A DNA stretch of 64,000 bases from an uncultured Enterobacteriaceae bacterium (GTDB taxonomy: Bacteria; Pseudomonadota; Gammaproteobacteria; Burkholderiales; SG8-39). The position numbers were made by a program, and so were the translations under genes. The DNA lies in NCBI GenBank assembly GCA_964565875.1, contig CAZMGP010000022.1, positions 1,648 to 65,647 of the forward strand, written 5' to 3'. The stretch's first letter is position 1. The number at the start of each line of letters is the position of its first letter. The notes under the pieces are model-generated. The model had not been told where the DNA came from. It made no database searches and saw only the letters and a program-made list of their open reading frames with translations. Positions 1-64,000 of this stretch are shown piece after piece.

Positions 1-99
1 TACGTCTTGACCCGCGCGGGCGAGCATGCCGCCGAAGTAGCAGCCGACTGCACCGGCTCCCATCACGGCGATCTTCCTCGCTAGTGCGGTCTCGGACAT
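1..99 (-). CDS. panE: 2-dehydropantoate 2-reductase (ketopantoate reductase), N-terminal fragment; the gene runs off the window start
   Basis: The reverse complement of 1..99 starts with ATG (97-99) and reads MSETALARKIAVMGAGAVGCYFGGMLARAGQDV. This is the GxGxxG Rossmann N-terminus typical of ApbA/PanE reductases. Confidence 0.55.
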   Translation of the reverse strand, partial: MSETALARKIAVMGAGAVGCYFGGMLARAGQDV

Positions 100-474
100 T
101 GCATACTCTCCTGGCCGAATTGGGGCGCTACCGTAGCACTACCTTCGCGGCGACGAACGCCAAGCGGCCGCGTTCGGCACAGCGGGGTGATGTGGGGGTT
201 TCATGATAATTGTCAATATCCGCGCGTCGTAGTAGGAGATCATGAAGCCACGTTCAAAGTGTTAAATCTCCTCCTCCTCCTCTTTGAACGTTTTGGCCCA
301 AGACAGCAATGTCCTGGGCCATTTCTTTTGCGGCCGCCGGCCAGACCGGGCGCGGCATCGACAAGCGAAAGTAGCACGGCACGCAAGCCGCTACAATGAT
401 GCGCGCAGGTCGTCGCCTGCCGAGCGGGCGATCGTCGCCCAGTTTGCCGCATTCGCCTCCGACAAAGGAAACCG

Positions 475-1626
475 ATGAGCTCACCGCTGCTTTTTTCGTC
501 CCTTCAGCTACGCAGTCTCACGCTGAAGAACCGCATCGTCGTCGCGCCCATGCACCAGTATTCGGGGGTAAAGGGCTTTCCGACCGACTGGCATTTGATG
601 AACGCGGGACGCTATGCGGCGGGCGGAGCGGGGCTGGTAATACTCGAATCGACCAAGATCGAACGCCGCGGCTGCGGTACCGTCGGCGATCTGGGTCTGT
701 GGGACGACGCATTCGTTCCGCATCTTGCGCGCATCGTCGATCTGCTGCATCAGTGCGGTGCCGCGGCCGGGGTCCAACTGGGCCATTCCGGGCGCAAGGC
801 GCGCATCCAGCGGCCCTGGGAAGGCGGGCGGCCGCTCCAACGCAACGCCGACATCCCCGACTGGGACGAATGGGAACTCGTGGCGCCGAGCGCTCTGCCC
901 GCGGACGAGGCTTCGCCTTTGCCGCGCGCGCTCAGCCGCGAGGAGATACGCGGCGTCGCCGATGCCTGGGGCCGCGCCGCGGCGCGCGCCCATGCGGCGG
1001 GCTTCGATGTGGTGGAGATCCACGGTGCCCACGGCTTCCTGCTGCACGAATTCCTTTCCCCCGTGGCCAACCAGCGCAGCGACGAATACGGCGGATCGGA
1101 GGCCAAGCGCATGCGCTTCGCGCTCGAAGTGTGCGAATGCGTGCGTGCGAACTGGCCCGAAGAGAAGCCCTTGTTCCTGCGCCTGTCCGCGGAGGACGAC
1201 GCAGGCTGGGGCGTGGCGCAGAGCGCGGCACTGGCGAAACTCGTGAAGGCGAAGGGCGTAGATGTCATCGACTGCAGCTCGGGCGGCATCCTGGGCAAGC
1301 CGCCTGCGGGAGCGGCGAAGCCGGCCTACGGCTACCAGGTGCCCTATGCGCAGAGGATCCGCACCGAAGCGGGGATCATGACCATGGCGGTGGGCTTGAT
1401 CGTGCACGCGCAACAGGCCGAAGACATCCTGCGCGAGGGCAAGGCGGACCTGATCGCGCTCGCGCGCGAGATGCTCTACAACCCGAACTGGGCCGCGGAC
1501 GCGGCGCAGAAGCTGGGATTCGATCCGAAATTCACCTTGCTGCCGCCGCCCTATCAGTATTGGCTCGCGCGGCGCGCGCTCACCGTGCCGGAAGTGAAGC
1601 CTTCCACCTTCGGCACAGGAGCCTGA
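475..1626 (+). CDS. NADH:flavin oxidoreductase, Old Yellow Enzyme family
   Basis: 383-aa ORF. OYE-type motifs are present: LTLKNRIVVAPMHQYS, LGHSGRKA, EIHGAHGFLLHEFLSP. An AAGGAA RBS lies 4 nt before the ATG. Confidence 0.9.
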   Translation: MSSPLLFSSLQLRSLTLKNRIVVAPMHQYSGVKGFPTDWHLMNAGRYAAGGAGLVILESTKIERRGCGTVGDLGLWDDAFVPHLARIVDLLHQCGAAAGVQLGHSGRKARIQRPWEGGRPLQRNADIPDWDEWELVAPSALPADEASPLPRALSREEIRGVADAWGRAAARAHAAGFDVVEIHGAHGFLLHEFLSPVANQRSDEYGGSEAKRMRFALEVCECVRANWPEEKPLFLRLSAEDDAGWGVAQSAALAKLVKAKGVDVIDCSSGGILGKPPAGAAKPAYGYQVPYAQRIRTEAGIMTMAVGLIVHAQQAEDILREGKADLIALAREMLYNPNWAADAAQKLGFDPKFTLLPPPYQYWLARRALTVPEVKPSTFGTGA

Positions 1627-1632
1627 AACAAA

Positions 1633-2160
1633 CTAGACGAGGCCGAGCATACCGGCCGCTGCGCCAAGAACGATCAGCCACACCGGATTGAGCTTGGTGC
1701 GCAGCATCAGCGCGACGGTCAGCAGCGTGATCAGCGCGCCTTTCCAGTCGTGATCGGCCGAGCGCGCGAGAATCCAGCCCGAAGAGAGCGTCAAGCCGAT
1801 CGCGATCGGCCCGAGTCCCGCGCGGATCGCGCGGGCGAGCGGCGCATTCGGGTTGCGCGCGTTCAGGCGCGTGACCACGAGCGTCAGCAGGATGGGAGGC
1901 GAGACGATCGCGAGCGTAGCGGCGACGGCTCCGGGCCAGCCGGCGAGCTGCCAGCCGACGAGGGTCACGAACATCATGTTCGGTCCCGGCGCCGCCTGGC
2001 CCAGCGCATAGGCGTCGGCGAACTGCTTGGCGCTCATCCAATGATTGACTTCGACCACGTAGCGCTGCATGTCGGGAAGGATGGCGCTGACGCCCCCTAT
2101 CGCCATCAGCGACAGCAGCGCGAAGTGAAGGACCAGACCGGAAAGATCGACGCGGTCCAT
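1633..2160 (-). CDS. Chromate transporter, short-chain CHR family, second half-size subunit
   Basis: Start chosen at MDRVDLSG (ATG 2158-2160) inside the longer ORF 1633..2616. The product is hydrophobic with CHR motifs IGGVSAILPDMQRYVV and AYALGQAAPGPNMMFVTLVGW. Its start and the upstream partner's stop overlap as TGATG. Confidence 0.85.
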   Translation of the reverse strand: MDRVDLSGLVLHFALLSLMAIGGVSAILPDMQRYVVEVNHWMSAKQFADAYALGQAAPGPNMMFVTLVGWQLAGWPGAVAATLAIVSPPILLTLVVTRLNARNPNAPLARAIRAGLGPIAIGLTLSSGWILARSADHDWKGALITLLTVALMLRTKLNPVWLIVLGAAAGMLGLV

Positions 2161-2732
2161 CAGGCGTCTTTCCCCCAAGCAGCGACGATGGCGAAGGGGG
2201 CGAGCGCGCCCACCACCGCGAGCAGCGGCCAGCGCAGCGCACCGACGCCCGCCAGCGCGAGCGCGGTGAACAGCAGCGGCCGCCAATGGCGATTGAGGCT
2301 GCGCAGCATCTTCAGCCCGGTGGCAATCACCAAGCCCGCCGCCACCGCCGACATGCCCTCGAGTGCTTGCTGTATCAGCGGCAGCGTGCCGTAGCGGCTG
2401 TAGAGCAATCCGGCGCAGATCATGAGCAGGAAAGGACCGGTCACCAGGCCGGCGAATGCAGCCGCAGCGCCGGCGTGGCCGGCGAAGCGATAGCCGATCA
2501 TCACCGCCATGTTGCCGATGTTTGGCCCAGGCAGGAGCTGCCCGAGCGCGAGTGTCTCGACGAATTCGCGTTGCGTGAGCCAGCCCTTGCGCTCGACCAG
2601 GGTGCGGTGCGCCCAAGGCAATACGCCGCCGAATCCGGACAGCGCGAGCTGGGAAAACGCAAGAAAGAGTTCCAGCGGCCGAACGCGGCGCGATTCGCTC
2701 GCGCCGGCGTCGGGTTCGACGGGAAGTGACAT
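2160..2732 (-). CDS. Chromate transporter, short-chain CHR family, first half-size subunit
   Basis: Start chosen at MSLPVEP (ATG 2730-2732). CHR motifs are present: LSGFGGVLPWAHRTLVERKGWLT and TLALGQLLPGPNIGNMAVMIGY. It is translationally coupled to 1633..2160. Confidence 0.85.
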   Translation of the reverse strand: MSLPVEPDAGASESRRVRPLELFLAFSQLALSGFGGVLPWAHRTLVERKGWLTQREFVETLALGQLLPGPNIGNMAVMIGYRFAGHAGAAAAFAGLVTGPFLLMICAGLLYSRYGTLPLIQQALEGMSAVAAGLVIATGLKMLRSLNRHWRPLLFTALALAGVGALRWPLLAVVGALAPFAIVAAWGKDA

Positions 2733-2924
2733 GTGGTTTCCGTGGCGACTGAGGGGCGAGCGCATTATCGCAGCCGCCGCCGCTCGCGCCAACACGAATC
2801 GATCGCTAGTGAGCGCTCGGGTTCGGCATTCGTTCAATGAATTTCTCGACGCACGCGACCATGGCAGGCAGGCGGCGAGCGACGCGGGCATAATGGGCAT
2901 TCCTACCGGTATGCCAAGACAAGA

Positions 2925-4541
2925 ATGAATTCGCCCAAGACCCGCGTAGACCCCCAAGCCGAGGCGTTTCTCCAGCAGCGCACCGACATGCTCGAACTCG
3001 TCGAGCGTTTGCGTGCGCTGGAGCGCCGTGCGGCCGACGCTTCGGCCGCAGCCAAACCCGCGTTCGACAAGCGCGGCGCGCTGCTGCCGCGCGAGCGGCT
3101 CGCGCGCCTGCTCGATCCGGGTGCGCCCTTCCTGGAACTCGCCAGCCTCGCCGGCTACTGCACCGACGATCCCGATCCGCAGTCGAGCATCCCCGGCGCA
3201 GCGGTGCTCGCCGGTATAGGCGTCGTTGCCGGCGCGCGCTGCATGGTAGTGGCAAACGACTCCGGCATCGGCGCCGGTGCGCTCTCCGCGCTCGGCGGGC
3301 GCAAGGTGATGCGCTGCCAGGAAATCGCGCTCGAGAACAAGCTACCCTTCGTGCAGCTGGTCGAATCGGGCGGGGCGAACCTGCTCACTTACCGCGTCGA
3401 GCGCTTCATCGCAGGCGGCGGCCTGTTCTACAACCTGGCGCGGCTGTCCGCCGCCGGCTTGCCGGTGATCGCCGTGGTGCACGGCTCTTCCACCGCGGGC
3501 GGCGCCTATCTACCGGGACTGTCCGACTACGTGATCATGGTGCGCGGCCGCGCCAAGGCGTTTCTCGCCGGGCCGCCGCTCCTGAAAGCCGCCACCGGCG
3601 AAATCGCCACCGACGAGGATCTAGGCGGCGCCGACATGCATGCGCGTACCTCGGGCCTTGCCGAGTTCGTCGCCGAAGACGACGCCGCTGCCATCGGCAT
3701 TGCGCGCGAACTCATCGCGCAGATCAAGTGGCAACGCGTTACGGCGAATGGCACGGAGAAGCGGCCGCCCAAGCTAGACGCCGATGAGATCGCCGGCTTG
3801 ATGCCCATGTCGCTACGCAAGCTCGTCGACATGCGCGAAGTGATCTGGCGCATCGTCGACGCATCGGAATTCCTCGAGTTCAAGCCGCTCTACGGCAAGT
3901 TCACGGTGTGCGGCCATGCGGCGATCGCCGGCCACAAGATCGGCATCGTCACCAACAATGGCCCGCTCGATCCGAACGGAGCGACCAAGGCGACGCAATT
4001 CATCCAGCTCTGCTGCCAGACGCAGACGCCGCTCGTCTACCTGCAGAATACGACCGGCTACATCGTCGGCACCAAGTCCGAGGCGGCGGGCATGATCAAG
4101 CACGGCTCGAAAATGATCCAGGCCGTGTCCAATGCCAGCGTGCCGCAGATCACCGTCATGTGCGGCGCATCCTTCGGCGCCGGCAATTACGGCATGTGCG
4201 GCCGCGCTTTCAATCCGCGCTTCGTTTTTTCCTGGCCCAACGCCAAGACCGCGGTCATGGGTCCGGAGCAGGCGGCGATGACCATGGCCATCGTCGCCGA
4301 GGGAACGGCAGCGCGCAAGGGCAAGCCCGTCGATGCGGAGGCGCTCGCAAAGCTCAAGCGCGACATCGTCGAAAATTTCGAAAGTCAGATGGGCGCATTC
4401 ACCACCAGCGGGCTCCTGCTCGATGACGGCGTGATCGATCCGCGCGACACCCGCCGGGTGCTCGCCTGCGCCCTGGACGTCTGCGAAGAAGCGGAAGCGC
4501 GGCGGCTGCGAGCCATCCAATTCGGCGTGGCGCGGCCTTGA
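2925..4541 (+). CDS. Acyl-CoA carboxylase carboxyltransferase (beta) subunit, methylcrotonyl-/geranyl-CoA carboxylase type (AtuC/LiuB-like)
   Basis: 538 aa with two carboxyltransferase half-domains. Motifs: VESGGANL, HGSSTAGGAYLPGLSDYVIMV, NYGMCGRAFNPRFVFSWPNAKTAVMGPEQAA. Confidence 0.9.
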   Translation: MNSPKTRVDPQAEAFLQQRTDMLELVERLRALERRAADASAAAKPAFDKRGALLPRERLARLLDPGAPFLELASLAGYCTDDPDPQSSIPGAAVLAGIGVVAGARCMVVANDSGIGAGALSALGGRKVMRCQEIALENKLPFVQLVESGGANLLTYRVERFIAGGGLFYNLARLSAAGLPVIAVVHGSSTAGGAYLPGLSDYVIMVRGRAKAFLAGPPLLKAATGEIATDEDLGGADMHARTSGLAEFVAEDDAAAIGIARELIAQIKWQRVTANGTEKRPPKLDADEIAGLMPMSLRKLVDMREVIWRIVDASEFLEFKPLYGKFTVCGHAAIAGHKIGIVTNNGPLDPNGATKATQFIQLCCQTQTPLVYLQNTTGYIVGTKSEAAGMIKHGSKMIQAVSNASVPQITVMCGASFGAGNYGMCGRAFNPRFVFSWPNAKTAVMGPEQAAMTMAIVAEGTAARKGKPVDAEALAKLKRDIVENFESQMGAFTTSGLLLDDGVIDPRDTRRVLACALDVCEEAEARRLRAIQFGVARP

Positions 4542-4568
4542 CCGGGTGCGATTAGCGAGGAGACGGAA

Positions 4569-5720
4569 ATGGTGTTCACCCACGAGCACGAAGAGCTGCA
4601 GCGGCAGCTGAAGAAGTTTATCGACGCGGAAATCAATCCGCATGTGGATGAATGGGAAGAAGCCGAAATCTTTCCCGCACACGAAGTGTTCAAGAAGATG
4701 GGCCGGCTCGGCTTTCTCGGCGTGTGCAAGCCCGTGGAATACGGCGGCCAGGCGCTCGATTACTCCTATTCGGTGGCGATGGCGGAGGCGCTCGGGCACA
4801 TCCGCTGCGGCGGCATTCCCATGGCGATCGGCGTGCAGACCGACATGGCGACGCCGGCGCTGGCGCGCTTCGGCTCGGACGAGCTGCGGCGCGAATTCCT
4901 CGCACCCTCGATCGCCGGAGACTACGTCGCCTGCCTGGGCGTGTCGGAAGTCGGCGCCGGTTCGGACGTCGCCTCGATCAAGACCACGGCGCGGAAGGAC
5001 GGCGACGACTACGTCATCAACGGCGGCAAGATGTGGACCACCAACGGCACGCAGGCCGATTGGATGTGCCTGCTCGCGAACACCGGCCAGGGCGCGCCGC
5101 ACAAGAACAAGTCGCTCATCTGCGTGCCGATGAAGACGAAGGGCGTGAGCGTCGCGCGCAAACTGAAGAAGCTCGGCATGTGGTCCTCCGACACGGCGCA
5201 GATCTTCTTCGACGAAGTGCGCGTGCCGCAGCGCTACCGCGTCGGCGAGGAGGGCATGGGCTTCACTTACCAGATGCTGCAGTTTCAGGAGGAGCGGCTA
5301 TGGGCCGCCGCGCGCAGCATTTCCGTCGGCCGGCTGATCGACGAGACCGCGGCTTACGCGCGCGAGCGCATGGCGTTCGGCAAATCGATCCTGGACAACC
5401 AGTACGTGCATTTCCGCCTGGCCGAATTGAAGACCGAAGTCGAATGCCTGCGGGCTCTGGTGCATCGCGCGACCGAACTCTACGTCGCAGGGCAGGACGT
5501 CACCGAACTCGCTTCGATGGCGAAATTGAAGGCAGGGCGCCTAGCGCGCGAGGTGCCCGATGCCTGCCTGCAGTTCTGGGGCGGCATGGGCTTCATGTGG
5601 GAGAGCTCCGTCTCGCGCGCCTACCGCGATGCACGCCTGACTTCGATCGGCGGCGGCGCGGACGAGGTCATGCTCGGCATCATTTCCAAGTACATGGGCA
5701 TCCTGCCGCGCAAGGATTAG
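4569..5720 (+). CDS. Acyl-CoA dehydrogenase (AtuD/isovaleryl-CoA dehydrogenase-like)
   Basis: 383 aa. Motifs: GVSEVGAGSDVASIKTTARKDGDDYVINGGKMWTTNG and a C-terminal IGGGADEVMLGIISKYMG. A GAGGAG RBS is present. Confidence 0.92.
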   Translation: MVFTHEHEELQRQLKKFIDAEINPHVDEWEEAEIFPAHEVFKKMGRLGFLGVCKPVEYGGQALDYSYSVAMAEALGHIRCGGIPMAIGVQTDMATPALARFGSDELRREFLAPSIAGDYVACLGVSEVGAGSDVASIKTTARKDGDDYVINGGKMWTTNGTQADWMCLLANTGQGAPHKNKSLICVPMKTKGVSVARKLKKLGMWSSDTAQIFFDEVRVPQRYRVGEEGMGFTYQMLQFQEERLWAAARSISVGRLIDETAAYARERMAFGKSILDNQYVHFRLAELKTEVECLRALVHRATELYVAGQDVTELASMAKLKAGRLAREVPDACLQFWGGMGFMWESSVSRAYRDARLTSIGGGADEVMLGIISKYMGILPRKD

Positions 5721-5722
5721 TC

Positions 5723-6538
5723 ATGGCGAAATTGCGTAGCGAGCGCGCAGATGCCTTCCTCTTCCTCACCCTGGACGACGCGCCGACGAAGAACGCCCTC
5801 AGTCCGGAAATGGTGGAGGAGCTGAAGCTCGCCTTCGCCTTCGCTGCGGACGACCCGCAGCTGCGCGCGGTGGTGCTGCGCGGCGCGGGCGGGACCTTCT
5901 GCGCTGGCGGCAGCGTCGGCAATTTCCAGGAGCGCCTGCGCGCCGCGCCGCCTGAAGGCGAGGCCGATCCGATCGCCGCGCACAACCGCCAGTTCGGCGA
6001 TTTTCTGCTCGCGCTCACACGTCTGCCCAAGGTGCTGATCGCGGTGGTGGAGGGGGCGGCGATGGGCGGCGGCTTCGGGCTCGCCTGCGTCGCCGACATC
6101 GTGCTCGCGCGCCGCGACGCGAAATTCGCCTTAAGCGAAACGACGCTGGGCCTGGTGCCGGCGCAGATCGCGCCCTTCGTCGTGGCGCGCATCGGCCAGG
6201 CCGAAGCGCGGCGGCTGGCGCTCTCCGGCGAACGCATCGACGGGCAGGAGGCGCTACGCATCGGGCTCGCGAACCACGTCGCAGAAGACGCGAGCGCCCT
6301 GGAAGCAAGGCTGCTAGCCGTTCTCCAGGGGGTAGGCCGCTGCGCGCCGGGGGCGAACGCGGCGACCAAGGCGCTCATCGCACAATGCGCCGAGATCGCG
6401 TTCGCGCCGATTCTCGACGGGGCGGCACAGGAATTCGCCAGGCAACTGCGCGGCGAGGGCGCGGCCGGCGTGGCGGCCTTTCGCGACAAGCGCGATGCGC
6501 CCTGGGTGGAGAAGCTGGCAAAGCTCCCCGGAGACTAG
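5723..6538 (+). CDS. Enoyl-CoA hydratase/isomerase (crotonase fold; AtuE-like)
   Basis: Start at MAKLRSE (ATG 5723), 2 nt after the upstream stop. Crotonase motifs: LRGAGGTFCAGG and VEGAAMGGGFGLACVADIVLA. The first 357 codons of ORF 4652..6538 are out-of-frame overlap and were rejected. Confidence 0.9.
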   Translation: MAKLRSERADAFLFLTLDDAPTKNALSPEMVEELKLAFAFAADDPQLRAVVLRGAGGTFCAGGSVGNFQERLRAAPPEGEADPIAAHNRQFGDFLLALTRLPKVLIAVVEGAAMGGGFGLACVADIVLARRDAKFALSETTLGLVPAQIAPFVVARIGQAEARRLALSGERIDGQEALRIGLANHVAEDASALEARLLAVLQGVGRCAPGANAATKALIAQCAEIAFAPILDGAAQEFARQLRGEGAAGVAAFRDKRDAPWVEKLAKLPGD

Positions 6539-6540
6539 CC

Positions 6541-8334
6541 ATGAGCGAAAAGATCGTACGCATCGGCGGTGCCTCGGGCTTCTGGGGCGACAGCTCGGTC
6601 GCCGCGCCGCAGCTCGTGCGCCGCGGAAAGATCGACTATCTGGTGTTCGACTATCTAGCCGAACTCACCATGTCGATCCTCGCCAGCGCGCGCGCCAAGG
6701 CGCCCGAGGCGGGCTACGCCACCGACTTCGTCGATGTGGCGATGAAAAGCGTGCTGCGCGAGCTCGCGGACAAGCGCATCAAAGTCGTGAGCAATGCGGG
6801 CGGCGTGAATCCCGCCGCTTGCGCGCAGGCGCTCGGCAAGCTCGCGCAAGAGGCGGGCGTCAATTTGAGAATCGCCATCGTCGAAGGAGACGAGCTTACG
6901 TCGCGCATGGCGGAGCTGCGCGCAGCCGGCGTGCGCGAAATGTATTCCGGCGTCGCACTGCCGCAGAAGATCCTCTCGGCGAACGCCTATTTCGGCGCCA
7001 TCCCCATCGCGCGGGCGCTCGATGCCGGCGCAGACATCGTCATCACCGGGCGCTGCGTCGACAGCGCCATCGCCCTCGGGCCGCTGCTGCACGAGTTCGG
7101 CTGGCGCGAGGACGACTACGACAGGCTCGCTGCGGGCAGCCTCGCCGGGCACATCATCGAATGCGGTTGCCAGGCGACGGGGGGGCTCTTCACCGACTGG
7201 GAGTCGGTGCCGCGCTGGGAGGACATCGGCTATCCCATTCTCGAATGCCAGGCGGACGGCAGCTTCGTCGTCGGCAAGGCGCCAGGCACCGGCGGATTGG
7301 TGAACCGCGCCGTCGTTGCCGAGCAGCTGCTCTACGAAATGGGCGACCCGGCCGCCTATGTTCTGCCCGACGTGGTGTGCGATTTCAGCGGCGTGCGCAT
7401 GGAGGAGATCGGACCGGACCGGGTAAAGGTGAGCGGGGCGCGCGGCGCGCCGCCTACGCCGACTTACAAGGTGTGCGCGACCTACCCCGACGGCTACCGC
7501 TGCACCGCCGTGCTCAATATCATCGGCATCGACGCGGCGAAGAAGGCGCAGCGCACGGCGGAGGCGATCCTCGGCCGCACGCGGGGGATCTTCGGCGAAC
7601 TCGGTCTCGCCGATTATGCAGCCACGCGCATCGAGGTCCTGGGGGCGGAGGCGACTTACGGCCCGCATGCGCGCACCGGGCATACGCGCGAAGCGGTGAT
7701 GCGGCTCGCGGTGGCGCATGCCGATCGGCGCGCGCTTGAAATCTTTTCCCGTGAAATTGCGCCGGCGGGCACTTCCTGGTCACCGGGCACCACCGGCATG
7801 GGCGGCGGCAGGCCCAAGGTGACGCCGGCGGTGAAGCCTTGCTTCTTCCTGCTGGAGAAGTCAGCGGTGCGGCCGAGCATCGTGTTCGATGGCGTACGCA
7901 GCGAGCCGGCGATTCCCGTGGGCGTCGCGCGCGCCGCGCCCGCCGCTTCGCCCGCACAGACCGCAACCTTCGAGCCCGAAGGAGCGAAGCAGATGGTGCC
8001 GCTTGCGCGGCTCGCCTGGGGCAGAAGCGGCGACAAGGGCGACACTGCAAACATCGGCATCATCGCCCGCCGGCCGGAGTTCCTACCGCTATTACGCGCG
8101 CAGCTCACGCCAGATGCGGTGAAGTCCCATCTCTCGCATCTCGTCGCAGGCAGGGTCGAGCGCTACGAAGTGCCGGGGATAGGCGCGCTCAATTTCCTGC
8201 TCTACGAGGCGCTGGGCGGAGGCGGCATGGCGTCGCTGCGGGTCGATCCGCTGGCGAAGGGCATGGCGCAGATGCTGCTCGACTTTCCCGTCGCCGTGCC
8301 GCAGGAGTGGCGCGAGCGCTACGCCTGGACGTGA
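6541..8334 (+). CDS. atuA: AtuA-family acyclic terpene utilisation protein (DUF1446 with a fused C-terminal DUF4387-like domain)
   Basis: Start at MSEKIVRIGGASGFWGDS (ATG 6541), 2 nt after the hydratase stop. The N-terminus is characteristic of AtuA/DUF1446. The C-terminal WGRSGDKGDTANIGIIAR segment matches the small domain that is a separate gene in some genomes. Confidence 0.85.
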   Translation: MSEKIVRIGGASGFWGDSSVAAPQLVRRGKIDYLVFDYLAELTMSILASARAKAPEAGYATDFVDVAMKSVLRELADKRIKVVSNAGGVNPAACAQALGKLAQEAGVNLRIAIVEGDELTSRMAELRAAGVREMYSGVALPQKILSANAYFGAIPIARALDAGADIVITGRCVDSAIALGPLLHEFGWREDDYDRLAAGSLAGHIIECGCQATGGLFTDWESVPRWEDIGYPILECQADGSFVVGKAPGTGGLVNRAVVAEQLLYEMGDPAAYVLPDVVCDFSGVRMEEIGPDRVKVSGARGAPPTPTYKVCATYPDGYRCTAVLNIIGIDAAKKAQRTAEAILGRTRGIFGELGLADYAATRIEVLGAEATYGPHARTGHTREAVMRLAVAHADRRALEIFSREIAPAGTSWSPGTTGMGGGRPKVTPAVKPCFFLLEKSAVRPSIVFDGVRSEPAIPVGVARAAPAASPAQTATFEPEGAKQMVPLARLAWGRSGDKGDTANIGIIARRPEFLPLLRAQLTPDAVKSHLSHLVAGRVERYEVPGIGALNFLLYEALGGGGMASLRVDPLAKGMAQMLLDFPVAVPQEWRERYAWT

Positions 8335-8366
8335 CTCGGCCGCGGCGCCGCGGAGCCCGCAAGGAA

Positions 8367-9041
8367 TCAATCGAGCAGATCGCTGTAGTCTTTGCGCAAG
8401 TAGTCTTTGGGTACGCGCAACCAGGGCATGTGTTCGGCGCCGGGGAAGCGCTGCACCTCGACGGTGATCCGGTTGCGCACCGCGCCTTCCGTGCTGCGGG
8501 ACTCGATTCTGAGCGGCAGCGCCAGGGGCTCCGACCAAAGGATCTTGGAAAGCGCCTGGCCGGATTCCTTTTCGTACCAGACGGCCCCATCGCGCGCCGC
8601 GCCGACTTTGCGCATGGATTGGATCAAGCTCGGTTTGATGATGTGGTAGGCGCTCTCCCATCGCCCGTCGAACCCCACCGCGGGCATGTCGTCGGCGCGC
8701 AAGGCGACGATCGTCTTCGACTGCGGGACCACGAACACGAGGTCGGCGCGTTCGCCGCTTGCCTTGGTGATGTGCTTGGCCGCGGTTTCGAGAACTTTGC
8801 GCTCTTGGCCGTGCTGGTCGCCGGCGCTCGCCGGCGCCGGCGCAATGGCGGGCACGATGCGCTCGATCCAGACATGCTCGCCCGAGCGGAAAAAGCGCTC
8901 CTTGTAGCGGCTCGTCTTCCATACGCCGTCCGCGCCGAGGCGCTCCGATTCGTACGAGACCACCGCGACCACGCCGTCGATATCCGCCGCCTGAACGCCC
9001 ATTGCCGCAAACGCGAGCAGCATTGCATAGATGAATTTCAT
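8367..9041 (-). CDS. Secreted hypothetical protein (Sec signal peptide, no recognised domain)
   Basis: 224-aa ORF with signal peptide MKFIYAMLLAFAAMGVQA-AD. Amino-acid composition looks coding, unlike the overlapping shadow ORFs. I recognise no motif. Confidence 0.7.
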   Translation of the reverse strand: MKFIYAMLLAFAAMGVQAADIDGVVAVVSYESERLGADGVWKTSRYKERFFRSGEHVWIERIVPAIAPAPASAGDQHGQERKVLETAAKHITKASGERADLVFVVPQSKTIVALRADDMPAVGFDGRWESAYHIIKPSLIQSMRKVGAARDGAVWYEKESGQALSKILWSEPLALPLRIESRSTEGAVRNRITVEVQRFPGAEHMPWLRVPKDYLRKDYSDLLD

Positions 9042-9064
9042 TGATTGCCTGTCGAGAAAATGGA

Positions 9065-9091
9065 AACGGCACCCGCGTGACGGGTGCCGTT
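9065..9091 (-). terminator. Rho-independent terminator after the alkaline phosphatase pair
   Basis: Perfect 11-bp stem AACGGCACCCG / CGGGTGCCGTT with a 5-nt loop. On the minus strand it is followed by TTTCCATTTTCT and sits 23 nt past the phoA stop. Confidence 0.8.
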
Positions 9092-9113
9092 AGGTGGAGG
9101 ACTGAATGGGAGC

Positions 9114-10520
9114 CTACAGTCCGAGCGCTCGCTTCATGAAGCCGAACACCTTGGTGTTGTCGATGACGCCGCGGATCTTGTCCGCACCGGCGCCGTCGGC
9201 TAGCAACATGATGTCGCCGCTGCCGTGGGTTTCGCCGCCGGCGCTCATCCTGACTCCGGCTTCCTGGTGATAGGTGGTGCCGGAGGTGATGTCATCGGTG
9301 AGGGCGGCGACCGAGCTGCGGGCGCCGGCTGTGCGATTCTCGCCGTTGCCGAAGCCGAGGATGGAGTAGGGCATGCCCTCGGCGTCGACCTCGTTCGCGC
9401 CGGTTACCACGTTCTTCACCAGGCCGAGCACGCCGGGGTTGGTCGCGGTGGTGGGGCCGGTGCGCTTGGCGTAGCCGTTCATCACCATGGTGTGGTCGTG
9501 ATCGGCGGTGACCACGATGAGGGTATTGCGCAGCTCCGGGTCGACCGCACGCATCTTGTCGAGCGCCGTCTTGATGGCGTCGTCGAAGGCGATCGTCTCC
9601 TTGAGCGCGCGGATGGCGGTGGTTTCGTGCAGGGCGTGATCGATGCGTCCGCCCTCGACCATGAGGAAGAAGCCGCGCTTGTTCTTGGAGAGGATGTCGA
9701 TCGCCTTGCCCGTCATTTCCGCCAGGCTCGGCTCCTTGGTCGAATCGCGCTCCTGCTCGTAGGTCATGTGGCTCTTGGTGAACAGCCCCACGAGCTTGCT
9801 CGCCGAGGCGGGCACGGCGTCGAAGCCGGTTTTGTTCGAGACATAGGTATAAGCCTTGGCCTTCAGCTCCGCCGTCAGGTCGCGCCCGTCGGGACGCTTG
9901 CCGCCGGCCGTGGTGGGCAGGAAGTTGTTGGTGCCGCCGCCCAGGACCACGTCCACGCCGTCGCCGAGCTTGGCGTTGAAGCCGGCACCGCCCGGGGTGA
10001 GCTGTGCCGCGATGTCGTTTTCCAGGTCGCGGTTGCAGATGTGCGCGTAGGTGGCCGCGGGGGTGGCGTGCGTCACGCGCGTGGTGGTGACCACGCCGGT
10101 CCCCTGGCCGGCCGCCTTGGCGAGCTCGAGGATGGTCGCTACCGGCTTGCCGTTGGCCGTGCCGCACTGATTGGCGTTGAGCGCGTCGACGTTGGGCACG
10201 CTCACCAGCAGCGTGTCCTGGCTCATCGAGACGACGTCGTTATTCATCTTCACACCGGTCATGTACGCCGACATCGACGGCGCACTGTCGGTCGTCTGCG
10301 CATTGTTGGAAAACGTGCGCACGAAACCGGCGTAGGGCAGCCCGTCCATGGTCAGGTTGCCGTCCTCGCCGTACTTGAAAATGCGCGCGGCCGTCGACAC
10401 GGGAATGCCCATGCCGTCGCCGAGGAAGAAGATGACGTTTTTGGCTTCGCCGTCGGCGTGCGCGGCGCCGCTCGCCAGGCCCATGCCCGCAAGCAGCGCG
10501 GCAATAATCTGTTTGTTCAT
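9114..10520 (-). CDS. phoA: Alkaline phosphatase (PhoA-type), Sec-exported
   Basis: Start at MNKQIIAALLAGMGLASGAAHA (ATG 10518-10520, GGAG RBS). Motifs: FFLGDGMG, nucleophile motif TDSAPSMSA, GGRIDHALHE, TADHDHTM, GETHGS. Confidence 0.92.
   Translation of the reverse strand: MNKQIIAALLAGMGLASGAAHADGEAKNVIFFLGDGMGIPVSTAARIFKYGEDGNLTMDGLPYAGFVRTFSNNAQTTDSAPSMSAYMTGVKMNNDVVSMSQDTLLVSVPNVDALNANQCGTANGKPVATILELAKAAGQGTGVVTTTRVTHATPAATYAHICNRDLENDIAAQLTPGGAGFNAKLGDGVDVVLGGGTNNFLPTTAGGKRPDGRDLTAELKAKAYTYVSNKTGFDAVPASASKLVGLFTKSHMTYEQERDSTKEPSLAEMTGKAIDILSKNKRGFFLMVEGGRIDHALHETTAIRALKETIAFDDAIKTALDKMRAVDPELRNTLIVVTADHDHTMVMNGYAKRTGPTTATNPGVLGLVKNVVTGANEVDAEGMPYSILGFGNGENRTAGARSSVAALTDDITSGTTYHQEAGVRMSAGGETHGSGDIMLLADGAGADKIRGVIDNTKVFGFMKRALGL
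9219..10439. repeat. Copy 1 of a 1,221-bp perfect direct repeat (phosphatase catalytic core)
   Basis: I compared this base by base with 10649..11869 (offset 1430) and found no mismatch. Identity breaks at 9218 and 10440. Confidence 0.95.
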
Positions 10521-10543
10521 TGTTCTCGCTCCAATCGTTGAAA

Positions 10544-12445
10544 TCACAGGCCCGCGGCGGTGCGTAGCTTGCCGAATATCTGGCTGTTCTCCATGAAGCC
10601 AGAGAACATCGTCGCTCCTGAACCGACGGCGCCGACCCAGACATCGGTGCTGCCGTGGGTTTCGCCGCCGGCGCTCATCCTGACTCCGGCTTCCTGGTGA
10701 TAGGTGGTGCCGGAGGTGATGTCATCGGTGAGGGCGGCGACCGAGCTGCGGGCGCCGGCTGTGCGATTCTCGCCGTTGCCGAAGCCGAGGATGGAGTAGG
10801 GCATGCCCTCGGCGTCGACCTCGTTCGCGCCGGTTACCACGTTCTTCACCAGGCCGAGCACGCCGGGGTTGGTCGCGGTGGTGGGGCCGGTGCGCTTGGC
10901 GTAGCCGTTCATCACCATGGTGTGGTCGTGATCGGCGGTGACCACGATGAGGGTATTGCGCAGCTCCGGGTCGACCGCACGCATCTTGTCGAGCGCCGTC
11001 TTGATGGCGTCGTCGAAGGCGATCGTCTCCTTGAGCGCGCGGATGGCGGTGGTTTCGTGCAGGGCGTGATCGATGCGTCCGCCCTCGACCATGAGGAAGA
11101 AGCCGCGCTTGTTCTTGGAGAGGATGTCGATCGCCTTGCCCGTCATTTCCGCCAGGCTCGGCTCCTTGGTCGAATCGCGCTCCTGCTCGTAGGTCATGTG
11201 GCTCTTGGTGAACAGCCCCACGAGCTTGCTCGCCGAGGCGGGCACGGCGTCGAAGCCGGTTTTGTTCGAGACATAGGTATAAGCCTTGGCCTTCAGCTCC
11301 GCCGTCAGGTCGCGCCCGTCGGGACGCTTGCCGCCGGCCGTGGTGGGCAGGAAGTTGTTGGTGCCGCCGCCCAGGACCACGTCCACGCCGTCGCCGAGCT
11401 TGGCGTTGAAGCCGGCACCGCCCGGGGTGAGCTGTGCCGCGATGTCGTTTTCCAGGTCGCGGTTGCAGATGTGCGCGTAGGTGGCCGCGGGGGTGGCGTG
11501 CGTCACGCGCGTGGTGGTGACCACGCCGGTCCCCTGGCCGGCCGCCTTGGCGAGCTCGAGGATGGTCGCTACCGGCTTGCCGTTGGCCGTGCCGCACTGA
11601 TTGGCGTTGAGCGCGTCGACGTTGGGCACGCTCACCAGCAGCGTGTCCTGGCTCATCGAGACGACGTCGTTATTCATCTTCACACCGGTCATGTACGCCG
11701 ACATCGACGGCGCACTGTCGGTCGTCTGCGCATTGTTGGAAAACGTGCGCACGAAACCGGCGTAGGGCAGCCCGTCCATGGTCAGGTTGCCGTCCTCGCC
11801 GTACTTGAAAATGCGCGCGGCCGTCGACACGGGAATGCCCATGCCGTCGCCGAGGAAGAAGATGACGTTCTTCGCCGACTTCACCATGCCGTGCGATTCC
11901 AGGGTGTTGAAGTAGTGGTCCTTGGCGTCGTCGCCCGAGACCAGCACCGTCTTCCCGCTCTTCGTCACCAGCGTCTGCAGATCGGTGTCGCTGGCACTGG
12001 CGAAGTCGACCTTGGCGCCCTTGAGCGAGTCGCGCACGCTCTTCGAGATCTTGATGCCGCGGGTGATGTCGCCGGCGGATGCATCGTGTACCGACTGCAG
12101 GAAGCGCAGGATCTTCACCGCCTTCGCCGAGGGTGCGTTGATGTCCGTGTCGCCCGCGAGGTGCGCCGGGGTGACGACGTTGCCGCCGGTCGCCGTCCCC
12201 AGGACGACATCGCCGATCTCGAACGTCAGCGTCTCGCCGGCGACATAATTGAATGTGCCGCCGCTGCCGGTGAGGGACGCATCGCCGCTATTGCGCACGA
12301 CTTCCAGGCCTTCCACCGGAGCATCGAGGAACGTGCCGGTGAGCACGTTGCTGCCGAGGCTGGCCCCGCCGCCGCTGCAGCCTGCGACCAGGGCAAGAGA
12401 TGAGCTAAGGGCGATCGCGCGCCACCAGGACTTCTGTTTATGCAT
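10544..12445 (-). CDS. phoA: Alkaline phosphatase (PhoA-type) lipoprotein with a ~190-aa N-terminal extension
   Basis: Start at MHKQKSWW (ATG 12443-12445, GGAGA RBS 7 nt upstream). A lipobox LALVAGC is present. Residues ~25-190 have no recognised domain. The catalytic core is then identical to 9114..10520, and the last ~40 aa diverge. Confidence 0.9.
   Translation of the reverse strand: MHKQKSWWRAIALSSSLALVAGCSGGGASLGSNVLTGTFLDAPVEGLEVVRNSGDASLTGSGGTFNYVAGETLTFEIGDVVLGTATGGNVVTPAHLAGDTDINAPSAKAVKILRFLQSVHDASAGDITRGIKISKSVRDSLKGAKVDFASASDTDLQTLVTKSGKTVLVSGDDAKDHYFNTLESHGMVKSAKNVIFFLGDGMGIPVSTAARIFKYGEDGNLTMDGLPYAGFVRTFSNNAQTTDSAPSMSAYMTGVKMNNDVVSMSQDTLLVSVPNVDALNANQCGTANGKPVATILELAKAAGQGTGVVTTTRVTHATPAATYAHICNRDLENDIAAQLTPGGAGFNAKLGDGVDVVLGGGTNNFLPTTAGGKRPDGRDLTAELKAKAYTYVSNKTGFDAVPASASKLVGLFTKSHMTYEQERDSTKEPSLAEMTGKAIDILSKNKRGFFLMVEGGRIDHALHETTAIRALKETIAFDDAIKTALDKMRAVDPELRNTLIVVTADHDHTMVMNGYAKRTGPTTATNPGVLGLVKNVVTGANEVDAEGMPYSILGFGNGENRTAGARSSVAALTDDITSGTTYHQEAGVRMSAGGETHGSTDVWVGAVGSGATMFSGFMENSQIFGKLRTAAGL
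10649..11869. repeat. Copy 2 of the 1,221-bp perfect direct repeat
   Basis: Identical to 9219..10439. The two copies are separated by 209 bp. Confidence 0.95.
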
Positions 12446-12480
12446 TATTGGGTCTCCCATGAACGGAACTGCGAGCGCGT

Positions 12481-12514
12481 ATTGAAACGCGGCGATTTTG
12501 CAGTTTCGTGACAG
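12481..12514 (-). promoter_or_regulatory. Pho box plus -10 element upstream of the phosphatase operon
   Basis: The minus strand reads CTGTCAC-GAAA-CTGCAAA (12497-12514). These are two 7-bp direct repeats at 11-bp spacing that resemble the CTGTCAT-N4-CTGTCAT PhoB consensus. TTCAAT follows 10 nt downstream (12481-12486). The site ends 52 nt before the ATG at 12445. Confidence 0.6.
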
Positions 12515-12713
12515 CGCTGTGCAACATCACGGGGCGCCATTCTCGGGCTTGACGCGGCGATCGCGGCGGCACATGCAGAAGCATAGGGGCGGCATGGCCG
12601 AACACGGGACGAAACAGCGTATCGCGTTCCGAATCCGGTCCGTGCAAAAGCGCTTCTGGCCGTGTCCGAGCGGATGCTCGGGCGCAGGCGTGTCCCGGAC
12701 TAGCTAATGTGCC

Positions 12714-13541
12714 TCACGTTTCGCGCGCAGGCTGCCAAGTCGAGTCGGCTGCGAGTTGCGGCCAGCCGATGGGCGCAACGGCGTCGCCTTTTGCGTCGCC
12801 CGTCCAGCGCGTCGCGGTGATGCGCTGGCCGCTGAATCCGTCCGCCGCGCGAGAGGCGAGCCAGGCGACCGGCGCCGCCATGATATCGGGCGATATCAGG
12901 TCCTTCCTTGAGCTTGGCCGGCTGCCGGTCGTCATGGGCGTGGCGATCGGCCCGCCCGGATTGACGACATTCACCGTGATACCCGAATCCGCGAGTTCCT
13001 TGGCGAGGATGGCGGACGCCGACTCGAACGCGGCTTTCGACATTCCGTAGGGCAGGAAGCCCGGCCGGTGCATGGCGTTGAAACTCGTGCCGATGTTGAC
13101 GATGCGGCCCCAGCCTTGATTGAACAGCGGCAGCAGCAGCAGCGTCAGCGCAATCGGCGCGTGGGCGTTCACCATGAGGAAACGCTGCAGCGTTTCCTCG
13201 CTCAAGTCGGCCGGGCGGACCGGCCGCTCATGGTAATCGGCGCGAATCGAACTCATGCCGGTGGCGGCGTTGTTGACCAGGCAGGTGAGATAGCCGAAGC
13301 GCGTGCGGATCGCCTCCGCGACCGCACTTCGTCCCTGTGTGCTCGACACGTCGGCGGCGAGCGCGACGAATTCCCTCCCGGGCACGGCATAGCGGCCGAA
13401 GTGCTGCAGCGGTTCGAGATTGCGGCTCACGGCGAGGACATGGTTGCCGCTTGCGAGCAGCGAGCGCGCGAGCACTTGCCCGATGCCGCCGGAAACGCCG
13501 GTGACCACTGCGACCGGCGCTTCCGCCTGCTTCGTAGGCAC
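12714..13541 (-). CDS. Short-chain dehydrogenase/reductase (SDR) family oxidoreductase
   Basis: 275 aa. The N-terminal VAVVTGVSGGIGQ fits the TGxxxGxG cofactor motif. NNAA and YGMSKAA (YxxxK) motifs are present. Confidence 0.9.
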   Translation of the reverse strand: MPTKQAEAPVAVVTGVSGGIGQVLARSLLASGNHVLAVSRNLEPLQHFGRYAVPGREFVALAADVSSTQGRSAVAEAIRTRFGYLTCLVNNAATGMSSIRADYHERPVRPADLSEETLQRFLMVNAHAPIALTLLLLPLFNQGWGRIVNIGTSFNAMHRPGFLPYGMSKAAFESASAILAKELADSGITVNVVNPGGPIATPMTTGSRPSSRKDLISPDIMAAPVAWLASRAADGFSGQRITATRWTGDAKGDAVAPIGWPQLAADSTWQPARET

Positions 13542-13550
13542 TTATCCTTC

Positions 13551-14516
13551 CTATTGCAGCTTGATGCCGGTTTCGCGGATGAACTTGCCCCAGCGCGCGT
13601 ATTCGGTGCGGTGGAAGGCGGCGAAATCCTCGACCGAGCCGCCCATCACTTCGGCGCCGATGCTGGAGAAGCGCGACTTGATGTCCGGCTGATTGAGGAC
13701 GGCGTTGATTTCCTGATTGAGCTTTTGCACGATGTCGGCGGGAGTTCCCGCCGGCGCCCAGATGGCGAACCAGGGAACGAGATTGAAGCCGGGGTAGCCG
13801 CTCTCGGCGATGGTGGGCACCTCAGGCAGCGCCGGCGAACGATGGTCGCTGCTGATGCCGATCGGCCGGATCTGGCCCGCCTTGATGTGCGGGATCGAAG
13901 TGCCGATGGTGTCGAAGATCATCGTCACCTGGCCGCCCAGCAGCGCCACCAGCGCCGGACCACCGCCGTTGTACATGACGTCGGTGATATCGACCTTGGC
14001 CATCTGCTTGAACAATTCGATGCAAAGCTGCGGCGAGGCGCCGACGCCGGTGCTTGCATGGGTCAGCACGCCGGGTTTTTCCCGCGCTCGCGCCACTAGG
14101 TCCTGCACGCTGGTGATGGGCGAGGAAGCGAGCACCGACAGCACGCTCGGCACCGCGGCCACCGGGATCACCTGGGTGAAGTCCTTGAGCGAGTTGTAGG
14201 AGAGCTTCATCAACGCATCGTTGACTGCATGGGTGCCGAAGGTGCCCAGGATTAGCGTATAGCCGTCGGGCGCGGCCTTCGCCGTGTAGGCGGCGCCGAT
14301 GGTGCCGCCCGCGCCCGGCTTATTGACGATGACAACCGGTTGCCCCAGTCGCTCGGCGAGCTTCTGGCCGATGGGACGCGCGAACACGTCGGTCATGCCG
14401 GCGGGCGGATAGGGAACGATGAGCTGGATCGGCTTGTCCGGATAGGCGGCCGCGGCGACGCGCATCGCCGTGAACGAGACGATCAGTACTGCGACGATAC
14501 TATGCCATGCTCGCAT
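13551..14516 (-). CDS. Bug/TctC-family tripartite tricarboxylate transporter substrate-binding protein
   Basis: 321 aa with a signal peptide. The signature is YPDKPIQLIVPYPPAGMTDVFARPIGQKL...VVIVNKPGAGGTIG. Confidence 0.92.
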   Translation of the reverse strand: MRAWHSIVAVLIVSFTAMRVAAAAYPDKPIQLIVPYPPAGMTDVFARPIGQKLAERLGQPVVIVNKPGAGGTIGAAYTAKAAPDGYTLILGTFGTHAVNDALMKLSYNSLKDFTQVIPVAAVPSVLSVLASSPITSVQDLVARAREKPGVLTHASTGVGASPQLCIELFKQMAKVDITDVMYNGGGPALVALLGGQVTMIFDTIGTSIPHIKAGQIRPIGISSDHRSPALPEVPTIAESGYPGFNLVPWFAIWAPAGTPADIVQKLNQEINAVLNQPDIKSRFSSIGAEVMGGSVEDFAAFHRTEYARWGKFIRETGIKLQ

Positions 14517-14543
14517 GATCCTCCTCCTTGGTTGGCCGCCCGC

Positions 14544-16079
14544 CTAGGCGGGATAGAAAATGTTGAGCCCGTCCTGGTGGCGCACGACACCGGCCCGTCC
14601 CAAGCTGTCGCGCTCCTGCAAGTCTTTCAGCACTGCGGCGTCGGTAGGCGTGTTGGCGATGAAGCGCTCGCCCGTCGCGGCGAGCCTGCCGAGCAGCACG
14701 CTGTACGCCGGGCCGCGCTTGTCGTGCATGATGGTATAGGTTTCGATCGTCGCCGCTCCGTCCGGCTGCTCGGTGAATGGTGCTTTCGGCAGCGCATCCA
14801 GCTCGGCCTGCAGCACGGCCGGATTCTCGCGCTGCCAGCGTCCGCGATGGGGCGTGGTCGAATACACGCCGTAGGAGTGCTTGGTCACCCAGTTGCCGTT
14901 CGCGGTGACCAGGCCGAACTTGCCCGGCCGCGCGCGCAGCCGGCGCATCACTTCGCAGATCGAGAGGACCACGTAGCTGTTGCCCGGTCCGCCGAAATAG
15001 ATCAAGCCGCCGGTGGTGGTGAGGCCGCGCGGATCGTCCTCCGCGATGCCCAGCTCTTCGCAGGCGATTTCGACGGCGGAGGGGAAGCAGCTGTAGATGT
15101 CGAACACGTCGATGTCGGCGATGCTCTTGCCCGCCATGGCGAGCGCCTGGCGCGAGGCGGCGCGCATCGCCGGCGAAGAGTAGAGATCGAAGCGCTCGGT
15201 GGTGTACCAGTGATCGTGCCCGTCGGCGCAGCCGTGCAGGTAGATCCATTTCGCCGGATCGATGCCGAGCTTTTGCGCCTCGCCGACCGAGGTGACGATG
15301 AAGGCGGCCGCCTGGTCGATGAAGGCGTTCGACACCATGAGCCGGGGATAGGGAAAGCCGATCCAGCGGTTGTCCGCGTCCACCGTCGCCAGGCGCTCGG
15401 CGCCGTAGCCTTCGCGCCGGGTAGCGAGCGGGTTGTCGGCTGCGACGCGCGCGAACTGCGCCATCAGTTTGCCCATGGACTTTAAGTGCTCGGTCACGCT
15501 GCGCCCGCGTCGGCCGCGGATCGCATTCTCGAACAGCGGATACTGGGTGATCGCTGCGCGCAGATTGTGCCGGTCCTCCAACTCGTTCCAGCCGCGGCGC
15601 GGATCGCCGATCTGCTCGGGCGTGCCCCCCGGATCCTCCTGCCAGGAGACGGGAAGTCCCGCACGCTCGACGCCGTGCTGGGTGCGCAGCGCCTCGCCGC
15701 CCACGATCATGGCGGCGCGCATGTCGCCGTTGGCGATGGCCTCGGCGAATTGGTTGACGAGGTACTGCGGCATGTTGCCGCCGTTCCAGGTATAGATGTA
15801 GCGCGTCGCCGCCAGGCCCAGCCGCTGCGCGACGCTCTTCGGCGGATTGGTCGAGCCGCCGAGCCGGGTCTCGAAGCGGTGCGAGGTGTCCTTGTAGGAG
15901 CGCAGCATGGCGATGGTATCGATTGCGCCCGCCATGCCGCTCGCGCCCGCGTCGGCGAGCGCGAGCCTTCCCGCCTGGGCGATGATGTCGTAGGGCGAGC
16001 GGCCGCGTTCGATCGGGGTGTCGAGATCGGTCACGTCGCCGCAGCCGACGAGGATGGGGGTGTGCGCTTCGGCGGTCAT
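14544..16079 (-). CDS. Thiolase-like protein (acetyl-CoA acetyltransferase / lipid-transfer-protein family, long 511-aa form)
   Basis: 511 aa. Thiolase-fold segments are present (GGNMPQYLVNQFAEAI, DIYSCFPSAVEIACEELG, GGLIYFGGPGNSY), followed by a C-terminal extension. A GGAGAG RBS is present. Confidence 0.75.
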   Translation of the reverse strand: MTAEAHTPILVGCGDVTDLDTPIERGRSPYDIIAQAGRLALADAGASGMAGAIDTIAMLRSYKDTSHRFETRLGGSTNPPKSVAQRLGLAATRYIYTWNGGNMPQYLVNQFAEAIANGDMRAAMIVGGEALRTQHGVERAGLPVSWQEDPGGTPEQIGDPRRGWNELEDRHNLRAAITQYPLFENAIRGRRGRSVTEHLKSMGKLMAQFARVAADNPLATRREGYGAERLATVDADNRWIGFPYPRLMVSNAFIDQAAAFIVTSVGEAQKLGIDPAKWIYLHGCADGHDHWYTTERFDLYSSPAMRAASRQALAMAGKSIADIDVFDIYSCFPSAVEIACEELGIAEDDPRGLTTTGGLIYFGGPGNSYVVLSICEVMRRLRARPGKFGLVTANGNWVTKHSYGVYSTTPHRGRWQRENPAVLQAELDALPKAPFTEQPDGAATIETYTIMHDKRGPAYSVLLGRLAATGERFIANTPTDAAVLKDLQERDSLGRAGVVRHQDGLNIFYPA

Positions 16080-16203
16080 GGAATCTCTCCTAAATGCACG
16101 ACGCGGATGGGGAAGCGGCCACCGTCCCCTCGTATTTCATATAGTCGAAATCTGTCTCACAGTTACAAAATTGGCCCATGGACGGCCGAGTTCGGCTGCG
16201 CGA

Positions 16204-16806
16204 CTACAGATGCGGCTGTGTCGCCTGCATGGAACTGCGCGCGGCGAACGACGCATGCCAGCGATCGAGCGCGTCGCGCCCTTTGCGCCAACCGAGCTGC
16301 GGCAGGCGGAAGTCGAGATATCCCAGGGCGCAGCCGAGGGTGACGGCGGCGAGGTTCGGGCTTTGGGGAAGCGCCACGGATTCGAGGCGATCCAGGGTGC
16401 GCGCGATTTTTCCATGCTGCCGCTCGACCATGCCTTGATAGACGAATTCCTTCGGCCGGCGCAGCTGCTCCACCACGCTCGCCACGGCCGCTTCCATGAT
16501 GCCGTCGGCGAAGGCGTGCAGCTGCAGCACCGGCCAGCGCTCCTTCGGCTCGGTTGGGATCAGACGCCGCCCCGGATGCAAGCTGTCGAGATATTCGCAG
16601 CACAGGTAGGAGCCGGCGAACACGCCGTCCGGCGTGACCAAGGCGGGCACCTTTCCTATGGGGTTGTCGACGAAGATCTTCGGGTCCGCCCCCCACAGCT
16701 CGTCGGTGACTAGGGTGAGCGAGTCGGCAAGCCCGGTTTCGTGCGCGAACACCATCACTTTGCGCACGAAGGGCGACGCCGGGGAATACCAGAGTTTCAT
16801 GGACAT
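16204..16806 (-). CDS. Glutathione S-transferase family protein
   Basis: Start at MSMKLWYSPASPFVRKV (ATG 16804-16806, GAGGAGG RBS). The N-terminal domain is thioredoxin-like (NPIGKVPALV) and the C-terminal domain is helical. Confidence 0.85.
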   Translation of the reverse strand: MSMKLWYSPASPFVRKVMVFAHETGLADSLTLVTDELWGADPKIFVDNPIGKVPALVTPDGVFAGSYLCCEYLDSLHPGRRLIPTEPKERWPVLQLHAFADGIMEAAVASVVEQLRRPKEFVYQGMVERQHGKIARTLDRLESVALPQSPNLAAVTLGCALGYLDFRLPQLGWRKGRDALDRWHASFAARSSMQATQPHL

Positions 16807-16893
16807 CGGCTCCACCTCCTCGTGTCGGCGCGTTCGCTTGGGTTCCCGGCCGATGGGGCAGGGTAGCACGCCTTTCGAATGTGAATATATTTT

Positions 16894-16933
16894 ACCATGT
16901 GGATTGACATCCGACCATGTGAAGATTTATAAA
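16894..16933 (+). promoter_or_regulatory. Sigma70-type promoter flanked by an 8-bp direct repeat, upstream of the TPP-enzyme gene
   Basis: TTGACA (16904-16909), an 18-nt spacer, then TATAAA (16928-16933). ACCATGTG occurs twice (16894-16901 and 16914-16921) and brackets the -35 element. The segment is AT-rich. Confidence 0.55.
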
Positions 16934-17009
16934 TGGCCACTCATTCGCCTCTCTGGCGCGGGGCTACCGTGCCGCGAGGGAGGTTCAACTTGCAAAAGGT
17001 CGGAAAGAC

Positions 17010-18794
17010 ATGCCGAAAGTGAAGGGCGCCACGCTCATCTCGGAATTCCTGGTCAAAGAAAAGATCCCCTACGTCTTCGGCATCTGCGGCCACGGCAACA
17101 TCGGCTTGCTCGACGGCTTGTACGAAGTGCGCGACAAAATCAAACTGGTCTCGCCGCGGCACGAACAGACCGCGGCGCACATGGCGGACGGTTTCTTCCG
17201 CGTCAAGCACGAGCCGGTGGCGACGCTCACTTCCACCGGGCCGGGCTCGGCCAACCTGATCATGGCGCTCGCCGTGGCGCAGACCGATTCTTCCGCGCTG
17301 CTCTCCATCACCGCGAACGTGCCCACCTCGCAGTTCAACCGCGGCCCGTTCCAGGAATTGAACCGCCACAACCAGGCCGATTATCCGAACGTCGTGCGGC
17401 CGGTGGTGAAAAGGAGTTTCCAGCCGACGCGCGTCGAAATGCTGCCGCTCGCCCTGCGCCAGGCGGTGACGACCATGACCAGCGGCCGGCCTGGACCGGT
17501 GAACGTCGACATTCCGTTCAACTTGTTCCAGGAAGAGGCCGAGGTCGAACTCGAGTCGGCCTGGCACGGGGTGAACCTGCGCCGCAGCGGCGCCTCGCCC
17601 GAAGACGTGCGCCAGGCACTTGCCATGCTGCTCGAAGCCGAGCGCCCGGTCATCTTCATCGGCCACGGCGTGACGCTGTCGGAAGCGGGTAAGGAACTTA
17701 CCGAACTCGCGCATGCGCTCGAGATTCCGGTGATCAGTTCGCCGAACGGCATGGGCTGCCTGGACATGACCGATGCCCTGTCGCTCGGCTTCATCGGCAG
17801 GAACGGCGCCTATCCGGCGAATCAGGCGGGGCGCCATGCCGACGTGGTGCTGGCGATCGGCGCGCGCTTTGACGACCGCTCGGCTTCGTCCTGGATGCCG
17901 GGCTACTCGTGGAATTTCCCGTCGACCAAACTCATCCACGTCGATGTCGACCATTCCGAACTCGGACGCAATTACGCGCCGGATCTCGGCATCCTCGCCG
18001 ATGCACGCACCTTCCTCGAACAGATACTCGCCGCACTCGCCGCGCGCAGGCTGGAAAAGGGCGGGCGCCTCAAGAAGTGGCATGCGGAGATTGCCAAGTG
18101 GCGCAGCGAGTGGGAAGCCTACATCCGGCCGAACTTCGAGATCCACGCTTCGCCTCTGCGCCCCGAGCGCGTCGTCGCCGACTGCCGCGCGGTGCTGCCG
18201 GATGATGCCATCATTTCGCTCGACTCCGGCATTCATCACAACTGGTTCATGCAGTTCTGGACCGCGCGCCGTCCGCAAACCATGCTCAACACCTGGGGTT
18301 ACTCCGGCATGGGTTTCGGGCCGAGTTCCATACTCGGGGCAAAGCTTGCCGCGCCCGACCGCCCCTGCGTCTCGATCTGCGGCGACGGCGGCTTCACCAT
18401 GGTGCCGCACGTGCTGTGCACCGCAGTGGAGTACAACATCCCCGCCGTGTGGGTGGTGTGGAACAATTTCTCCTGGGCGGCGATCCGCGATCTGCAATAC
18501 GCTTATTTCGACGGCCGCGAAATCGGCACCGGCTTCTATCAGGGACCGGAGCGCAAGCCCTACAACCCGGATTTCGCCGCCTGGGCGCGCGCTGCGGGGG
18601 TGGAGGGATTCACCGTCACCAAATCGGAAGACTTCAAGGGCGCACTCGCGCATGCGATCGCGCTCGGCAAGCCGGCGCTCATCGACGTCCACGTAGATGC
18701 CAACATCCGGCCGCCAGGCACCGGCGCCTGGGCGCTGCCGCCGATTCCGCACAAGGAGCCGGTGTTCGGCGCGAAGTACGTTGCCGGCAAGTAG
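17010..18794 (+). CDS. Thiamine-pyrophosphate-dependent enzyme (acetolactate synthase large-subunit-like; substrate unknown)
   Basis: 594 aa with the three-domain ThDP layout. The N-terminal part reads HEQTAAHMADGF...TSTGPGSANL. The C-terminal ThDP-binding motif is CGDGGFTM...NNFSW. Confidence 0.85.
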   Translation: MPKVKGATLISEFLVKEKIPYVFGICGHGNIGLLDGLYEVRDKIKLVSPRHEQTAAHMADGFFRVKHEPVATLTSTGPGSANLIMALAVAQTDSSALLSITANVPTSQFNRGPFQELNRHNQADYPNVVRPVVKRSFQPTRVEMLPLALRQAVTTMTSGRPGPVNVDIPFNLFQEEAEVELESAWHGVNLRRSGASPEDVRQALAMLLEAERPVIFIGHGVTLSEAGKELTELAHALEIPVISSPNGMGCLDMTDALSLGFIGRNGAYPANQAGRHADVVLAIGARFDDRSASSWMPGYSWNFPSTKLIHVDVDHSELGRNYAPDLGILADARTFLEQILAALAARRLEKGGRLKKWHAEIAKWRSEWEAYIRPNFEIHASPLRPERVVADCRAVLPDDAIISLDSGIHHNWFMQFWTARRPQTMLNTWGYSGMGFGPSSILGAKLAAPDRPCVSICGDGGFTMVPHVLCTAVEYNIPAVWVVWNNFSWAAIRDLQYAYFDGREIGTGFYQGPERKPYNPDFAAWARAAGVEGFTVTKSEDFKGALAHAIALGKPALIDVHVDANIRPPGTGAWALPPIPHKEPVFGAKYVAGK

Positions 18795-18800
18795 CGCGCT

Positions 18801-18885
18801 CTTAGAGTAACAAAACGAGGGGATACCTCCCCTCGTGCTCCCCTAAGTTAGCCCGCAACAAACGACTTTTGTTACGGGTTCTTAG
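18801..18885 (+). other. Structured intergenic element with two hairpins and mutually exclusive alternative pairings
   Basis: Hairpin 1 is CGAGGGGA-tacc-TCCCCTCG (18816-18835). Hairpin 2 is CCCGCAACAAA-cgac-TTTGTTACGGG (18852-18878), followed by TTCTT. GTAACAAAA (18807-18815) can instead pair with TTTTGTTAC (18867-18875). CTCCCCT is duplicated. Confidence 0.4.
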
Positions 18886-18916
18886 CCATAGCGCAGCGCG
18901 ACAGGAGGAGATTACG

Positions 18917-19291
18917 ATGAAAACCAAGGCGAAGTCAGCCGCGCTCATCCGCAACGTAGTGGAAGTACCCTGGCAGGAATTCCCAGCGCATTTCGGCGGC
19001 GCATTGTCCAAGCCGCTGGTGCGCCCGGAGACGGCCGGCTCAAAGCTGATCGACTACCGTATTTCTTGCTATCAGCCCATGGCCTACGTGGCGCTGCACA
19101 CGCACAAAGTGCAGGAGCAGGTGTATCACGTGCTCGACGGCGAGGGCATGATGGAAATGGACGGCAAGCGCCAGGTCGTGCGCAAGCACGACGTCATCTA
19201 CATCCCGCCCGGCGTGGAGCACGCGATATTCAATACCGGGCTTACTGATCTTACCTTCATCGTCGTCACCACCCCGATCGAAGACGCCTAA
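18917..19291 (+). CDS. Cupin domain protein
   Basis: Start at MKTKAKS (ATG 18917, AGGAGGAG RBS 6 nt upstream). Cupin motifs are present: HTHKVQEQVYHVLDGEG and IYIPPGVEHAIFN. Confidence 0.85.
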   Translation: MKTKAKSAALIRNVVEVPWQEFPAHFGGALSKPLVRPETAGSKLIDYRISCYQPMAYVALHTHKVQEQVYHVLDGEGMMEMDGKRQVVRKHDVIYIPPGVEHAIFNTGLTDLTFIVVTTPIEDA

Positions 19292-19319
19292 GCGCTCCCG
19301 ATCGGTTCGCCAGGCGCTT

Positions 19320-20492
19320 CTACTCCGAGCCGAGCTGGAGCCGGTTCGGCTGGCGCTTTTCGATCGCCCATTTCAGCAACGCCGCCGAGCGGTAGATGCC
19401 GTGGGCGAACTTACCGTAGGGAAGCGTCAGGAACAGCGCCATGACGAAGGCGAGATGCAGCGCCAGCAGCAGCGCCATCGAGCCGCTATCGCGCCAGATG
19501 AGCAGGACAAAGCCCGACAAGCTCACGAGGAGCAAGAGCGCGATGAAGCCGCGGTCCATCGGCTTTTGCGCAGCGTCGCCGTGCAGCGGATGGCGGCCGA
19601 GGTTGAGCCAGAGTAGGCCCGCCGGCCCGATCAATAAGCCGATGCCGCCTGTGATGCCGAGCAGCACCGGCAGGCTAGCGACGGGATAGGGCGCGGCCAG
19701 GCCGAGCAGATAGTGATACAAGGTCGCCACTGCGGTCGAGGCGAAGCAGAGGAGAAATCCGTAGAACGTGAAATGGTGGAACTTGCGTCGTGCCAGCGTG
19801 AAGCGGTCGTCGGCTTCGTTGCACCCCTCGCCATGGCCACCGTCCAAATATTTGAGGCTGAGCGCGTCGCCCGCAGCTTCGGCGCCGGCAGCGCCGGGCG
19901 CATCCTGCAGGCGCGCATCCGGAACGACGCCGCGCCAGAAACTGCGCACGCCAAGCCACAGGGCAAGCAATGCGAACACGAACACCGGTGCGAACAGCGA
20001 CACCATCAGATTGTGCGGAAACACGCGATAGAAATCGCCGGCCGGCGGAGCGTTACCGACACTGCCGCCCGGCGTGACGAGCAGCAGCAGAAACACCGCC
20101 AGGCTCAGCGCCAGGGCGAGCGCGAGCGCCAGGCCGTTCTTCCGGTAGAGCTGCCCGAGTCCCGGCGGCCAGGCGTAGTCGGCGTAGCTCTCGAGCCTGA
20201 CCTTGGCCATGGCTTGCGGCACGTTGACGGCGAATTCGTGCGGAGGCGCGTACTGGCAGGCATGCAGGCAGGCGCCGCAGTTGTGGCACAGGTTCGCCAG
20301 ATAGTCGACGTCCGCTTTGCCGAACTCCAGGCGCCGCGTCATTGCCGGAAACACCGCGCAGAAGCCTTCGCAGTAGCGGCAGGCGTTGCAGATCTGCAGT
20401 TGGCGTCCGACTTCGGCGCGTGCGGCGCCCAGCTTGGCTGCGTCGTAGGCGACCGCCTCCAACTTCTGGTTGAATCCATCAAGCGGCAGCAT
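19320..20492 (-). CDS. tcuB: Tricarballylate utilisation protein TcuB (membrane Fe-S protein)
   Basis: 390 aa. Two Cys clusters are present, [11 protein letters not shown] and [11 protein letters not shown], followed by multiple TM helices. It overlaps the tcuA stop by 14 nt. Confidence 0.9.
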
Positions 20493-21891
20493 GAATCTTT
20501 CCTTTCAGCGCCGCAACAGCGGACTGGGTGCCGGCGATGCGGCCGAACGTGGTGCCGATGGCCATGCCGACGCCCGCGGTGTAGCCTTTGCCGAGCACGT
20601 TGCCCGCTATGATTTCGCCGGCCGCGAATAGATTGGCGCTCGGCTGACCGCCGAAATGCACCGCGGCCTGATCGTTCACCTTCAATCCGAGGTAGGTGAA
20701 GGTGACGCCCGGCCGCAAGGGGTAGGCGTAGAAGGGAGCGCTGTCGATCGGCCGTGCCCAGTGGGTCTTGGGCGGGCTGAGTCCGGCGGTAGCGCAATCG
20801 TCGAGCGCGGCGTGATCGAAGTTCCCTGGGCGGCAAGCCGCGTTGAAGGTTTCGACAGTGCGCACCAGCGTGTCGGGATCGAGCCCGAGACCGCGGGCGA
20901 GTTCCGGCAAGGTCGCGGCTTTGATCGGCGGAAACACCGGAGGCATGAAGCGCCCGATCGCTTTCGAGTCGATCACCGAATAGGCGATCTGCCCGGGCTG
21001 CATGGTCACGAGCCGCCCCCAGATCGCATAACGCTTGGGCCAGAAGTCCTCGCCCTCGTCGTAGAAACGCTCGGCGCGCTTGTTGACGACGATGCCGAGC
21101 GAAACGCTGTCCACCCGGGTGCAAATGCCGCCGTCGTAGACCGGCGCGCGGGCATCGATGGCGACGCAATGCGACTGCGTCGGGTCGCCGATGGCGTCCG
21201 CTCCGGCGCCGATCAGGAACTTGAGCAGCACGCCCAGGTTATAGCACGTGCCGCGCACCAGAAAATTGTCGCCGACCCATTCTCCGTTGACCTGGCCCCA
21301 GGCTTCGCGCATCCATTCGCGGTTCGATTCGAAGCCGCCGCTCGCGACCACGCAGGCTTTCGCCTCGATGCGCTCCTCGCCCAGGTAGGCCGCGACGAAG
21401 CGGCCGTCGCGCAGCTCCAGCCGATCCACCGCTGCCTCGTAGCGGATCGCCACTCCCAGCCGCTCGGCGCTGCGGTAGTAGGCATTGACCAGCGCCTTGC
21501 CTCCGCCCAGAAAGAAGGCGTTGGTGCGCGACAGCTGCAGGGTGCCCGACAGCGAAGGCTGGAAACGCACGCCGTGGCGGCGCATCCAGTCGCGGCAGCG
21601 CGATGACTCGCGTATCACCAGGCGCGCGAGCGCCTCGTTGGTGAGGCCGCCGGTCACTTTGAGCAGGTCCTGCCAATACTCCTCCTCCGGGTAGGCGTCG
21701 GTGAGCACGTCCTGCGGCGCGTCGTGCATGCAGCGCAGGTTGCGCGTGTGCTGCGAGTTGCCGCCGCGCCATTCGCGTGGCGCGGATTCGAGCAGCAGCA
21801 CGCTCGCGCCGGCTTCGCGCGCCGTCAGTGCGGCGCACAGGGCGGCATTGCCTCCGCCGATCACGAGCACGTCGTAATTGTGGTTGTCCAT
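20479..21891 (-). CDS. tcuA: FAD-dependent tricarballylate dehydrogenase TcuA
   Basis: 470 aa. The N-terminus is [30 protein letters not shown]...[10 protein letters not shown]. It has a fumarate-reductase-like flavoprotein fold and lies directly upstream of tcuB. Confidence 0.9.
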
Positions 21892-22069
21892 CGAATGAAA
21901 CCGTACGTCGAGTCAGCAAAGGCGCTATTGTAATCGCATCGCGCGCTTTCACCATAATAAATGCGTCTTCATATTGCCGGTGTCGGGCCGATCCTAAGGT
22001 ATAATCGGACCCACTGCCGGCGCGGCGCCTTGCGTACCGCGCCGGCTCGCATCGACTAGTCGAGGGTGT

Positions 22070-23530
22070 ATGCCAAAGCAAAGCAAAGACCAGGTGGTCG
22101 CAGCAGGGCGCAGTGCGGCACGCGTGCGCATGCTCATCGGCGGCGAATGGCGCGCCGGCGGCCATGAATACCAAGTGCGCGATCCTTACCGCGGCGACGT
22201 CGTCGCGCGCGTGCCGGAATCGACGCTCGAGGATCTAGACGAAGCGCTCGCCGCGGCCACGGCCGCGCGCGCCAAGTCGGCGGCGACGCCCGGCTATGAG
22301 CGCGCCGCGTTGCTGCGCAAGGTCACCGCGCTGCTCCTCGAGCGCGCGGGCGAGATCGCCGAAGTGATGGCGCGCGAAACCGGCAAGGCGATCAAGGACT
22401 GCAAGGCCGAAGTGGTGCGCTCGCAGGACACGCTGCTCTTGTCGGCGGAAGAGGCAATACGCATTCAGGGCGAGCAGGTGCCGCTCGACGGCACGGCGAT
22501 GGGAGCGGGCAAGATCGCCTTCCTGTTGCGCTTTCCCGTCGGCGTGGTCGCGGGCATCACGCCCTTCAACGCGCCGTTCAATCTCGCCTGCCACAAGATC
22601 GCGCCCGCTCTCGCCGCGGGCAACACCATCGTGCTCAAGGCGCCGCCGCAGTCGCCTTGGACCGTGGCGAAGCTGGTCGAACTGTTCGTCGATGCCGGCA
22701 CGCCGCCCGGATTCGTCAATCTGCTGTTCGGCAACAAGGTCGGGCCGGCTTTGGTGCGCGACCCGCGCGTGGATTTCGTCACCTTTACTGGCTCGAGCCG
22801 GGTCGGCGCGGAGATCAAGGCGGCGAGCGGCCTGCGCCGGGTGGCGCTGGAGCTGGGCGGCAACGGCACGACCATCGTGCACGCCGACGCCGCGATCGAC
22901 GAGGCGGCCCCGGCCTGCGCGCGCAATTCCATGCGGCTCGCCGGCCAGAGCTGCATTTCGGTGCAGAACGTCTACGTGCACGAGAGCATCTACGACAAGT
23001 TCGTCGAGCGGCTGGCGGCCGAAGTGAAGCCGCTCAAACTGGGCGATCCGCTCGATCCCGCCACCGACATCGGCACCTTGATCGACGAAGCGGCGGCGAA
23101 GCGGGTGGAAGCCTGGGTGGAAGAGGCGCTCGCCAAGGGCGCGCGCGCCCTCACTGGCGGCAAGCGCCACGGCGCGCAATACGAGCCGACGGTGCTGGTC
23201 GACGTCGAGCCGGCGATGCGCGTGGTATGCGAAGAAATCTTCGGCCCGGTGGTGACGGTGCAACGCTACCGCGATCTGCCGCCCTTGTTCGAGCGCATCA
23301 GCGCCGGCCAATACGGCTTGCATTGCGGCATCTTCACCAAGTCGATCCAGATCGCCTTCGACGCCATCCGCGCGCTGCGCGTGGGCGGGATCATCGTCAA
23401 CGGCACGTCCACCTGGCGCACCGATCAGCTCGCCTACGGCGGCATCAAGTCTAGCGGCATCGGCCGCGAAGGACCGCACTACGCCGTGCGCGACATGACC
23501 GAGGAGCGGCTTGTGCTGTTCAACCTTTAA
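22070..23530 (+). CDS. NAD(P)-dependent aldehyde dehydrogenase family protein
   Basis: 486 aa. Motifs: FTGSSRVGAEI, the catalytic ELGGNG and GQSCISV. The start could instead be the internal MLIGGEW. Confidence 0.9.
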   Translation: MPKQSKDQVVAAGRSAARVRMLIGGEWRAGGHEYQVRDPYRGDVVARVPESTLEDLDEALAAATAARAKSAATPGYERAALLRKVTALLLERAGEIAEVMARETGKAIKDCKAEVVRSQDTLLLSAEEAIRIQGEQVPLDGTAMGAGKIAFLLRFPVGVVAGITPFNAPFNLACHKIAPALAAGNTIVLKAPPQSPWTVAKLVELFVDAGTPPGFVNLLFGNKVGPALVRDPRVDFVTFTGSSRVGAEIKAASGLRRVALELGGNGTTIVHADAAIDEAAPACARNSMRLAGQSCISVQNVYVHESIYDKFVERLAAEVKPLKLGDPLDPATDIGTLIDEAAAKRVEAWVEEALAKGARALTGGKRHGAQYEPTVLVDVEPAMRVVCEEIFGPVVTVQRYRDLPPLFERISAGQYGLHCGIFTKSIQIAFDAIRALRVGGIIVNGTSTWRTDQLAYGGIKSSGIGREGPHYAVRDMTEERLVLFNL

Positions 23531-23597
23531 GGGTAAGTTCCCGGCGCAGGAGGAGGAAGCGCATCATGGACGCGTTTAGAACGAGCGAGATGGCGAA

Positions 23598-24449
23598 ATG
23601 AAGAAGACGACACGCGGCAAGGCTGCGGTGGCAGTGCAAAGGGCGAGCGCACCGGTGAAGGAGCGCGGCGGGGTACAGTCGATCGAGCGCGCGTTCGCCA
23701 TCGTCGAAGAGGTCGCGCGCAATCGCGACGGCATCGGGCTCGCCGAACTGAGCAAGCGCGTGGGCTTGCACAACAGCACCACGTTCCACCTGGTGAAGAC
23801 CATGGTGTCGCTCGGCTACGTCAGCCAGGTAGAGGATTCGCGCAAGTATCGCATCGGCCGGCGCATGTTTACGCTGGCCGCGGGGGCTCTGGACGAAATC
23901 GAACTCGTCAACGTCGCCACGCCGATCCTGGAGAGGCTCACGCGCGAAACCGGCGAATACACCCACTTCGCCATCCGCTCTGGCGACCAGGTAGTGGTCG
24001 TCGCCAAGGTCGCCGGCACGGGCATCTTCCAAATGGTCGACCGCACCGGGGCGGTGCGTCCGGCGCATGCGACGGCACTGGGCAAGGTATTGCTCGGCTC
24101 GCTCTCGCCGGCGCAGCTCGAGCAGTTCCTCGAGCACTGTGACATGCAGCGCTACACGCCGAAGACCATCGTCGAGCGCGAAGCTCTGCTGCGCGAAATC
24201 GAAGAAGTGAAACGCAAGGGCCTCGCGTTCGACGACGGCGAATTCGACGCCGAGGCGCGCTGCATCGCCGTGCCGGTGCGCGACTTCACCGGCCGCGTCG
24301 CCGGCGCCATCGGCATGTCCGGTCCGATGTGGCGGCTGTCGCTGCAGGCGCTGCAGGAAAAATCGAAATTCGTGCGCGAAGCCGCGGTGGCGCTGTCGAC
24401 GCAGCTCGGCTATCACGCGAAGCAGGAAGCGGCCGAGGCAATCGCCTGA
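23598..24449 (+). CDS. IclR-family transcriptional regulator
   Basis: 283 aa. The N-terminal winged HTH reads VQSIERAFAIVEEVARNRDGIGLAELSKRVGLHNSTTFHLVKTM. The C-terminal IclR effector domain reads GLAFDDGEFDAEARCIAVPV. Confidence 0.9.
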   Translation: MKKTTRGKAAVAVQRASAPVKERGGVQSIERAFAIVEEVARNRDGIGLAELSKRVGLHNSTTFHLVKTMVSLGYVSQVEDSRKYRIGRRMFTLAAGALDEIELVNVATPILERLTRETGEYTHFAIRSGDQVVVVAKVAGTGIFQMVDRTGAVRPAHATALGKVLLGSLSPAQLEQFLEHCDMQRYTPKTIVEREALLREIEEVKRKGLAFDDGEFDAEARCIAVPVRDFTGRVAGAIGMSGPMWRLSLQALQEKSKFVREAAVALSTQLGYHAKQEAAEAIA

Positions 24450-24476
24450 GGCGCAGCCTAGGGCGATAGGCGGCGC

Positions 24477-25364
24477 ATGAAGATCGCCGTCTTCACCAAG
24501 AACAAGGAAAACCCGGCCTATGCCGCGGCGCGGCTCGGCGCCGAGCGCACCGCTGCGCGCCTGGGGGCGCAGGCGGTGCATTACGTGCCGCAGCAGGCTG
24601 ACGACCCGGCCGAGCAGAGCGCGCTCATAGACGCCGCACTCGTCGCTCGCCCCGACGCCATCGTGCTGGTGCCGGTGCATCCCAGCGCGGTCAACCCCGC
24701 GATCGAACGCATCAACGCCGCGCGCATTCCGCTCGTCGCCTGCATCAACCGCTTGGGCGCGGGCGAGTGCGTCGCCTTCGTCGGCTCGGACGATTACGCG
24801 CTCGCCTTCGACATCGGGCGCTATCTGTTCGAGCGGCTGCACGAAGAGGGATCGGTGGTGATCCTGGAAGGCGCGGCGCAGGCCGTGACGAGCATCGCCC
24901 GGGTGCGCGCGTTCCGCGACGCGGCGCAGCGCCATCCCGGGATACGTATCATCGCTGCCGCGAGCGGCCGCTACCTGCAGCAGCCGGCGCGCGCGGCGAT
25001 GGCGCAGCTCCTCGCGGCGCACCCCAGAATAGACGGCGTGCTCGCAGCGAACGACAGCATGGCGATCGGCGCCGTCGAGGCGCTGCGGGCGGCAGGGCGC
25101 CGGGCGCTAGTCGTCGGCGTCAACGCCATCCCGCAGGCGATCGAGGCGATCAAAAGCGGCGACATGCTCGCCACGGCCGATTTCGATGCCATGAGCATGG
25201 CGAGCCTTGCCACCGAGTGTGCGATTCGGCACTTGCGCGGCGAAGCCGTGCCCAAGGAAATCATGCTGCCGGTGCAGCTCGTCGACCGCGGCAATTGTGC
25301 GTCGTGGGACAAGTCCTACGCAGAGCGGCAGTGCCCGACCTGGTCGGAGGCGGTGAAAGACTGA
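24477..25364 (+). CDS. Type-I periplasmic-binding-protein-fold protein (sugar-binding/LacI-core-like) with no signal peptide and no HTH
   Basis: 295 aa beginning MKIAVFTKNKENPAYAAARLGAE. PBP1 features are present: DAIVLVPV, GSDDYALAF and DGVLAANDSMAIGAVEAL. An in-frame TAG at 24459-24461 excludes any N-terminal extension. Confidence 0.8.
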   Translation: MKIAVFTKNKENPAYAAARLGAERTAARLGAQAVHYVPQQADDPAEQSALIDAALVARPDAIVLVPVHPSAVNPAIERINAARIPLVACINRLGAGECVAFVGSDDYALAFDIGRYLFERLHEEGSVVILEGAAQAVTSIARVRAFRDAAQRHPGIRIIAAASGRYLQQPARAAMAQLLAAHPRIDGVLAANDSMAIGAVEALRAAGRRALVVGVNAIPQAIEAIKSGDMLATADFDAMSMASLATECAIRHLRGEAVPKEIMLPVQLVDRGNCASWDKSYAERQCPTWSEAVKD

Positions 25365-25376
25365 TGAGAGGATGAC

Positions 25377-26348
25377 TTGAAGCGAATAATTGGAATTGCT
25401 CTGGCGCTGTGCCTATTCACCGCTGCGGCACCGTCGCGGGCAGATCCCGCCTATCCTGGCCGTCCGCTGCGCATCATCGTGCCGTTCACGCCGGGTGGCA
25501 GCACGGACATCCTCGCGCGCGCGCTCGGCCAGGCGCTGCACGAAACCTGGCGAGTGCCGGTGGTGGTGGAGAACAAGCCCGGCGCCGGCGGGGTCATAGG
25601 CGCGGAAGCGGCGGCGAAGGCGGCGGCCGACGGCTATACGCTGTTCATGGGGCACATCGGCACGCTCGCGGTGAACCCGACGCTGTATCCCAAGCTGCCC
25701 TACGATGCGGTGAAGGACTTCGCTCCGGTGGCGCTGGTGGCCATGGTGCCGAACGTGCTCGTCGTCAATCCGCAGCTGCCGGCGCGCTCGATCGTGGAAC
25801 TGATCGCGCTCGCCAAATCCAAACCCGGGACGCTCGCTTACAGCACCGGGGGAACCGGCAGCGCCGCGCATCTCGCCATGGAGTATTTCAAACTGCAAAG
25901 CGGTACCGACGTCCTGCATGTCCCTTACAAGGGGGCATCGCCCGCGATCACCGACGTGATCGGCGGCCAGGTGTCCATGACCATGACCGGCCTGCCGCCC
26001 CTCTTGGCGCAGATCAAGGCGGGCAAGCTGCGCGCGCTCGGCGTGGCGAGCAGCAAACGGCTCGCGCAACTGCCCGAGGTACCGACCATCGCCGAGGCGG
26101 GACTGCCGGGGTTCGAGGCGAGCCAGTGGTACGGCATCGTCGTGCCGGCGCGCACGCCGCCCGAGATCGTCGAAAAGCTGGCGGCTGAGATTCGCCGCTC
26201 CCTCGCCCGTCCCGAACTGAAGAAGCAGCTCGAGGCGGAAGGGGCGCTGCCTGCGGCGCTGGGCCCGGCCGAGTTCGGCCGCCTCATTCGCAGCGAGATC
26301 GAGCGCTGGGCAAAAGTCATTCGCGCAGCCCATATCCAAGCCGAGTGA
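25377..26348 (+). CDS. Bug/TctC-family substrate-binding protein
   Basis: 323 aa from a TTG start. The signal peptide is MKRIIGIALALCLFTAAAPSRA. The signature is [29 protein letters not shown]...[14 protein letters not shown]. Confidence 0.9.
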   Translation: MKRIIGIALALCLFTAAAPSRADPAYPGRPLRIIVPFTPGGSTDILARALGQALHETWRVPVVVENKPGAGGVIGAEAAAKAAADGYTLFMGHIGTLAVNPTLYPKLPYDAVKDFAPVALVAMVPNVLVVNPQLPARSIVELIALAKSKPGTLAYSTGGTGSAAHLAMEYFKLQSGTDVLHVPYKGASPAITDVIGGQVSMTMTGLPPLLAQIKAGKLRALGVASSKRLAQLPEVPTIAEAGLPGFEASQWYGIVVPARTPPEIVEKLAAEIRRSLARPELKKQLEAEGALPAALGPAEFGRLIRSEIERWAKVIRAAHIQAE

Positions 26349-26376
26349 AGTCGCGCATGCAGCCTAGGGGGACGAG

Positions 26377-27270
26377 GTGAGCGAAGCGCGAGCCCTGCGG
26401 CTGCGCACGCTGCTCGGAGACTATCCGTGCACCCGCGCGCTGAAACAAGGCGAGCTGGCGTCGAGCGTGGTCGCGTTCGACTTTGCCGACGTGAAGGTGC
26501 CGCATAGCGCGTTCAAGCGCGTGGTGCGCGAACTCGAGTTCGACGTCGCAGAGCTCGCGCTCATGACTTTTCTCGTGGCCAAGGCGTGCGGCAAACCCCT
26601 GGTGCTGCTCCCTGCCGTGATCCTGGCGCGCTTTCAGCATCCCTACCTCGTGTACAACGCCGAGCGCGGTCCGCTTGCGCCGCGCGATCTCGCCGGCCGC
26701 CGCGTCGGCATCCGCTCCTATTCGGTCACCACTGCCGCCTGGATCCGCGGCATCCTCGCCGAGGACTACGGCGTCGCTGCGGAAAGCGTGCGCTGGGTGA
26801 CATTCGAAGAGGCGCATGTCGCCGAATATCGCGATCCGCCCTATGCCGAGCGCGCGCCCGCCGGCAAGGAGCCGAAGGCGATGCTGCTCGCGGGCGAACT
26901 CGACGCGTTGGTCGTGGGCAATCCGGTGCTCGACGATCCGCGTCTGCAGACCCTCATCCCAGATGCGGCAGCGGCTGCTGAGGATTGGTACCGGCGCAAG
27001 GGCGCGATCCAGATCAACCACATGGTGGTGGTGAGGGAGTCCTTGTCCCAATCGCGCCCGGACGCCGTGCGCGAGGCGTACCGCTTGCTCGCGCAGAGCC
27101 GGCAGAGGGCGGGCTTGCCCGCACCGCCTGCCATCGACCTCAACCCGTTCGGCGTCGAAGCCAATCGGCGCAACCTGGAAGTCGCCGTCGCCTACGCTTT
27201 TCGACAAGGGCTCATCCCGCGGCGCTACGCGGTGGACGAACTCTTCGACGAAGTGACGCGCGCCCTATGA
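26377..27270 (+). CDS. 4,5-dihydroxyphthalate-decarboxylase-like protein (NMT1/PBP2-like fold, cytoplasmic)
   Basis: 297 aa from a GTG start. It resembles the PhtD family: YPCTRALKQGEL, REFDVAEL-type segment ELEFDVAELALMTFL, GIRSYSVTTAAWIRGILAEDYG, NRRNLEVAVAYAFRQGLIPRR. Confidence 0.65.
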   Translation: MSEARALRLRTLLGDYPCTRALKQGELASSVVAFDFADVKVPHSAFKRVVRELEFDVAELALMTFLVAKACGKPLVLLPAVILARFQHPYLVYNAERGPLAPRDLAGRRVGIRSYSVTTAAWIRGILAEDYGVAAESVRWVTFEEAHVAEYRDPPYAERAPAGKEPKAMLLAGELDALVVGNPVLDDPRLQTLIPDAAAAAEDWYRRKGAIQINHMVVVRESLSQSRPDAVREAYRLLAQSRQRAGLPAPPAIDLNPFGVEANRRNLEVAVAYAFRQGLIPRRYAVDELFDEVTRAL

Positions 27271-28680
27271 GTGCGCTGCCGGGCTTGCACCCGCGCGCAT
27301 TGCATTGATTCCGGCGATCCGCCCGTAGACGAGGGCGCGCATGGTGGCGACGGCGTTGGGGGCGAGGCCGTGGAAGTGCCCGGTGATCTCGCCTGCGGCG
27401 TAGAGGCCGGGAATAGCGCCGTTCGCGTCCAGCACTTCGGCTTGGTCGTTGGTGGCGATGCCGCCGAAGGTATAGACGACGGCGCCCACCAGCGGATAGG
27501 CGAGATAGGGCGGACGCGTGAGTGCCCGCGCCCAATTGGATTTCGGCGGAACGAGGCCCGGCGCCGCGGCGAGGCCGTCGGCGCGGCTTGCATCGAAGCG
27601 TCGTGCATCTCCCGCCGCGGCGGCATTGTACTCGGCAAGCGTGCGCGCCAGTCCGTCGGCATCAATGCCCGCGACGAGCGCCAGTTCGCGTATGGTGGCG
27701 CCTCGATAGGGCGGCACCTCGCTCTTGATCGCCTTCTGGTAATTGGCGATGTCGTAGAGCGCGCTGTCCAGCACCGCAAAGGCGATGCGCCCCGGCGTGG
27801 AAAAATGGATGTGGCGGGCGAACGTTTCCCAGGTTTCATGCACCAGGCCTGCACCCTCGTCGAAGAAGCGCTTGCCGTTGCGGTCGACCACCACGCCGTA
27901 GGGATAGACCAGCGCCAGCGCCTGCGCGGTGGAGCTGCGCGGATCGACCGGTTCGGCGTGCATGCCCTGCCAGTCGCCTGCTGCGAGCGCCCCACATTCG
28001 AGGGCCATGCGGATGCCCGCGCCGGTGTTGAAGGCGGTCCCCGGCGAAACGAGGCGCATGTCTTCCGCGCCGGGACCGAAATACTCGCGCAGCATGGCCG
28101 CATTGCCCTCGAAGCCGCCGCAGGCGAGGATCACCGCGCCGCCGCCGATGCGGCGCAGTTCGCCCTTTGCCGTGCGGACTTCGACGCCGGTGATGCTGCC
28201 GTTTTCGGCGCGCATTAGGCGCTCGGCGTTCATGCGGTAATGGAATTCCACCCCGGCCGCCTTCGCCGCGCGCACGAGTTCCCTCACGATCACCGCGCCG
28301 CCGCCCACCGGCTGGATGCGCTCCGGGCCGGCACTGATGTAATAACCGGGAGAGTGGAAGGCGATACCGTGCGCTTGCAGCCAGGCGACGGTCGCCGGCG
28401 ACTCCGCGGCGAGGCGGCGAAAGTAGGCGCTATCGGCGCGGCCGCCCGACGCCTGCTGGACGTCCTCCTCGAATCCGGGCGTGAGCGCCTGCGGCGAGCG
28501 CATGCGCATGTTGGACGGGCTCCAGCGCGTGTTGCCGCCGCTCGCTTCCTCGCTTGCGCTGTCGATGAGGGTGATGGCGCAGTTGCGGCCTAGGTTGTGC
28601 GCCTCCTCGGCCGCAGCGAGCGCCGCACAAAGTCCGGCCGCGCCTTGGCCGACGACGACGAGTTCGTAGCGATCGCGCAT
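27265..28680 (-). CDS. FAD-binding oxidoreductase, fumarate-reductase/TcuA-like flavoprotein (second paralog, no TcuB partner)
   Basis: 471 aa. The N-terminus is YELVVVGQGAAGLCAALAAAE. Further motifs are GGNTRWS, ACGGFEGN and a C-terminal GLYAAGEITGHFHG. Confidence 0.85.
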   Translation of the reverse strand: MRDRYELVVVGQGAAGLCAALAAAEEAHNLGRNCAITLIDSASEEASGGNTRWSPSNMRMRSPQALTPGFEEDVQQASGGRADSAYFRRLAAESPATVAWLQAHGIAFHSPGYYISAGPERIQPVGGGAVIVRELVRAAKAAGVEFHYRMNAERLMRAENGSITGVEVRTAKGELRRIGGGAVILACGGFEGNAAMLREYFGPGAEDMRLVSPGTAFNTGAGIRMALECGALAAGDWQGMHAEPVDPRSSTAQALALVYPYGVVVDRNGKRFFDEGAGLVHETWETFARHIHFSTPGRIAFAVLDSALYDIANYQKAIKSEVPPYRGATIRELALVAGIDADGLARTLAEYNAAAAGDARRFDASRADGLAAAPGLVPPKSNWARALTRPPYLAYPLVGAVVYTFGGIATNDQAEVLDANGAIPGLYAAGEITGHFHGLAPNAVATMRALVYGRIAGINAMRAGASPAAHS

Positions 28681-28695
28681 CGCCGATACCTTATT

Positions 28696-28725
28696 TCACA
28701 TTATCGATAGATAACCGATATTGTG
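28696..28725. promoter_or_regulatory. Imperfect inverted repeat (candidate operator) in the divergent promoter region between two FAD-enzyme genes
   Basis: TCACATTATCG-N8-CGATATTGTGA, with 10 of 11 positions symmetric. It lies in an 87-bp AT-rich intergenic region. Confidence 0.5.
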
Positions 28726-28767
28726 ACATAATGTCCTCGCGCAAGACAGCGGGCGCGGGGGAGAGGC

Positions 28768-30486
28768 GTGGACGAATTCGGCGCGGAATACGATTTGATC
28801 GTGCTCGGCTCGGGGGCGGCCGGCCTGACCGCGGCGCTCACTGCCGCGATCGAAGGCGCGAAGCCGCTTCTAGTCGAAAGCACGGCCTACCTCGGCGGCA
28901 CCAGCGCGCGTTCTTCGGGCACGGTGTGGATACCCGACAATCCGGACATGCGCCGCTGCGGAAACACCGGCGACGCTGCCCTTGCCACCACCTACCTCGA
29001 CGCCCTGGCGGGGGACAAGGCCGAGCGCACGCTGCGGCTCGCGTTCATCGCCGCGGGGCGGGAGATGATCGAGTACCTGGAGAGGCATACCGATTTCGCC
29101 TTCCGCCAGTACCGCGAGCATCCGGACTACCGACAGGACCTGCCGGGCGCCGCGATGGGCGGGCGTCCGCTGGAGCCGCCGGAATTCGACGGCCGGCTGC
29201 TGGGTGGCGAATTCGCGCGGGTGGCGTGGCCGCTGCGGGAGTTGATGCTCTTCGGCGGCATGATGCTCACCCGCGGCGAGGCGGCGCAGCTGCTCACCGC
29301 CTACAAGTCGCCGACTGCGGCGCTGCTCGGCGTGAAAATGCTCGCGCGCTACGCAGCCGACCGACTGTTCCATGCACGCGGTACGCGGCTCGTCCTCGGC
29401 AATGCCCTGGTCGCGCGGCTATACAAGCACTTGCTCGAGCGCAAGGTCGAGCTATGGTTTTCGGCGACTACCGATCGCCTGGTCGTCGAATCGGGCAGAG
29501 TCGTGGGGACGCTGATGCGCCGCGGCGAGAAGCAGATACGCGTTGCGGCGCGCTGCGGCGTGGTGCTCGCTGGCGGTGGCTTTCCGGCGAGCGCCGAGTT
29601 GCGCGATAAATACTTTCGCGCGCCGGTCGCCCAGTACACGCCTGCCTACGAAGGCTGCATCGGCGGCACGCTGCGCATGGGCTTGGAGGCGGGAGGGACG
29701 CTGGGCGCTCCGGGCGAAGACAACGCGCTGTGGTTCCCGAGTTCGGTGGCCGAGCGCGCGGACGGAAGCACGGCGGTCTATCCGCACATCGTGCTCGATC
29801 GCGCAAAGCCGGGACTCGTCGCTGTCGGCCGCAATGGATTGCGCTTCACCAACGAAGGCGCTTCGTATCACGAATTCACCCGCGGCATGTACCGCGCGAA
29901 CGCAAGTGCGCCCTGCATTCCTGCCTGGCTCGTCTGCGACCGGCGCTTCCTGTGGAAATACGGCCTGGGGATGATTCGCCCGCTGACGGCGCGCCTTGCG
30001 CCCTATATCGAGCGCGGCTACCTGCGCGAGGCGGCGAGCATAGCCGGACTCGCCCGTGCGATCGGCGTCGATTCCGCCGGGCTCGCCGAAACCGTGCGGC
30101 GCCACGCGGAGTTTGCGCGCACCGGCGTGGACGCTGATTTTTGCAAGGGCGGCAACGCCTATGACCGCGGCAACGGTGATCCGGTGCAGCGACCCAATCC
30201 TTGTCTCGGCGCAATCGAAAAGCCGCCCTTCTACGCAGTCGAGATTTGGCCGACGCCGCTGGGGACGAGCCTGGGCCTGCGCACCGACGCGCAGGCGCGG
30301 GTGTGCGACGCCGACGGCAAGGCGATCCCCGGCTTGTACGCCGCGGGCAGCGACATGCATTCCATCACCGGCGGCGAATATCCCGGCGCGGGCGCGCAGC
30401 TCGGTCCGGCGATGACTTTCGGCTATGTGGCGGCGCTCGACGCCCTGGGCCGCCGCGCCACCGGAGAGCCGGCAAGGGAGTGCTGA
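28768..30486 (+). CDS. FAD-dependent oxidoreductase, 3-ketosteroid-delta1-dehydrogenase/fumarate-reductase-like
   Basis: 572 aa from a GTG start with a GGGGGAGAGG RBS. The N-terminus is YDLIVLGSGAAGLTAALTAAIEGAKPLLVE...LGGTSARSSG. The C-terminus contains GLYAAGSD. Confidence 0.85.
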   Translation: MDEFGAEYDLIVLGSGAAGLTAALTAAIEGAKPLLVESTAYLGGTSARSSGTVWIPDNPDMRRCGNTGDAALATTYLDALAGDKAERTLRLAFIAAGREMIEYLERHTDFAFRQYREHPDYRQDLPGAAMGGRPLEPPEFDGRLLGGEFARVAWPLRELMLFGGMMLTRGEAAQLLTAYKSPTAALLGVKMLARYAADRLFHARGTRLVLGNALVARLYKHLLERKVELWFSATTDRLVVESGRVVGTLMRRGEKQIRVAARCGVVLAGGGFPASAELRDKYFRAPVAQYTPAYEGCIGGTLRMGLEAGGTLGAPGEDNALWFPSSVAERADGSTAVYPHIVLDRAKPGLVAVGRNGLRFTNEGASYHEFTRGMYRANASAPCIPAWLVCDRRFLWKYGLGMIRPLTARLAPYIERGYLREAASIAGLARAIGVDSAGLAETVRRHAEFARTGVDADFCKGGNAYDRGNGDPVQRPNPCLGAIEKPPFYAVEIWPTPLGTSLGLRTDAQARVCDADGKAIPGLYAAGSDMHSITGGEYPGAGAQLGPAMTFGYVAALDALGRRATGEPAREC

Positions 30487-30523
30487 CCGAATTTGCAGCG
30501 ACTACGCTGGCGCACGGCAGAAT

Positions 30524-30553
30524 TTGATATCATGAGTGTCAATGCGCTATTAT
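30524..30553 (+). promoter_or_regulatory. Candidate sigma70 promoter of the Liv-type ABC operon
   Basis: TTGATA (30524-30529), an 18-nt spacer, then TATTAT (30548-30553). It lies about 90 nt upstream of the ATG at 30645. Confidence 0.45.
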
Positions 30554-30644
30554 GAAATGAGCGGGAGGTGGAGCAAAGCCCGCCAGGCGCAGGCAGTTCA
30601 CCCACGATGCGGCCGTTGCGGCCGAACGACAGGAGGAGGAAAAC

Positions 30645-31916
30645 ATGAGCAGTGACCAAAGAGAACATCGAGCATCGGTATCGGGCGGCCGGCGCAGCAT
30701 ATTGAAAGCGGGCGCCGCGGTGGCGGGCGCGATGGCCTTGGGCTTCCCGGCGATCGTGCGCAGCCAGTCGGACAAAATCAAGATCGGCCATCTCACGCCG
30801 CTCACCGGCTTTCTCGGCGCGCTAGGCGAGTACGCCCAGCTCGGGATCCGCATGGCCGAGGACGAAATCAATCAGGCGGGCGGCGTGATGGGCCGCCAGA
30901 TCGAGGTGATGTCGGAAGACTCGGTCAACCCAGCGACGGCCGCGACCAAGGCGCAGCGCATGCTCGACCGCGACGGCGTGACGGTGCTGATGGGCGAGAT
31001 CAATTCGGCCTCGGCCCAGACCATCATGCAAGTGGCGGCGCGCACCAAACGCCTGTACATGCAGATCGGCGCTCGCTCGGACATCCTGCGCGGCAAGAAC
31101 TGCAACCGCTACACCTTCCACGTCGACATACCGGTGACGGTGATGGTCAACGCCGCGGGCCAGGCGCTGCTGCGCGACGGGCTGGTGAAGGGCAAGCGCA
31201 TCTACAGCCTCACCGCGGACTACGTCTTCGGCCACGACTTGTCGAAGGCGGCGAAGAACTTCTTCGCCGCGAACGGCGGTCAGCACATCGGCGACGAGCT
31301 GGTCGCGACCGACGTCACCGACTTCAGCCCGTATCTATTGAAGATCCGCCAGGCGAAGCCCGATCTCGTCGCCACCAACCTCGCCGGCAACCAGGTGACG
31401 AACTTCGTCAAGCAGTACGCGGAATTCGGCCTGCCTTACGCCATCGCCGGTTTCAACCTCAACACGGCGGATGCCTGGGCGGCGGGCGAGGGCAATCTCG
31501 CCGGCATCTGGCCCACGGTGTGGCACCACGATCTCGACACGCCGGGATCCAAGGCCTTCGTCGCCGCCTTTAGGAAGAAGCACGGCAAGCCGCCGGAAAA
31601 CCACGCCTGGATCGAGTACGTGTCGCTGAAGATGATGGCGCAGGCGATGAACGCGGCGAAGTCCACCGACACCGAAAAACTGATCGCCTATTTCGAAAAA
31701 GAAACGCAATTCGACATCCTGAAGGCGCGCAAGGGCTACTTCCGTTCCTGGGACCACCAGCTCATCCAGGAGGCCTATCCGTTCACGGTCAAGCCCAAAG
31801 GCCAGGCGAAGGACAAGTGGGACTTCCTGCAGTTTGGCGCCGCGGTGCCGGCGGCGAATCAGCCGCTGGAGATCATCAACCCACCGAAAGAGCAAAACAC
31901 CTGCGTATTCGCCTAG
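30645..31916 (+). CDS. Branched-chain-amino-acid-type (LivK/Leu-Ile-Val-binding family) ABC substrate-binding protein, Tat-type signal
   Basis: 423 aa. The twin-arginine leader is GGRRSILKAGAAVAGAMALGFPAIVRS, followed by a KIGHLTPLTGFLGALGE core. A GAGGAGGA RBS is present. Confidence 0.9.
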   Translation: MSSDQREHRASVSGGRRSILKAGAAVAGAMALGFPAIVRSQSDKIKIGHLTPLTGFLGALGEYAQLGIRMAEDEINQAGGVMGRQIEVMSEDSVNPATAATKAQRMLDRDGVTVLMGEINSASAQTIMQVAARTKRLYMQIGARSDILRGKNCNRYTFHVDIPVTVMVNAAGQALLRDGLVKGKRIYSLTADYVFGHDLSKAAKNFFAANGGQHIGDELVATDVTDFSPYLLKIRQAKPDLVATNLAGNQVTNFVKQYAEFGLPYAIAGFNLNTADAWAAGEGNLAGIWPTVWHHDLDTPGSKAFVAAFRKKHGKPPENHAWIEYVSLKMMAQAMNAAKSTDTEKLIAYFEKETQFDILKARKGYFRSWDHQLIQEAYPFTVKPKGQAKDKWDFLQFGAAVPAANQPLEIINPPKEQNTCVFA

Positions 31917-32000
31917 TCAGCCGGCTGCGGCCGCGCCATGGCGCGGCCGCAGAGGCGATGCCGTCCTTCGCTGCACCGCCCACCTTCCTCTGAATTGAAC

Positions 32001-32876
32001 ATGCAGTTCCTGTTTTTGCTGGAACAGGTCGTGAACGGCCTGGTGCTCGGAGGCTACTACCTCCTGATCGCGCTCGGCCTGTCGCTGATCTTTTCCGTCG
32101 GCGGCGTGGTGAACCTAGCGCACGGCGCCTTCTATGCCATCGGCGCCTACATCTCGCTCGAAATCGCCAAGTACCTGGGCTTCGGGCCGGCGGCCGTGCT
32201 CTCGCCGCTCGCGGTGGCGCTGCTCGGCATCCTGTTCGAAAGATTCCTGTTGCGCCGCTTCTATAGCGCCGACCCGATCCTGTCGCTACTCGTGACCTTC
32301 GGGCTTGCGATGGTGGCGGAGCAGCTGCTGCGCATCATCTGGGGCGCGGCGCCGCTGCCCGCCTCGATGCCGCCCAGCCTGAAGGGGCAGGTGATGCTCG
32401 GCGACTTCATGTTCTCGCGCTATCGGCTGCTGCTCCTCGCCGTGGTGGCGGTGGTGCTCGCGGGCATTTGGTTCCTGCTGCAGAAGACCTCGTTCGGCCG
32501 CGTGGTGCGCGCCGGCATCCAGCGGCCCGACATGGTGGCGGCGCTCGGCATCCGCCTGCAGCCCTATATGAGCGCCATCGTCATGCTGGGCGTAGGCATG
32601 GCGGCGCTGGGCGGCGCGCTGTTCGCGCCGATCACCGTGGTGCATCCGGCGATGGGCGCGGAAATCATCATCGTCGCCTTCGTCGTGGTGGTGATCGGCG
32701 GGCTGGGAAGTTTCTGGGGCGTGGTGCTCGCAGCGATGCTGGTCGGCGTAGTGCGCGGCATCACCATCCACTTCGTTCCTGCCGCGGGCGAAGCCTCGAT
32801 GTATGTGCTCATGTTCCTGGTGCTGATGTTCCGGCCGCGCGGCTTGCTCGGCGAGCGCATCGAGAAATTCGAATGA
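32001..32876 (+). CDS. livH: Branched-chain amino acid ABC transporter permease (LivH-type)
   Basis: Start at MQFLFLLEQVVNGLVLGGYYLLIALGLSLIF (ATG 32001). The product is polytopic and hydrophobic. Its stop overlaps the next start as ATGA. Confidence 0.88.
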   Translation: MQFLFLLEQVVNGLVLGGYYLLIALGLSLIFSVGGVVNLAHGAFYAIGAYISLEIAKYLGFGPAAVLSPLAVALLGILFERFLLRRFYSADPILSLLVTFGLAMVAEQLLRIIWGAAPLPASMPPSLKGQVMLGDFMFSRYRLLLLAVVAVVLAGIWFLLQKTSFGRVVRAGIQRPDMVAALGIRLQPYMSAIVMLGVGMAALGGALFAPITVVHPAMGAEIIIVAFVVVVIGGLGSFWGVVLAAMLVGVVRGITIHFVPAAGEASMYVLMFLVLMFRPRGLLGERIEKFE

Positions 32877-35410
32877 AGCCCGCATTGCTCGCTCCGAAAT
32901 ACCGGCCGCTCGCCTTCGGCGCGCTCGCGCTCGTGCTGCTGCCGCTCGCCATGCGTCCGCTCGGGTTGACGCTCGACACCGCGGCGGTGGTGGTGATCCT
33001 CGCCATCGCCGCCATGGGCCTGAACCTGCTGGTGGGCTATACCGGGCTCACTTCCTTCGGCCACAGCGTCTGGTTCGGTATCGGCGCCTATGCAGCGGCG
33101 CTGGCGCAGAAGCATTGGTTCGCGAATCAGCTTGCGCTGCCGATCCTGTTTTCGATCGGCTTCGTCGCCGTGCTCGCGGCACTCATCGGCGTGCTCATCC
33201 TGCGCCGGCGCGGCGTCTATTTTTCGCTGCTGACGCTCGCGCTCGTGGCCCTGTCCTATGCCATCGCCTTCCGCTGGACCGAGGTGACGGGCGGCGAGGA
33301 CGGCCTGGGCGGCATCCAGCGCGGTCACCTGGGCCCGATCAACTTCGACGACCCGGTCGTGTTCTACGCCTTCGTCGCCTTGGTCGGCTTCGCCGTGCTC
33401 TACGGGCTGCTGCGCGTCGTGCGCTCGCCCTTCGGCCACGTGCTGGTCGCGATTCGCGAGAACCAGCTGCGCGCGAGCTTTCAGGGCTATGCGGTGGAGC
33501 GCTACAAGCTCGCAGCCTTCGTGCTCTCCGCCGTCGTGACCGGGCTTGCCGGCGCGCTGACCGGATTTCAGCACTATCTCGTCTCGGCCGAGGCGACTTC
33601 CATCGGGTTTTCCGGCGAGCTGCTCGCCATGGTGGTGATCGGCGGCATGCACCACATTCTGGGGCCGGCGCTGGGCGTGCTGTTCTACATCCTGTTCCGC
33701 GAACTGTTTTCCATGTGGACCGCGAACTGGCTGCTCTGGTTCGGCATCGTCTTCGTCGGCTTCGTGCTCTATTCGCCCGGGGGACTGGCCGGCATCTGGA
33801 TGAAACTCAAGCGGCGCTGGCGACCGCCGCCGGAGGAGTCGGCGGCGATGAGCCGGCGCAAGATCTACGAAGGCCTGCCTCTGCCGGAATTCCTGCGCCC
33901 GCAAGCGGGAACGGGCGCGGTGCTCGAGATCGAGGGGGTACAGAAAGCCTTCGGCGGCATTCACGCCGTTGCCGGCGTGGGCCTCGCGGTCAATGCCGGC
34001 GAAGTGCACGCGCTGATCGGCCCGAACGGCGCCGGCAAGACGACGATGTTCAATCTGATTTCGGGCTTGTATGCGGCGGATGCGGGCACGGTGCGCTTGA
34101 AGGGCTTCGAAGTGCAACGACTGCTTCCCTACCGCATCTGTCAGCAGGGGCTCGCGCGCTCCTTCCAGATCACCAATCTGTTTCGCGGCCTGTCGATCTA
34201 CGAGAACCTGCGCCTGTCGCTGCAGGCGCGGCATGGCGCGCGCTTCAACGCTTGGCGCGACGTCGACAGCTATCCCGAAATCCATGCCGAAACCGCAGAA
34301 TTGATGCGCTTCCTCGGCCTCGAGGGCATAGAGGAAATCCAGGGCGGGGAGCTCTCCTACGGCGGGCAGCGGCTGGTGGACATGGGCATCGCGCTCGGAT
34401 CCAAGCCGCAGGTGCTGCTGCTCGACGAGCCGCTCGCCGGGCTCGCCGCTGCGGAGCGCGAGCGGGTATCCAACTTGGTGAAGACCATCGCCGCCAACGT
34501 TCCCGTGTTGATCGTCGAGCACGATCTCGATCGCGTGCTCAGCTTGTCGCACCGAGTCACGGTGATGAACCAGGGCGAGTTGCTGATGGTGGGCACGCCG
34601 GACGCGGTACGCGCCGACCGCCGCGTGCAGGAGGTCTATACCGGGACGGGCATTCCGCCCGTTACCGGACGCACCGCGGAAGGCGGCGGGGCGCCGAAGC
34701 AGCTGCTGCGCTTCGAAGGCGTCAACACCTTTTACGGCAAGAGCCATATCCTCAACGATGCGACGCTCGACGTTTGCGGTGGCGAGATCGTCGCACTGCT
34801 CGGGCGCAACGGCGCGGGCAAGTCGACGTTGCTGAAGACGCTCGCCGGGCTCGTCCCCGCCGCCTCGGGCAGAATCGAATTCGCCGGCCGCGACATCGCC
34901 GGCCTCGCCGCGCCGGACATCGCGCGCCTGGGCATCGGCTACGTGCCGCAGGGCAGGGGCCTGTTTGCCGGCATGACGGTGGCGGAAAACCTAGCCCTGG
35001 GACGGCTCGCGCGCCGCACCGACGGCGCGACCGGCGTCGTCTGGAGCGAGGAGCGCATTTACGAATACTTCCCGCGGCTGAAGGAGCGCATGCACGTCGC
35101 CGCCGATTACCTATCCGGCGGCGAGCAGCAGATGGTGGCGGTGGCGCGCGCGCTTTCGGGCAACGTCAGCCTGCTGCTCTTGGACGAGCCGTTCGAAGGG
35201 CTCGCCCCGGCCGTAGTGCAGGAACTGTTCCGCGTCTTCGACCGGCTGCGCCGGCACACGGCCATCGTCATCGTCGAGCACAATCTCGACCTGGTGCTCG
35301 CGCTCGCCGACCGCGTGTTCGCCCTGGAGCGCGGCGCGGTGTTTCACCAGGGGCCGGCCGCGCGCCTACGCGACGATCTGGACTACCGCAAGCAGATCCT
35401 CTGGTTGTGA
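32873..35410 (+). CDS. Fused LivM-type permease + LivG-type ATPase + LivF-type ATPase (single 845-aa ORF)
   Basis: The reading frame is continuous. The permease part reads LNLLVGYTGLTSFGH. The first NBD has GPNGAGKTT, LSYGGQR and LLLDEP. The second NBD has GRNGAGKST, LSGGEQQ and LLLDEP. No stop codon occurs at either junction. Confidence 0.85.
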   Translation: MKPALLAPKYRPLAFGALALVLLPLAMRPLGLTLDTAAVVVILAIAAMGLNLLVGYTGLTSFGHSVWFGIGAYAAALAQKHWFANQLALPILFSIGFVAVLAALIGVLILRRRGVYFSLLTLALVALSYAIAFRWTEVTGGEDGLGGIQRGHLGPINFDDPVVFYAFVALVGFAVLYGLLRVVRSPFGHVLVAIRENQLRASFQGYAVERYKLAAFVLSAVVTGLAGALTGFQHYLVSAEATSIGFSGELLAMVVIGGMHHILGPALGVLFYILFRELFSMWTANWLLWFGIVFVGFVLYSPGGLAGIWMKLKRRWRPPPEESAAMSRRKIYEGLPLPEFLRPQAGTGAVLEIEGVQKAFGGIHAVAGVGLAVNAGEVHALIGPNGAGKTTMFNLISGLYAADAGTVRLKGFEVQRLLPYRICQQGLARSFQITNLFRGLSIYENLRLSLQARHGARFNAWRDVDSYPEIHAETAELMRFLGLEGIEEIQGGELSYGGQRLVDMGIALGSKPQVLLLDEPLAGLAAAERERVSNLVKTIAANVPVLIVEHDLDRVLSLSHRVTVMNQGELLMVGTPDAVRADRRVQEVYTGTGIPPVTGRTAEGGGAPKQLLRFEGVNTFYGKSHILNDATLDVCGGEIVALLGRNGAGKSTLLKTLAGLVPAASGRIEFAGRDIAGLAAPDIARLGIGYVPQGRGLFAGMTVAENLALGRLARRTDGATGVVWSEERIYEYFPRLKERMHVAADYLSGGEQQMVAVARALSGNVSLLLLDEPFEGLAPAVVQELFRVFDRLRRHTAIVIVEHNLDLVLALADRVFALERGAVFHQGPAARLRDDLDYRKQILWL

Positions 35411-35438
35411 ATTCTCCACCCTTACGAAAGAGACACCT

Positions 35439-35609
35439 TTGCTGAGCCTGATACTTTCGACCATTGCATTTGTCGTCGCGAGCTATTTCGCGAAGAGGTA
35501 TCTCGACGACTTGGGGCTGCCCAAGGGCGCGACGCGCAGCCTTTCTATATTTTGTTTCGCCGCGGTGATCTCCTACGCCGTGGCCTACCTCGTCGACCAC
35601 CTCGCTTGA
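35439..35609 (+). CDS. Possible small membrane protein (56 aa, two hydrophobic helices); not in the ORF track
   Basis: A TTG start follows AAAGAG by 6 nt. The product is (M)LSLILSTIAFVVASYFAKRYLDDLGLPKGATRSLSIFCFAAVISYAVAYLVDHLA. Third codon positions are mostly G/C. It fills the 207-bp gap between convergent genes. Confidence 0.35.
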   Translation: MLSLILSTIAFVVASYFAKRYLDDLGLPKGATRSLSIFCFAAVISYAVAYLVDHLA

Positions 35610-35617
35610 GGGCGCGC

Positions 35618-36961
35618 TCAGCGCACCAGCGCCGGACGTTTGGGATCGAACTTCCAGCCGGGTATCAGGTACTGCATCGCGACGGCGTCGTCGCGCGCGC
35701 CGAGCGCCTTGTCCTTGTACAGTTGGTGCGCGGCGAGGATGCGCTCCATGTCGAGTTCGATGCCGAGTCCGGGCCGCGCGGGGAGGGCGATGCGCCCGCC
35801 TGCGATCGCGAGAGGCTCTTTGGTAAGGCGCTCGCCGTCCTGCCAGATCCAGTGAGTGTCGATGGCGGTGATATTGCCGGGCGCGGCCGCCGCGACCTGG
35901 GTGATCATGGCGAGCGAAATATCGAAATGGTTGTTCGAATGCGAGCCCCAGGTGAGGCCCCAGTCGCGGCACATCTGTGCCACCCGAATCGAACCCGCCA
36001 TGGTCCAGAAGTGGGGATCGGCAAGCGGGATGTCGACTGCAGCGAGGCGGATGGCGTGCCCCATTTCGCGCCAGTCGGTCGCGATCATGTTGGTCGCGGT
36101 CGGGATGCTCGTCGTGCGCCTGAATTCCGCCATCACTTCCCGGCCGGAATAGCCCGGCTCGGCGCCGCAGGGGTCCTCGGCGTAGGCGAGCGCGGCGCGG
36201 GCGCTCTGGCACAAGCGCACGGCGTCGCGCAAGAGCCAGGCGCCGTTCGGGTCGATGGTGATGCGCGCCTGCGAAAAACGCGCGGCCAGCGCGGCAACCG
36301 CTTCGATTTCCGCTTCGCCGGCGAGCACGCCGCCCTTCAGCTTGAAATCGCGAAAGCCGTAGCGCGCATAGGCGGCCTCCGCCAGGCGCACCACGGCCTG
36401 CGGCGAGAGCGCGGCTTCGTTGCGCAGCCGCTGCCAGTCGTCCGCCGCAGCGGCCTCGCTGCGGTAAGGGAGGTCGGTCTTCGTGCGGTCGCCGACGAAG
36501 AAGAGATAACCCAGCACGTCCACGCTCGCACGCTGCTGGCCCTCGCCTAGGAGCGCGGCGATCGGCACGCCGAGGAATTGGCCGAGGAGGTCGAGCATCG
36601 CCGCCTCGACAGCGGTGAGGGCGTGGATGGCGACGCGCAAGTCGAAAGTCTGCAGTCCGCGACCGCCGGCGTCGCGCCCGCCGAAGCGCTGCTGCATGTC
36701 GCGCAACAGGTTGCGGTATTCGCCTAGCGAGCTTCCGAGGACGAGTTCGCGCGCATCTTCCAAGGTCTGGCGGATGCGTTCGCCGCCGGGGACTTCGCCT
36801 GCGCCGGTGCGCCCGGCGCTGTCTTCCAGGATGACCAGGTTGCGCGTGAAGTAGGGGCCGTGTGCGCCGCTCAGGTTGAGCAGCATGCTGTCGTGCCCGG
36901 CGACGGGGATCACGCGCATGCTGCGGATGCGCGGCGTTGCGCCGTGGATTGCTGCGCTCAT
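35618..36961 (-). CDS. gudD: Glucarate dehydratase (enolase superfamily)
   Basis: Start at [34 protein letters not shown] (ATG 36959-36961). This N-terminus is GudD-like and the protein is 447 aa. The longer ORF reaching 37201 overlaps the upstream Bug gene and was rejected. Confidence 0.88.
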
Positions 36962-36965
36962 AGTC

Positions 36966-37964
36966 TCAGTCGGCCTTGATGCCAGCGGCCTTGACGATCT
37001 TCGCCCATTTCGCGATTTCGCTCTGCTGGAAAGCGGCGAGGGCATCGGGCGCGATGCCGCCCGCTTCCATGCCGAGGTTTTCCAGCCGCTCGTGGATGTC
37101 CGGCTCCTTGATGATATGCGCGAGTTCGCTGTAGAGCCGCTGCACCACGGGCTTGGGCGTGCCGGCGGGCGCGAACACCGCCTGCCAGGAAACGACTTCA
37201 TAGCCCTTGACGCCGGCCTCCGCCATGGTCGGCACGTTGGGCAGGCTTTTCACCCGCGCGCTGGACGTGACGGCGAGCGCGCGCACCTTGCCCGACTGGA
37301 TGTGCGGCGAGGCGACGACGGTGGTGTCGAACATCATCGGCACGTGGCCGCCGATCACGTCCTGGATCGCCGGGCCGCTGCCCTTGTAGGGCACATGGAT
37401 GATGTCGAGCGCGGCAAGCGACTTGAACAGTTCCCCCGAGAGATGCTGCGAGGTGCCGGTGCCGGCCGAGGCGAAGGACAGCGTCCCCGGCTTCGCCTTC
37501 GCCGCCGCGATGATGTCTTGCACGGATTTGAACGGGCTCGCCGCGCCGACGACGAGCACGTTGGCGTTGGTGCCGATGAGCGTGATCGGTTCGAAGGACT
37601 TCACCGCGTCGTAGGGCATGTGGGAGTACATGCTTGCGTTGATGGCGTGCGAGCTGATGGTGCCGCCGAGGATGGTGTAGCCGTCGGGCGCAGCCTTCGA
37701 CACAAATGCCGAGCCGATGTTGCCGCCCGCGCCCGGCTTGTTCTCGATCACCACCGGCGTCTTCAGCACTAAGGAAAGCTTCTGCCCCAGGGCGCGCGCC
37801 AGGATGTCGGTGGTGCCCCCCGGTGGGAAGGGAACGACGTAGGTGATGGGCTTGGACGGCCAGGCCGGGTCTGCGTGGGCGAGCGGCATCGCCGCCGTCA
37901 GGCCGGCGGCCGCGAGCACGGGTAGAAGGGTTCGGGCGAAACGAGTGATGCCTTGCATGTTCAT
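36966..37964 (-). CDS. Bug/TctC-family substrate-binding protein
   Basis: 332 aa with a signal peptide ending LAHA-DP. The signature is [29 protein letters not shown]...[14 protein letters not shown]. Confidence 0.92.
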
Positions 37965-38003
37965 TCCTAGAAGTGCGTTGGACGGTGCGGACGTGGGTAC
38001 GCG

Positions 38004-39548
38004 TCAGCCGGTGATGCCGATGGGCCAGGGCACGAACTCGTGGTCGCCCAGGCCGAGGAGCTCGGATTTCGAGTGCTCGCCCGAGGCGCAGCGCAGGATA
38101 AGCTGAAAGATTTTCTCGCCCATCTGCTCGATCGAGGCCTTGCCGTCGAGGATTTCGCCGCAATTCAAGTCCATGTCCTCTTCCAGCTTTTCGAACATGG
38201 GCGTATTGGTGGCGAGCTTGAGCGAAGGCACCGGCTTGCAGCCGTAGCCCGAGCCGCGGCCGGTGGTGAAGCAGATCATGTTGGCGCCACCCGCGACCTG
38301 GCCGGTGGCCGACACCGGATCGAATCCCGGCGTGTCCATGAAGACGAAGCCCTTCTGCGTCACCGGCTCGGCGTACTTGTAGACTTCGACGAGCGGCATG
38401 GTGCCGCCTTTCATCGCCGAGCCCAGCGACTTCTCGAAGATGTTGGCGAGTCCGCCCATCTGGTTGCCGGGGCTGACGATGCCGTTGATCTGCACGTCGC
38501 GGCCTTCGGCATATTTCTTCCACCAGCGAATGCGCTCGACCAGCTTCTCGCCGACCTCGCGCGACACCGCGCGGCGCGTGAGCGTGTGCTCGACGCCGTA
38601 GATCTCCGGCGTCTCCGACAGGATCGCCGTGCCGCCGTGGCGCACGAGCAGATCCATCGCGGCGCCGAGCGCCGGATTGGCAGTGATGGAGGAGAAGCCG
38701 TCCGAGCCGCCGCACTGCAGCCCCACGCTGATGTGGCTCGCGGGGACGCGGCTGCGCACGATGCGGTTCGCCTCGGGCAGCATCTCCTTCACCGCGGCGA
38801 TGCCCGCCTCGATGGTTTTGCGCGTGCCGCCGGTCTCCTGCATGATGAAAGTGCGCAGGCGCGCATTCTCGCTCAAGCCTTGCGAACTCATGAGGTTGCC
38901 GATCTGGTTGCGTTCGCAGCCCAGGCCCACGACCAGGGCGGCGGCGAGATTCGCATGCCGCGCGTAGCCGCCGAGGGTGCGCCGGAGCAGATCGATGGGT
39001 TCGCCGCTCATTTCCATGCCGCAGCCGGTGCCGTGGGCGAAGGCGACTACGCCGTCGACGTTGGGATAGGCCGCGAGCCGCTCGGGCGTGAACCAGGCTG
39101 CGATCTTGTGCACCACCGTGGCCGAGCAGTTGACGGTGGCGATGATGCCGAGGTAATTGCGCGTGCCCACTTGGCCGTTCGCGCGCACGATGCCCATGAA
39201 GCTCGCGCGCTCCGCTTCGGGCACCATCTCCACCTTGCGCACGTCGGCGCCGAAGGCGTTGTCGCGCTCGAACTCACGGAACTCGATGTTGTGGCCGTGG
39301 AGCAGCGTGCCGGGGCGGATGTCGGCCGCGGCGAAGCCGATGATGGTGTTGTATTTCAGAATCGCCTCGCCCTTCTTCAAGGGCGTGACCGCGATCTTGT
39401 GGCCGGCGGGAATGCGGTTGAGGCAGGTCACGCCTTCGTCGGCGAGCACCGTGCCCTGCGCGATGTCGATGCGGGCGACGACCACATTGTCGGCTGCATG
39501 CAGGCGCAGCGCCGCCGGCGCCGCACCGGGTGCGATATGGACGGTCAT
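38004..39548 (-). CDS. garD: Galactarate dehydratase (UxaA/GarD family)
   Basis: Start at MTVHIAPG (ATG 39546-39548), overlapping the upstream stop as ATGA. The SAF N-domain reads HAADNVVVARIDIAQG...IPAGHKIA. The UxaA core reads NCSATVV and LQCGGSDGFSSITANPA. Confidence 0.88.
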   Translation of the reverse strand: MTVHIAPGAAPAALRLHAADNVVVARIDIAQGTVLADEGVTCLNRIPAGHKIAVTPLKKGEAILKYNTIIGFAAADIRPGTLLHGHNIEFREFERDNAFGADVRKVEMVPEAERASFMGIVRANGQVGTRNYLGIIATVNCSATVVHKIAAWFTPERLAAYPNVDGVVAFAHGTGCGMEMSGEPIDLLRRTLGGYARHANLAAALVVGLGCERNQIGNLMSSQGLSENARLRTFIMQETGGTRKTIEAGIAAVKEMLPEANRIVRSRVPASHISVGLQCGGSDGFSSITANPALGAAMDLLVRHGGTAILSETPEIYGVEHTLTRRAVSREVGEKLVERIRWWKKYAEGRDVQINGIVSPGNQMGGLANIFEKSLGSAMKGGTMPLVEVYKYAEPVTQKGFVFMDTPGFDPVSATGQVAGGANMICFTTGRGSGYGCKPVPSLKLATNTPMFEKLEEDMDLNCGEILDGKASIEQMGEKIFQLILRCASGEHSKSELLGLGDHEFVPWPIGITG

Positions 39549-40537
39549 GATTTGAGCAACTCCTTCAGCTTCAGGCGTTCGATCAGCATCGTCTCCTTGC
39601 GATAGGTGGCGACGATGTATTTCTCGTAGTCCGGTCCGTCGAGGTACATCACCGGCGCGTCGATCTTGTCGCAGGCCTGGCGGAATTCCTCGCTCGCGCA
39701 CGCCTGGCGGAAGGCCTCGCGCAGCTTCGCCGCGATTTGTGCGTCGACGCCGTGCGGCGCGCCGACGCCGTTGGGCGCGTCCACCACGACCTTGTAGCCC
39801 AGGTCCTTGAGTGTAGGCGTGTCCTTGAAGCGCGCGGCGCGTTGCTCGCCCCAGGTGCAGAGCAGGCGCAGCTTGCCCTGCTCGACATGCGGCGCCCAGG
39901 AACTCGAGTCCGCAATCGCGTCGACATGCCCGCCCATGAGCGCAGTCAGCGCCTCGGCGCCGCCCTTATAGGGAATGTTGTTGAAGACGACGCCCGCGGC
40001 CATGGCAAATTCCTCCATGCCCACGTGCGTCTGGCCGCCGATGCCGGAGTGCGAATAGGTCACCTTGCCCGGATTCGCCTTGGCGTGCGCGACGAACTGC
40101 TGCATCGTCTTCCACGGCGCATCGCTGCGGACCGCGACGCCGAAGGTTTGCGCCGAGGTGCGCGCGATGTAGCTGTAGTCCTTCAGCGGATCGAGGGCGA
40201 CCATGCCCAATTGCGAGAAGCGCGTCACCGAAAGCGGGATCTGTCCCACGGTGTATCCGTCGGGCTTGGCGCTCGCGAGCGCCTTGGCGCCGATCATGCC
40301 GGCGGCGCCGGTGCGGTTCTCCAGCACGATGGTGCCGCCGAGCGCACGCGCCGCCGCGGTGCACAGCGCGCGCATGGTGACGTCCGCAGTCCCACCCGCG
40401 GGCCAGGGGCAGATGAAAGTGATCGGGCGGCTGGGATAGGCTTCCGCCGCACGGCTGCTCGGGCCGAGCGCAAGCAGTGCTCCGGCGCCCAGCGCCTTGA
40501 GAACGTTGCGCCGATGTCGAAAATTCGATGCGTTCAT
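39545..40537 (-). CDS. Bug/TctC-family substrate-binding protein (Tat-like leader)
   Basis: Start at MNASNFRHRRNVLKALGAGALLALGPSSRA (ATG 40535-40537, GGAGGAG RBS). The signature is YPSRPITFICPWPAGGTADVTMRAL. Confidence 0.9.
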   Translation of the reverse strand: MNASNFRHRRNVLKALGAGALLALGPSSRAAEAYPSRPITFICPWPAGGTADVTMRALCTAAARALGGTIVLENRTGAAGMIGAKALASAKPDGYTVGQIPLSVTRFSQLGMVALDPLKDYSYIARTSAQTFGVAVRSDAPWKTMQQFVAHAKANPGKVTYSHSGIGGQTHVGMEEFAMAAGVVFNNIPYKGGAEALTALMGGHVDAIADSSSWAPHVEQGKLRLLCTWGEQRAARFKDTPTLKDLGYKVVVDAPNGVGAPHGVDAQIAAKLREAFRQACASEEFRQACDKIDAPVMYLDGPDYEKYIVATYRKETMLIERLKLKELLKS

Positions 40538-40603
40538 GAACTCCTCCGGTCGTATGCTGGATTTGCAGGGGCGCTTAGCGCACGGGGTACTTCGCAAGCC
40601 ATA

Positions 40604-40619
40604 ATGATAACGTTATCAT
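40604..40619. promoter_or_regulatory. LacI-family operator (perfect 16-bp palindrome)
   Basis: ATGATAAC|GTTATCAT has the central CG typical of LacI/GalR operators. It lies 67 nt upstream of the bug-garD-bug-gudD operon start. Confidence 0.7.
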
Positions 40620-40717
40620 ATTGCTGCCGCGACGGCTCTGCAATCTCGGAAATCGACTCGTTATTGATATAGATCAATCTGTTACAATTTCACTGATGTC
40701 TGATCGAAGTTGAACGT

Positions 40718-40733
40718 TTGCAATCGTTATCAA
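40718..40733. promoter_or_regulatory. Second, imperfect LacI-type operator near the regulator gene
   Basis: TTGCAATCGTTATCAA shares the CGTTATCA half-site with the perfect operator. It lies 29 nt upstream of the LacI-family gene start. Confidence 0.45.
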
Positions 40734-40761
40734 TTTGATTCGGAAGGGATAGTCGACTGCG

Positions 40762-41805
40762 ATGGCGAAGCGCAAAGCAAAGCCTGGGAGCAAACGGTCG
40801 GCCGCAAGGAGCGGCGGCTCGGCTAGTGTCACCCTCGCGGACGTCGCCAAGGTAGCCGGGGTGTCGCCGATCACCGTGTCGCGTGCCTTGACACGACCGG
40901 ATCTGGTGAACGCGCGCACCCTGGAACAGATACGCGCCGTGGTTGCAGCCATGGGCTACGTGCCGAACCTGGCGGCGGGAAGCCTGCGCTCGCGCCGCAC
41001 GCATCTCGTGGCAGCGATCGTGCCGCAGGTGACGAATTCGATTTTCATCGACACCATCCAGGCCTTGACCGATCGGCTTGCCGCCGCCGGTTTCCAACTC
41101 CTTCTCGGCCTTTCCGGCTATCGGCAAGGGGAAGAGGACCTGGTCACGGCCATACTCAGCCGGCGGCCAGATGCCGTCTGCCTCACCGGCATCAGCCATT
41201 CCGCAGCGAGCAGGCGGCGCCTGTTGCAGGCGGGCATCCCGGTGGTGGAGACCTGGGACCTCACGCCTACGCCCATCGACATGCTGGTCGGCTTCTCGCA
41301 CGACCGCGTCGGCGCGGCGGTCGCCGAATACCTGCTGCGCAAGGGACATCGGCGCTTCGGCCTGGTCTGGGCCGACGACGAGCGCGCGCTGAAGCGTAGG
41401 GACGCCGTGCTCTCTGCATTGAATAAGGCCGGCATCGGCGAGGTGCCGATTCACGCGGGTCCGGCACCGGGCACGCTTAGGTTGGGGCGCGAAGGACTCG
41501 CGCAGCTGCTTGAGCGCGGCACGCCGCTCGATGCGGTAATCTGCAGTTCCGACGCCGTGGCGCAAGGTGCGCTCATCGAAGCGCAAGTGCGTGGACTCGC
41601 GGTGCCGAGCGACTGCGCCGTGATGGGTTTCGGCGATCTCGAATTCGCCGCTTACACAAAGCCCTCCCTCACGACCATCCAGGTCGATCGCTATGCGATC
41701 GGGCGCCTGGCGGCGGAAGCACTGATCGACAAGCTCGCCGGCCGCACAGCGCGCGAGGCGATCGTCGACGTCGGTTTTCGGCTGATCGAGCGCGCGAGTG
41801 CTTGA
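40762..41805 (+). CDS. LacI-family transcriptional regulator
   Basis: 347 aa. The HTH reads VTLADVAKVAGVSPITVSRAL...VPNLAAGSLRS, followed by a PBP1 effector core. Confidence 0.92.
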   Translation: MAKRKAKPGSKRSAARSGGSASVTLADVAKVAGVSPITVSRALTRPDLVNARTLEQIRAVVAAMGYVPNLAAGSLRSRRTHLVAAIVPQVTNSIFIDTIQALTDRLAAAGFQLLLGLSGYRQGEEDLVTAILSRRPDAVCLTGISHSAASRRRLLQAGIPVVETWDLTPTPIDMLVGFSHDRVGAAVAEYLLRKGHRRFGLVWADDERALKRRDAVLSALNKAGIGEVPIHAGPAPGTLRLGREGLAQLLERGTPLDAVICSSDAVAQGALIEAQVRGLAVPSDCAVMGFGDLEFAAYTKPSLTTIQVDRYAIGRLAAEALIDKLAGRTAREAIVDVGFRLIERASA

Positions 41806-41901
41806 ACGCGGCGCAGGCCCTCGTCTTGTTGGGAAGCTCTGAGCACGTGGCTGCTCGTCGCTCGAGACGGAGCGAGAGCTTCCCTCTGAAGTGGGGGATA
41901 T

Positions 41902-41924
41902 ACAAGGGGGCATAGCCCCCTTGT
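41902..41924. terminator. Bidirectional hairpin terminator between convergent genes
   Basis: Perfect 10-bp GC-rich stem ACAAGGGGGC-ata-GCCCCCTTGT. It lies between the LacI stop (41805) and the thioesterase stop (41935). Confidence 0.65.
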
Positions 41925-41934
41925 TCAAACTTCC

Positions 41935-42423
41935 TCAGGAGACGATGTAGGCGGCCGAGCCGGTCGCGAGCAGCGTGCCGTCCGCTGCCATGAACTCCAT
42001 GCGCGTGGTGGCGACGCGCGAGCCCAGGCGCAGCACGGCGGCGCGCAGCTCGAAGTGATCGCCGGTCGCGGGCCTCAGGTAATCGATGCGCAGATCGATC
42101 GTGCCGAGCTTGCCGAAGCGGTGCAGGCGTTGCGTGGGCGATTCGTCCATGTGGCGCGCGCCGATCGCCGCCATGCAGGCGACGCCGCCCATGGCGTCCA
42201 ATCCCGCGCTGATGACGCCGCCATGCAGCCGCTGGCTGATGAAGTGACCGATGAGCTCGGGGCGCATGGCAATGCGCCCCTTCACGCCGCCTGCCTTGAA
42301 CGCCGTGATCTTCAATCCGAGCACGCGATTGAACGGGATCATGTCGTCGAAAATCTTTGTCACTCCCGCCAGAAATTCCGGCTCGAACTCGGGTGTGGCC
42401 GCTGCTTCAGTGTTCTTTTTCAT
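41935..42423 (-). CDS. Hotdog-fold acyl-CoA thioesterase (PaaI/YigI-like)
   Basis: 162 aa. The family-typical segment is IPFNRVLGLKI...GRIAMRPELIGHFISQRLHGGVISAGLDAMGG. Confidence 0.8.
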   Translation of the reverse strand: MKKNTEAAATPEFEPEFLAGVTKIFDDMIPFNRVLGLKITAFKAGGVKGRIAMRPELIGHFISQRLHGGVISAGLDAMGGVACMAAIGARHMDESPTQRLHRFGKLGTIDLRIDYLRPATGDHFELRAAVLRLGSRVATTRMEFMAADGTLLATGSAAYIVS

Positions 42424-42651
42424 GATGCGTCATCAATTGGCGAAATTGGCCGTAGTTTAGCTCGTAACTCGCATTCCACCTACCCGCGCTGCCCTCCGGC
42501 GTGACGGCGCTCGAGCAGGAGCGGACGTGACAAGAGTCAAGGACCAGGCTCGCGATCGGCGCATCCTGCTATAGGAAGGCTTCGCGGCCAGGCGGGCGCG
42601 GGCGCGAACGTCACATCGGAACTCGGCGTGCACCGACACGGGAGACTAGCT

Positions 42652-43752
42652 ATGAACACCACCTTGAGCGTGATCAAGGCCGACATCGGCTCCATCGGCG
42701 GCCATATCGCGCCGTCGCAGAAGCTGCTCGAAACCGTACGCGGCATGGTCTCGGCACAGGTCGGAAAGTTGCTCAGCGATTTCGCCATCAGCCATACCGG
42801 GGACGACATCGCGATCCTCATGACCCATGGCGGCGGCGCAGCGAACGCGGACGTGCATCGTCTGGCCTGGGACGCCTTCCTCGCCGGTACCGCCACTGCC
42901 AAGCGCGAAGGGCTGTACGGCGCCGGCCAGGATCTGCTGAAGGACGCGTTTTCCGGCAATGTGCACGGCATGGGGCCGGCGGTTGCAGAACTCGCGTTCG
43001 CGGAGCGGGCGAACGAGCCCTTCCTCTTTTTCGCCGCCGACAAGACCGATCCGGGCGCGTTCAACCTGCCGCTCTACCTCGCCTTCGCCGATCCCATGAA
43101 TACCCCAGGGCTGATCCTCTCGCCCAATCTCGCCAAGGGCTTCCGCTTCGTCGTCATGGACGTCGATTGCACCGAAGGCGACCGCGTCATCGAACTCGTC
43201 GCGCCGGAAGAAATCTATGATCTCGCCGCGCTGCTGCGCGACACCGAGCGCTATGTGGTCGAATCCGTCTGGTCGCGTGCCACCGGCGACCAGGCGGCGG
43301 CCGTGTCGACCTCGCGCCTGCACAACATCGCCGGCAAGTACACGGGCAAGGACGATCCGGTGATGCTGGTGCGCGTGCAGATGAACTTTCCTGCCGCCGG
43401 GGAAGTGCTGGCGCCCTTCGCCACCGGCCATTTCGTCGCAGGCGGCATGCGCGGCTCGCACCAGGTGCCGCTGATGCCGGTGAAGCAGAATTGCGGCACC
43501 AGCTATTTCGACGGACCGCCGCTCGTAAGCTGCGCCGCCTATTGCATGCACGAAGGCCGGCTCACCGAGCGCTGGGACTGCTTCGATCATCCCTTCTGGG
43601 ACAGCGTGCGCGACCACGTCGCAGGCAAGACGATGGACATGCGGCGGCAGGGTTTCTTCGGCGCGGCGATGCTGCCGATGTCCGAACTCGAGTACACCGG
43701 CATCGTCGACAAGCTGAAGGTGCTGGACGGGCGCTTTCGCATGCGCGCATGA
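42652..43752 (+). CDS. Fructose-1,6-bisphosphate aldolase/phosphatase (class V, archaeal-type FBPase)
   Basis: Start at MNTTLSVIKADIGSIGGH (ATG 42652, GGGAGA RBS). Family-specific blocks run along the whole length: GAGQDLLKDAFSGNVHGMGP, DKTDPGAFNLPLY, FADPMNTPGL, IAGKYTGKDDPVMLVR, GGMRGSHQVPLMPV, FDGPP. Confidence 0.85.
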   Translation: MNTTLSVIKADIGSIGGHIAPSQKLLETVRGMVSAQVGKLLSDFAISHTGDDIAILMTHGGGAANADVHRLAWDAFLAGTATAKREGLYGAGQDLLKDAFSGNVHGMGPAVAELAFAERANEPFLFFAADKTDPGAFNLPLYLAFADPMNTPGLILSPNLAKGFRFVVMDVDCTEGDRVIELVAPEEIYDLAALLRDTERYVVESVWSRATGDQAAAVSTSRLHNIAGKYTGKDDPVMLVRVQMNFPAAGEVLAPFATGHFVAGGMRGSHQVPLMPVKQNCGTSYFDGPPLVSCAAYCMHEGRLTERWDCFDHPFWDSVRDHVAGKTMDMRRQGFFGAAMLPMSELEYTGIVDKLKVLDGRFRMRA

Positions 43753-43780
43753 CCGTGAAGCGGCACGTCGACGCCATTGA

Positions 43781-44719
43781 ATGAAGGGCAAGGCCTGCCT
43801 GCAGGCAGCACTCGCAGTTCTTTCCTTCAGCGCTGCCGTCATGGCTGATGCGGGACCCGACACGTTGGAAGCGCGCTTGCGTGGTCATGTTCGGCGCTTG
43901 GCCGCCGACATCGGCGAGCGCCATGTCTTGCGGCCGGCTGCGCTGAAGGCCGCTGCAGATTACATCCGCGGCGAATGGCGCGCGCAGGGCTATAGCGTGG
44001 CGAGACAAGCCTATATGGCGCAAGGGGTGGAAAGCGAAAACCTCGAAGTCGTGCGCCAAGGCAAGACGCGGCCGGAAGAAATCCTCGTCGTCGGCGCCCA
44101 TTACGACACCGTGCCCGGCGCGCCCGGTGCAGACGACAATGCGAGCGCCGTCGCCGTGCTGCTGGAGCTGTCGCGGCTGTTCGCCTCCGTCGAAACCGCG
44201 CGCACGGTGCGCCTCGTTGCCTTCGTCAACGAGGAGCCGCCGTTCTTCTTCTGGGGCGAAATGGGCAGCGGTGTCTACGCCCGCGCCGCGCGCTCGCGCA
44301 AGGACGACATTCGGCTGATGGTTTCCCTGGAGATGCTGGGCTGCTACAGCGATGCAACGGGAAGCCAGCGCTATCCTCCTTTCCTCAGCTTCTTCTACCC
44401 CGACCGCGGAAACTTCCTTGCCCTGGTGTCGAATTTCAAGTCGCGCGGCGCGCTGCGGCAACTGGCGGCGGCCTTTCGCGCGCGATCGGATTTCCCGCTC
44501 GAAACGCTGGCGAGCTTCGAGTTTGTGCCGGGGCTTTCCTTGAGCGATCACCTGTCTTTTTGGCGCGAGGGCTACCCGGCGGTGATGGCAACCGACACCG
44601 CTTTCTACCGCTACAGCCACTACCACGCCGCCGGCGATACTCCGGAGAAGCTCGATTACCCGAGGATGGCGCAAGTCGCCTTGGGCCTGTACGCCGCGCT
44701 CGCGGCGCTCGCCGAGTAG
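43781..44719 (+). CDS. M28-family zinc aminopeptidase, secreted
   Basis: 312 aa. The signal peptide is MKGKACLQAALAVLSFSAAVMA. M28 motifs are GAHYDTVPGAPGADDNASAVAVLLE, FVNEEPPF and SDH. Confidence 0.85.
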   Translation: MKGKACLQAALAVLSFSAAVMADAGPDTLEARLRGHVRRLAADIGERHVLRPAALKAAADYIRGEWRAQGYSVARQAYMAQGVESENLEVVRQGKTRPEEILVVGAHYDTVPGAPGADDNASAVAVLLELSRLFASVETARTVRLVAFVNEEPPFFFWGEMGSGVYARAARSRKDDIRLMVSLEMLGCYSDATGSQRYPPFLSFFYPDRGNFLALVSNFKSRGALRQLAAAFRARSDFPLETLASFEFVPGLSLSDHLSFWREGYPAVMATDTAFYRYSHYHAAGDTPEKLDYPRMAQVALGLYAALAALAE

Positions 44720-44828
44720 TCGGCGCCGCCTCGGCGAATCATTTTCCGGACGGAGCCGCGCTCGGCTTGCGCATACCCTCTCGCCGTGGTACGAATGAAG
44801 CACGGACTTGGATGAGGGCGCGGCGGCG

Positions 44829-45935
44829 ATGGCGAGGGCGAATGCGGTGCGGGAGCAGGTAGCGCGCTTGCGCGCGCTTTCCTTCGCTATCGGCACCTAC
44901 CGGCCGCCGAGCGAGGGCGGCAGCGCGTCCCTGCTGTTGCAGGTCACGCAGAACTGCCCCTGGAATAAGTGCACGTTCTGCGAGATGTACAAAGGCGAGC
45001 GCTTCGTCTATCGCTCGGTGGCGGAGATCAAGGCCGACGTCGACCGCATCGCGGCGATGCGCGACGAAATCACCACGGCGTCGATCAATCTGGAATGTGG
45101 CGGAGCGATCACGCACGAGCTTGCCCAGGCGCTGCTCGCCGAGGGCCGCGATCTCCTCGGCAACGCGAGCTTCGTCACCGTGTTCAACTGGCTCGCCGCC
45201 GGTGGGCGCACGGCCTTCCTGCAAGACGCGAACAGCCTGATCATGCGGCCGCCGGAGCTGGTGGAGGTGCTCGCCTATCTGCGCGAGAGGTTGCCTTCGT
45301 TGTCGCGCGTGACCAGCTATGCGCGCTCGAAGACGCTGGCGCAGAGAAAACCCGCAGACCTGCGCGCGATTCGCACGGCGGGACTGGACCGGCTGCATAT
45401 TGGGCTCGAGACCGGCGACGACGAGTTGCTAGCGGCGATCGCCAAGGGGGTGAGCGCGGCGGAACAGGTCGCTGGCGGGCAGAAGGCCGTCGCGGCCGGC
45501 TTCCAGGTGTCGGTGTATTGGATGCCGGACCTGGGCGGGCGCGAGCGACGGCGAGCGCACGCAGAGAATACGGCGCGCGTGCTCTCTGCCATCGATCCCC
45601 ACTACATCCGCTCGCGGCCGCTGGTGCCGCGGCCGGGGACGCCGCTGTCCGACGAGGTCGCGCAGGGGCGCTGGCCGCTGTCCTCGCCGCACCAGAGGCT
45701 GGAAGAGCTCGAGTGGATGATCGGCGCGCTCGAGGTGACATCGCGCGTCTGTTTCGACCATGCGATGAACGCTTGGGTCGACGCAGAGGGCGGATTGCTG
45801 TTTCGCCGCGACTACGAGGGCTACCAGTTCCCAGCGGAGCAGCCGCTCGTGCTCGAGCGCATTCGCGAGGGCCTAGCCGTGGAGGAATCGCGCCACGTGC
45901 ATGTGCGTAGGCTCATGGCCGCGCAAAGCCTGTAG
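44829..45935 (+). CDS. Radical SAM domain protein with a non-canonical CX4CX2C motif
   Basis: The motif LLLQVTQNCPWNKCTFCEMY was verified in the DNA at 44950-44990. A TIM-barrel-type GLDRLHIGLETGDDELL segment follows. The start may instead be TTG at 44808. Confidence 0.75.
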   Translation: MARANAVREQVARLRALSFAIGTYRPPSEGGSASLLLQVTQNCPWNKCTFCEMYKGERFVYRSVAEIKADVDRIAAMRDEITTASINLECGGAITHELAQALLAEGRDLLGNASFVTVFNWLAAGGRTAFLQDANSLIMRPPELVEVLAYLRERLPSLSRVTSYARSKTLAQRKPADLRAIRTAGLDRLHIGLETGDDELLAAIAKGVSAAEQVAGGQKAVAAGFQVSVYWMPDLGGRERRRAHAENTARVLSAIDPHYIRSRPLVPRPGTPLSDEVAQGRWPLSSPHQRLEELEWMIGALEVTSRVCFDHAMNAWVDAEGGLLFRRDYEGYQFPAEQPLVLERIREGLAVEESRHVHVRRLMAAQSL

Positions 45936-46010
45936 TCAAAGCCATCGGGTGCGGTACAGCGACTAAAATACTCGCGTCCAAGTGAGCAGGAAAGCCGGAG
46001 GAGGAAAGCC

Positions 46011-47639
46011 ATGCGCGCCACGATGATGCAAGTCCCCTTGAGCGTGAATCAGCTGCTCGAGCACGCCAATGCCTTGTATCCGACGCGCGAGGTGGTATCG
46101 CGCCGGCCGGACAAGTCGCTCTACCGTTGCAGTTACGGCCAGGTCTACCGCCGTGCGCGCCAACTCGCGCAGGCCCTCGTGCGTGCGGGAGTCGCACGCG
46201 GCGAAGCGGTGGGCACGCTGATGTGGAACCACTGGGCGCACCTGGAGGCGTACTTCGGCATCCCGGCCGCGGGCGCCGTGCTGCACACGCTGAACCTGCG
46301 CCTCGCGCCCGAGGATCTCGCCTACATCATCGCCGATGCGGAGGACAAGCTGATCCTCATCGACGACGTGCTACTGCCGGTGTGGGAGAAGGTGAAGCCG
46401 CTGCTCGCCGAAGCGCCGCGCGTCGTCGTCTTCGCTTTCAGCGGCGCGCCTCTCCCCGCGGGCTACGAGAATTACGAGGACTTCATCGCCGGCGACGCGA
46501 GCGCCTACCGCTATCCCGAGCAGGACGAGAACGAGGCGATGGGCATGTGCTATACGTCCGGCACCACCGGGCGCCCGAAAGGCGTGGTGTATTCGCACCG
46601 CTCCATGGTGTTGCATTCCCTGGTCACGCCCATGCCGGACGTGGTGGGGACTTCCTCGCGCGACAGCATCCTGATCGTCACGCCCATGTTCCACGCCAAC
46701 GCCTGGGCGATGCCCTTTTCCGCGTTGATGCTGGGCGCGAAGCAAGTGTTCCCGGGGCCGCACATGGCGGGCGAGGACCTGCTCGACCTGATGGAGCGCG
46801 AGCGCGTGACGCTGGCGCTCGGCGTGCCGACGGTGTGGATGATGGTGCTGCTGGCGCTGCAATCGGGCAAACGCAACTGGGATCTGGTGAAAGGCATGCG
46901 CATGACGGTGGGCGGCGCGCCCGTGCCGCGTTCCCTCATCGAAGCCTTCGATCGGTTCGGCCTGAATATCCGCCAGGGCTGGGGCATGACCGAAACTTCG
47001 CCTGTCGGCTCGCTGACTTCGATCAAGCCCAATCTCGTCGATGCACCAGCCGAGACGCTCTACGGCATACGCGCCCGCGCCGGCCTGCAGTTGCCGCTGG
47101 TGCAACTGCGCATCGTCGACGATGCGGGCAAGGTACTGCCCTGGGACGGCGTGACCACGGGCGAGCTGCAATGCCGCGGACCCTGGGTCGCGGGCGGTTA
47201 TCACAAACAGCCGACCGATCCGGAGAAGTTCACCGCCGACGGCTGGCTGCGCACCGGAGACGTCGCCACCATCGATGCCGAAGGCTATCTGCGCATTGCC
47301 GACCGCACCAAGGACTTGATCAAGTCCGGCGGCGAATGGATCAGCTCGGTCGACTTGGAGAACGCCATCATGGGGCATCCGGCGGTAGCGGAAGCCGCGG
47401 TGATCGCGGTCAAGCATCCGAAATGGGACGAGCGGCCGCTCGCCGTGGTGGTGAAGAAGCCGGGCCAGGAAGTCACGCCGGCCGAACTGCGCGAATTGCT
47501 TGCCAAGCATTTCGCCAAATGGCAGATCCCGGACGATTTTGCATTCGTCGACGCGCTGCCGCGCACCTCGACCGGCAAATTCCTCAAGACCAAGCTGCGC
47601 CAGGACTTCAAAGACTGGGTGTCGAAGACGCCCGGCTGA
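46011..47639 (+). CDS. AMP-dependent acyl-CoA synthetase/ligase (fatty-acid-CoA ligase family)
   Basis: 542 aa. The AMP-binding motif is YTSGTTGRPKGVVYSH, with further GWGMTE, TGDVATIDAEGYLRIADRTKDLIKSGGEWIS and a C-terminal PRTSTGKFLK. A GGAGGAGGA RBS is present. Confidence 0.92.
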   Translation: MRATMMQVPLSVNQLLEHANALYPTREVVSRRPDKSLYRCSYGQVYRRARQLAQALVRAGVARGEAVGTLMWNHWAHLEAYFGIPAAGAVLHTLNLRLAPEDLAYIIADAEDKLILIDDVLLPVWEKVKPLLAEAPRVVVFAFSGAPLPAGYENYEDFIAGDASAYRYPEQDENEAMGMCYTSGTTGRPKGVVYSHRSMVLHSLVTPMPDVVGTSSRDSILIVTPMFHANAWAMPFSALMLGAKQVFPGPHMAGEDLLDLMERERVTLALGVPTVWMMVLLALQSGKRNWDLVKGMRMTVGGAPVPRSLIEAFDRFGLNIRQGWGMTETSPVGSLTSIKPNLVDAPAETLYGIRARAGLQLPLVQLRIVDDAGKVLPWDGVTTGELQCRGPWVAGGYHKQPTDPEKFTADGWLRTGDVATIDAEGYLRIADRTKDLIKSGGEWISSVDLENAIMGHPAVAEAAVIAVKHPKWDERPLAVVVKKPGQEVTPAELRELLAKHFAKWQIPDDFAFVDALPRTSTGKFLKTKLRQDFKDWVSKTPG

Positions 47640-47692
47640 AGAAAGCCGCCGCCGCGCTCGGCCGCGAGCGGCGCTTCGCCTTTGCCGCCTGA

Positions 47693-48655
47693 TCAGGCGA
47701 CGCGGTCGTGCGGCGCCCGTCCGGCGAAGAAGGCGTCGAGGTTATCCAGCGCGCGGAATCCCATGGCGATGCGCGTCTCCTTGGTGGCGCTACCGATATG
47801 CGGCATGAGGAATACATTGCGCAGGCTGCGGTATTCGGGATGGATGTCCGGTTCGTTGTTGTACACGTCCAGCCCTGCTGCGGTCAGCTTGCCCGACTTC
47901 AGCGCGGCGATCAGCGCTTCGTCGTCGACGACTACGCCGCGGCTGGCATTGACCACGATGGCGCCCTCGGGCAGGCGCGCGATCAAATCCGCGTTCAGCA
48001 GCTTCACCGTCTGCGGCGAGGCGACGCAGTGCAGCGCGAGGAAGTCGCAGTGGGGCATCAGCTCCGCCGGCGTCCGGTGGAAGATCGCGCCTTGTTCCAA
48101 CTCGGGCGGCGCCTGGCGCAGATCGTTGTAGTGAATTTCCATATCGAAGCCGCGGGCGCGCTGCGCCACCACGCGACCGACGCGGCCGAAGCCGAGGATG
48201 CCCAGGCGCTTGCCCGTCATCTGCGTGCCCACCATGAAGCTCGGGCTCCAGTCGCGCCACTCGCGCGTGCGCACCAGGCGCTCGCCCTCGGCGGCGCGGC
48301 GCGCCGCGCCCAGCATCAGCATGATGGTGAGCTCCGCCGTGGCATCGGAAAGCACGTCCGGGGTATTGGTGACGACCAAGCCGCGCGCCTTGGCCGCCTC
48401 GGTATCGACGTGATCGTAGCCGACGGAGAAATTCGCGATCACGCGCACGCTTCGCGGCAGGCGCGCAATCACTGCGGCGGTGAACTTTTCGGTATGGCAG
48501 GGCAGGATCGCGTCTGCGCCTTCGGCGCGTGCGACGAACTCGTCGGCGGAATAAAGCGCATCGTTCGGATTCAGGATCGGGCTGTAATCTCGGCGCAGAC
48601 GTTGTTCGACGGCGTCGGGCAGTTTGCGCGTGACGAGGACGACGGGTTTGGGCAT
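47693..48655 (-). CDS. D-isomer-specific 2-hydroxyacid dehydrogenase (glyoxylate/hydroxypyruvate reductase-like)
   Basis: 320 aa. The NAD motif is GILGFGRVGRVVAQRA. The catalytic region reads NASRGVVVDDEALIAAL...MPHIGSAT. Confidence 0.9.
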   Translation of the reverse strand: MPKPVVLVTRKLPDAVEQRLRRDYSPILNPNDALYSADEFVARAEGADAILPCHTEKFTAAVIARLPRSVRVIANFSVGYDHVDTEAAKARGLVVTNTPDVLSDATAELTIMLMLGAARRAAEGERLVRTREWRDWSPSFMVGTQMTGKRLGILGFGRVGRVVAQRARGFDMEIHYNDLRQAPPELEQGAIFHRTPAELMPHCDFLALHCVASPQTVKLLNADLIARLPEGAIVVNASRGVVVDDEALIAALKSGKLTAAGLDVYNNEPDIHPEYRSLRNVFLMPHIGSATKETRIAMGFRALDNLDAFFAGRAPHDRVA

Positions 48656-48827
48656 GTTTTTCTCCTTAGCTTGCGCGAGAATCTACAACAGCCGCGCGTC
48701 GAGCGCAAAGGCGCCGTCCGGCTGGGCTAGGCTGCGAGGTTTGAGACCGAGAAACAAACCTCGCGTCCTTGCGGTCTGAATCAGGAGGAAAGAGGTTCGT
48801 CCTTCGTTTGGTGACCCGGGGCAGATC

Positions 48828-49580
48828 GTGACCGATGCCGAGAAATCGCCTAGGCGTTCCACGCGCGCGGCGCGCGCCGGGGCAGTCCTGTACCGCTCGC
48901 GCATCGAGATCATCCGCATACTCGCACGGCTCGCCCGCGACAAAGCTGTGCTTTCGGCAGAATTGGGCGAGCCGGGGCAGCTCTTCCTGTCGCGGGTGCT
49001 GCACGTCGACCGCGCGGAAGACTTCTTCATCCTCGCCTACAGTGAAGAACGCCAGGCGAACGCCGCCTTGCTCGCGCAGGCGTCGGTGGCGTTTGTGGCG
49101 AGCGAGCAACGCGGGCGCATCGAGTTTCTGGCGAGCGCCCCGGTGGAGACGGTGTACGAGGGCGTGCCTGCGATCCGGTTTACGATTCCCCAGGCACTCG
49201 TCCGCTCACAGAGCCGCGAACATCCTCGCTTCAAGGTGCCGGCGGATTCATCCCTGCGTTGCATCGCCGACAGTGCCGGCGTCGCCTCGTTCGAAGCGCG
49301 CATCGTCGACATCAGCCGCGGCGGTCTGGGCGGCATGATCTACGATTCGCAAGTCACGCTCATGCCGGGCACGGTGCTGCGGGGATGCAAGATCATCCTC
49401 GCCGGGAGTAAACCGGTGGTGGCCGATCTCGAAGTGCGTCATACGGCGCCGGTGGTGCTCGCCGACGGCAGCCTCGCCCGGCGCTCCGGGGTCAAGTTTA
49501 TCGGTGAACCGGAGGGGCTGGACGCCCTCGTCCAGCGCTTCGTCGTCGAATCCGACGAAGACCGCCGCTCGCCGCGTTAA
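48828..49580 (+). CDS. PilZ-domain c-di-GMP-binding protein (YcgR-like, PilZN + PilZ)
   Basis: 250 aa from a GTG start. The RxxxR motif (REHPRF) and the D/NxSxxG motif (DISRGGLG) are at the expected spacing. A YcgR-type N-domain is present. Confidence 0.75.
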   Translation: MTDAEKSPRRSTRAARAGAVLYRSRIEIIRILARLARDKAVLSAELGEPGQLFLSRVLHVDRAEDFFILAYSEERQANAALLAQASVAFVASEQRGRIEFLASAPVETVYEGVPAIRFTIPQALVRSQSREHPRFKVPADSSLRCIADSAGVASFEARIVDISRGGLGGMIYDSQVTLMPGTVLRGCKIILAGSKPVVADLEVRHTAPVVLADGSLARRSGVKFIGEPEGLDALVQRFVVESDEDRRSPR

Positions 49581-49632
49581 CCAGTGAGGGCGCGGTTCGA
49601 CGGCGGCCGACGGGGCCGGCGTCAGCGCGGCA

Positions 49633-50334
49633 TTAACTGGCGAGCTCGAATCCCGCCTGCGCGCGCAAGGCGCGCGAGCGGTCGCCCGCAAGCAGCGCGA
49701 TCAGGCGCCGTGCGGCGTCGGGGCTCGCGGCGCCGGTGCAGACGCCTGCGGTATACACGGTCGCGAGTTCGAATTCGCGCGGCAGCGAGCCGGCGAGCAC
49801 GACGCCGGGCGTACTGTTGATTTCCGTGATCTGGGTGCAGCCGATCTGGCGCCCGCCCGCTGTGCGCGCCAGCTCGCTCATGGCGGTGTTTCCGTTGGGG
49901 TAGGTGCGCAAGCGTCCGGCGACTTCGCTGCGGATACCGAGCGCCTCGAGCACCCGTGCGAAATGGATGCCGGCGGTGGCTTTCTGCGTGTCGGGCGTGA
50001 AGATGCCGTCTGCGGCAAGCAGCGCACGGCGCAGACCGTCCGCGCTCGCGATGTCGGGCACGGTGTCGCCGGCGCGCACGGCGACACCGGTGCGCACGCG
50101 GCCCAAATCGGCGCCGCTTTGCGGCATCACGTGGCCGCACGATTCCAGTTCTTCGATCAAGGCGCGGGTGAGGATGACCAGATCGGCGGCGGCGCCGCCC
50201 AGGAGTTGGGCTTTCATCGCGCCCACGGCGTTAAAACTGCATTCGAGGGCGTAACCGGTGTCGGCGCGGAATTCCTCGGCAAGTGCGGTCACGACGCTCT
50301 TAGCAGCGCCTCCGCTCAAAATCTTCAACCGCAT
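49633..50334 (-). CDS. ModA-like (molybdate/PBP2-fold) substrate-binding-domain protein without a signal peptide
   Basis: 233 aa starting MRLKILSGGAAKSVVTALAEEF, with no leader. It overlaps the upstream molybdo-enzyme gene by 35 nt. Confidence 0.7.
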   Translation of the reverse strand: MRLKILSGGAAKSVVTALAEEFRADTGYALECSFNAVGAMKAQLLGGAAADLVILTRALIEELESCGHVMPQSGADLGRVRTGVAVRAGDTVPDIASADGLRRALLAADGIFTPDTQKATAGIHFARVLEALGIRSEVAGRLRTYPNGNTAMSELARTAGGRQIGCTQITEINSTPGVVLAGSLPREFELATVYTAGVCTGAASPDAARRLIALLAGDRSRALRAQAGFELAS

Positions 50335-52507
50335 TTATTCTCTCCCTTGATGAATCTTGTTCCGCCGCCGCGAGGATGCGCTCGGGCGTGATCGGCAGAT
50401 CGCGCACGCGCACGCCCAAGGCGTCGAACACCGCGTTGGCGATGGCAGCAGCAGTCGGTCCCTGCGCCGCTTCGCCCGCGCCTACTGCAGGCTCGTCCGA
50501 CCGCGCGACCAGCTCTACCTCGACTGCAGGCACCTCCGCAAAGCGCAGGATGGGATACTCGTCCCAGGAGTCGCTGGTGACGCGCCTGCGGTCGAAGCGA
50601 ACCTGCTCTTTCAGCGTCCAGCTCGCCGCCTGGATCGCGCCGCCTTCGATCTGGTTCGCCACGCCGTCCGGGTTCACCACCAGGCCGACGTCGACCGCGA
50701 CTACGACTCGCTCGACCCGGATTTCGCGCCCGGCTTCGATTTCCGCGATCACGGCGCAATAGGCGCCGCTTCCCTTGTAACGGGCGAAGCCGATGCCGTG
50801 CCCGCGGCCCTCGCGCTTCTTCCATCCGCTCCAGCCCGCGCGCCGCGCCGCGCATTCTATCACCTCGCGCGCGCGGACATCCGCAGTGAGACGCAGCCGC
50901 AACGCGAGCGGATCGTCGCCGCGCGCAGCCGCGAGTTCGTCTATGAAGGACTCAATTGCGAACACGTTGGCGTAAGCCCCGAGCGAGCGCAGCGCCGAGG
51001 TGCGCAGCGGCATGCCGAGCAATCTGTGGCTCGCGATGCGGTAGGCTGGCAGCTCATATAGAGGCAAGGCATTGCGCTCGGCGCCGCCGCCCGCTGCCGT
51101 CGGCGGATTGATCGATAGCGTGCGCTCGAAGGCTTGAGCAAGTTGTCCTGCCGCAAGCAGCACGGGTACGGCAGCACGCCCCGGGCGACTGGAATGGCCA
51201 TTGCTCCAAACCTCATGGCGCCAGGCGAGGATTTCGCCGCGCGCATCGAGATCGGCTTCAATTTCGACGGCCATGGCCGGACCGAAGGGCGTCCAGGCGA
51301 GCTCGTCCGCACGCGACCAGACGAGCTTCACCGGGCGGTCTCCCGCTGCGCGCGCGAGCAGCGCGGCATCGAGCGCGACGTCGTCGGCACCGTTGTGGCC
51401 GTAGCAGCCTGCGCCCTGCCTATGTTCGACTACGATCTGCTCGCGCGGCAGCCTGAACGCGAGCGCGAGATCGGTGCGCAGATTGTAGATGCCCTGGCTG
51501 TGGCTATAGACGTGCAGGCGCTCGCCCTGCCATTGCGCGACGGCGCAGGAAGGCGCAAGCGAGGCATGCGCGAGATAAGGCCGGCTGTAGCGGGCTCGCA
51601 CGGTGCGCGCGACGCCTGCGTTCGATTCGGCTGCGCGCTCGGCGATGAGCTTGGTTTCCAGCGCTTGCGCTTTCAGCCAATCGCCGAGAGCTGCGGCATC
51701 CGGCAGCGTATCCGTTTCCTCCCAGGTCGCGGCGGCGCGCAGGACCTCCAACGCCTTCAAGGCCAGCTCTTCCCTTTCGGCAAGCACGCCGACGAAGCTG
51801 CCGTCGCGCACGAGGCCAGCGACGCCGGGGAGGGCAAGGACGGTCGCTTCGTTTAGGGAGATGAGCTTTGCGCCGGGGGAGGGCGGACGCAGCACCCGCG
51901 CGTGCAGCATGTGCGGCAGTTCGAGATCGTGCACGAACACGGGCAATCCGTACACCTTGGGCGCGAGATCGAGCCGTTCGATCGAGCTTCCCACGATGCG
52001 ATGCTCAGCAGCATTCTTCGGCGCGACACGCGCCGTCGCTTCGCGCTCGAGCAGGGCATCGTCGGCGAGCTCGGCATAGCTGGTGCGCGCGCCTGACGAA
52101 GAAAGGATTACGCCGTCTTCGACAGTTAGTCCTTCGACCGCGACGCCGAGCTTCGCCGCGGCGGCATCGAGATAGATCGCACGCGCCTCGGCGCAGGCAT
52201 AGCGCAGCGCCGTTCCCGACTCCTGCACCGACAGGCTACCCGAAGTCACGGCTTCGTCCGGGCTTGTCGCGGTGCTCGCGGGCAGCATGCGGATGCGCTG
52301 GATGCCGACGTCCAGCTCTTCCGCCGCAATCTGGGCGAGCGCGGTGGCGATGCCTTGGCCGAGCTCCACCTTGCCCGAGCGCACTTCGACGTTGCCGTCG
52401 CTGCGAAAGCGCAGCCATTGCGCCAGGCGTCGATTGACCTGCAGGCTGCCCGGTAGTCGCGGCAACTCGCCTTCCTTCCCCGTGGCGAGGCGATAGGCGA
52501 GGTTCAT
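50300..52507 (-). CDS. Molybdopterin-binding subunit of a xanthine-dehydrogenase-family oxidoreductase (IorB / aldehyde oxidase beta-like)
   Basis: 735 aa. The layout is IorB-like: N-terminal VELGQGIATALAQIAAEELDV, then GAGCYGHNG, with C-terminal GAGEAAQGPTAAAIANAVFDALG. It overlaps the 2Fe-2S subunit gene by 4 nt. Confidence 0.85.
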   Translation of the reverse strand: MNLAYRLATGKEGELPRLPGSLQVNRRLAQWLRFRSDGNVEVRSGKVELGQGIATALAQIAAEELDVGIQRIRMLPASTATSPDEAVTSGSLSVQESGTALRYACAEARAIYLDAAAAKLGVAVEGLTVEDGVILSSSGARTSYAELADDALLEREATARVAPKNAAEHRIVGSSIERLDLAPKVYGLPVFVHDLELPHMLHARVLRPPSPGAKLISLNEATVLALPGVAGLVRDGSFVGVLAEREELALKALEVLRAAATWEETDTLPDAAALGDWLKAQALETKLIAERAAESNAGVARTVRARYSRPYLAHASLAPSCAVAQWQGERLHVYSHSQGIYNLRTDLALAFRLPREQIVVEHRQGAGCYGHNGADDVALDAALLARAAGDRPVKLVWSRADELAWTPFGPAMAVEIEADLDARGEILAWRHEVWSNGHSSRPGRAAVPVLLAAGQLAQAFERTLSINPPTAAGGGAERNALPLYELPAYRIASHRLLGMPLRTSALRSLGAYANVFAIESFIDELAAARGDDPLALRLRLTADVRAREVIECAARRAGWSGWKKREGRGHGIGFARYKGSGAYCAVIAEIEAGREIRVERVVVAVDVGLVVNPDGVANQIEGGAIQAASWTLKEQVRFDRRRVTSDSWDEYPILRFAEVPAVEVELVARSDEPAVGAGEAAQGPTAAAIANAVFDALGVRVRDLPITPERILAAAEQDSSRERINAVEDFERRRC

Positions 52508-52992
52508 GCTTCGGCCTGCGCCGTCATGTCCGCGGCGCGCAGCACCGCGCGCACGATGCGGTTATGCGCACCACAGCGGCACAGATTGCGATCGAGCGCG
52601 GTGCGTACCTCGGCCTCGCTCGGTTTGGGATTTTCCGCGAGCAGCGCCGCCGCGCTGATGAGTATGCCGGGCAGGCAATAGCCGCACTGACCCGCCTGTT
52701 CGGCGATCAAGGCGCGCTGCAGTGGATGCGGCCGCGCGGGGTCGCCGAGACCCTCGACGGTGGTGATCTCATGCCCTACTGCCGACCACAGCGGCGTGTC
52801 GCAGGAGGCGACGGCGCGGCCGTCGAGCAGCACGCGGCAGGCGCCGCAGGCGCCGCTGCCGCAGCCGAAATGCGCCGCCTTCAGGCCGAGATCGTTGCGC
52901 AGCACATAGAGCAGCGGCGTGTCCGCGGCCGCGTGCACCTCGTGCACGGAGCCGTTGACCCTGAGTCGGAAGCTGGCGGGCGCCTGTTCCAC
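52504..52992 (-). CDS. (2Fe-2S)-binding small subunit of the molybdo-oxidoreductase (IorA-like)
   Basis: 162 aa. Cluster I is GCGSGACGACRV. Cluster II is QCGYCLPG...CRCG. Confidence 0.92.
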   Translation of the reverse strand: MEQAPASFRLRVNGSVHEVHAAADTPLLYVLRNDLGLKAAHFGCGSGACGACRVLLDGRAVASCDTPLWSAVGHEITTVEGLGDPARPHPLQRALIAEQAGQCGYCLPGILISAAALLAENPKPSEAEVRTALDRNLCRCGAHNRIVRAVLRAADMTAQAEA

Positions 52993-52996
52993 AGCC

Positions 52997-53965
52997 TCAA
53001 TCCACTTTGGCGCCGGAGATCTTCACCACCTTCGCCCACTTGGCGATGTCTTCGAGCAGGTACTGCCCGAACTCCTCGGTGCTCATGCTCATCGGCGCCG
53101 CACCTTGCTTGGCCCAGGCGTCCTTCACCTCGGGCGTGTTCACGATTTTGCGAATTTCCGCGTTCAGGCGCTCGACGACGGCCTTAGGCGTCGCTACCGG
53201 GGCCATGACCCCGAGCCAGATCACCGCTTCGTAGCCGGGGACACCTGCTTCGGACACCGTCGGCACTTCGGGCAGCACGGGCGAGCGCACTTTGCCGGTG
53301 GTGCCGAGCGCTTTCAGCTTTCCCGCATGCACGTTCGATGCCATGGTGGTGATGGCGTCGAACATCATCTGCACCTGGCCGCCGAGCACGTCGGTGCGCG
53401 CGCCGGAACTGCCCTTGTACGGTACATGAACGATGTCGAGGCCGGCCATCGCCTTGAACAGCTCGCCCGCCATGTGATAAGGCGTACCGGGGCCGGAAGA
53501 GGCGTAGTTGAGAACATGCGGCTTAGACTTTGCGAGCGCGATGAGTTCCTTCAGGTTGTTCACCGGCACCGAAGGGTGGACCACCAGCACCAGGTCGGAA
53601 TAGTTCACCGGTGCGACGGGAACGAAATCGCGCATGAGCTGGAACGGCTTGTTCGAGATCAGCGATTCGTTCACGGTGTGGGTGTTCGACATCATCAGCA
53701 GCGTGTAGCCGTCCGGAGCCGCTTTTGCCACGGCGTCGGTGCCGAGCAGCGAGCCGCCCCCGGGACGATCCTCGATGACGAAGGGCTGGCCCAGCGCCTC
53801 CTGCAGGCGCTGGCCGATGAAGCGCGCATAGATATCGGCGGGGCCGCCGGCCGCGAAGGGCACGATGATGCGCACCGGGTGGCTCGGATAGTTCTGCGCC
53901 CAGGCGGGCAGGCCCGCCAAAGCCCAGACGGCGAACGCGAGTATGCCGCGTACGAAATGACGCAT
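52997..53965 (-). CDS. Bug/TctC-family substrate-binding protein
   Basis: Start at MRHFVRGILAFAVWALAGLPAWA (ATG 53963-53965, AAGGAGGAGGA RBS). The signature is YPSHPVRIIVPFAAGGPADIYARFIGQRL...FVIEDRPGGGSLLG. Confidence 0.9.
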   Translation of the reverse strand: MRHFVRGILAFAVWALAGLPAWAQNYPSHPVRIIVPFAAGGPADIYARFIGQRLQEALGQPFVIEDRPGGGSLLGTDAVAKAAPDGYTLLMMSNTHTVNESLISNKPFQLMRDFVPVAPVNYSDLVLVVHPSVPVNNLKELIALAKSKPHVLNYASSGPGTPYHMAGELFKAMAGLDIVHVPYKGSSGARTDVLGGQVQMMFDAITTMASNVHAGKLKALGTTGKVRSPVLPEVPTVSEAGVPGYEAVIWLGVMAPVATPKAVVERLNAEIRKIVNTPEVKDAWAKQGAAPMSMSTEEFGQYLLEDIAKWAKVVKISGAKVD

Positions 53966-54056
53966 GATTTCCTCCTCCTTTTTTCTTTCGTGCCGCGCAG
54001 CGGGCGCGGTCCGGCTTTGTAGCATAGGCCGTCGCCTTGCGTCCAGCGAGGCCGAA

Positions 54057-54734
54057 TCAATGCCGCGACAGGGGTTGGCGCGAGGCGAGGCTGTGGGCGT
54101 AGCGCGTGGTCTGCGGCAGGCGGTAGCGGGTGACGCAGGCCATGGTCAGCCTGACGGCTCTCTCCAGGCTCACGCGATGGCCGCAGGAGACGTAAATCGG
54201 GTTCACCCCCGCGCGGCTGCGCAGCACGGCGCCGATGGTCTCGTCTGCATCGGTGAGCGCCGCCCAGCGGCCGCGCGTCGCGGGAACTCTGCCGTGTTCG
54301 CCGATGAGCCGGCTTTTCCCCACGCCGATCGCGGGCAAGCCGGTGTAGACACCGAGATGGCAGGCGATGCCGAAGCGGCGCGGGTGGGCAATGCCGTGGC
54401 CGTCGACGAGGAGCAGGTCGGGCTTCTTCTTTAGCTTCGCCAGCGCGGCGAGGATGGCGGGGATTTCGCGAAACGACAGCAGTCCCGGCACGTAGGGAAA
54501 GCGCGTGGGCAGTCGGGCGATGGCTTGTTCCAGCGGCTCGAGTGCGGGGAAGGCGAGCACGACGACCGCTGCCCGGGTGATCGCGCCGCCGTGGTCGAAG
54601 CCGACGTCGATCCCGGCCACGCGGCGGATCGTGCCGAAGCGGTCCTCTGTCACCACCCGGCGGCGTAGCCGTTGCTGCAGGGCGATCGCCTCTTTCGGCG
54701 TCAGCTCCCATGCGTGCGCGAGCGCCATTGCCAC
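54057..54734 (-). CDS. nfi: Endonuclease V (deoxyinosine 3' endonuclease)
   Basis: Nfi motifs are present: [23 protein letters not shown] and [22 protein letters not shown]. The start is GTG 54734 or ATG 54728. The gene directly abuts the upstream stop. Confidence 0.9.
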
Positions 54735-55907
54735 TTAGGCCTGCGCAAGCACCAAGGGTACGTACATCTCGGCCGCGCTCACGCCGCCGTGCACGCCGAT
54801 AGTGAGGTGGCGCGCCTCGCCCAGCACCCAGTCCTTGATGGTGTAGTCCTCCTTCATCACCAGCAGGTAGTCGCCGATGCGCTCGGCAAGTCGCGGATTC
54901 GCCTCGCCCAGTCCGAACCAGCCTTGGGAAATCGCATCGCACGCGGGGACGAGCTCCGCGCAATGCGCGAGCCGTGTCGCGACATAGTGTTCGAAGGCAC
55001 GCTGCGCTCCGGCGCGCAGATAGCAATAGGCGACGCGGCGCTCGCCGCACAGCGGCAGTGCGAGCGTCTCGACGAGTTGTGGATGGTCGGCAAGCTCGAT
55101 GCTCGCCGACTTCGGCGAATCGACGAAGCCGTGGTCCGCGACCGCGAGCACCAGGGTATCGGTGCCCGCGATGTCGGCGAGAAAGGCGGCATAGGCCGCG
55201 TCGATCTGCTGGAACATGCTCGCGAGCTCGGCGCTCGCGACGCCGAAAGTGTGCGCGGCAGCGTCGATCTCGTAAGTGTAGGCGTGGACGAACTTGCGCG
55301 CGCCACCTGCGCGCAGGATTTCGGCGGTCTTGGAGAACAGTTCGGGCCAGGTCTTGTAGGGGCAGCGCCGCGCGACGCCGCAGTGGGCGACGTTGTAGTC
55401 CGATTCGATGATGGTTTCGGGCGATACGACATAGGTTTCCGTCGGCAGGCGATCGAACATGGGCTCGGCGGTATAGATCTCGCGCGGCGCGATCCGTGCT
55501 TTGGACAAGGCCTCGCCGCCATGCCGCGGGCGAAAGCGCAGCGTCGCCGCGATCGTGCCCAACTCGCGCAGCCACATATGCCAGCCGGTAAGCCCGTGCT
55601 GCTGCGGCGCGAGGCCGGTGAGGAAGCTCGTCACCGCCGTCGCCGTGGTGGGAGGAAACACCGAACTCATGCGCGCGACCAGGTGCCGCCGGAGCGCGCT
55701 ATCCGCGCCGGTCGTGGTGAGATAGTCGTAGCCCAGGCCGTCGATCACGAGCAGTACCACGTTCTTCGCCCGCGTGAGACGCTCTTGCGGTAGGGCGACG
55801 AGCTCCGGGTAGAGCTCGGCACCGACGCAAGACCGCGCGCCGAGCGCCAATTCGATCGAGCGCATCAGGTTGACGATGCTCGCGCCGCGATAATCGGGAA
55901 GATGCAT
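54735..55907 (-). CDS. Alkaline-phosphatase-superfamily protein (type I phosphodiesterase / nucleotide pyrophosphatase-like), cytoplasmic
   Basis: 390 aa with no signal peptide. The metal/nucleophile region is VVLLVIDGLGYDYL...FPPTTATAVTSFLTG. A distal ADHGF motif is present. Confidence 0.75.
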   Translation of the reverse strand: MHLPDYRGASIVNLMRSIELALGARSCVGAELYPELVALPQERLTRAKNVVLLVIDGLGYDYLTTTGADSALRRHLVARMSSVFPPTTATAVTSFLTGLAPQQHGLTGWHMWLRELGTIAATLRFRPRHGGEALSKARIAPREIYTAEPMFDRLPTETYVVSPETIIESDYNVAHCGVARRCPYKTWPELFSKTAEILRAGGARKFVHAYTYEIDAAAHTFGVASAELASMFQQIDAAYAAFLADIAGTDTLVLAVADHGFVDSPKSASIELADHPQLVETLALPLCGERRVAYCYLRAGAQRAFEHYVATRLAHCAELVPACDAISQGWFGLGEANPRLAERIGDYLLVMKEDYTIKDWVLGEARHLTIGVHGGVSAAEMYVPLVLAQA

Positions 55908-56002
55908 GCCTGGCGGCGCTGCGGAATTCGAGTTCGTACTTGAACCCGCGGGCGCCCAACCCCATTTGAGCTGCAGATGGGTAAAATTGTACAGGAGCCG
56001 CG

Positions 56003-56857
56003 ATGACTACTTACTCGTTCGAAACCGGGACCGAAGCCTTCGAGCGCGACGTGCTGGAAGCGTCGAAGAAGGTGCCGGTGCTGGTCGATTTCTGGGCGCC
56101 GTGGTGCGCACCTTGCCGGGCGCTGAAACCGATCCTGGAAAAGCTTGCTGCCGAGTATCAGGGAAGATTTCTGTTGGCGAAGCTCAATTCGGACGAGCAT
56201 CCGCAGCTCGCCGCGCGCTTCGGCGTGCGCGGCATTCCGAACGTGAAGGCCTTCGTCGACGGCGAACTCGCCGACGAGTTCACCGGCGCATTGCCCGAGA
56301 GCGGCGTTCGCACCTTCATCGATCAACTGATCCCGACACCGGGGGAGAAGTTGCGCCGCGCCGCGCGCAACTTAATCGCCCAGGGCGATTTCGACGAAGC
56401 CGAGCGCCACCTGCGCAGCGGCCTGGAACTCGAACCGGCGAACCGCGCAGTGCGGCTTGACTTGGTCGAACTGTTGCTGGCGAAGAACAGCCAGGCCGAG
56501 GCCGACGCGGTATTTGCGCCGATTCCCGAGCGCGAGCGCGATGAGCGCGCCGACCGTCTGTACTCGGTGCTCGAACGTTGGAAGAAAAGTCAGGCGCTGC
56601 CCGGCATGGACGAACTGCTGGCGCGGCTAGCGGCGAATCCGGCGGACCAGCCGTCCCGGCTGGCTCTGGGCGAGCGGCTGATCGCCGAGCGGCGCTACGA
56701 AGACGCGCTTGCCGCCCTGCTCGAGGTGGTGCAAGCCGACCGCGGCGCGCTGCGCACCAACGCACGCAAGCTCATGGTCGAGGTGTTCGCTCTCGCGGCC
56801 GACCAGCCCGAACTCGTCGGCCGCTATCGGCGGCTGCTCGCCGGCGCGCTTTACTGA
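56003..56857 (+). CDS. Thioredoxin-domain + TPR co-chaperone (YbbN/CnoX-like) with an intact CxxC
   Basis: 284 aa. The Trx fold reads VLVDFWAPWCAPCRAL...GIPNVKAF. The C-terminal half is helical and TPR-like. Confidence 0.85.
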   Translation: MTTYSFETGTEAFERDVLEASKKVPVLVDFWAPWCAPCRALKPILEKLAAEYQGRFLLAKLNSDEHPQLAARFGVRGIPNVKAFVDGELADEFTGALPESGVRTFIDQLIPTPGEKLRRAARNLIAQGDFDEAERHLRSGLELEPANRAVRLDLVELLLAKNSQAEADAVFAPIPERERDERADRLYSVLERWKKSQALPGMDELLARLAANPADQPSRLALGERLIAERRYEDALAALLEVVQADRGALRTNARKLMVEVFALAADQPELVGRYRRLLAGALY

Positions 56858-57207
56858 ACCTGAACCGGAACGGACAGCTCTTCGAACGCCCCCAGAGCGT
56901 CGGCCGCGTACATCAGCGACGGCCCGCCGCCCACGTACACGCTCATGCCCAGCGCCTCTTCCACTTCGGCGCGACTGGCGCCGAGCTTGACCAGCGCCTG
57001 CATGTGGAAGCCGATGCAGGCGTCGCAGTGCGCGGCGACGCCCAAAGCGAGGGCGATCAGCTCCTTGGTCTTGCGGTCGAGTGCGCCGTCGCGCGTCGCG
57101 GCTTGAGCGAGCGCGGAAAATCCCTTCATCGTATCCGGCGTATCGGCGCGCAATTTCGCCATCGAGGCGGACACACGCTTGGTGATCTCGCGGTAATTCT
57201 TGCTCAT
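56851..57207 (-). CDS. Carboxymuconolactone decarboxylase / AhpD-like family protein
   Basis: Start at MSKNYREI (ATG 57205-57207). The AhpD core motif LIALALGVAAHCDACIGFH contains a CxxC. The product is 118 aa. Confidence 0.85.
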   Translation of the reverse strand: MSKNYREITKRVSASMAKLRADTPDTMKGFSALAQAATRDGALDRKTKELIALALGVAAHCDACIGFHMQALVKLGASRAEVEEALGMSVYVGGGPSLMYAADALGAFEELSVPVQVQ

Positions 57208-57214
57208 GTTCGCC

Positions 57215-57418
57215 TCAGGCCTTGCCCTTTGCCTGCGCCGGGCAGGTGTCGATGCCGAGCAGGGTGTAGAGCGGGCAGAACTTGATCGTGCCCGTGGCGA
57301 GCGGAATGATCCCGATCCAGCCCCAGGCGCCCACCGTGCCGGTCGCGGCCAGCGCGACCAAGGCGATTCCGACGACGATGCGCAGCGCGCGATCGATGCC
57401 ACCGACATTGAGTTTCAT
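57215..57418 (-). CDS. DUF2892 (YgaP-type) small membrane protein
   Basis: Start at MKLNVGGIDRALRIVVG (ATG 57416-57418, AAGGGAG RBS). It has two TM helices and a C-terminal KFCPLYTLLGIDTCP. It lies 7 nt upstream of the AhpD-like gene. Confidence 0.75.
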   Translation of the reverse strand: MKLNVGGIDRALRIVVGIALVALAATGTVGAWGWIGIIPLATGTIKFCPLYTLLGIDTCPAQAKGKA

Positions 57419-57476
57419 GGATGCTCCCTTCACTTATGGATGATAGAAATGGATTGTTTGTTCGGGGACGCGCCTG

Positions 57477-58022
57477 TCACGGCTTGGACGCGGCGCGCAC
57501 CCGGGCGAGTTTTCCTTCGAGCGTGGACTCGCTCAACGCGCCGAGGTGGGTGTCGACCATGCGGCCGTTCGCGTCATAGAAGAGCGTGATCGGCAGCGCG
57601 GTCGAGCCGAGTTCGCGGCCGAGCTTGCTCGCGGGGTCGAGCATGACGTTGGAAAGTTCGAGCTTCGCGCTGGACAAATAGCGCGTTACGGTGGCCGCGT
57701 CCTCGCCCTGGTCGACGAAAACGAAGTTCATCGCCGCTTCGCGCTGCTGAGCGGCCGCCAGGGTCGGCAGTTCGCGCCGGCAGGGCGGGCACCAGGTGGC
57801 CCATAGGTTCACCACCGTGGGCTTGCCTGCGGCGAGCGTCGCCAGTTCCGCGGCTGATCCGCCGAGGGTACGCAAGGAAACCTGCGGCAGGGCCTGGTTC
57901 TGCATCAAGCGCAAGGCGGCGGACAGGCCGAACCAGGTGAAAAGCGCCGCCGCAAGGCCCAGCGCGAGCGGTTTGCCCCAGCCAAAGCCCTTTGCTGGAA
58001 CTTCGGGTGCCACTTCGCTCAT
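57477..58022 (-). CDS. TlpA/ResA-type periplasmic thiol:disulfide oxidoreductase (membrane-anchored redoxin)
   Basis: Start at MSEVAPE (ATG 58020-58022), overlapping the arsR-family stop as ATGA. It has one N-terminal TM helix and the motif VVNLWATWCPPCRRELP. Confidence 0.88.
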   Translation of the reverse strand: MSEVAPEVPAKGFGWGKPLALGLAAALFTWFGLSAALRLMQNQALPQVSLRTLGGSAAELATLAAGKPTVVNLWATWCPPCRRELPTLAAAQQREAAMNFVFVDQGEDAATVTRYLSSAKLELSNVMLDPASKLGRELGSTALPITLFYDANGRMVDTHLGALSESTLEGKLARVRAASKP

Positions 58023-58396
58023 CCCTTCGTCACCGCAGGCTTGCGCCGCGGTGTGGCGGCAGCGAGGAACAGTTCGTGCCGGTCCGACTGGCCGGCGTAG
58101 CGCTTGCCGATCTGGCCGCAGACGAGATCGCACAGGCGATAGATTTTTGGATCGGCAATGCGGTAATAGGTACTGGTGCCGCGGGCGGCCTTCTCGATCA
58201 ACCCGCCCTGGGCGAGCAGCGATAGATGTTTGGATACGTTCGCCTGGCTGCAGCCGAGCAGTTCGGTGAGCTCGCTCACGTTGCGCTCGCCGTCGCGCAG
58301 CGCATTCAATATCTTCAAGCGCAGCGGCACCGACAGCGCGCGGAAATAACCGGCGACGTCATCCAGTGCGCGATCGTCCAATCGCTCCATAAGCAT
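58019..58396 (-). CDS. ArsR/SmtB-family transcriptional regulator with three cysteines
   Basis: The winged HTH reads LSVPLRLKILNALRDGERNVSELTELLGCSQANVSKHLSLL. A C-terminal LCDLVC pair is present. Start candidates are 58396, 58390 and 58423. Confidence 0.85.
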   Translation of the reverse strand: MLMERLDDRALDDVAGYFRALSVPLRLKILNALRDGERNVSELTELLGCSQANVSKHLSLLAQGGLIEKAARGTSTYYRIADPKIYRLCDLVCGQIGKRYAGQSDRHELFLAAATPRRKPAVTKG

Positions 58397-58444
58397 GCAT
58401 CCTTCTCTGGTGACAGGGTTCATACTATACCAGACAAATGGTGA

Positions 58445-58496
58445 TTGACAATATAACCATATAGCGATATAGTAGCACCGATGGTTGCAATTGTCA
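58445..58496 (+). promoter_or_regulatory. Near-consensus sigma70 promoter of the efflux operon, embedded in a long imperfect palindrome (candidate ArsR operator)
   Basis: TTGACA (58445-58450), a 17-nt spacer, then TATAGT (58468-58473). The arms are TGACAATATAACCAT (58446-58460) and ATGGTTGCAATTGTCA (58481-58496). They share the outer TGACAAT/ATTGTCA and inner AACCAT/ATGGTT symmetric blocks. Confidence 0.65.
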
Positions 58497-58560
58497 CGGA
58501 CTTTGTTGATTTGCCGCAAGGGGCGAGCGTCGCGCGCCCGACCGGCAAGGGAGAAAACGG

Positions 58561-59598
58561 ATGAAGGTATTACCGAAACTGGCGCTCGCCGCGCTGCTCG
58601 CGCATTCCGTCTGGGCGGCCGCGGCCGAGCTCGAGACCGCGCCGGTGCAGGCGGCGGGGGCGAGCGACGTGTATGCGGCGGACGGCGTGCTCGAAGCCGT
58701 GCGCCAAAGCGTGATCGCGGCGCAGGTCGCCGGGCGCATCACCGATCTCAGGGTGAAGGCGGGCGACGTGGTGAAGGCGGGCCAGGTGCTCGCGCGCGTG
58801 GACGAACGCGTGGCGGCGCAGCAGGTTAGCGCGAGCCGGGCGATGGTCGCGGCGGCTGAAGCGCAGCTCGATGCAGCGAAGCGCGAATACGCGCGCAGCC
58901 AGAGGCTCTACGGCAAGCAGTATCTCAGCCAGGCGGCCCTGGAGCAGGCCGAGGCGCAATACAAGGCGACCGAGGCCCAAGTGCGCGCGACGCTCGCCCA
59001 GGCCGGCATGGCGAGCACGCAGACTTCCTTCCATACCATTGTCGCGCCCTACGCCGGGGTGATCGCCGAAGTCAGCTGCGAACTGGGCGACATGGCGGCG
59101 CCGGGCAAGCCCCTCATGCGCCTCTACGATCCGGCGGCGCTGCGCGTAGTGGTGACGCTGCCTGAAAGCACTGCGCCCGCGCTCGCGGCAGGCAAGCCGA
59201 CCAAGCTCGAGTTTCCCGGCGCCAACGAGGCGCTGCGCTGGCAGACGGCGCAATCGACGACGCTGCTGCCGACCGCCGACCCGACGAGCCATACACTGCA
59301 GGTGCGCGCGACGCTCGCCCCCAAGCTCGCCGGCCTGACGCCCGGAATGTTCGCCCGCGCCTATCTCCCGGTAAGCGCGGCTCAGGGCGGGCGCATCACC
59401 GTCCCGGCGAAGGCCGTGGTCATGCGCACCGAACTCAACGCCGTGTACGTCGTGAACAACGAAGGGCGGGCGCAATTGCGCCAGGTGCGCCTCGGCCGCC
59501 AGGTGGGCGAGCGCGTGGAAGTCCTGGCCGGACTGGAAGCGAATGAGCGCGTCGCGCTCGATCCGGTGGCGGCGGCGAAGCAGGGCGCCGCGAAATGA
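58561..59598 (+). CDS. Efflux RND periplasmic adaptor (membrane fusion protein, HlyD family)
   Basis: 345 aa with a signal peptide. The layout is a barrel-sandwich/lipoyl segment, a coiled-coil hairpin (AEAQLDAAKREYARSQRLY...AQYKATEAQV) and a beta-barrel. Confidence 0.9.
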   Translation: MKVLPKLALAALLAHSVWAAAAELETAPVQAAGASDVYAADGVLEAVRQSVIAAQVAGRITDLRVKAGDVVKAGQVLARVDERVAAQQVSASRAMVAAAEAQLDAAKREYARSQRLYGKQYLSQAALEQAEAQYKATEAQVRATLAQAGMASTQTSFHTIVAPYAGVIAEVSCELGDMAAPGKPLMRLYDPAALRVVVTLPESTAPALAAGKPTKLEFPGANEALRWQTAQSTTLLPTADPTSHTLQVRATLAPKLAGLTPGMFARAYLPVSAAQGGRITVPAKAVVMRTELNAVYVVNNEGRAQLRQVRLGRQVGERVEVLAGLEANERVALDPVAAAKQGAAK

Positions 59599-62500
59599 GC
59601 GAGCGCAGCGAACTCGGCATTTCCGGCCGCATCGCGCGCGCCTTTCAGAGCGCGCAGATCACGCCGCTGCTCGCGCTGGTGGCGCTGCTCCTCGGTGTGT
59701 TCGCCGTATTGGTGACCCCGCGCGAAGAAGAGCCGCAGATCAACGTCACCATGGCGAACGTGTTGATTCCGTTCCCCGGCGCCTCGGCGCGCGACGTCGA
59801 GCAGATGGTCGCCGGGCCGGCGGAGCAGGTGCTGTCGCAGATCGCCAACGTCGAGCACGTGATGTCGCTCGCGCGACCCGGGCTCGCCGTAGTCACGGTG
59901 CAGTTCGAAGTCGGCATCACGCGCACCGAGGCGCTGGTGCGGCTATACGACACCATCGAATCAAACCGCGACTGGTTGCCGGCCAATCTGGGCGTGCTGC
60001 ATCCGGTGGTGAAGCCCAAGGGCATCGACGACGTGCCCATCGTGACCTTGACGCTGTATTCGAAGAATCCCGCCATCGGCGCGTTTGATCTCGAGCGCGT
60101 CGGGCATTCGATCGAAGCCGACATCAAGCGCGTCCGCGGCACGCGCGAAGTCGTCACCCTGGGTGGCGCCAGACGCGCGGTCAACATTCGCCTCGATCCA
60201 GGGCGCATGCATGCCGCCGGCGTCACCGTGAGCGATCTGCGCCGGGCCCTGCAATCGGCCAACATGGGCGCGACGCTGGGCGAGACCATCGAGAACGACC
60301 GCGCCATCACCGTCGATTCCGGGCCCTTCCTCGAATCCGCCAAGGACGTGGCGAGCCTGGTGGTCGGCGTGCACGAAGGCAAGCCCGTTTTCCTGCAGGA
60401 TGTCGCCGAAGTGAAGGACGGCGCGGTGTCCGCCGAGCGCTACGTCTGGCACGGCATCGCCGGCAAGGGCGGCGGCGAATACCCGGCGGTGACGCTCGCC
60501 GTGACCAAGAAGCCGGGTCAGAACGCGGTGCGCGTGGCGGATCAGGTGATCCAGCGCGTCGAGGCGCTGAAGAACGCGGTCGTCCCCGCGGACGTCGAGC
60601 TCGCCGTGACGCGCAACTACGGCGCGACCGCGAACGACAAGGCGCTGAAGCTGATCGAGAAGCTCGTCTTCGCTACGGCGCTGGTGATTGCGCTGGTGTT
60701 CTTCGCCCTCGGCCGGCGCGAAGCGGCGATCGTCGGATCGGCGGTGGTGCTGACGCTGACGGCGACGCTGTTCGCCTCCTGGGCCTGGGGTTTTACCCTC
60801 AACCGGGTGTCGCTGTTCGCGCTCATCTTTTCCATCGGCATCTTGGTCGATGACGCCATCGTGGTGGTGGAGAACATCCATCGCCACATGCTGCTCGAAC
60901 CGGAGAAGCCGCTCGCCGACATCATTCCCGGCGCGGTGGACGAGGTCGGCGGTCCGACCATCCTCGCCACTTTCACCGTCATCGCGGCGCTCCTGCCCAT
61001 GGCCTTCGTCAGCGGCCTGATGGGGCCGTACATGAGTCCGATCCCCATCAACGCCAGCATGGGCATGATGATTTCGCTCACCGTCGCCTTCGTCGTCACG
61101 CCTTGGCTTGCGCGGCTGTGGCTGAAGCGCTCGGCGCACGCCGCGGCCGGCGGCCTGGCGGCGAAGCTCGCCCCGTTTTTCATCCGCGTGTTCACGCCCT
61201 TCCTCGATGACGCCCATGGGGGAAGGCGGCGGCTGGCGCTGTGGGCGGGCGTGGGCGTGCTGATCCTCGCCTCGGTGGCGCTGCCTGCGGCGAAATGGGT
61301 GGTGCTGAAAATGCTGCCCTTCGACAACAAGTCCGAATTCCAGGTGGTGGTCGACATGCCCGCAGGCACGCCGGTGGAGCGCACCGCGACGCTGCTGCAC
61401 GAGCTGGGTGCCTACCTCGCCGGTGTGCCCGAGATCACCGACTACCAGGCCTATGCGGGCTTGTCCGCGCCGATCAATTTCAATGGCCTGGTGCGCCAAT
61501 ACTACATGCGCTCCGGCGGCGACCTGGGCGATATCCAGGTAAACCTGGTGGACAAGGCGCATAGGAGCGAGCAAAGCCACGCCATCGCGCTGCGGCTGCG
61601 GCCCGATTTGGCGAAAATCGCGGCCGCCTACCACGCGCGGCTGAAGCTCGTCGAAGTGCCGCCTGGCCCGCCCGTGCTCTCACCCATCGTCGCCGAGGTC
61701 TACGGACCGGACTACGCCGGCCGCAGGAGCGTGGCAAGCGCCGTGCGCAAGGTGTTCGATACCACGCCCGGCGTGGTCGACGTCGACCAGAGCACGGTCG
61801 CCGCGACGCCGCGTCAGGTGCTCCTCGTCGATCGGCGCAAGGCGGCGCTCGCTGGCGTCGCGCAAGGGGAAATCGTCGCGGCGCTGCGGGCTGGGCTCGC
61901 GGGCGAGGACGTGACCTACCTGCACGATGCGACCAAGTACCCGGCCGGCACGCACCTCGAGCTGCCGGTCGCTTCCCGCGCCAATCTCGACGACGCGCTG
62001 CGGCTCACCGTGCGCAGCACGAGCGGTCAGCTCGTGCCGCTGCGCGAGCTCGTCTCCGTGCGCGACTCCGTGGTCGAACAGCCGATCTACCACAAGGACC
62101 TGCTGCCCGTGATCTACGTGACGGGCGACATGGCGGGCGGGGAGGACAGCCCCCTGTACGGCATGTTCGAAATGCGCCGCGCCATCGGGGAGATTCCGGT
62201 CCCGGGCGGCAGGCTCGGCGAGCATTTCATCGGCCAGCCAGACGATCCCTATCGCGGCTACGCCATCAAATGGGACGGCGAGTGGCAGATCACCTACGAG
62301 ACGTTCCGCGACATGGGCGCGGCCTACGCCGTCGGCCTGGTGCTGATCTATCTGCTGGTGGTGGCGCAGTTCGGCTCCTATCTCGTGCCGCTCATCATCA
62401 TGGCGCCGATTCCGCTCACCATCATCGGCGTGATGCCCGGCCACGCCCTGCTCGGCGCGCAATTCACCGCCACCTCGATGATAGGCATGATCGCGCTCGC

Positions 62501-62807
62501 CGGCATCATCGTGCGCAACTCCATCCTGCTGGTCGACTTCATCAAGCTGCAGGTCGCGAGCGGCACGCCGTTCAAGGAAGCCGTTGTGCGCTCCGCCGCC
62601 ATCCGCGCGCAGCCGATCGCACTCACTGCGCTCGCCGCCATGCTCGGTGCCTTGTTCATCCTGGACGACCCCATATTCAACGGATTGGCGATTTCGCTGA
62701 TATTCGGGATCCTCGTTTCGACCATTCTCACCCTGGTCGTGATCCCGCTGCTTTACTACGCCGCGTACCGGCATCAATTTACCCAACCCACGGAGGAAAT
62801 ATCGTGA
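59595..62807 (+). CDS. Efflux RND permease (AcrB/HAE-type, 12 TM)
   Basis: 1070 aa. The TM4 motif is SIGILVDDAIVVVENIHRH. Two large periplasmic loops are present. Its start overlaps the MFP stop as ATGA. Confidence 0.92.
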   Translation: MSERSELGISGRIARAFQSAQITPLLALVALLLGVFAVLVTPREEEPQINVTMANVLIPFPGASARDVEQMVAGPAEQVLSQIANVEHVMSLARPGLAVVTVQFEVGITRTEALVRLYDTIESNRDWLPANLGVLHPVVKPKGIDDVPIVTLTLYSKNPAIGAFDLERVGHSIEADIKRVRGTREVVTLGGARRAVNIRLDPGRMHAAGVTVSDLRRALQSANMGATLGETIENDRAITVDSGPFLESAKDVASLVVGVHEGKPVFLQDVAEVKDGAVSAERYVWHGIAGKGGGEYPAVTLAVTKKPGQNAVRVADQVIQRVEALKNAVVPADVELAVTRNYGATANDKALKLIEKLVFATALVIALVFFALGRREAAIVGSAVVLTLTATLFASWAWGFTLNRVSLFALIFSIGILVDDAIVVVENIHRHMLLEPEKPLADIIPGAVDEVGGPTILATFTVIAALLPMAFVSGLMGPYMSPIPINASMGMMISLTVAFVVTPWLARLWLKRSAHAAAGGLAAKLAPFFIRVFTPFLDDAHGGRRRLALWAGVGVLILASVALPAAKWVVLKMLPFDNKSEFQVVVDMPAGTPVERTATLLHELGAYLAGVPEITDYQAYAGLSAPINFNGLVRQYYMRSGGDLGDIQVNLVDKAHRSEQSHAIALRLRPDLAKIAAAYHARLKLVEVPPGPPVLSPIVAEVYGPDYAGRRSVASAVRKVFDTTPGVVDVDQSTVAATPRQVLLVDRRKAALAGVAQGEIVAALRAGLAGEDVTYLHDATKYPAGTHLELPVASRANLDDALRLTVRSTSGQLVPLRELVSVRDSVVEQPIYHKDLLPVIYVTGDMAGGEDSPLYGMFEMRRAIGEIPVPGGRLGEHFIGQPDDPYRGYAIKWDGEWQITYETFRDMGAAYAVGLVLIYLLVVAQFGSYLVPLIIMAPIPLTIIGVMPGHALLGAQFTATSMIGMIALAGIIVRNSILLVDFIKLQVASGTPFKEAVVRSAAIRAQPIALTALAAMLGALFILDDPIFNGLAISLIFGILVSTILTLVVIPLLYYAAYRHQFTQPTEEIS

Positions 62808-63013
62808 CATCCTGGCAAATCGTCCGCGTATTCGCGGGCAGCTTCATCGCAATCTCGCTTCTGCTCGGCGCGCCTGCGAGCCCGCTGTTCGTCAGCCAAT
62901 ACTGGCTGCTGTTCACGGCGTTCGTCGGCCTGAACCTGCTGCAAAGCGGCTTTTCCTGCTGGTGCCCGCTCGAGATCGTGCTGCGCAAGCTCGGCGTGCG
63001 CGCCGGCACTTGA
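62804..63013 (+). CDS. DUF2892 (YgaP-type) small membrane protein embedded in the efflux operon
   Basis: The GTG start (62804) overlaps the RND stop as GTGA, with a GGAGGA RBS 6 nt upstream. The 69-aa product has two TM helices and a C-terminal SCWCPLEIVLRKLG. It is the in-frame tail of ORF 62270..63013. Confidence 0.7.
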   Translation: MTSWQIVRVFAGSFIAISLLLGAPASPLFVSQYWLLFTAFVGLNLLQSGFSCWCPLEIVLRKLGVRAGT

Positions 63014-63036
63014 ACTCGGCGCAAGGGATCGGGCGC

Positions 63037-63477
63037 ATGGATGCGGCGAGCATCAACCTGGTCTGCCCGGCGTGCGGCGTGAAGAACCGCGTGCTCGAAG
63101 CGCGGCTCGATCAGGCTCCGAGCTGCGGCCGCTGCAAGGCCGCGCTCCTGACCGCGAGTCCGCTTGCGCTCGAAGAGGCGGCGTTCACCCGCTACATCGA
63201 AGGGACCGAATTGCCGGTGGTGGTGGATTTCTGGGCGGATTGGTGCGGACCGTGCAAGTCGATGGCGCCGGCTTTTGCCGAGGCCGCGCGATTGCGGCCG
63301 CGCGTGCGCTTCGCCAAGCTCGATACCGAGCGCGCCGGCAGCATCGCGGCGCAGTATGGCATCCGCAGCATCCCCACCCTGATCGCCTTTCGCGGCGGCC
63401 GGGAAATCGAGCGCATCTCCGGTGCCATGGGCTCGCAACAGATCCTCAGTTGGATAGATCGGACGCTACAGTCATGA
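63037..63477 (+). CDS. trxC: Thioredoxin 2 (TrxC-type, N-terminal zinc finger)
   Basis: Start at MDAASINLVCPACGVKN (ATG 63037). The zinc finger is CPAC...CGRC. The Trx motif is VVVDFWADWCGPCKSM, with IRSIPTLIAF. Confidence 0.9.
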   Translation: MDAASINLVCPACGVKNRVLEARLDQAPSCGRCKAALLTASPLALEEAAFTRYIEGTELPVVVDFWADWCGPCKSMAPAFAEAARLRPRVRFAKLDTERAGSIAAQYGIRSIPTLIAFRGGREIERISGAMGSQQILSWIDRTLQS

Positions 63478-64000
63478 AAAAAGCGCAATTCGCAAGCTGT
63501 GTCTTGGCCGCGGCCAGCCTCGCCGTCCTCGGCTCCGCGTCTGCGGCAGACGACTTGCTCGGAGCTTGGCGCGCGGCGCAGACGCACGATCCGGCTTTCG
63601 CCGCGGCGCGGGCGGAGTGGGACGCCGGTCGCACCAAGTCGCGCCAAGGCCGCGCGCTGCTCGCGCCCAACGTCGCCGTCTCGGGATCAGTCGGCTATCT
63701 TTACAGCGATCGCGACACCCGCGGCGCGCAGTTTTCCGCGCCCGGTTTCGGCGCGGCGAACGACGCCCAATTCCGCTCCAAGATCGACGGCGGGCAGGCG
63801 AGCTCGGTCGGCGTGCTCGCGCGCCAACCCATTTACAACGCCATGTTGAGCGCCTCGGCGAGCCAGCTCGAGCGCCAGGCGCAGTTGGCCGACGTGCGCT
63901 TCGCCGGCGCGCGCCAGGAGTTGATCCTGCGCACGGCGCAGGCCTACTTCGCCCTTCTCGCGGCGAACGATGCCCTCGCGACCCTGCAGGCGCAGAAGAA
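63474..64000 (+). CDS. TolC-family outer-membrane efflux protein, N-terminal part (runs off the window end)
   Basis: The ATG at 63474 overlaps the trxC stop as ATGA. The signal peptide is MKKAQFASCVLAAASLAVLGSASA. The typical OMF opening follows: DLLGAWRAAQTHDPAFAAARAEWDAG...AQAYFALLAANDAL. Confidence 0.85.
   Translation, partial: MKKAQFASCVLAAASLAVLGSASAADDLLGAWRAAQTHDPAFAAARAEWDAGRTKSRQGRALLAPNVAVSGSVGYLYSDRDTRGAQFSAPGFGAANDAQFRSKIDGGQASSVGVLARQPIYNAMLSASASQLERQAQLADVRFAGARQELILRTAQAYFALLAANDALATLQAQK

Follow-up and report, generated by a model that had tools for sequence, protein, structure and literature searches.

A tripartite RND efflux locus with a dedicated DUF2892 membrane partner and a probable role in reactive-sulfur stress

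A matching operon is described from Azospira suillum, in which the genes Dsui_3440-3443 (unknown protein, RND, the sulfide:quinone reductase SQR, and MFP) rise from log2 values of ~1-4 to ~8.6-10.6 with H2S and are flagged by Bar-seq (PMC5358917). Deletion of this operon leaves the rate of H2S oxidation unchanged, so the pump is not needed for oxidation itself; a stand-alone DUF2892 gene, Dsui_0042, is among the most abundant Azospira transcripts and is ~10-fold up with H2S (PMC5358917). A published table already lists RND genes beside SqrR-type regulators, R. capsulatus SqrR among them (PMC12423496). The pump and its DUF2892 partner are analyzed in neither study; we find that the deletion primer PS_SQR_b (PMC5358917) maps ~70 nt outside a DUF2892b-type gene (see Table 1) that overlaps an RND gene of the same family. 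The initial annotation of our sequence knew of no description of such an architecture, which holds for the pump and its DUF2892 partner, both still uncharacterized in the literature, but not for an H2S-induced MFP-SQR-RND-unknown operon or for the adjacency of SqrR and RND.

Our window (the whole stretch of DNA analyzed, 64,000 nucleotides) carries the locus in its last 8 kb.

Table 1. Genes and control region of the RND locus, in window coordinates
Feature	Position	Strand	Evidence
CnoX-like	56003-56857	+	Thioredoxin and TPR_19/TPR_20 matches; motif WCAPC
CMD/AhpD-like CxxC protein	56851-57207	-	PF02627, 77 bits; TIGR00778 match; motif CDAC
DUF2892a	57215-57433	-	PF11127, 84.7 bits; F-C-P motif
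TlpA/ResA-like	57477-58022	-	Redoxin and AhpC-TSA matches; WCPPC; N-terminal membrane anchor
ArsR/SmtB-family repressor	58019-58396	-	NF033788, 81 bits (cutoff 55); Cys49, Cys89, Cys93
Divergent promoter/operator region	58397-58560	n/a	Between arsR and MFP
MFP, periplasmic adaptor, first plus-strand operon gene	58561-59598	+	TIGR01730, 212.6 bits (cutoff 94.9); HlyD_D23 match
RND permease	59595-62807	+	PF00873 (ACR_tran), 479 bits, full length
DUF2892b, 69 aa, GTG start	62804-63013	+	PF11127, 36.3 bits (cutoff 25.3); motif SCWCP
TrxC (thioredoxin 2)	63037-63477	+	NF008229, 136.6 bits (cutoff 125); PF21352 and PF00085 matches
TolC-type outer-membrane channel, 5′ part	63474-64000 (gene cut by window end)	+	PF02321 match

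The genes, CxxC motifs, and overlapping junctions of the initial annotation all agree with the sequence in ORF, domain, and junction checks. Adjacent genes overlap as ATGA at the MFP/RND (59595-59598) and TrxC/TolC (63474-63477) junctions and as GTGA at the RND/DUF2892b junction (62804-62807), the last with GGAGG 8 nt upstream; trxC starts 23 nt downstream from DUF2892b. On the minus strand we find a further ATGA overlap, between arsR and tlpA (58019-58022), that had not been reported, and a gap of 7 nt between DUF2892a and the CMD gene. TrxC combines an N-terminal zinc ribbon (CPAC..CGRC) with the active-site motif WCGPC. In an identical metagenome contig (L001), TolC has 460 amino acids and two SAM-methyltransferase genes continue the operon past it, the first (MT1, TehB/TPMT/thiol-methyltransferase-like) overlapping the TolC stop and the second (MT2) being UbiE-like. 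No significant terminators were found in the 8 kb. Of 11 genes, three encode thioredoxin-fold CxxC proteins, two encode DUF2892 proteins, and one encodes an AhpD-like CxxC protein, which by a rough estimate is far above typical genome density. The real test of the gene association is comparative genome data, not this chance estimate; our comparison set consists of 80 species-level genomes anchored on the window's RND subfamily, with 76 informative loci (downstream DNA present).

Every NCBIfam RND model falls below its cutoff for the permease (442 vs. 1250; for CusA/CzcA, 231 vs. 701), and the top match among solved structures reaches only 227 bits. Judged by its sequence, the pump represents a distinct subfamily, neither of the HAE1 multidrug nor of the HME metal type. 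It has >8000 homologs; the best 120 listed are at least ~68% identical and mostly from Betaproteobacteria. An MFP homolog lies upstream of the RND gene in 74 of the 80 loci; TolC is found in 20.

Immediately 3′ of the RND gene, 63 of the 76 informative loci have a DUF2892b gene, the RNDs of these loci being 61%-75% identical to that of the window; in 13 loci the pump occurs without it. The stop/start overlap of the two genes recurs in L085 and L094, and the top DUF2892b and RND matches fall on contigs of coinciding size (e.g., 31479, 138716, and 95522). DUF2892b has >5000 matching clusters. It is a near-obligate, dedicated partner of the RND subfamily. The protein had been described as a tiny Cys-Pro membrane protein beside the pump; the partnership is conserved, but of the cysteines in SCWCP only Cys54 is kept, in an invariant pair with Trp53, and Cys52 is variable. 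The AF2 model (helices 3-21, 32-50, and 55-62; pLDDT 69) is that of a predicted two-helix membrane protein with Cys54 at the cytoplasmic end of TM2; together with the positive-inside rule, these helices predict a cytoplasmic location for Cys54, the compartment of TrxC as well.

TrxC occurs in about a quarter of the loci (22 of 80). It directly follows RND-DUF2892b in 12, and in three others a DUF2892b-TrxC pair lies upstream of MFP-RND (L033, L049, and L057). Two loci (L037 and L058) have strings of DUF2892b, rhodanese, glutaredoxin, and TrxC. The complete order MFP-RND-DUF2892-TrxC-TolC with a divergent arsR, for which a genome search had been proposed, recurs in at least six genomes (L006, L013, L016, L022, L029, and L085) and is hence not restricted to this strain.

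Some RND pumps have small accessory proteins, such as AcrZ and MexG, and DUF2892b might likewise be a structural or regulatory accessory in the manner of AcrZ with AcrB, or an independent small channel, in either case no sulfur carrier and with TrxC as a co-regulated general reductant that has no particular tie to the pump. The lower frequency of TrxC than of DUF2892b at these loci speaks for this, as does the fact that our search for fusion proteins supporting DUF2892b-RND contact or a TrxC relay, or for another direct sign of a relay, found none. We nevertheless regard it as unlikely: the sole invariant residue pair of DUF2892b is Trp-Cys, predicted to lie where the membrane faces the cytoplasm, TrxC is in most of its loci immediately 3′ of DUF2892b even when the pair lies upstream of the pump, and it also appears in the rhodanese-glutaredoxin strings. 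E. coli YgaP, moreover, is a rhodanese-DUF2892 fusion, as the Pfam family name also indicates.

The neighborhoods of the relatives are rich in sulfur genes. Genuine type I SQR is present in 24 of the 80 loci (E = 3e-182 to A. ferrooxidans SQR), often inside the operon. It either separates MFP from RND or, as in L022, stands behind TolC, in the very slot taken by the methyltransferases in the window's operon. Thirteen loci have a rhodanese gene, 11 have a CstR-like C..C regulator, and six have an MBL protein resembling persulfide dioxygenase (PDO). Among distant relatives with RNDs 42%-43% identical to ours, Sphingomonas pISP1 has rhodanese-MFP-RND-ArsR divergent from SQR-like, DUF2892, TolC, and CMD genes, with a TlpA-family gene and cytochrome bd nearby; a Paracoccus plasmid has PDO-like MBL, DUF2892, YeeE, and sulfurtransferase genes, then ArsR, then DUF2892-MFP-RND; and a Pseudanabaena plasmid has DUF2892, SQR-like, ArsR, rhodanese, MFP-RND, and DsbA genes. 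Legionella and Vibrio plasmids show the RND-DUF2892 pairing alone, with ArsR added in Legionella. The RND-DUF2892 pair stands in or beside operons with SQR, rhodanese, and PDO-like genes across Alpha-, Beta-, and Gammaproteobacteria and one cyanobacterium, and the adjoining regulators belong to both families known to sense persulfides, the BigR/SqrR type and the CstR type. No SQR, PDO, or rhodanese gene was found within the 64-kb window, so for the source strain the sulfur link rests on its relatives.

The regulator of the window had been noted for its three cysteines. All are present, but the BigR/SqrR pair is not among them: the position of BigR Cys42 is Asn, and with this alpha2 substitution and a BigR model score of 43 bits against 155, we rule out a two-Cys sensor of BigR/SqrR type. 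Conserved instead is the CxxxC of Cys89 and Cys93; Cys49 is not kept. We call this type group A (invariant L-C-D-L-V-C in alpha5, without the alpha2 Cys). The same type is divergent from MFP-RND in 23 loci, in eight of which it is predicted to control SQR-containing operons; at other loci its place is taken by true BigR/SqrR homologs in which both Cys align (E = 7e-22). Within the 8 kb, strong sigma-70-like sites are confined to the divergent region, where the plus-strand promoter (TTGACA, 58445-58450; 17-nt spacer; TATAGT, 58468-58473) overlaps that of the minus strand. Between -35 and -10 lies CCATATAGCGATATAGT (58457-58473), which recurs in L018; in other group-A loci this spot is occupied by a TATTTGC..GCAAATA repeat.

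The CxxxC could also bind a metal(loid). The locus would then confer resistance to metal(loid)s or chalcogen oxyanions (As(III), tellurite/selenite, Cu/Ag/Cd), with the pump exporting the metal(loid) or a thiol conjugate, TrxC supplying reducing power, and the TehB/TPMT-like methyltransferase volatilizing the metal(loid). This would suit a regulator of the ArsR/SmtB metalloregulator family with a weak CmtR match (48 bits), an MFP that scores against the CzcB/NccB and CusB models, and an MT1 that matches TehB, TPMT, and MduS, the first two being enzyme types tied to tellurite and selenium. ArsM fusion selenoproteins contain AhpD-like domains, and P. putida SQR/PDO mutants are altered in selenite reduction, so sulfur and selenium pathways overlap. 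Nor does the RND itself point to a sulfur substrate: we found no invariant Cys in the alignment of homologs and no substrate pointer in its sequence. On the other side, the metal models are far below their cutoffs (CusA/CzcA as above; CmtR, 150; TehB, 42 vs. 218), MT1 is found in only three of the 80 loci, and the 45 largest neighbor clusters (at least five of 80 loci each; annotated in part) contain no ars, czc, cop, or ter. What recurs beside the pump is SQR, rhodanese, PDO-like genes, and regulators of persulfide-sensor families, and it was H2S that induced the Azospira operon in the experiment. We therefore consider metal(loid) resistance improbable. Of the redox, reactive-sulfur, and metalloid options originally proposed, reactive sulfur is the one picked out by SQR, rhodanese, PDO-like MBL genes, BigR/SqrR-type and CstR-like regulators, and the Azospira induction.

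The proposal that the four CxxC proteins form one block did not survive comparison. CnoX adjoins arsR in the closest relative examined (L085, RND 86% identical) and is absent from all 80 genome loci; it is probably a local neighbor outside the system. The same relative lacks tlpA-DUF2892a-CMD. Of the proposed divergent arsR-tlpA-DUF2892-ahpD operon, the divergence of arsR recurs with the pump and the remaining genes only sporadically: DUF2892a relatives near the system in L018, L024, L026, L027, L046, and L053, and CMD in place of DUF2892b in L010 and nearby in L011, L023, and L078. The TlpA/ResA-like protein, for which the ResA, DsbE, and TlpA models are all below cutoff, is by its features a putative membrane-anchored periplasmic thiol:disulfide oxidoreductase translationally coupled to arsR. 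DUF2892a is not matched by the DUF2892b HMM and is a general YgaP-like TM protein of a different subfamily.

So many Trx-fold and AhpD CxxC proteins close together, with CnoX of the chaperedoxin type, might also mark an island for general oxidative, HOCl, or electrophile stress, its pump exporting oxidized thiols, quinones, or peroxidized lipids and CnoX, TlpA, TrxC, and AhpD repairing oxidized proteins; the sulfur genes of relatives would then reflect overlapping redox regulons. OsmC and peroxiredoxin genes do lie close to some relatives' loci, and in Azospira an alkylhydroperoxidase is among the genes co-induced under H2S (PMC5358917). However, CnoX and TlpA are not conserved alongside the pump, whose conserved partners (DUF2892, SQR, and rhodanese) include no peroxidases, and the regulators fall in persulfide-sensing clades, which makes this explanation very unlikely.

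We consider it reasonably probable that the locus is a module against reactive-sulfur (sulfide/sulfane-sulfur) stress, with a dedicated tripartite RND exporter at its core, that works as follows. Without stress, the ArsR-type repressor would sit on the operator between the -35 and -10 elements of the divergent promoter pair, and modification of Cys89/Cys93 by sulfane sulfur would release it from DNA. Polysulfides, persulfide adducts, or S8, all zero-valent sulfur species of the kind made by SQR, would be drawn by the pump out of the periplasm and inner membrane and passed outside via TolC. DUF2892b may be an accessory subunit on the membrane domain of the pump, its Cys54 picking up or sensing sulfane sulfur at the predicted cytoplasmic face, and cytoplasmic TrxC may re-reduce Cys54 by depersulfidation or disulfide reduction; both the physical contact and the redox relay we infer purely. 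Reduction of persulfides and polysulfides by thioredoxin is known (cited in PMC9995734). The two small-molecule methyltransferases of the source strain replace the operon-end SQR of relatives and may methylate sulfide or thiols instead, and the arsR-tlpA-DUF2892a-ahpD genes would contribute periplasmic and membrane thiol repair. The pump subfamily is large and widespread, and the locus described here most likely helps to dispose of reactive sulfur, not of drugs or metals.

The gene calls of the initial annotation for positions 56003-64000 are borne out by the ORF list and by Pfam and NCBIfam scans, and the positions it gave for the three junctions of the plus-strand operon (ATGA, GTGA, and ATGA) are exact when read from the sequence. 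Start and stop codons thus overlap among the tripartite RND genes, and a further ATGA overlap joins arsR and tlpA. Strong sigma-70-like sites occur only in the 164-bp divergent intergenic region between arsR and the gene for the adaptor (MFP): TTGACA-17-TATAGT at 58445-58473, together with an overlapping minus-strand promoter. The gap between tlpA and the minus-strand DUF2892 gene has a weaker match (9/12), at 57453-57480. Terminator-like matches do not exceed the shuffled expectation (nine against 5.6 ± 2.8), and an Rfam scan of 55800-64000 returned no RNA family. The CnoX-like and AhpD-like genes overlap at their 3′ ends by 7 nt, stop codons included (56851-56857). Upstream, at 50300-55907, the genes look unrelated to the redox/efflux locus as read from their translations: they encode Mo and 2Fe-2S subunits of the xanthine-dehydrogenase family, a Bug-family periplasmic receptor, endonuclease V, and an alkaline-phosphatase-family protein.

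Genes of the redox/efflux locus, with positions in the window
Gene	Position	Strand	Remark
CnoX-like Trx-TPR protein	56003-56857	plus	WCAPC; convergent with the CMD gene
AhpD-like protein, carboxymuconolactone-decarboxylase (CMD) family	56851-57207	minus	CDAC
DUF2892a, YgaP-like DUF2892 protein	57215-57433	minus	
TlpA/ResA-like oxidoreductase	57477-58022	minus	membrane-anchored; WCPPC
arsR	58019-58396	minus	
MFP	58561-59598	plus	
RND	59595-62807	plus	
DUF2892b, second DUF2892 protein	62804-63013	plus	
TrxC	63037-63477	plus	
TolC	from 63474	plus	

The RND protein is a component of a tripartite pump: it matches PF00873 with 479 bits over residues 22-1056, the Asp-Asp pair of TM4 is visible in its sequence (VDDAIVVVEN), the adjoining MFP scores 212.6 against TIGR01730 (cutoff 94.9), and the channel matches PF02321 (OEP). 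It falls outside the HAE1 multidrug class of AcrB and MexB (best NCBIfam model, 442 bits against a cutoff of 1250; AcrB, 161 against 2150) and outside the HME heavy-metal class of CusA and CzcA (TIGR00914, 231 bits against 701; ZneA, 175 bits), and its PDB matches reach at most 227 bits. Since it reaches the cutoff of no curated RND model and its kinship with the solved RNDs is distant, we place it in a distinct subfamily. There are more than 8000 homologues, and the best 120 among the matches listed are at least about 68% identical. Their alignment has no invariant cysteine, so any covalent sulfur chemistry would have to sit on a partner. Many matches on Sinorhizobium plasmids raised the NolG/NFE family as a candidate, but at only ∼25% identity these are generic RND matches. 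Among the longer RND homologues we found no RND-DUF2892 fusion: P0027, of 1241 aa, carries an internal duplication of ∼170 residues of its N-terminal region, probably an assembly artifact and not a domain gain, and P0086 has a frameshift extension.

Scanning 185,579 species genomes, with the RND subfamily as anchor, left 80 loci, which were annotated by tblastn, by clustering of neighboring ORFs, and with HMMs built from the clusters. A DUF2892b-type gene directly follows RND in 63 of the 76 loci with downstream DNA. TrxC is found in 22 of the 80 loci, TolC in 20, an ArsR-family gene in 36, and a CsoR/CstR-like gene in 11. TrxC comes directly after RND-DUF2892b in 12 loci, the DUF2892b-TrxC pair lies upstream of MFP-RND in three (L033, L049, and L057), and two (L037 and L058) have a DUF2892b-rhodanese-glutaredoxin-TrxC string. 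The exact order of MFP-RND-DUF2892b-TrxC-TolC divergent from arsR recurs, with the same 4-nt overlaps, in L006, L013, L016, L022, L029, and L085 (the closest relative examined, with an RND 86% identical to the window's), and so is not restricted to this strain, the condition under which the initial annotation would have given up its reading. The arrangement is far from accidental. What is conserved is a core of RND-DUF2892b, with or without TrxC; the rest of the proposed block of four CxxC proteins is a mosaic, in which the AhpD-like protein, TlpA, and DUF2892a are sporadic and CnoX, seen only in the window and L085, is probably incidental. A general oxidative-stress island is accordingly a very unlikely description of the locus, the hallmark genes of such an island not being the conserved ones.

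Copies of the RND-DUF2892 system lie on conjugative plasmids of Sphingomonas sp. MM-1 (pISP1, L086) and Legionella pneumophila (L089), with MOBQ/MPF_F and MOBF/MPF_F systems. The Legionella copy adjoins an IS21 element and the copy in L018 an integrase gene; together with the conjugative plasmids, this indicates that the module is horizontally mobile.

Both DUF2892 proteins of the window belong to the YgaP-like TM/DUF2892 family (PF11127, cutoff 25.3; 84.7 bits for DUF2892a and 36.3 for DUF2892b) but to different subfamilies. DUF2892b, of 69 aa, is highly conserved across more than 5000 clusters: Trp53 and Cys54 do not vary and at least 90% of sequences have Pro55, while the window's Cys52 is variable and many relatives have added C-terminal cysteines. 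An AF2 model (pLDDT 69) has TM helices at 3-21 and 32-50 and a short amphipathic helix at 55-62. By the positive-inside rule, the termini and Cys54 would face the cytoplasm, where TrxC works. A sensitive HMM search for a divergent DUF2892b in the 14 loci without one returned nothing. In Giesbergeria anulus (L010:13298-13606), the usual DUF2892b slot between RND and TolC is taken by an AhpD/CMD gene with 63% identity to that of the window, possibly a functional substitute.

Genuine type I sulfide:quinone reductase (SQR; E = 3e-182 to the A. ferrooxidans enzyme), present in 24 loci, makes up the largest cluster of non-pump neighbors. It lies between MFP and RND in L039, L042, L046, L050, L052, L054, L066, and L073, and after TolC in L004, L011, L014, L018, L022, L024, and L028. 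Rhodanese genes are found in 13 loci and metallo-β-lactamase-fold (MBL) genes resembling persulfide dioxygenase (PDO) in six, and glutaredoxin and OsmC genes recur. Within the 64-kb window itself we found no sqr, pdo, or rhodanese gene. The association reaches far beyond Betaproteobacteria. On Sphingomonas pISP1 (RND 43% identical), rhodanese-MFP-RND-ArsR is divergent from SQR-like, DUF2892, TolC, and CMD genes, and TlpA and cytochrome bd genes lie close by. In Paracoccus denitrificans, one replicon combines PDO-like MBL, DUF2892, YeeE, and sulfurtransferase genes with an ArsR gene and DUF2892-MFP-RND. The set on a Pseudanabaena plasmid is DUF2892, SQR-like, ArsR, rhodanese, MFP-RND, and DsbA, and Legionella and Vibrio plasmids pair RND with DUF2892. 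The presence of CMD and TlpA in the Sphingomonas locus indicates that they are not random companions, though sporadic in the 80 loci. Directly beside that system (L086:11189-13177) are cydAB-cydX and genes for a DUF2202 protein and a member of the TlpA family; cytochrome bd is an oxidase insensitive to sulfide.

Regulators at the pump loci are of three types: homologues of BigR (E = 7e-22) and SqrR (E = 4e-21) of the canonical kind, in which both sensing cysteines are kept; CstR-like proteins, which show the C..C pattern without His and take the place of ArsR in 11 loci; and group A, the window type of ArsR, with a CxxxC formed by Cys89 and Cys93. That two unrelated families of persulfide sensors stand in the same place beside the same pump is a strong pointer to function. 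Persulfide sensors of the BigR/SqrR type have one conserved Cys in α2 (LxC) and another in the C-terminal α5 (FC), and the two join in an intraprotomer tetrasulfide. The window ArsR lacks this cysteine pattern: the α2 position is Asn (ILNAL, compared with LVCTL in BigR, Cys42), and it scores 43 bits against the BigR model NF040642 (cutoff 155). Instead, group A proteins share an invariant LCDLVC motif in 23 loci that places the CxxxC within α5, Cys89 and Cys93 preceding the canonical α5 Cys position by one and two helical turns. Group A regulators stand ahead of SQR-containing operons in eight of these 23 loci. The CxxxC also raised CmtR-like Cd/Pb sensing, but the score against the CmtR model is far under its cutoff and the CmtR Cys pair lies elsewhere, in the recognition helix and not α5.

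Candidate operators were obtained by comparing k-mers among 24 intergenic regions. Most group A regions carry a TATTTGC..GCAAATA repeat between −35 and −10. The window and L018 have CCATATAGCGATA(T/G)AGT in common between −35 and −10, and their ArsR proteins differ from the other group A members in recognition-helix sequence (SQANVSKHL). An inverted-repeat search of the window's intergenic region gave weak repeats only.

TrxC is a thioredoxin 2 by its models (NF008229, 136.6 against a cutoff of 125; PF21352, 36.6; PF00085, 94) and by the motifs seen in its sequence, the two CxxC motifs of an N-terminal Zn ribbon and the WCGPC of the thioredoxin domain. A metagenome contig identical to the window's end and running past it (L001) completes TolC (460 aa) and shows two SAM-methyltransferase genes downstream in the same operon (L001:2132-3318): MT1, which overlaps the TolC stop, and the UbiE-like MT2. 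Their position is the slot of SQR in relatives. MT1 (217 aa) is nearest to Synechocystis Slr1183, followed by plant thiol methyltransferase 1 (E = 2.5e-9) and TehB, and is thus TehB/TPMT/thiol-methyltransferase-like; homologues are found close to the system in L011, L023, and L069. MT2 falls in the family that holds MddH, an H2S/MeSH methyltransferase (PMC11445057), which offers a lead to a putative MddH-like role for the methyltransferases. In L085, MT2 is present, MT1 and tlpA-DUF2892a-CMD are absent, and TolC is called as two pieces of 250 aa and 190 aa (L085:6589-7954), which may reflect a frameshift or an assembly error or mark a pseudogene. The TehB likeness of MT1, with the ArsR-family membership of the regulator, would suit a module for resistance to metal(loid)s or chalcogens; against this, none of the metal models reaches its cutoff and the recurrent neighbor clusters examined include no metal genes, and we regard such a module as quite unlikely.

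A probable close counterpart of the window operon is induced by H2S. In Azospira suillum PS, Bar-seq picked out Dsui_3440-3443 (unknown protein, RND, SQR, and MFP), whose expression rose with H2S from log2 about 1-4 to about 8.6-10.6; the stand-alone DUF2892 gene Dsui_0042 was among the most abundant transcripts (∼10-fold induced), alkylhydroperoxidase was also induced, and deletion of Dsui_3440-3443 left the H2S oxidation rate unchanged (PMC5358917). The deletion primer PS_SQR_b has an exact match in three metagenome contigs, in each of them ∼70 nt beyond the stop codon of a DUF2892b gene with an FCP motif; this gene overlaps (ATGA) an RND gene whose product is 63%-65% identical to the window's, and the order MFP-SQR-RND-DUF2892b is identical in the Rhodocyclales loci L052, L054, and L066. 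From this match we infer that Dsui_3440 is a DUF2892b and Dsui_3441 a member of the RND subfamily, and the Rhodocyclales gene order likewise points to orthology with the pump pair. The 20-nt primer matches five metagenome contigs altogether; L090 and L091 have no pump or DUF2892 gene and are probably chance 20-mers, given the size of the collection.

The Azospira operon, strongly induced by H2S, has MFP, RND, and the small protein in the same order as the window; unlike the window, it has a type I SQR between MFP and RND and, with four genes as published, lacks TrxC, TolC, and methyltransferase (PMC5358917). Literature searches for a characterized DUF2892-RND or SQR-RND system yielded only two papers that bear on the subject, PMC5358917 and PMC12423496, and none that characterizes the pump or its DUF2892 partner. 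The second, a survey by the Dahl laboratory, records for many bacteria that RND genes adjoin regulators of the SqrR type with two Cys, R. capsulatus SqrR itself among them (PMC12423496, Table S1); many loci of the pump family have true BigR/SqrR homologues. The adjacency of RND genes to SqrR-type regulators had thus been noted, and an RSS-responsive regulon with a tripartite RND pump is a known kind; we know of no earlier description of the obligate DUF2892 partner, of the link to TrxC, or of the CxxxC regulator.

The window resembles the regulons of R. capsulatus SqrR, Xylella BigR, and E. coli YgaV-YgaP, in which an ArsR-family repressor is divergent from or beside sulfur-detoxification genes. 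YgaP, the partner of YgaV, has a DUF2892 as its membrane domain; the window's DUF2892 proteins stand alone without a rhodanese domain. Small membrane or periplasmic accessories are familiar in pumps: AcrZ of AcrAB-TolC, MexG of MexGHI-OpmD, and CusF of CusCFBA. These systems share with the window a tripartite pump operon with an extra small, pump-specific protein, but DUF2892b, whose partnership with the pump is suggested by gene order, is unrelated to all three and has two helices, an invariant Cys, and a thioredoxin alongside. The Staphylococcus aureus cst operon places SQR, a sulfurtransferase, and PDO under the persulfide-responsive repressor CstR; it differs from the window in being Gram-positive and, as summarized in PMC9995734, in having neither RND pump nor DUF2892 partner, and the regulator of the window is an ArsR where that of the cst operon is CstR.

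With a conserved RND-DUF2892b pair, a context of sulfur genes and persulfide regulators across phyla, and H2S induction of a probable counterpart, the best-supported explanation is a sulfide/sulfane-sulfur stress module built around a dedicated RND exporter and a cysteine-bearing accessory protein. Of the redox, reactive-sulfur, or metalloid responses first proposed for the locus, the evidence thus favors reactive sulfur. In the mechanism we envisage, the repressor would sense sulfane sulfur through Cys89/Cys93; the substrate of the pump, picked up in the membrane or periplasm, would be zero-valent sulfur or a persulfide adduct; DUF2892b would bind the pump, and TrxC would cycle its Cys54; and in the window strain the methyltransferases may stand in for SQR as sulfide-removing enzymes. 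A rival and quite unlikely view gives DUF2892b a purely structural role. More speculatively, and in this full form rather unlikely, RND-DUF2892 could be the missing Gram-negative exit route from the cell envelope for zero-valent sulfur (polysulfide or S8, made by SQR or derived from persulfides), with DUF2892b loading or sensing sulfane sulfur on the pump by means of its cysteine and being recycled by TrxC. If so, this would be an RND exporter assisted by covalent chemistry, and we know of no RND system that works in this way.

Research on sulfide and sulfane-sulfur homeostasis moves fast, and its sensors (SqrR, BigR, and CstR) and enzymes (SQR, PDO, and rhodanese) are known; to our knowledge, no exporter for sulfane or elemental sulfur has been defined so far. 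Here a very large RND subfamily, with thousands of homologues on chromosomes and conjugative plasmids, and which we take to include the genes beside the founding R. capsulatus sqrR, is consistently wired into sulfane-sulfur regulons with a fixed DUF2892 Cys partner. This cautions against annotating its pumps as multidrug or cation efflux. It also supplies a concrete candidate for a sulfane-sulfur export route, and makes it testable both what DUF2892/YgaP-type membrane proteins do and by what route sulfur exits the cell.
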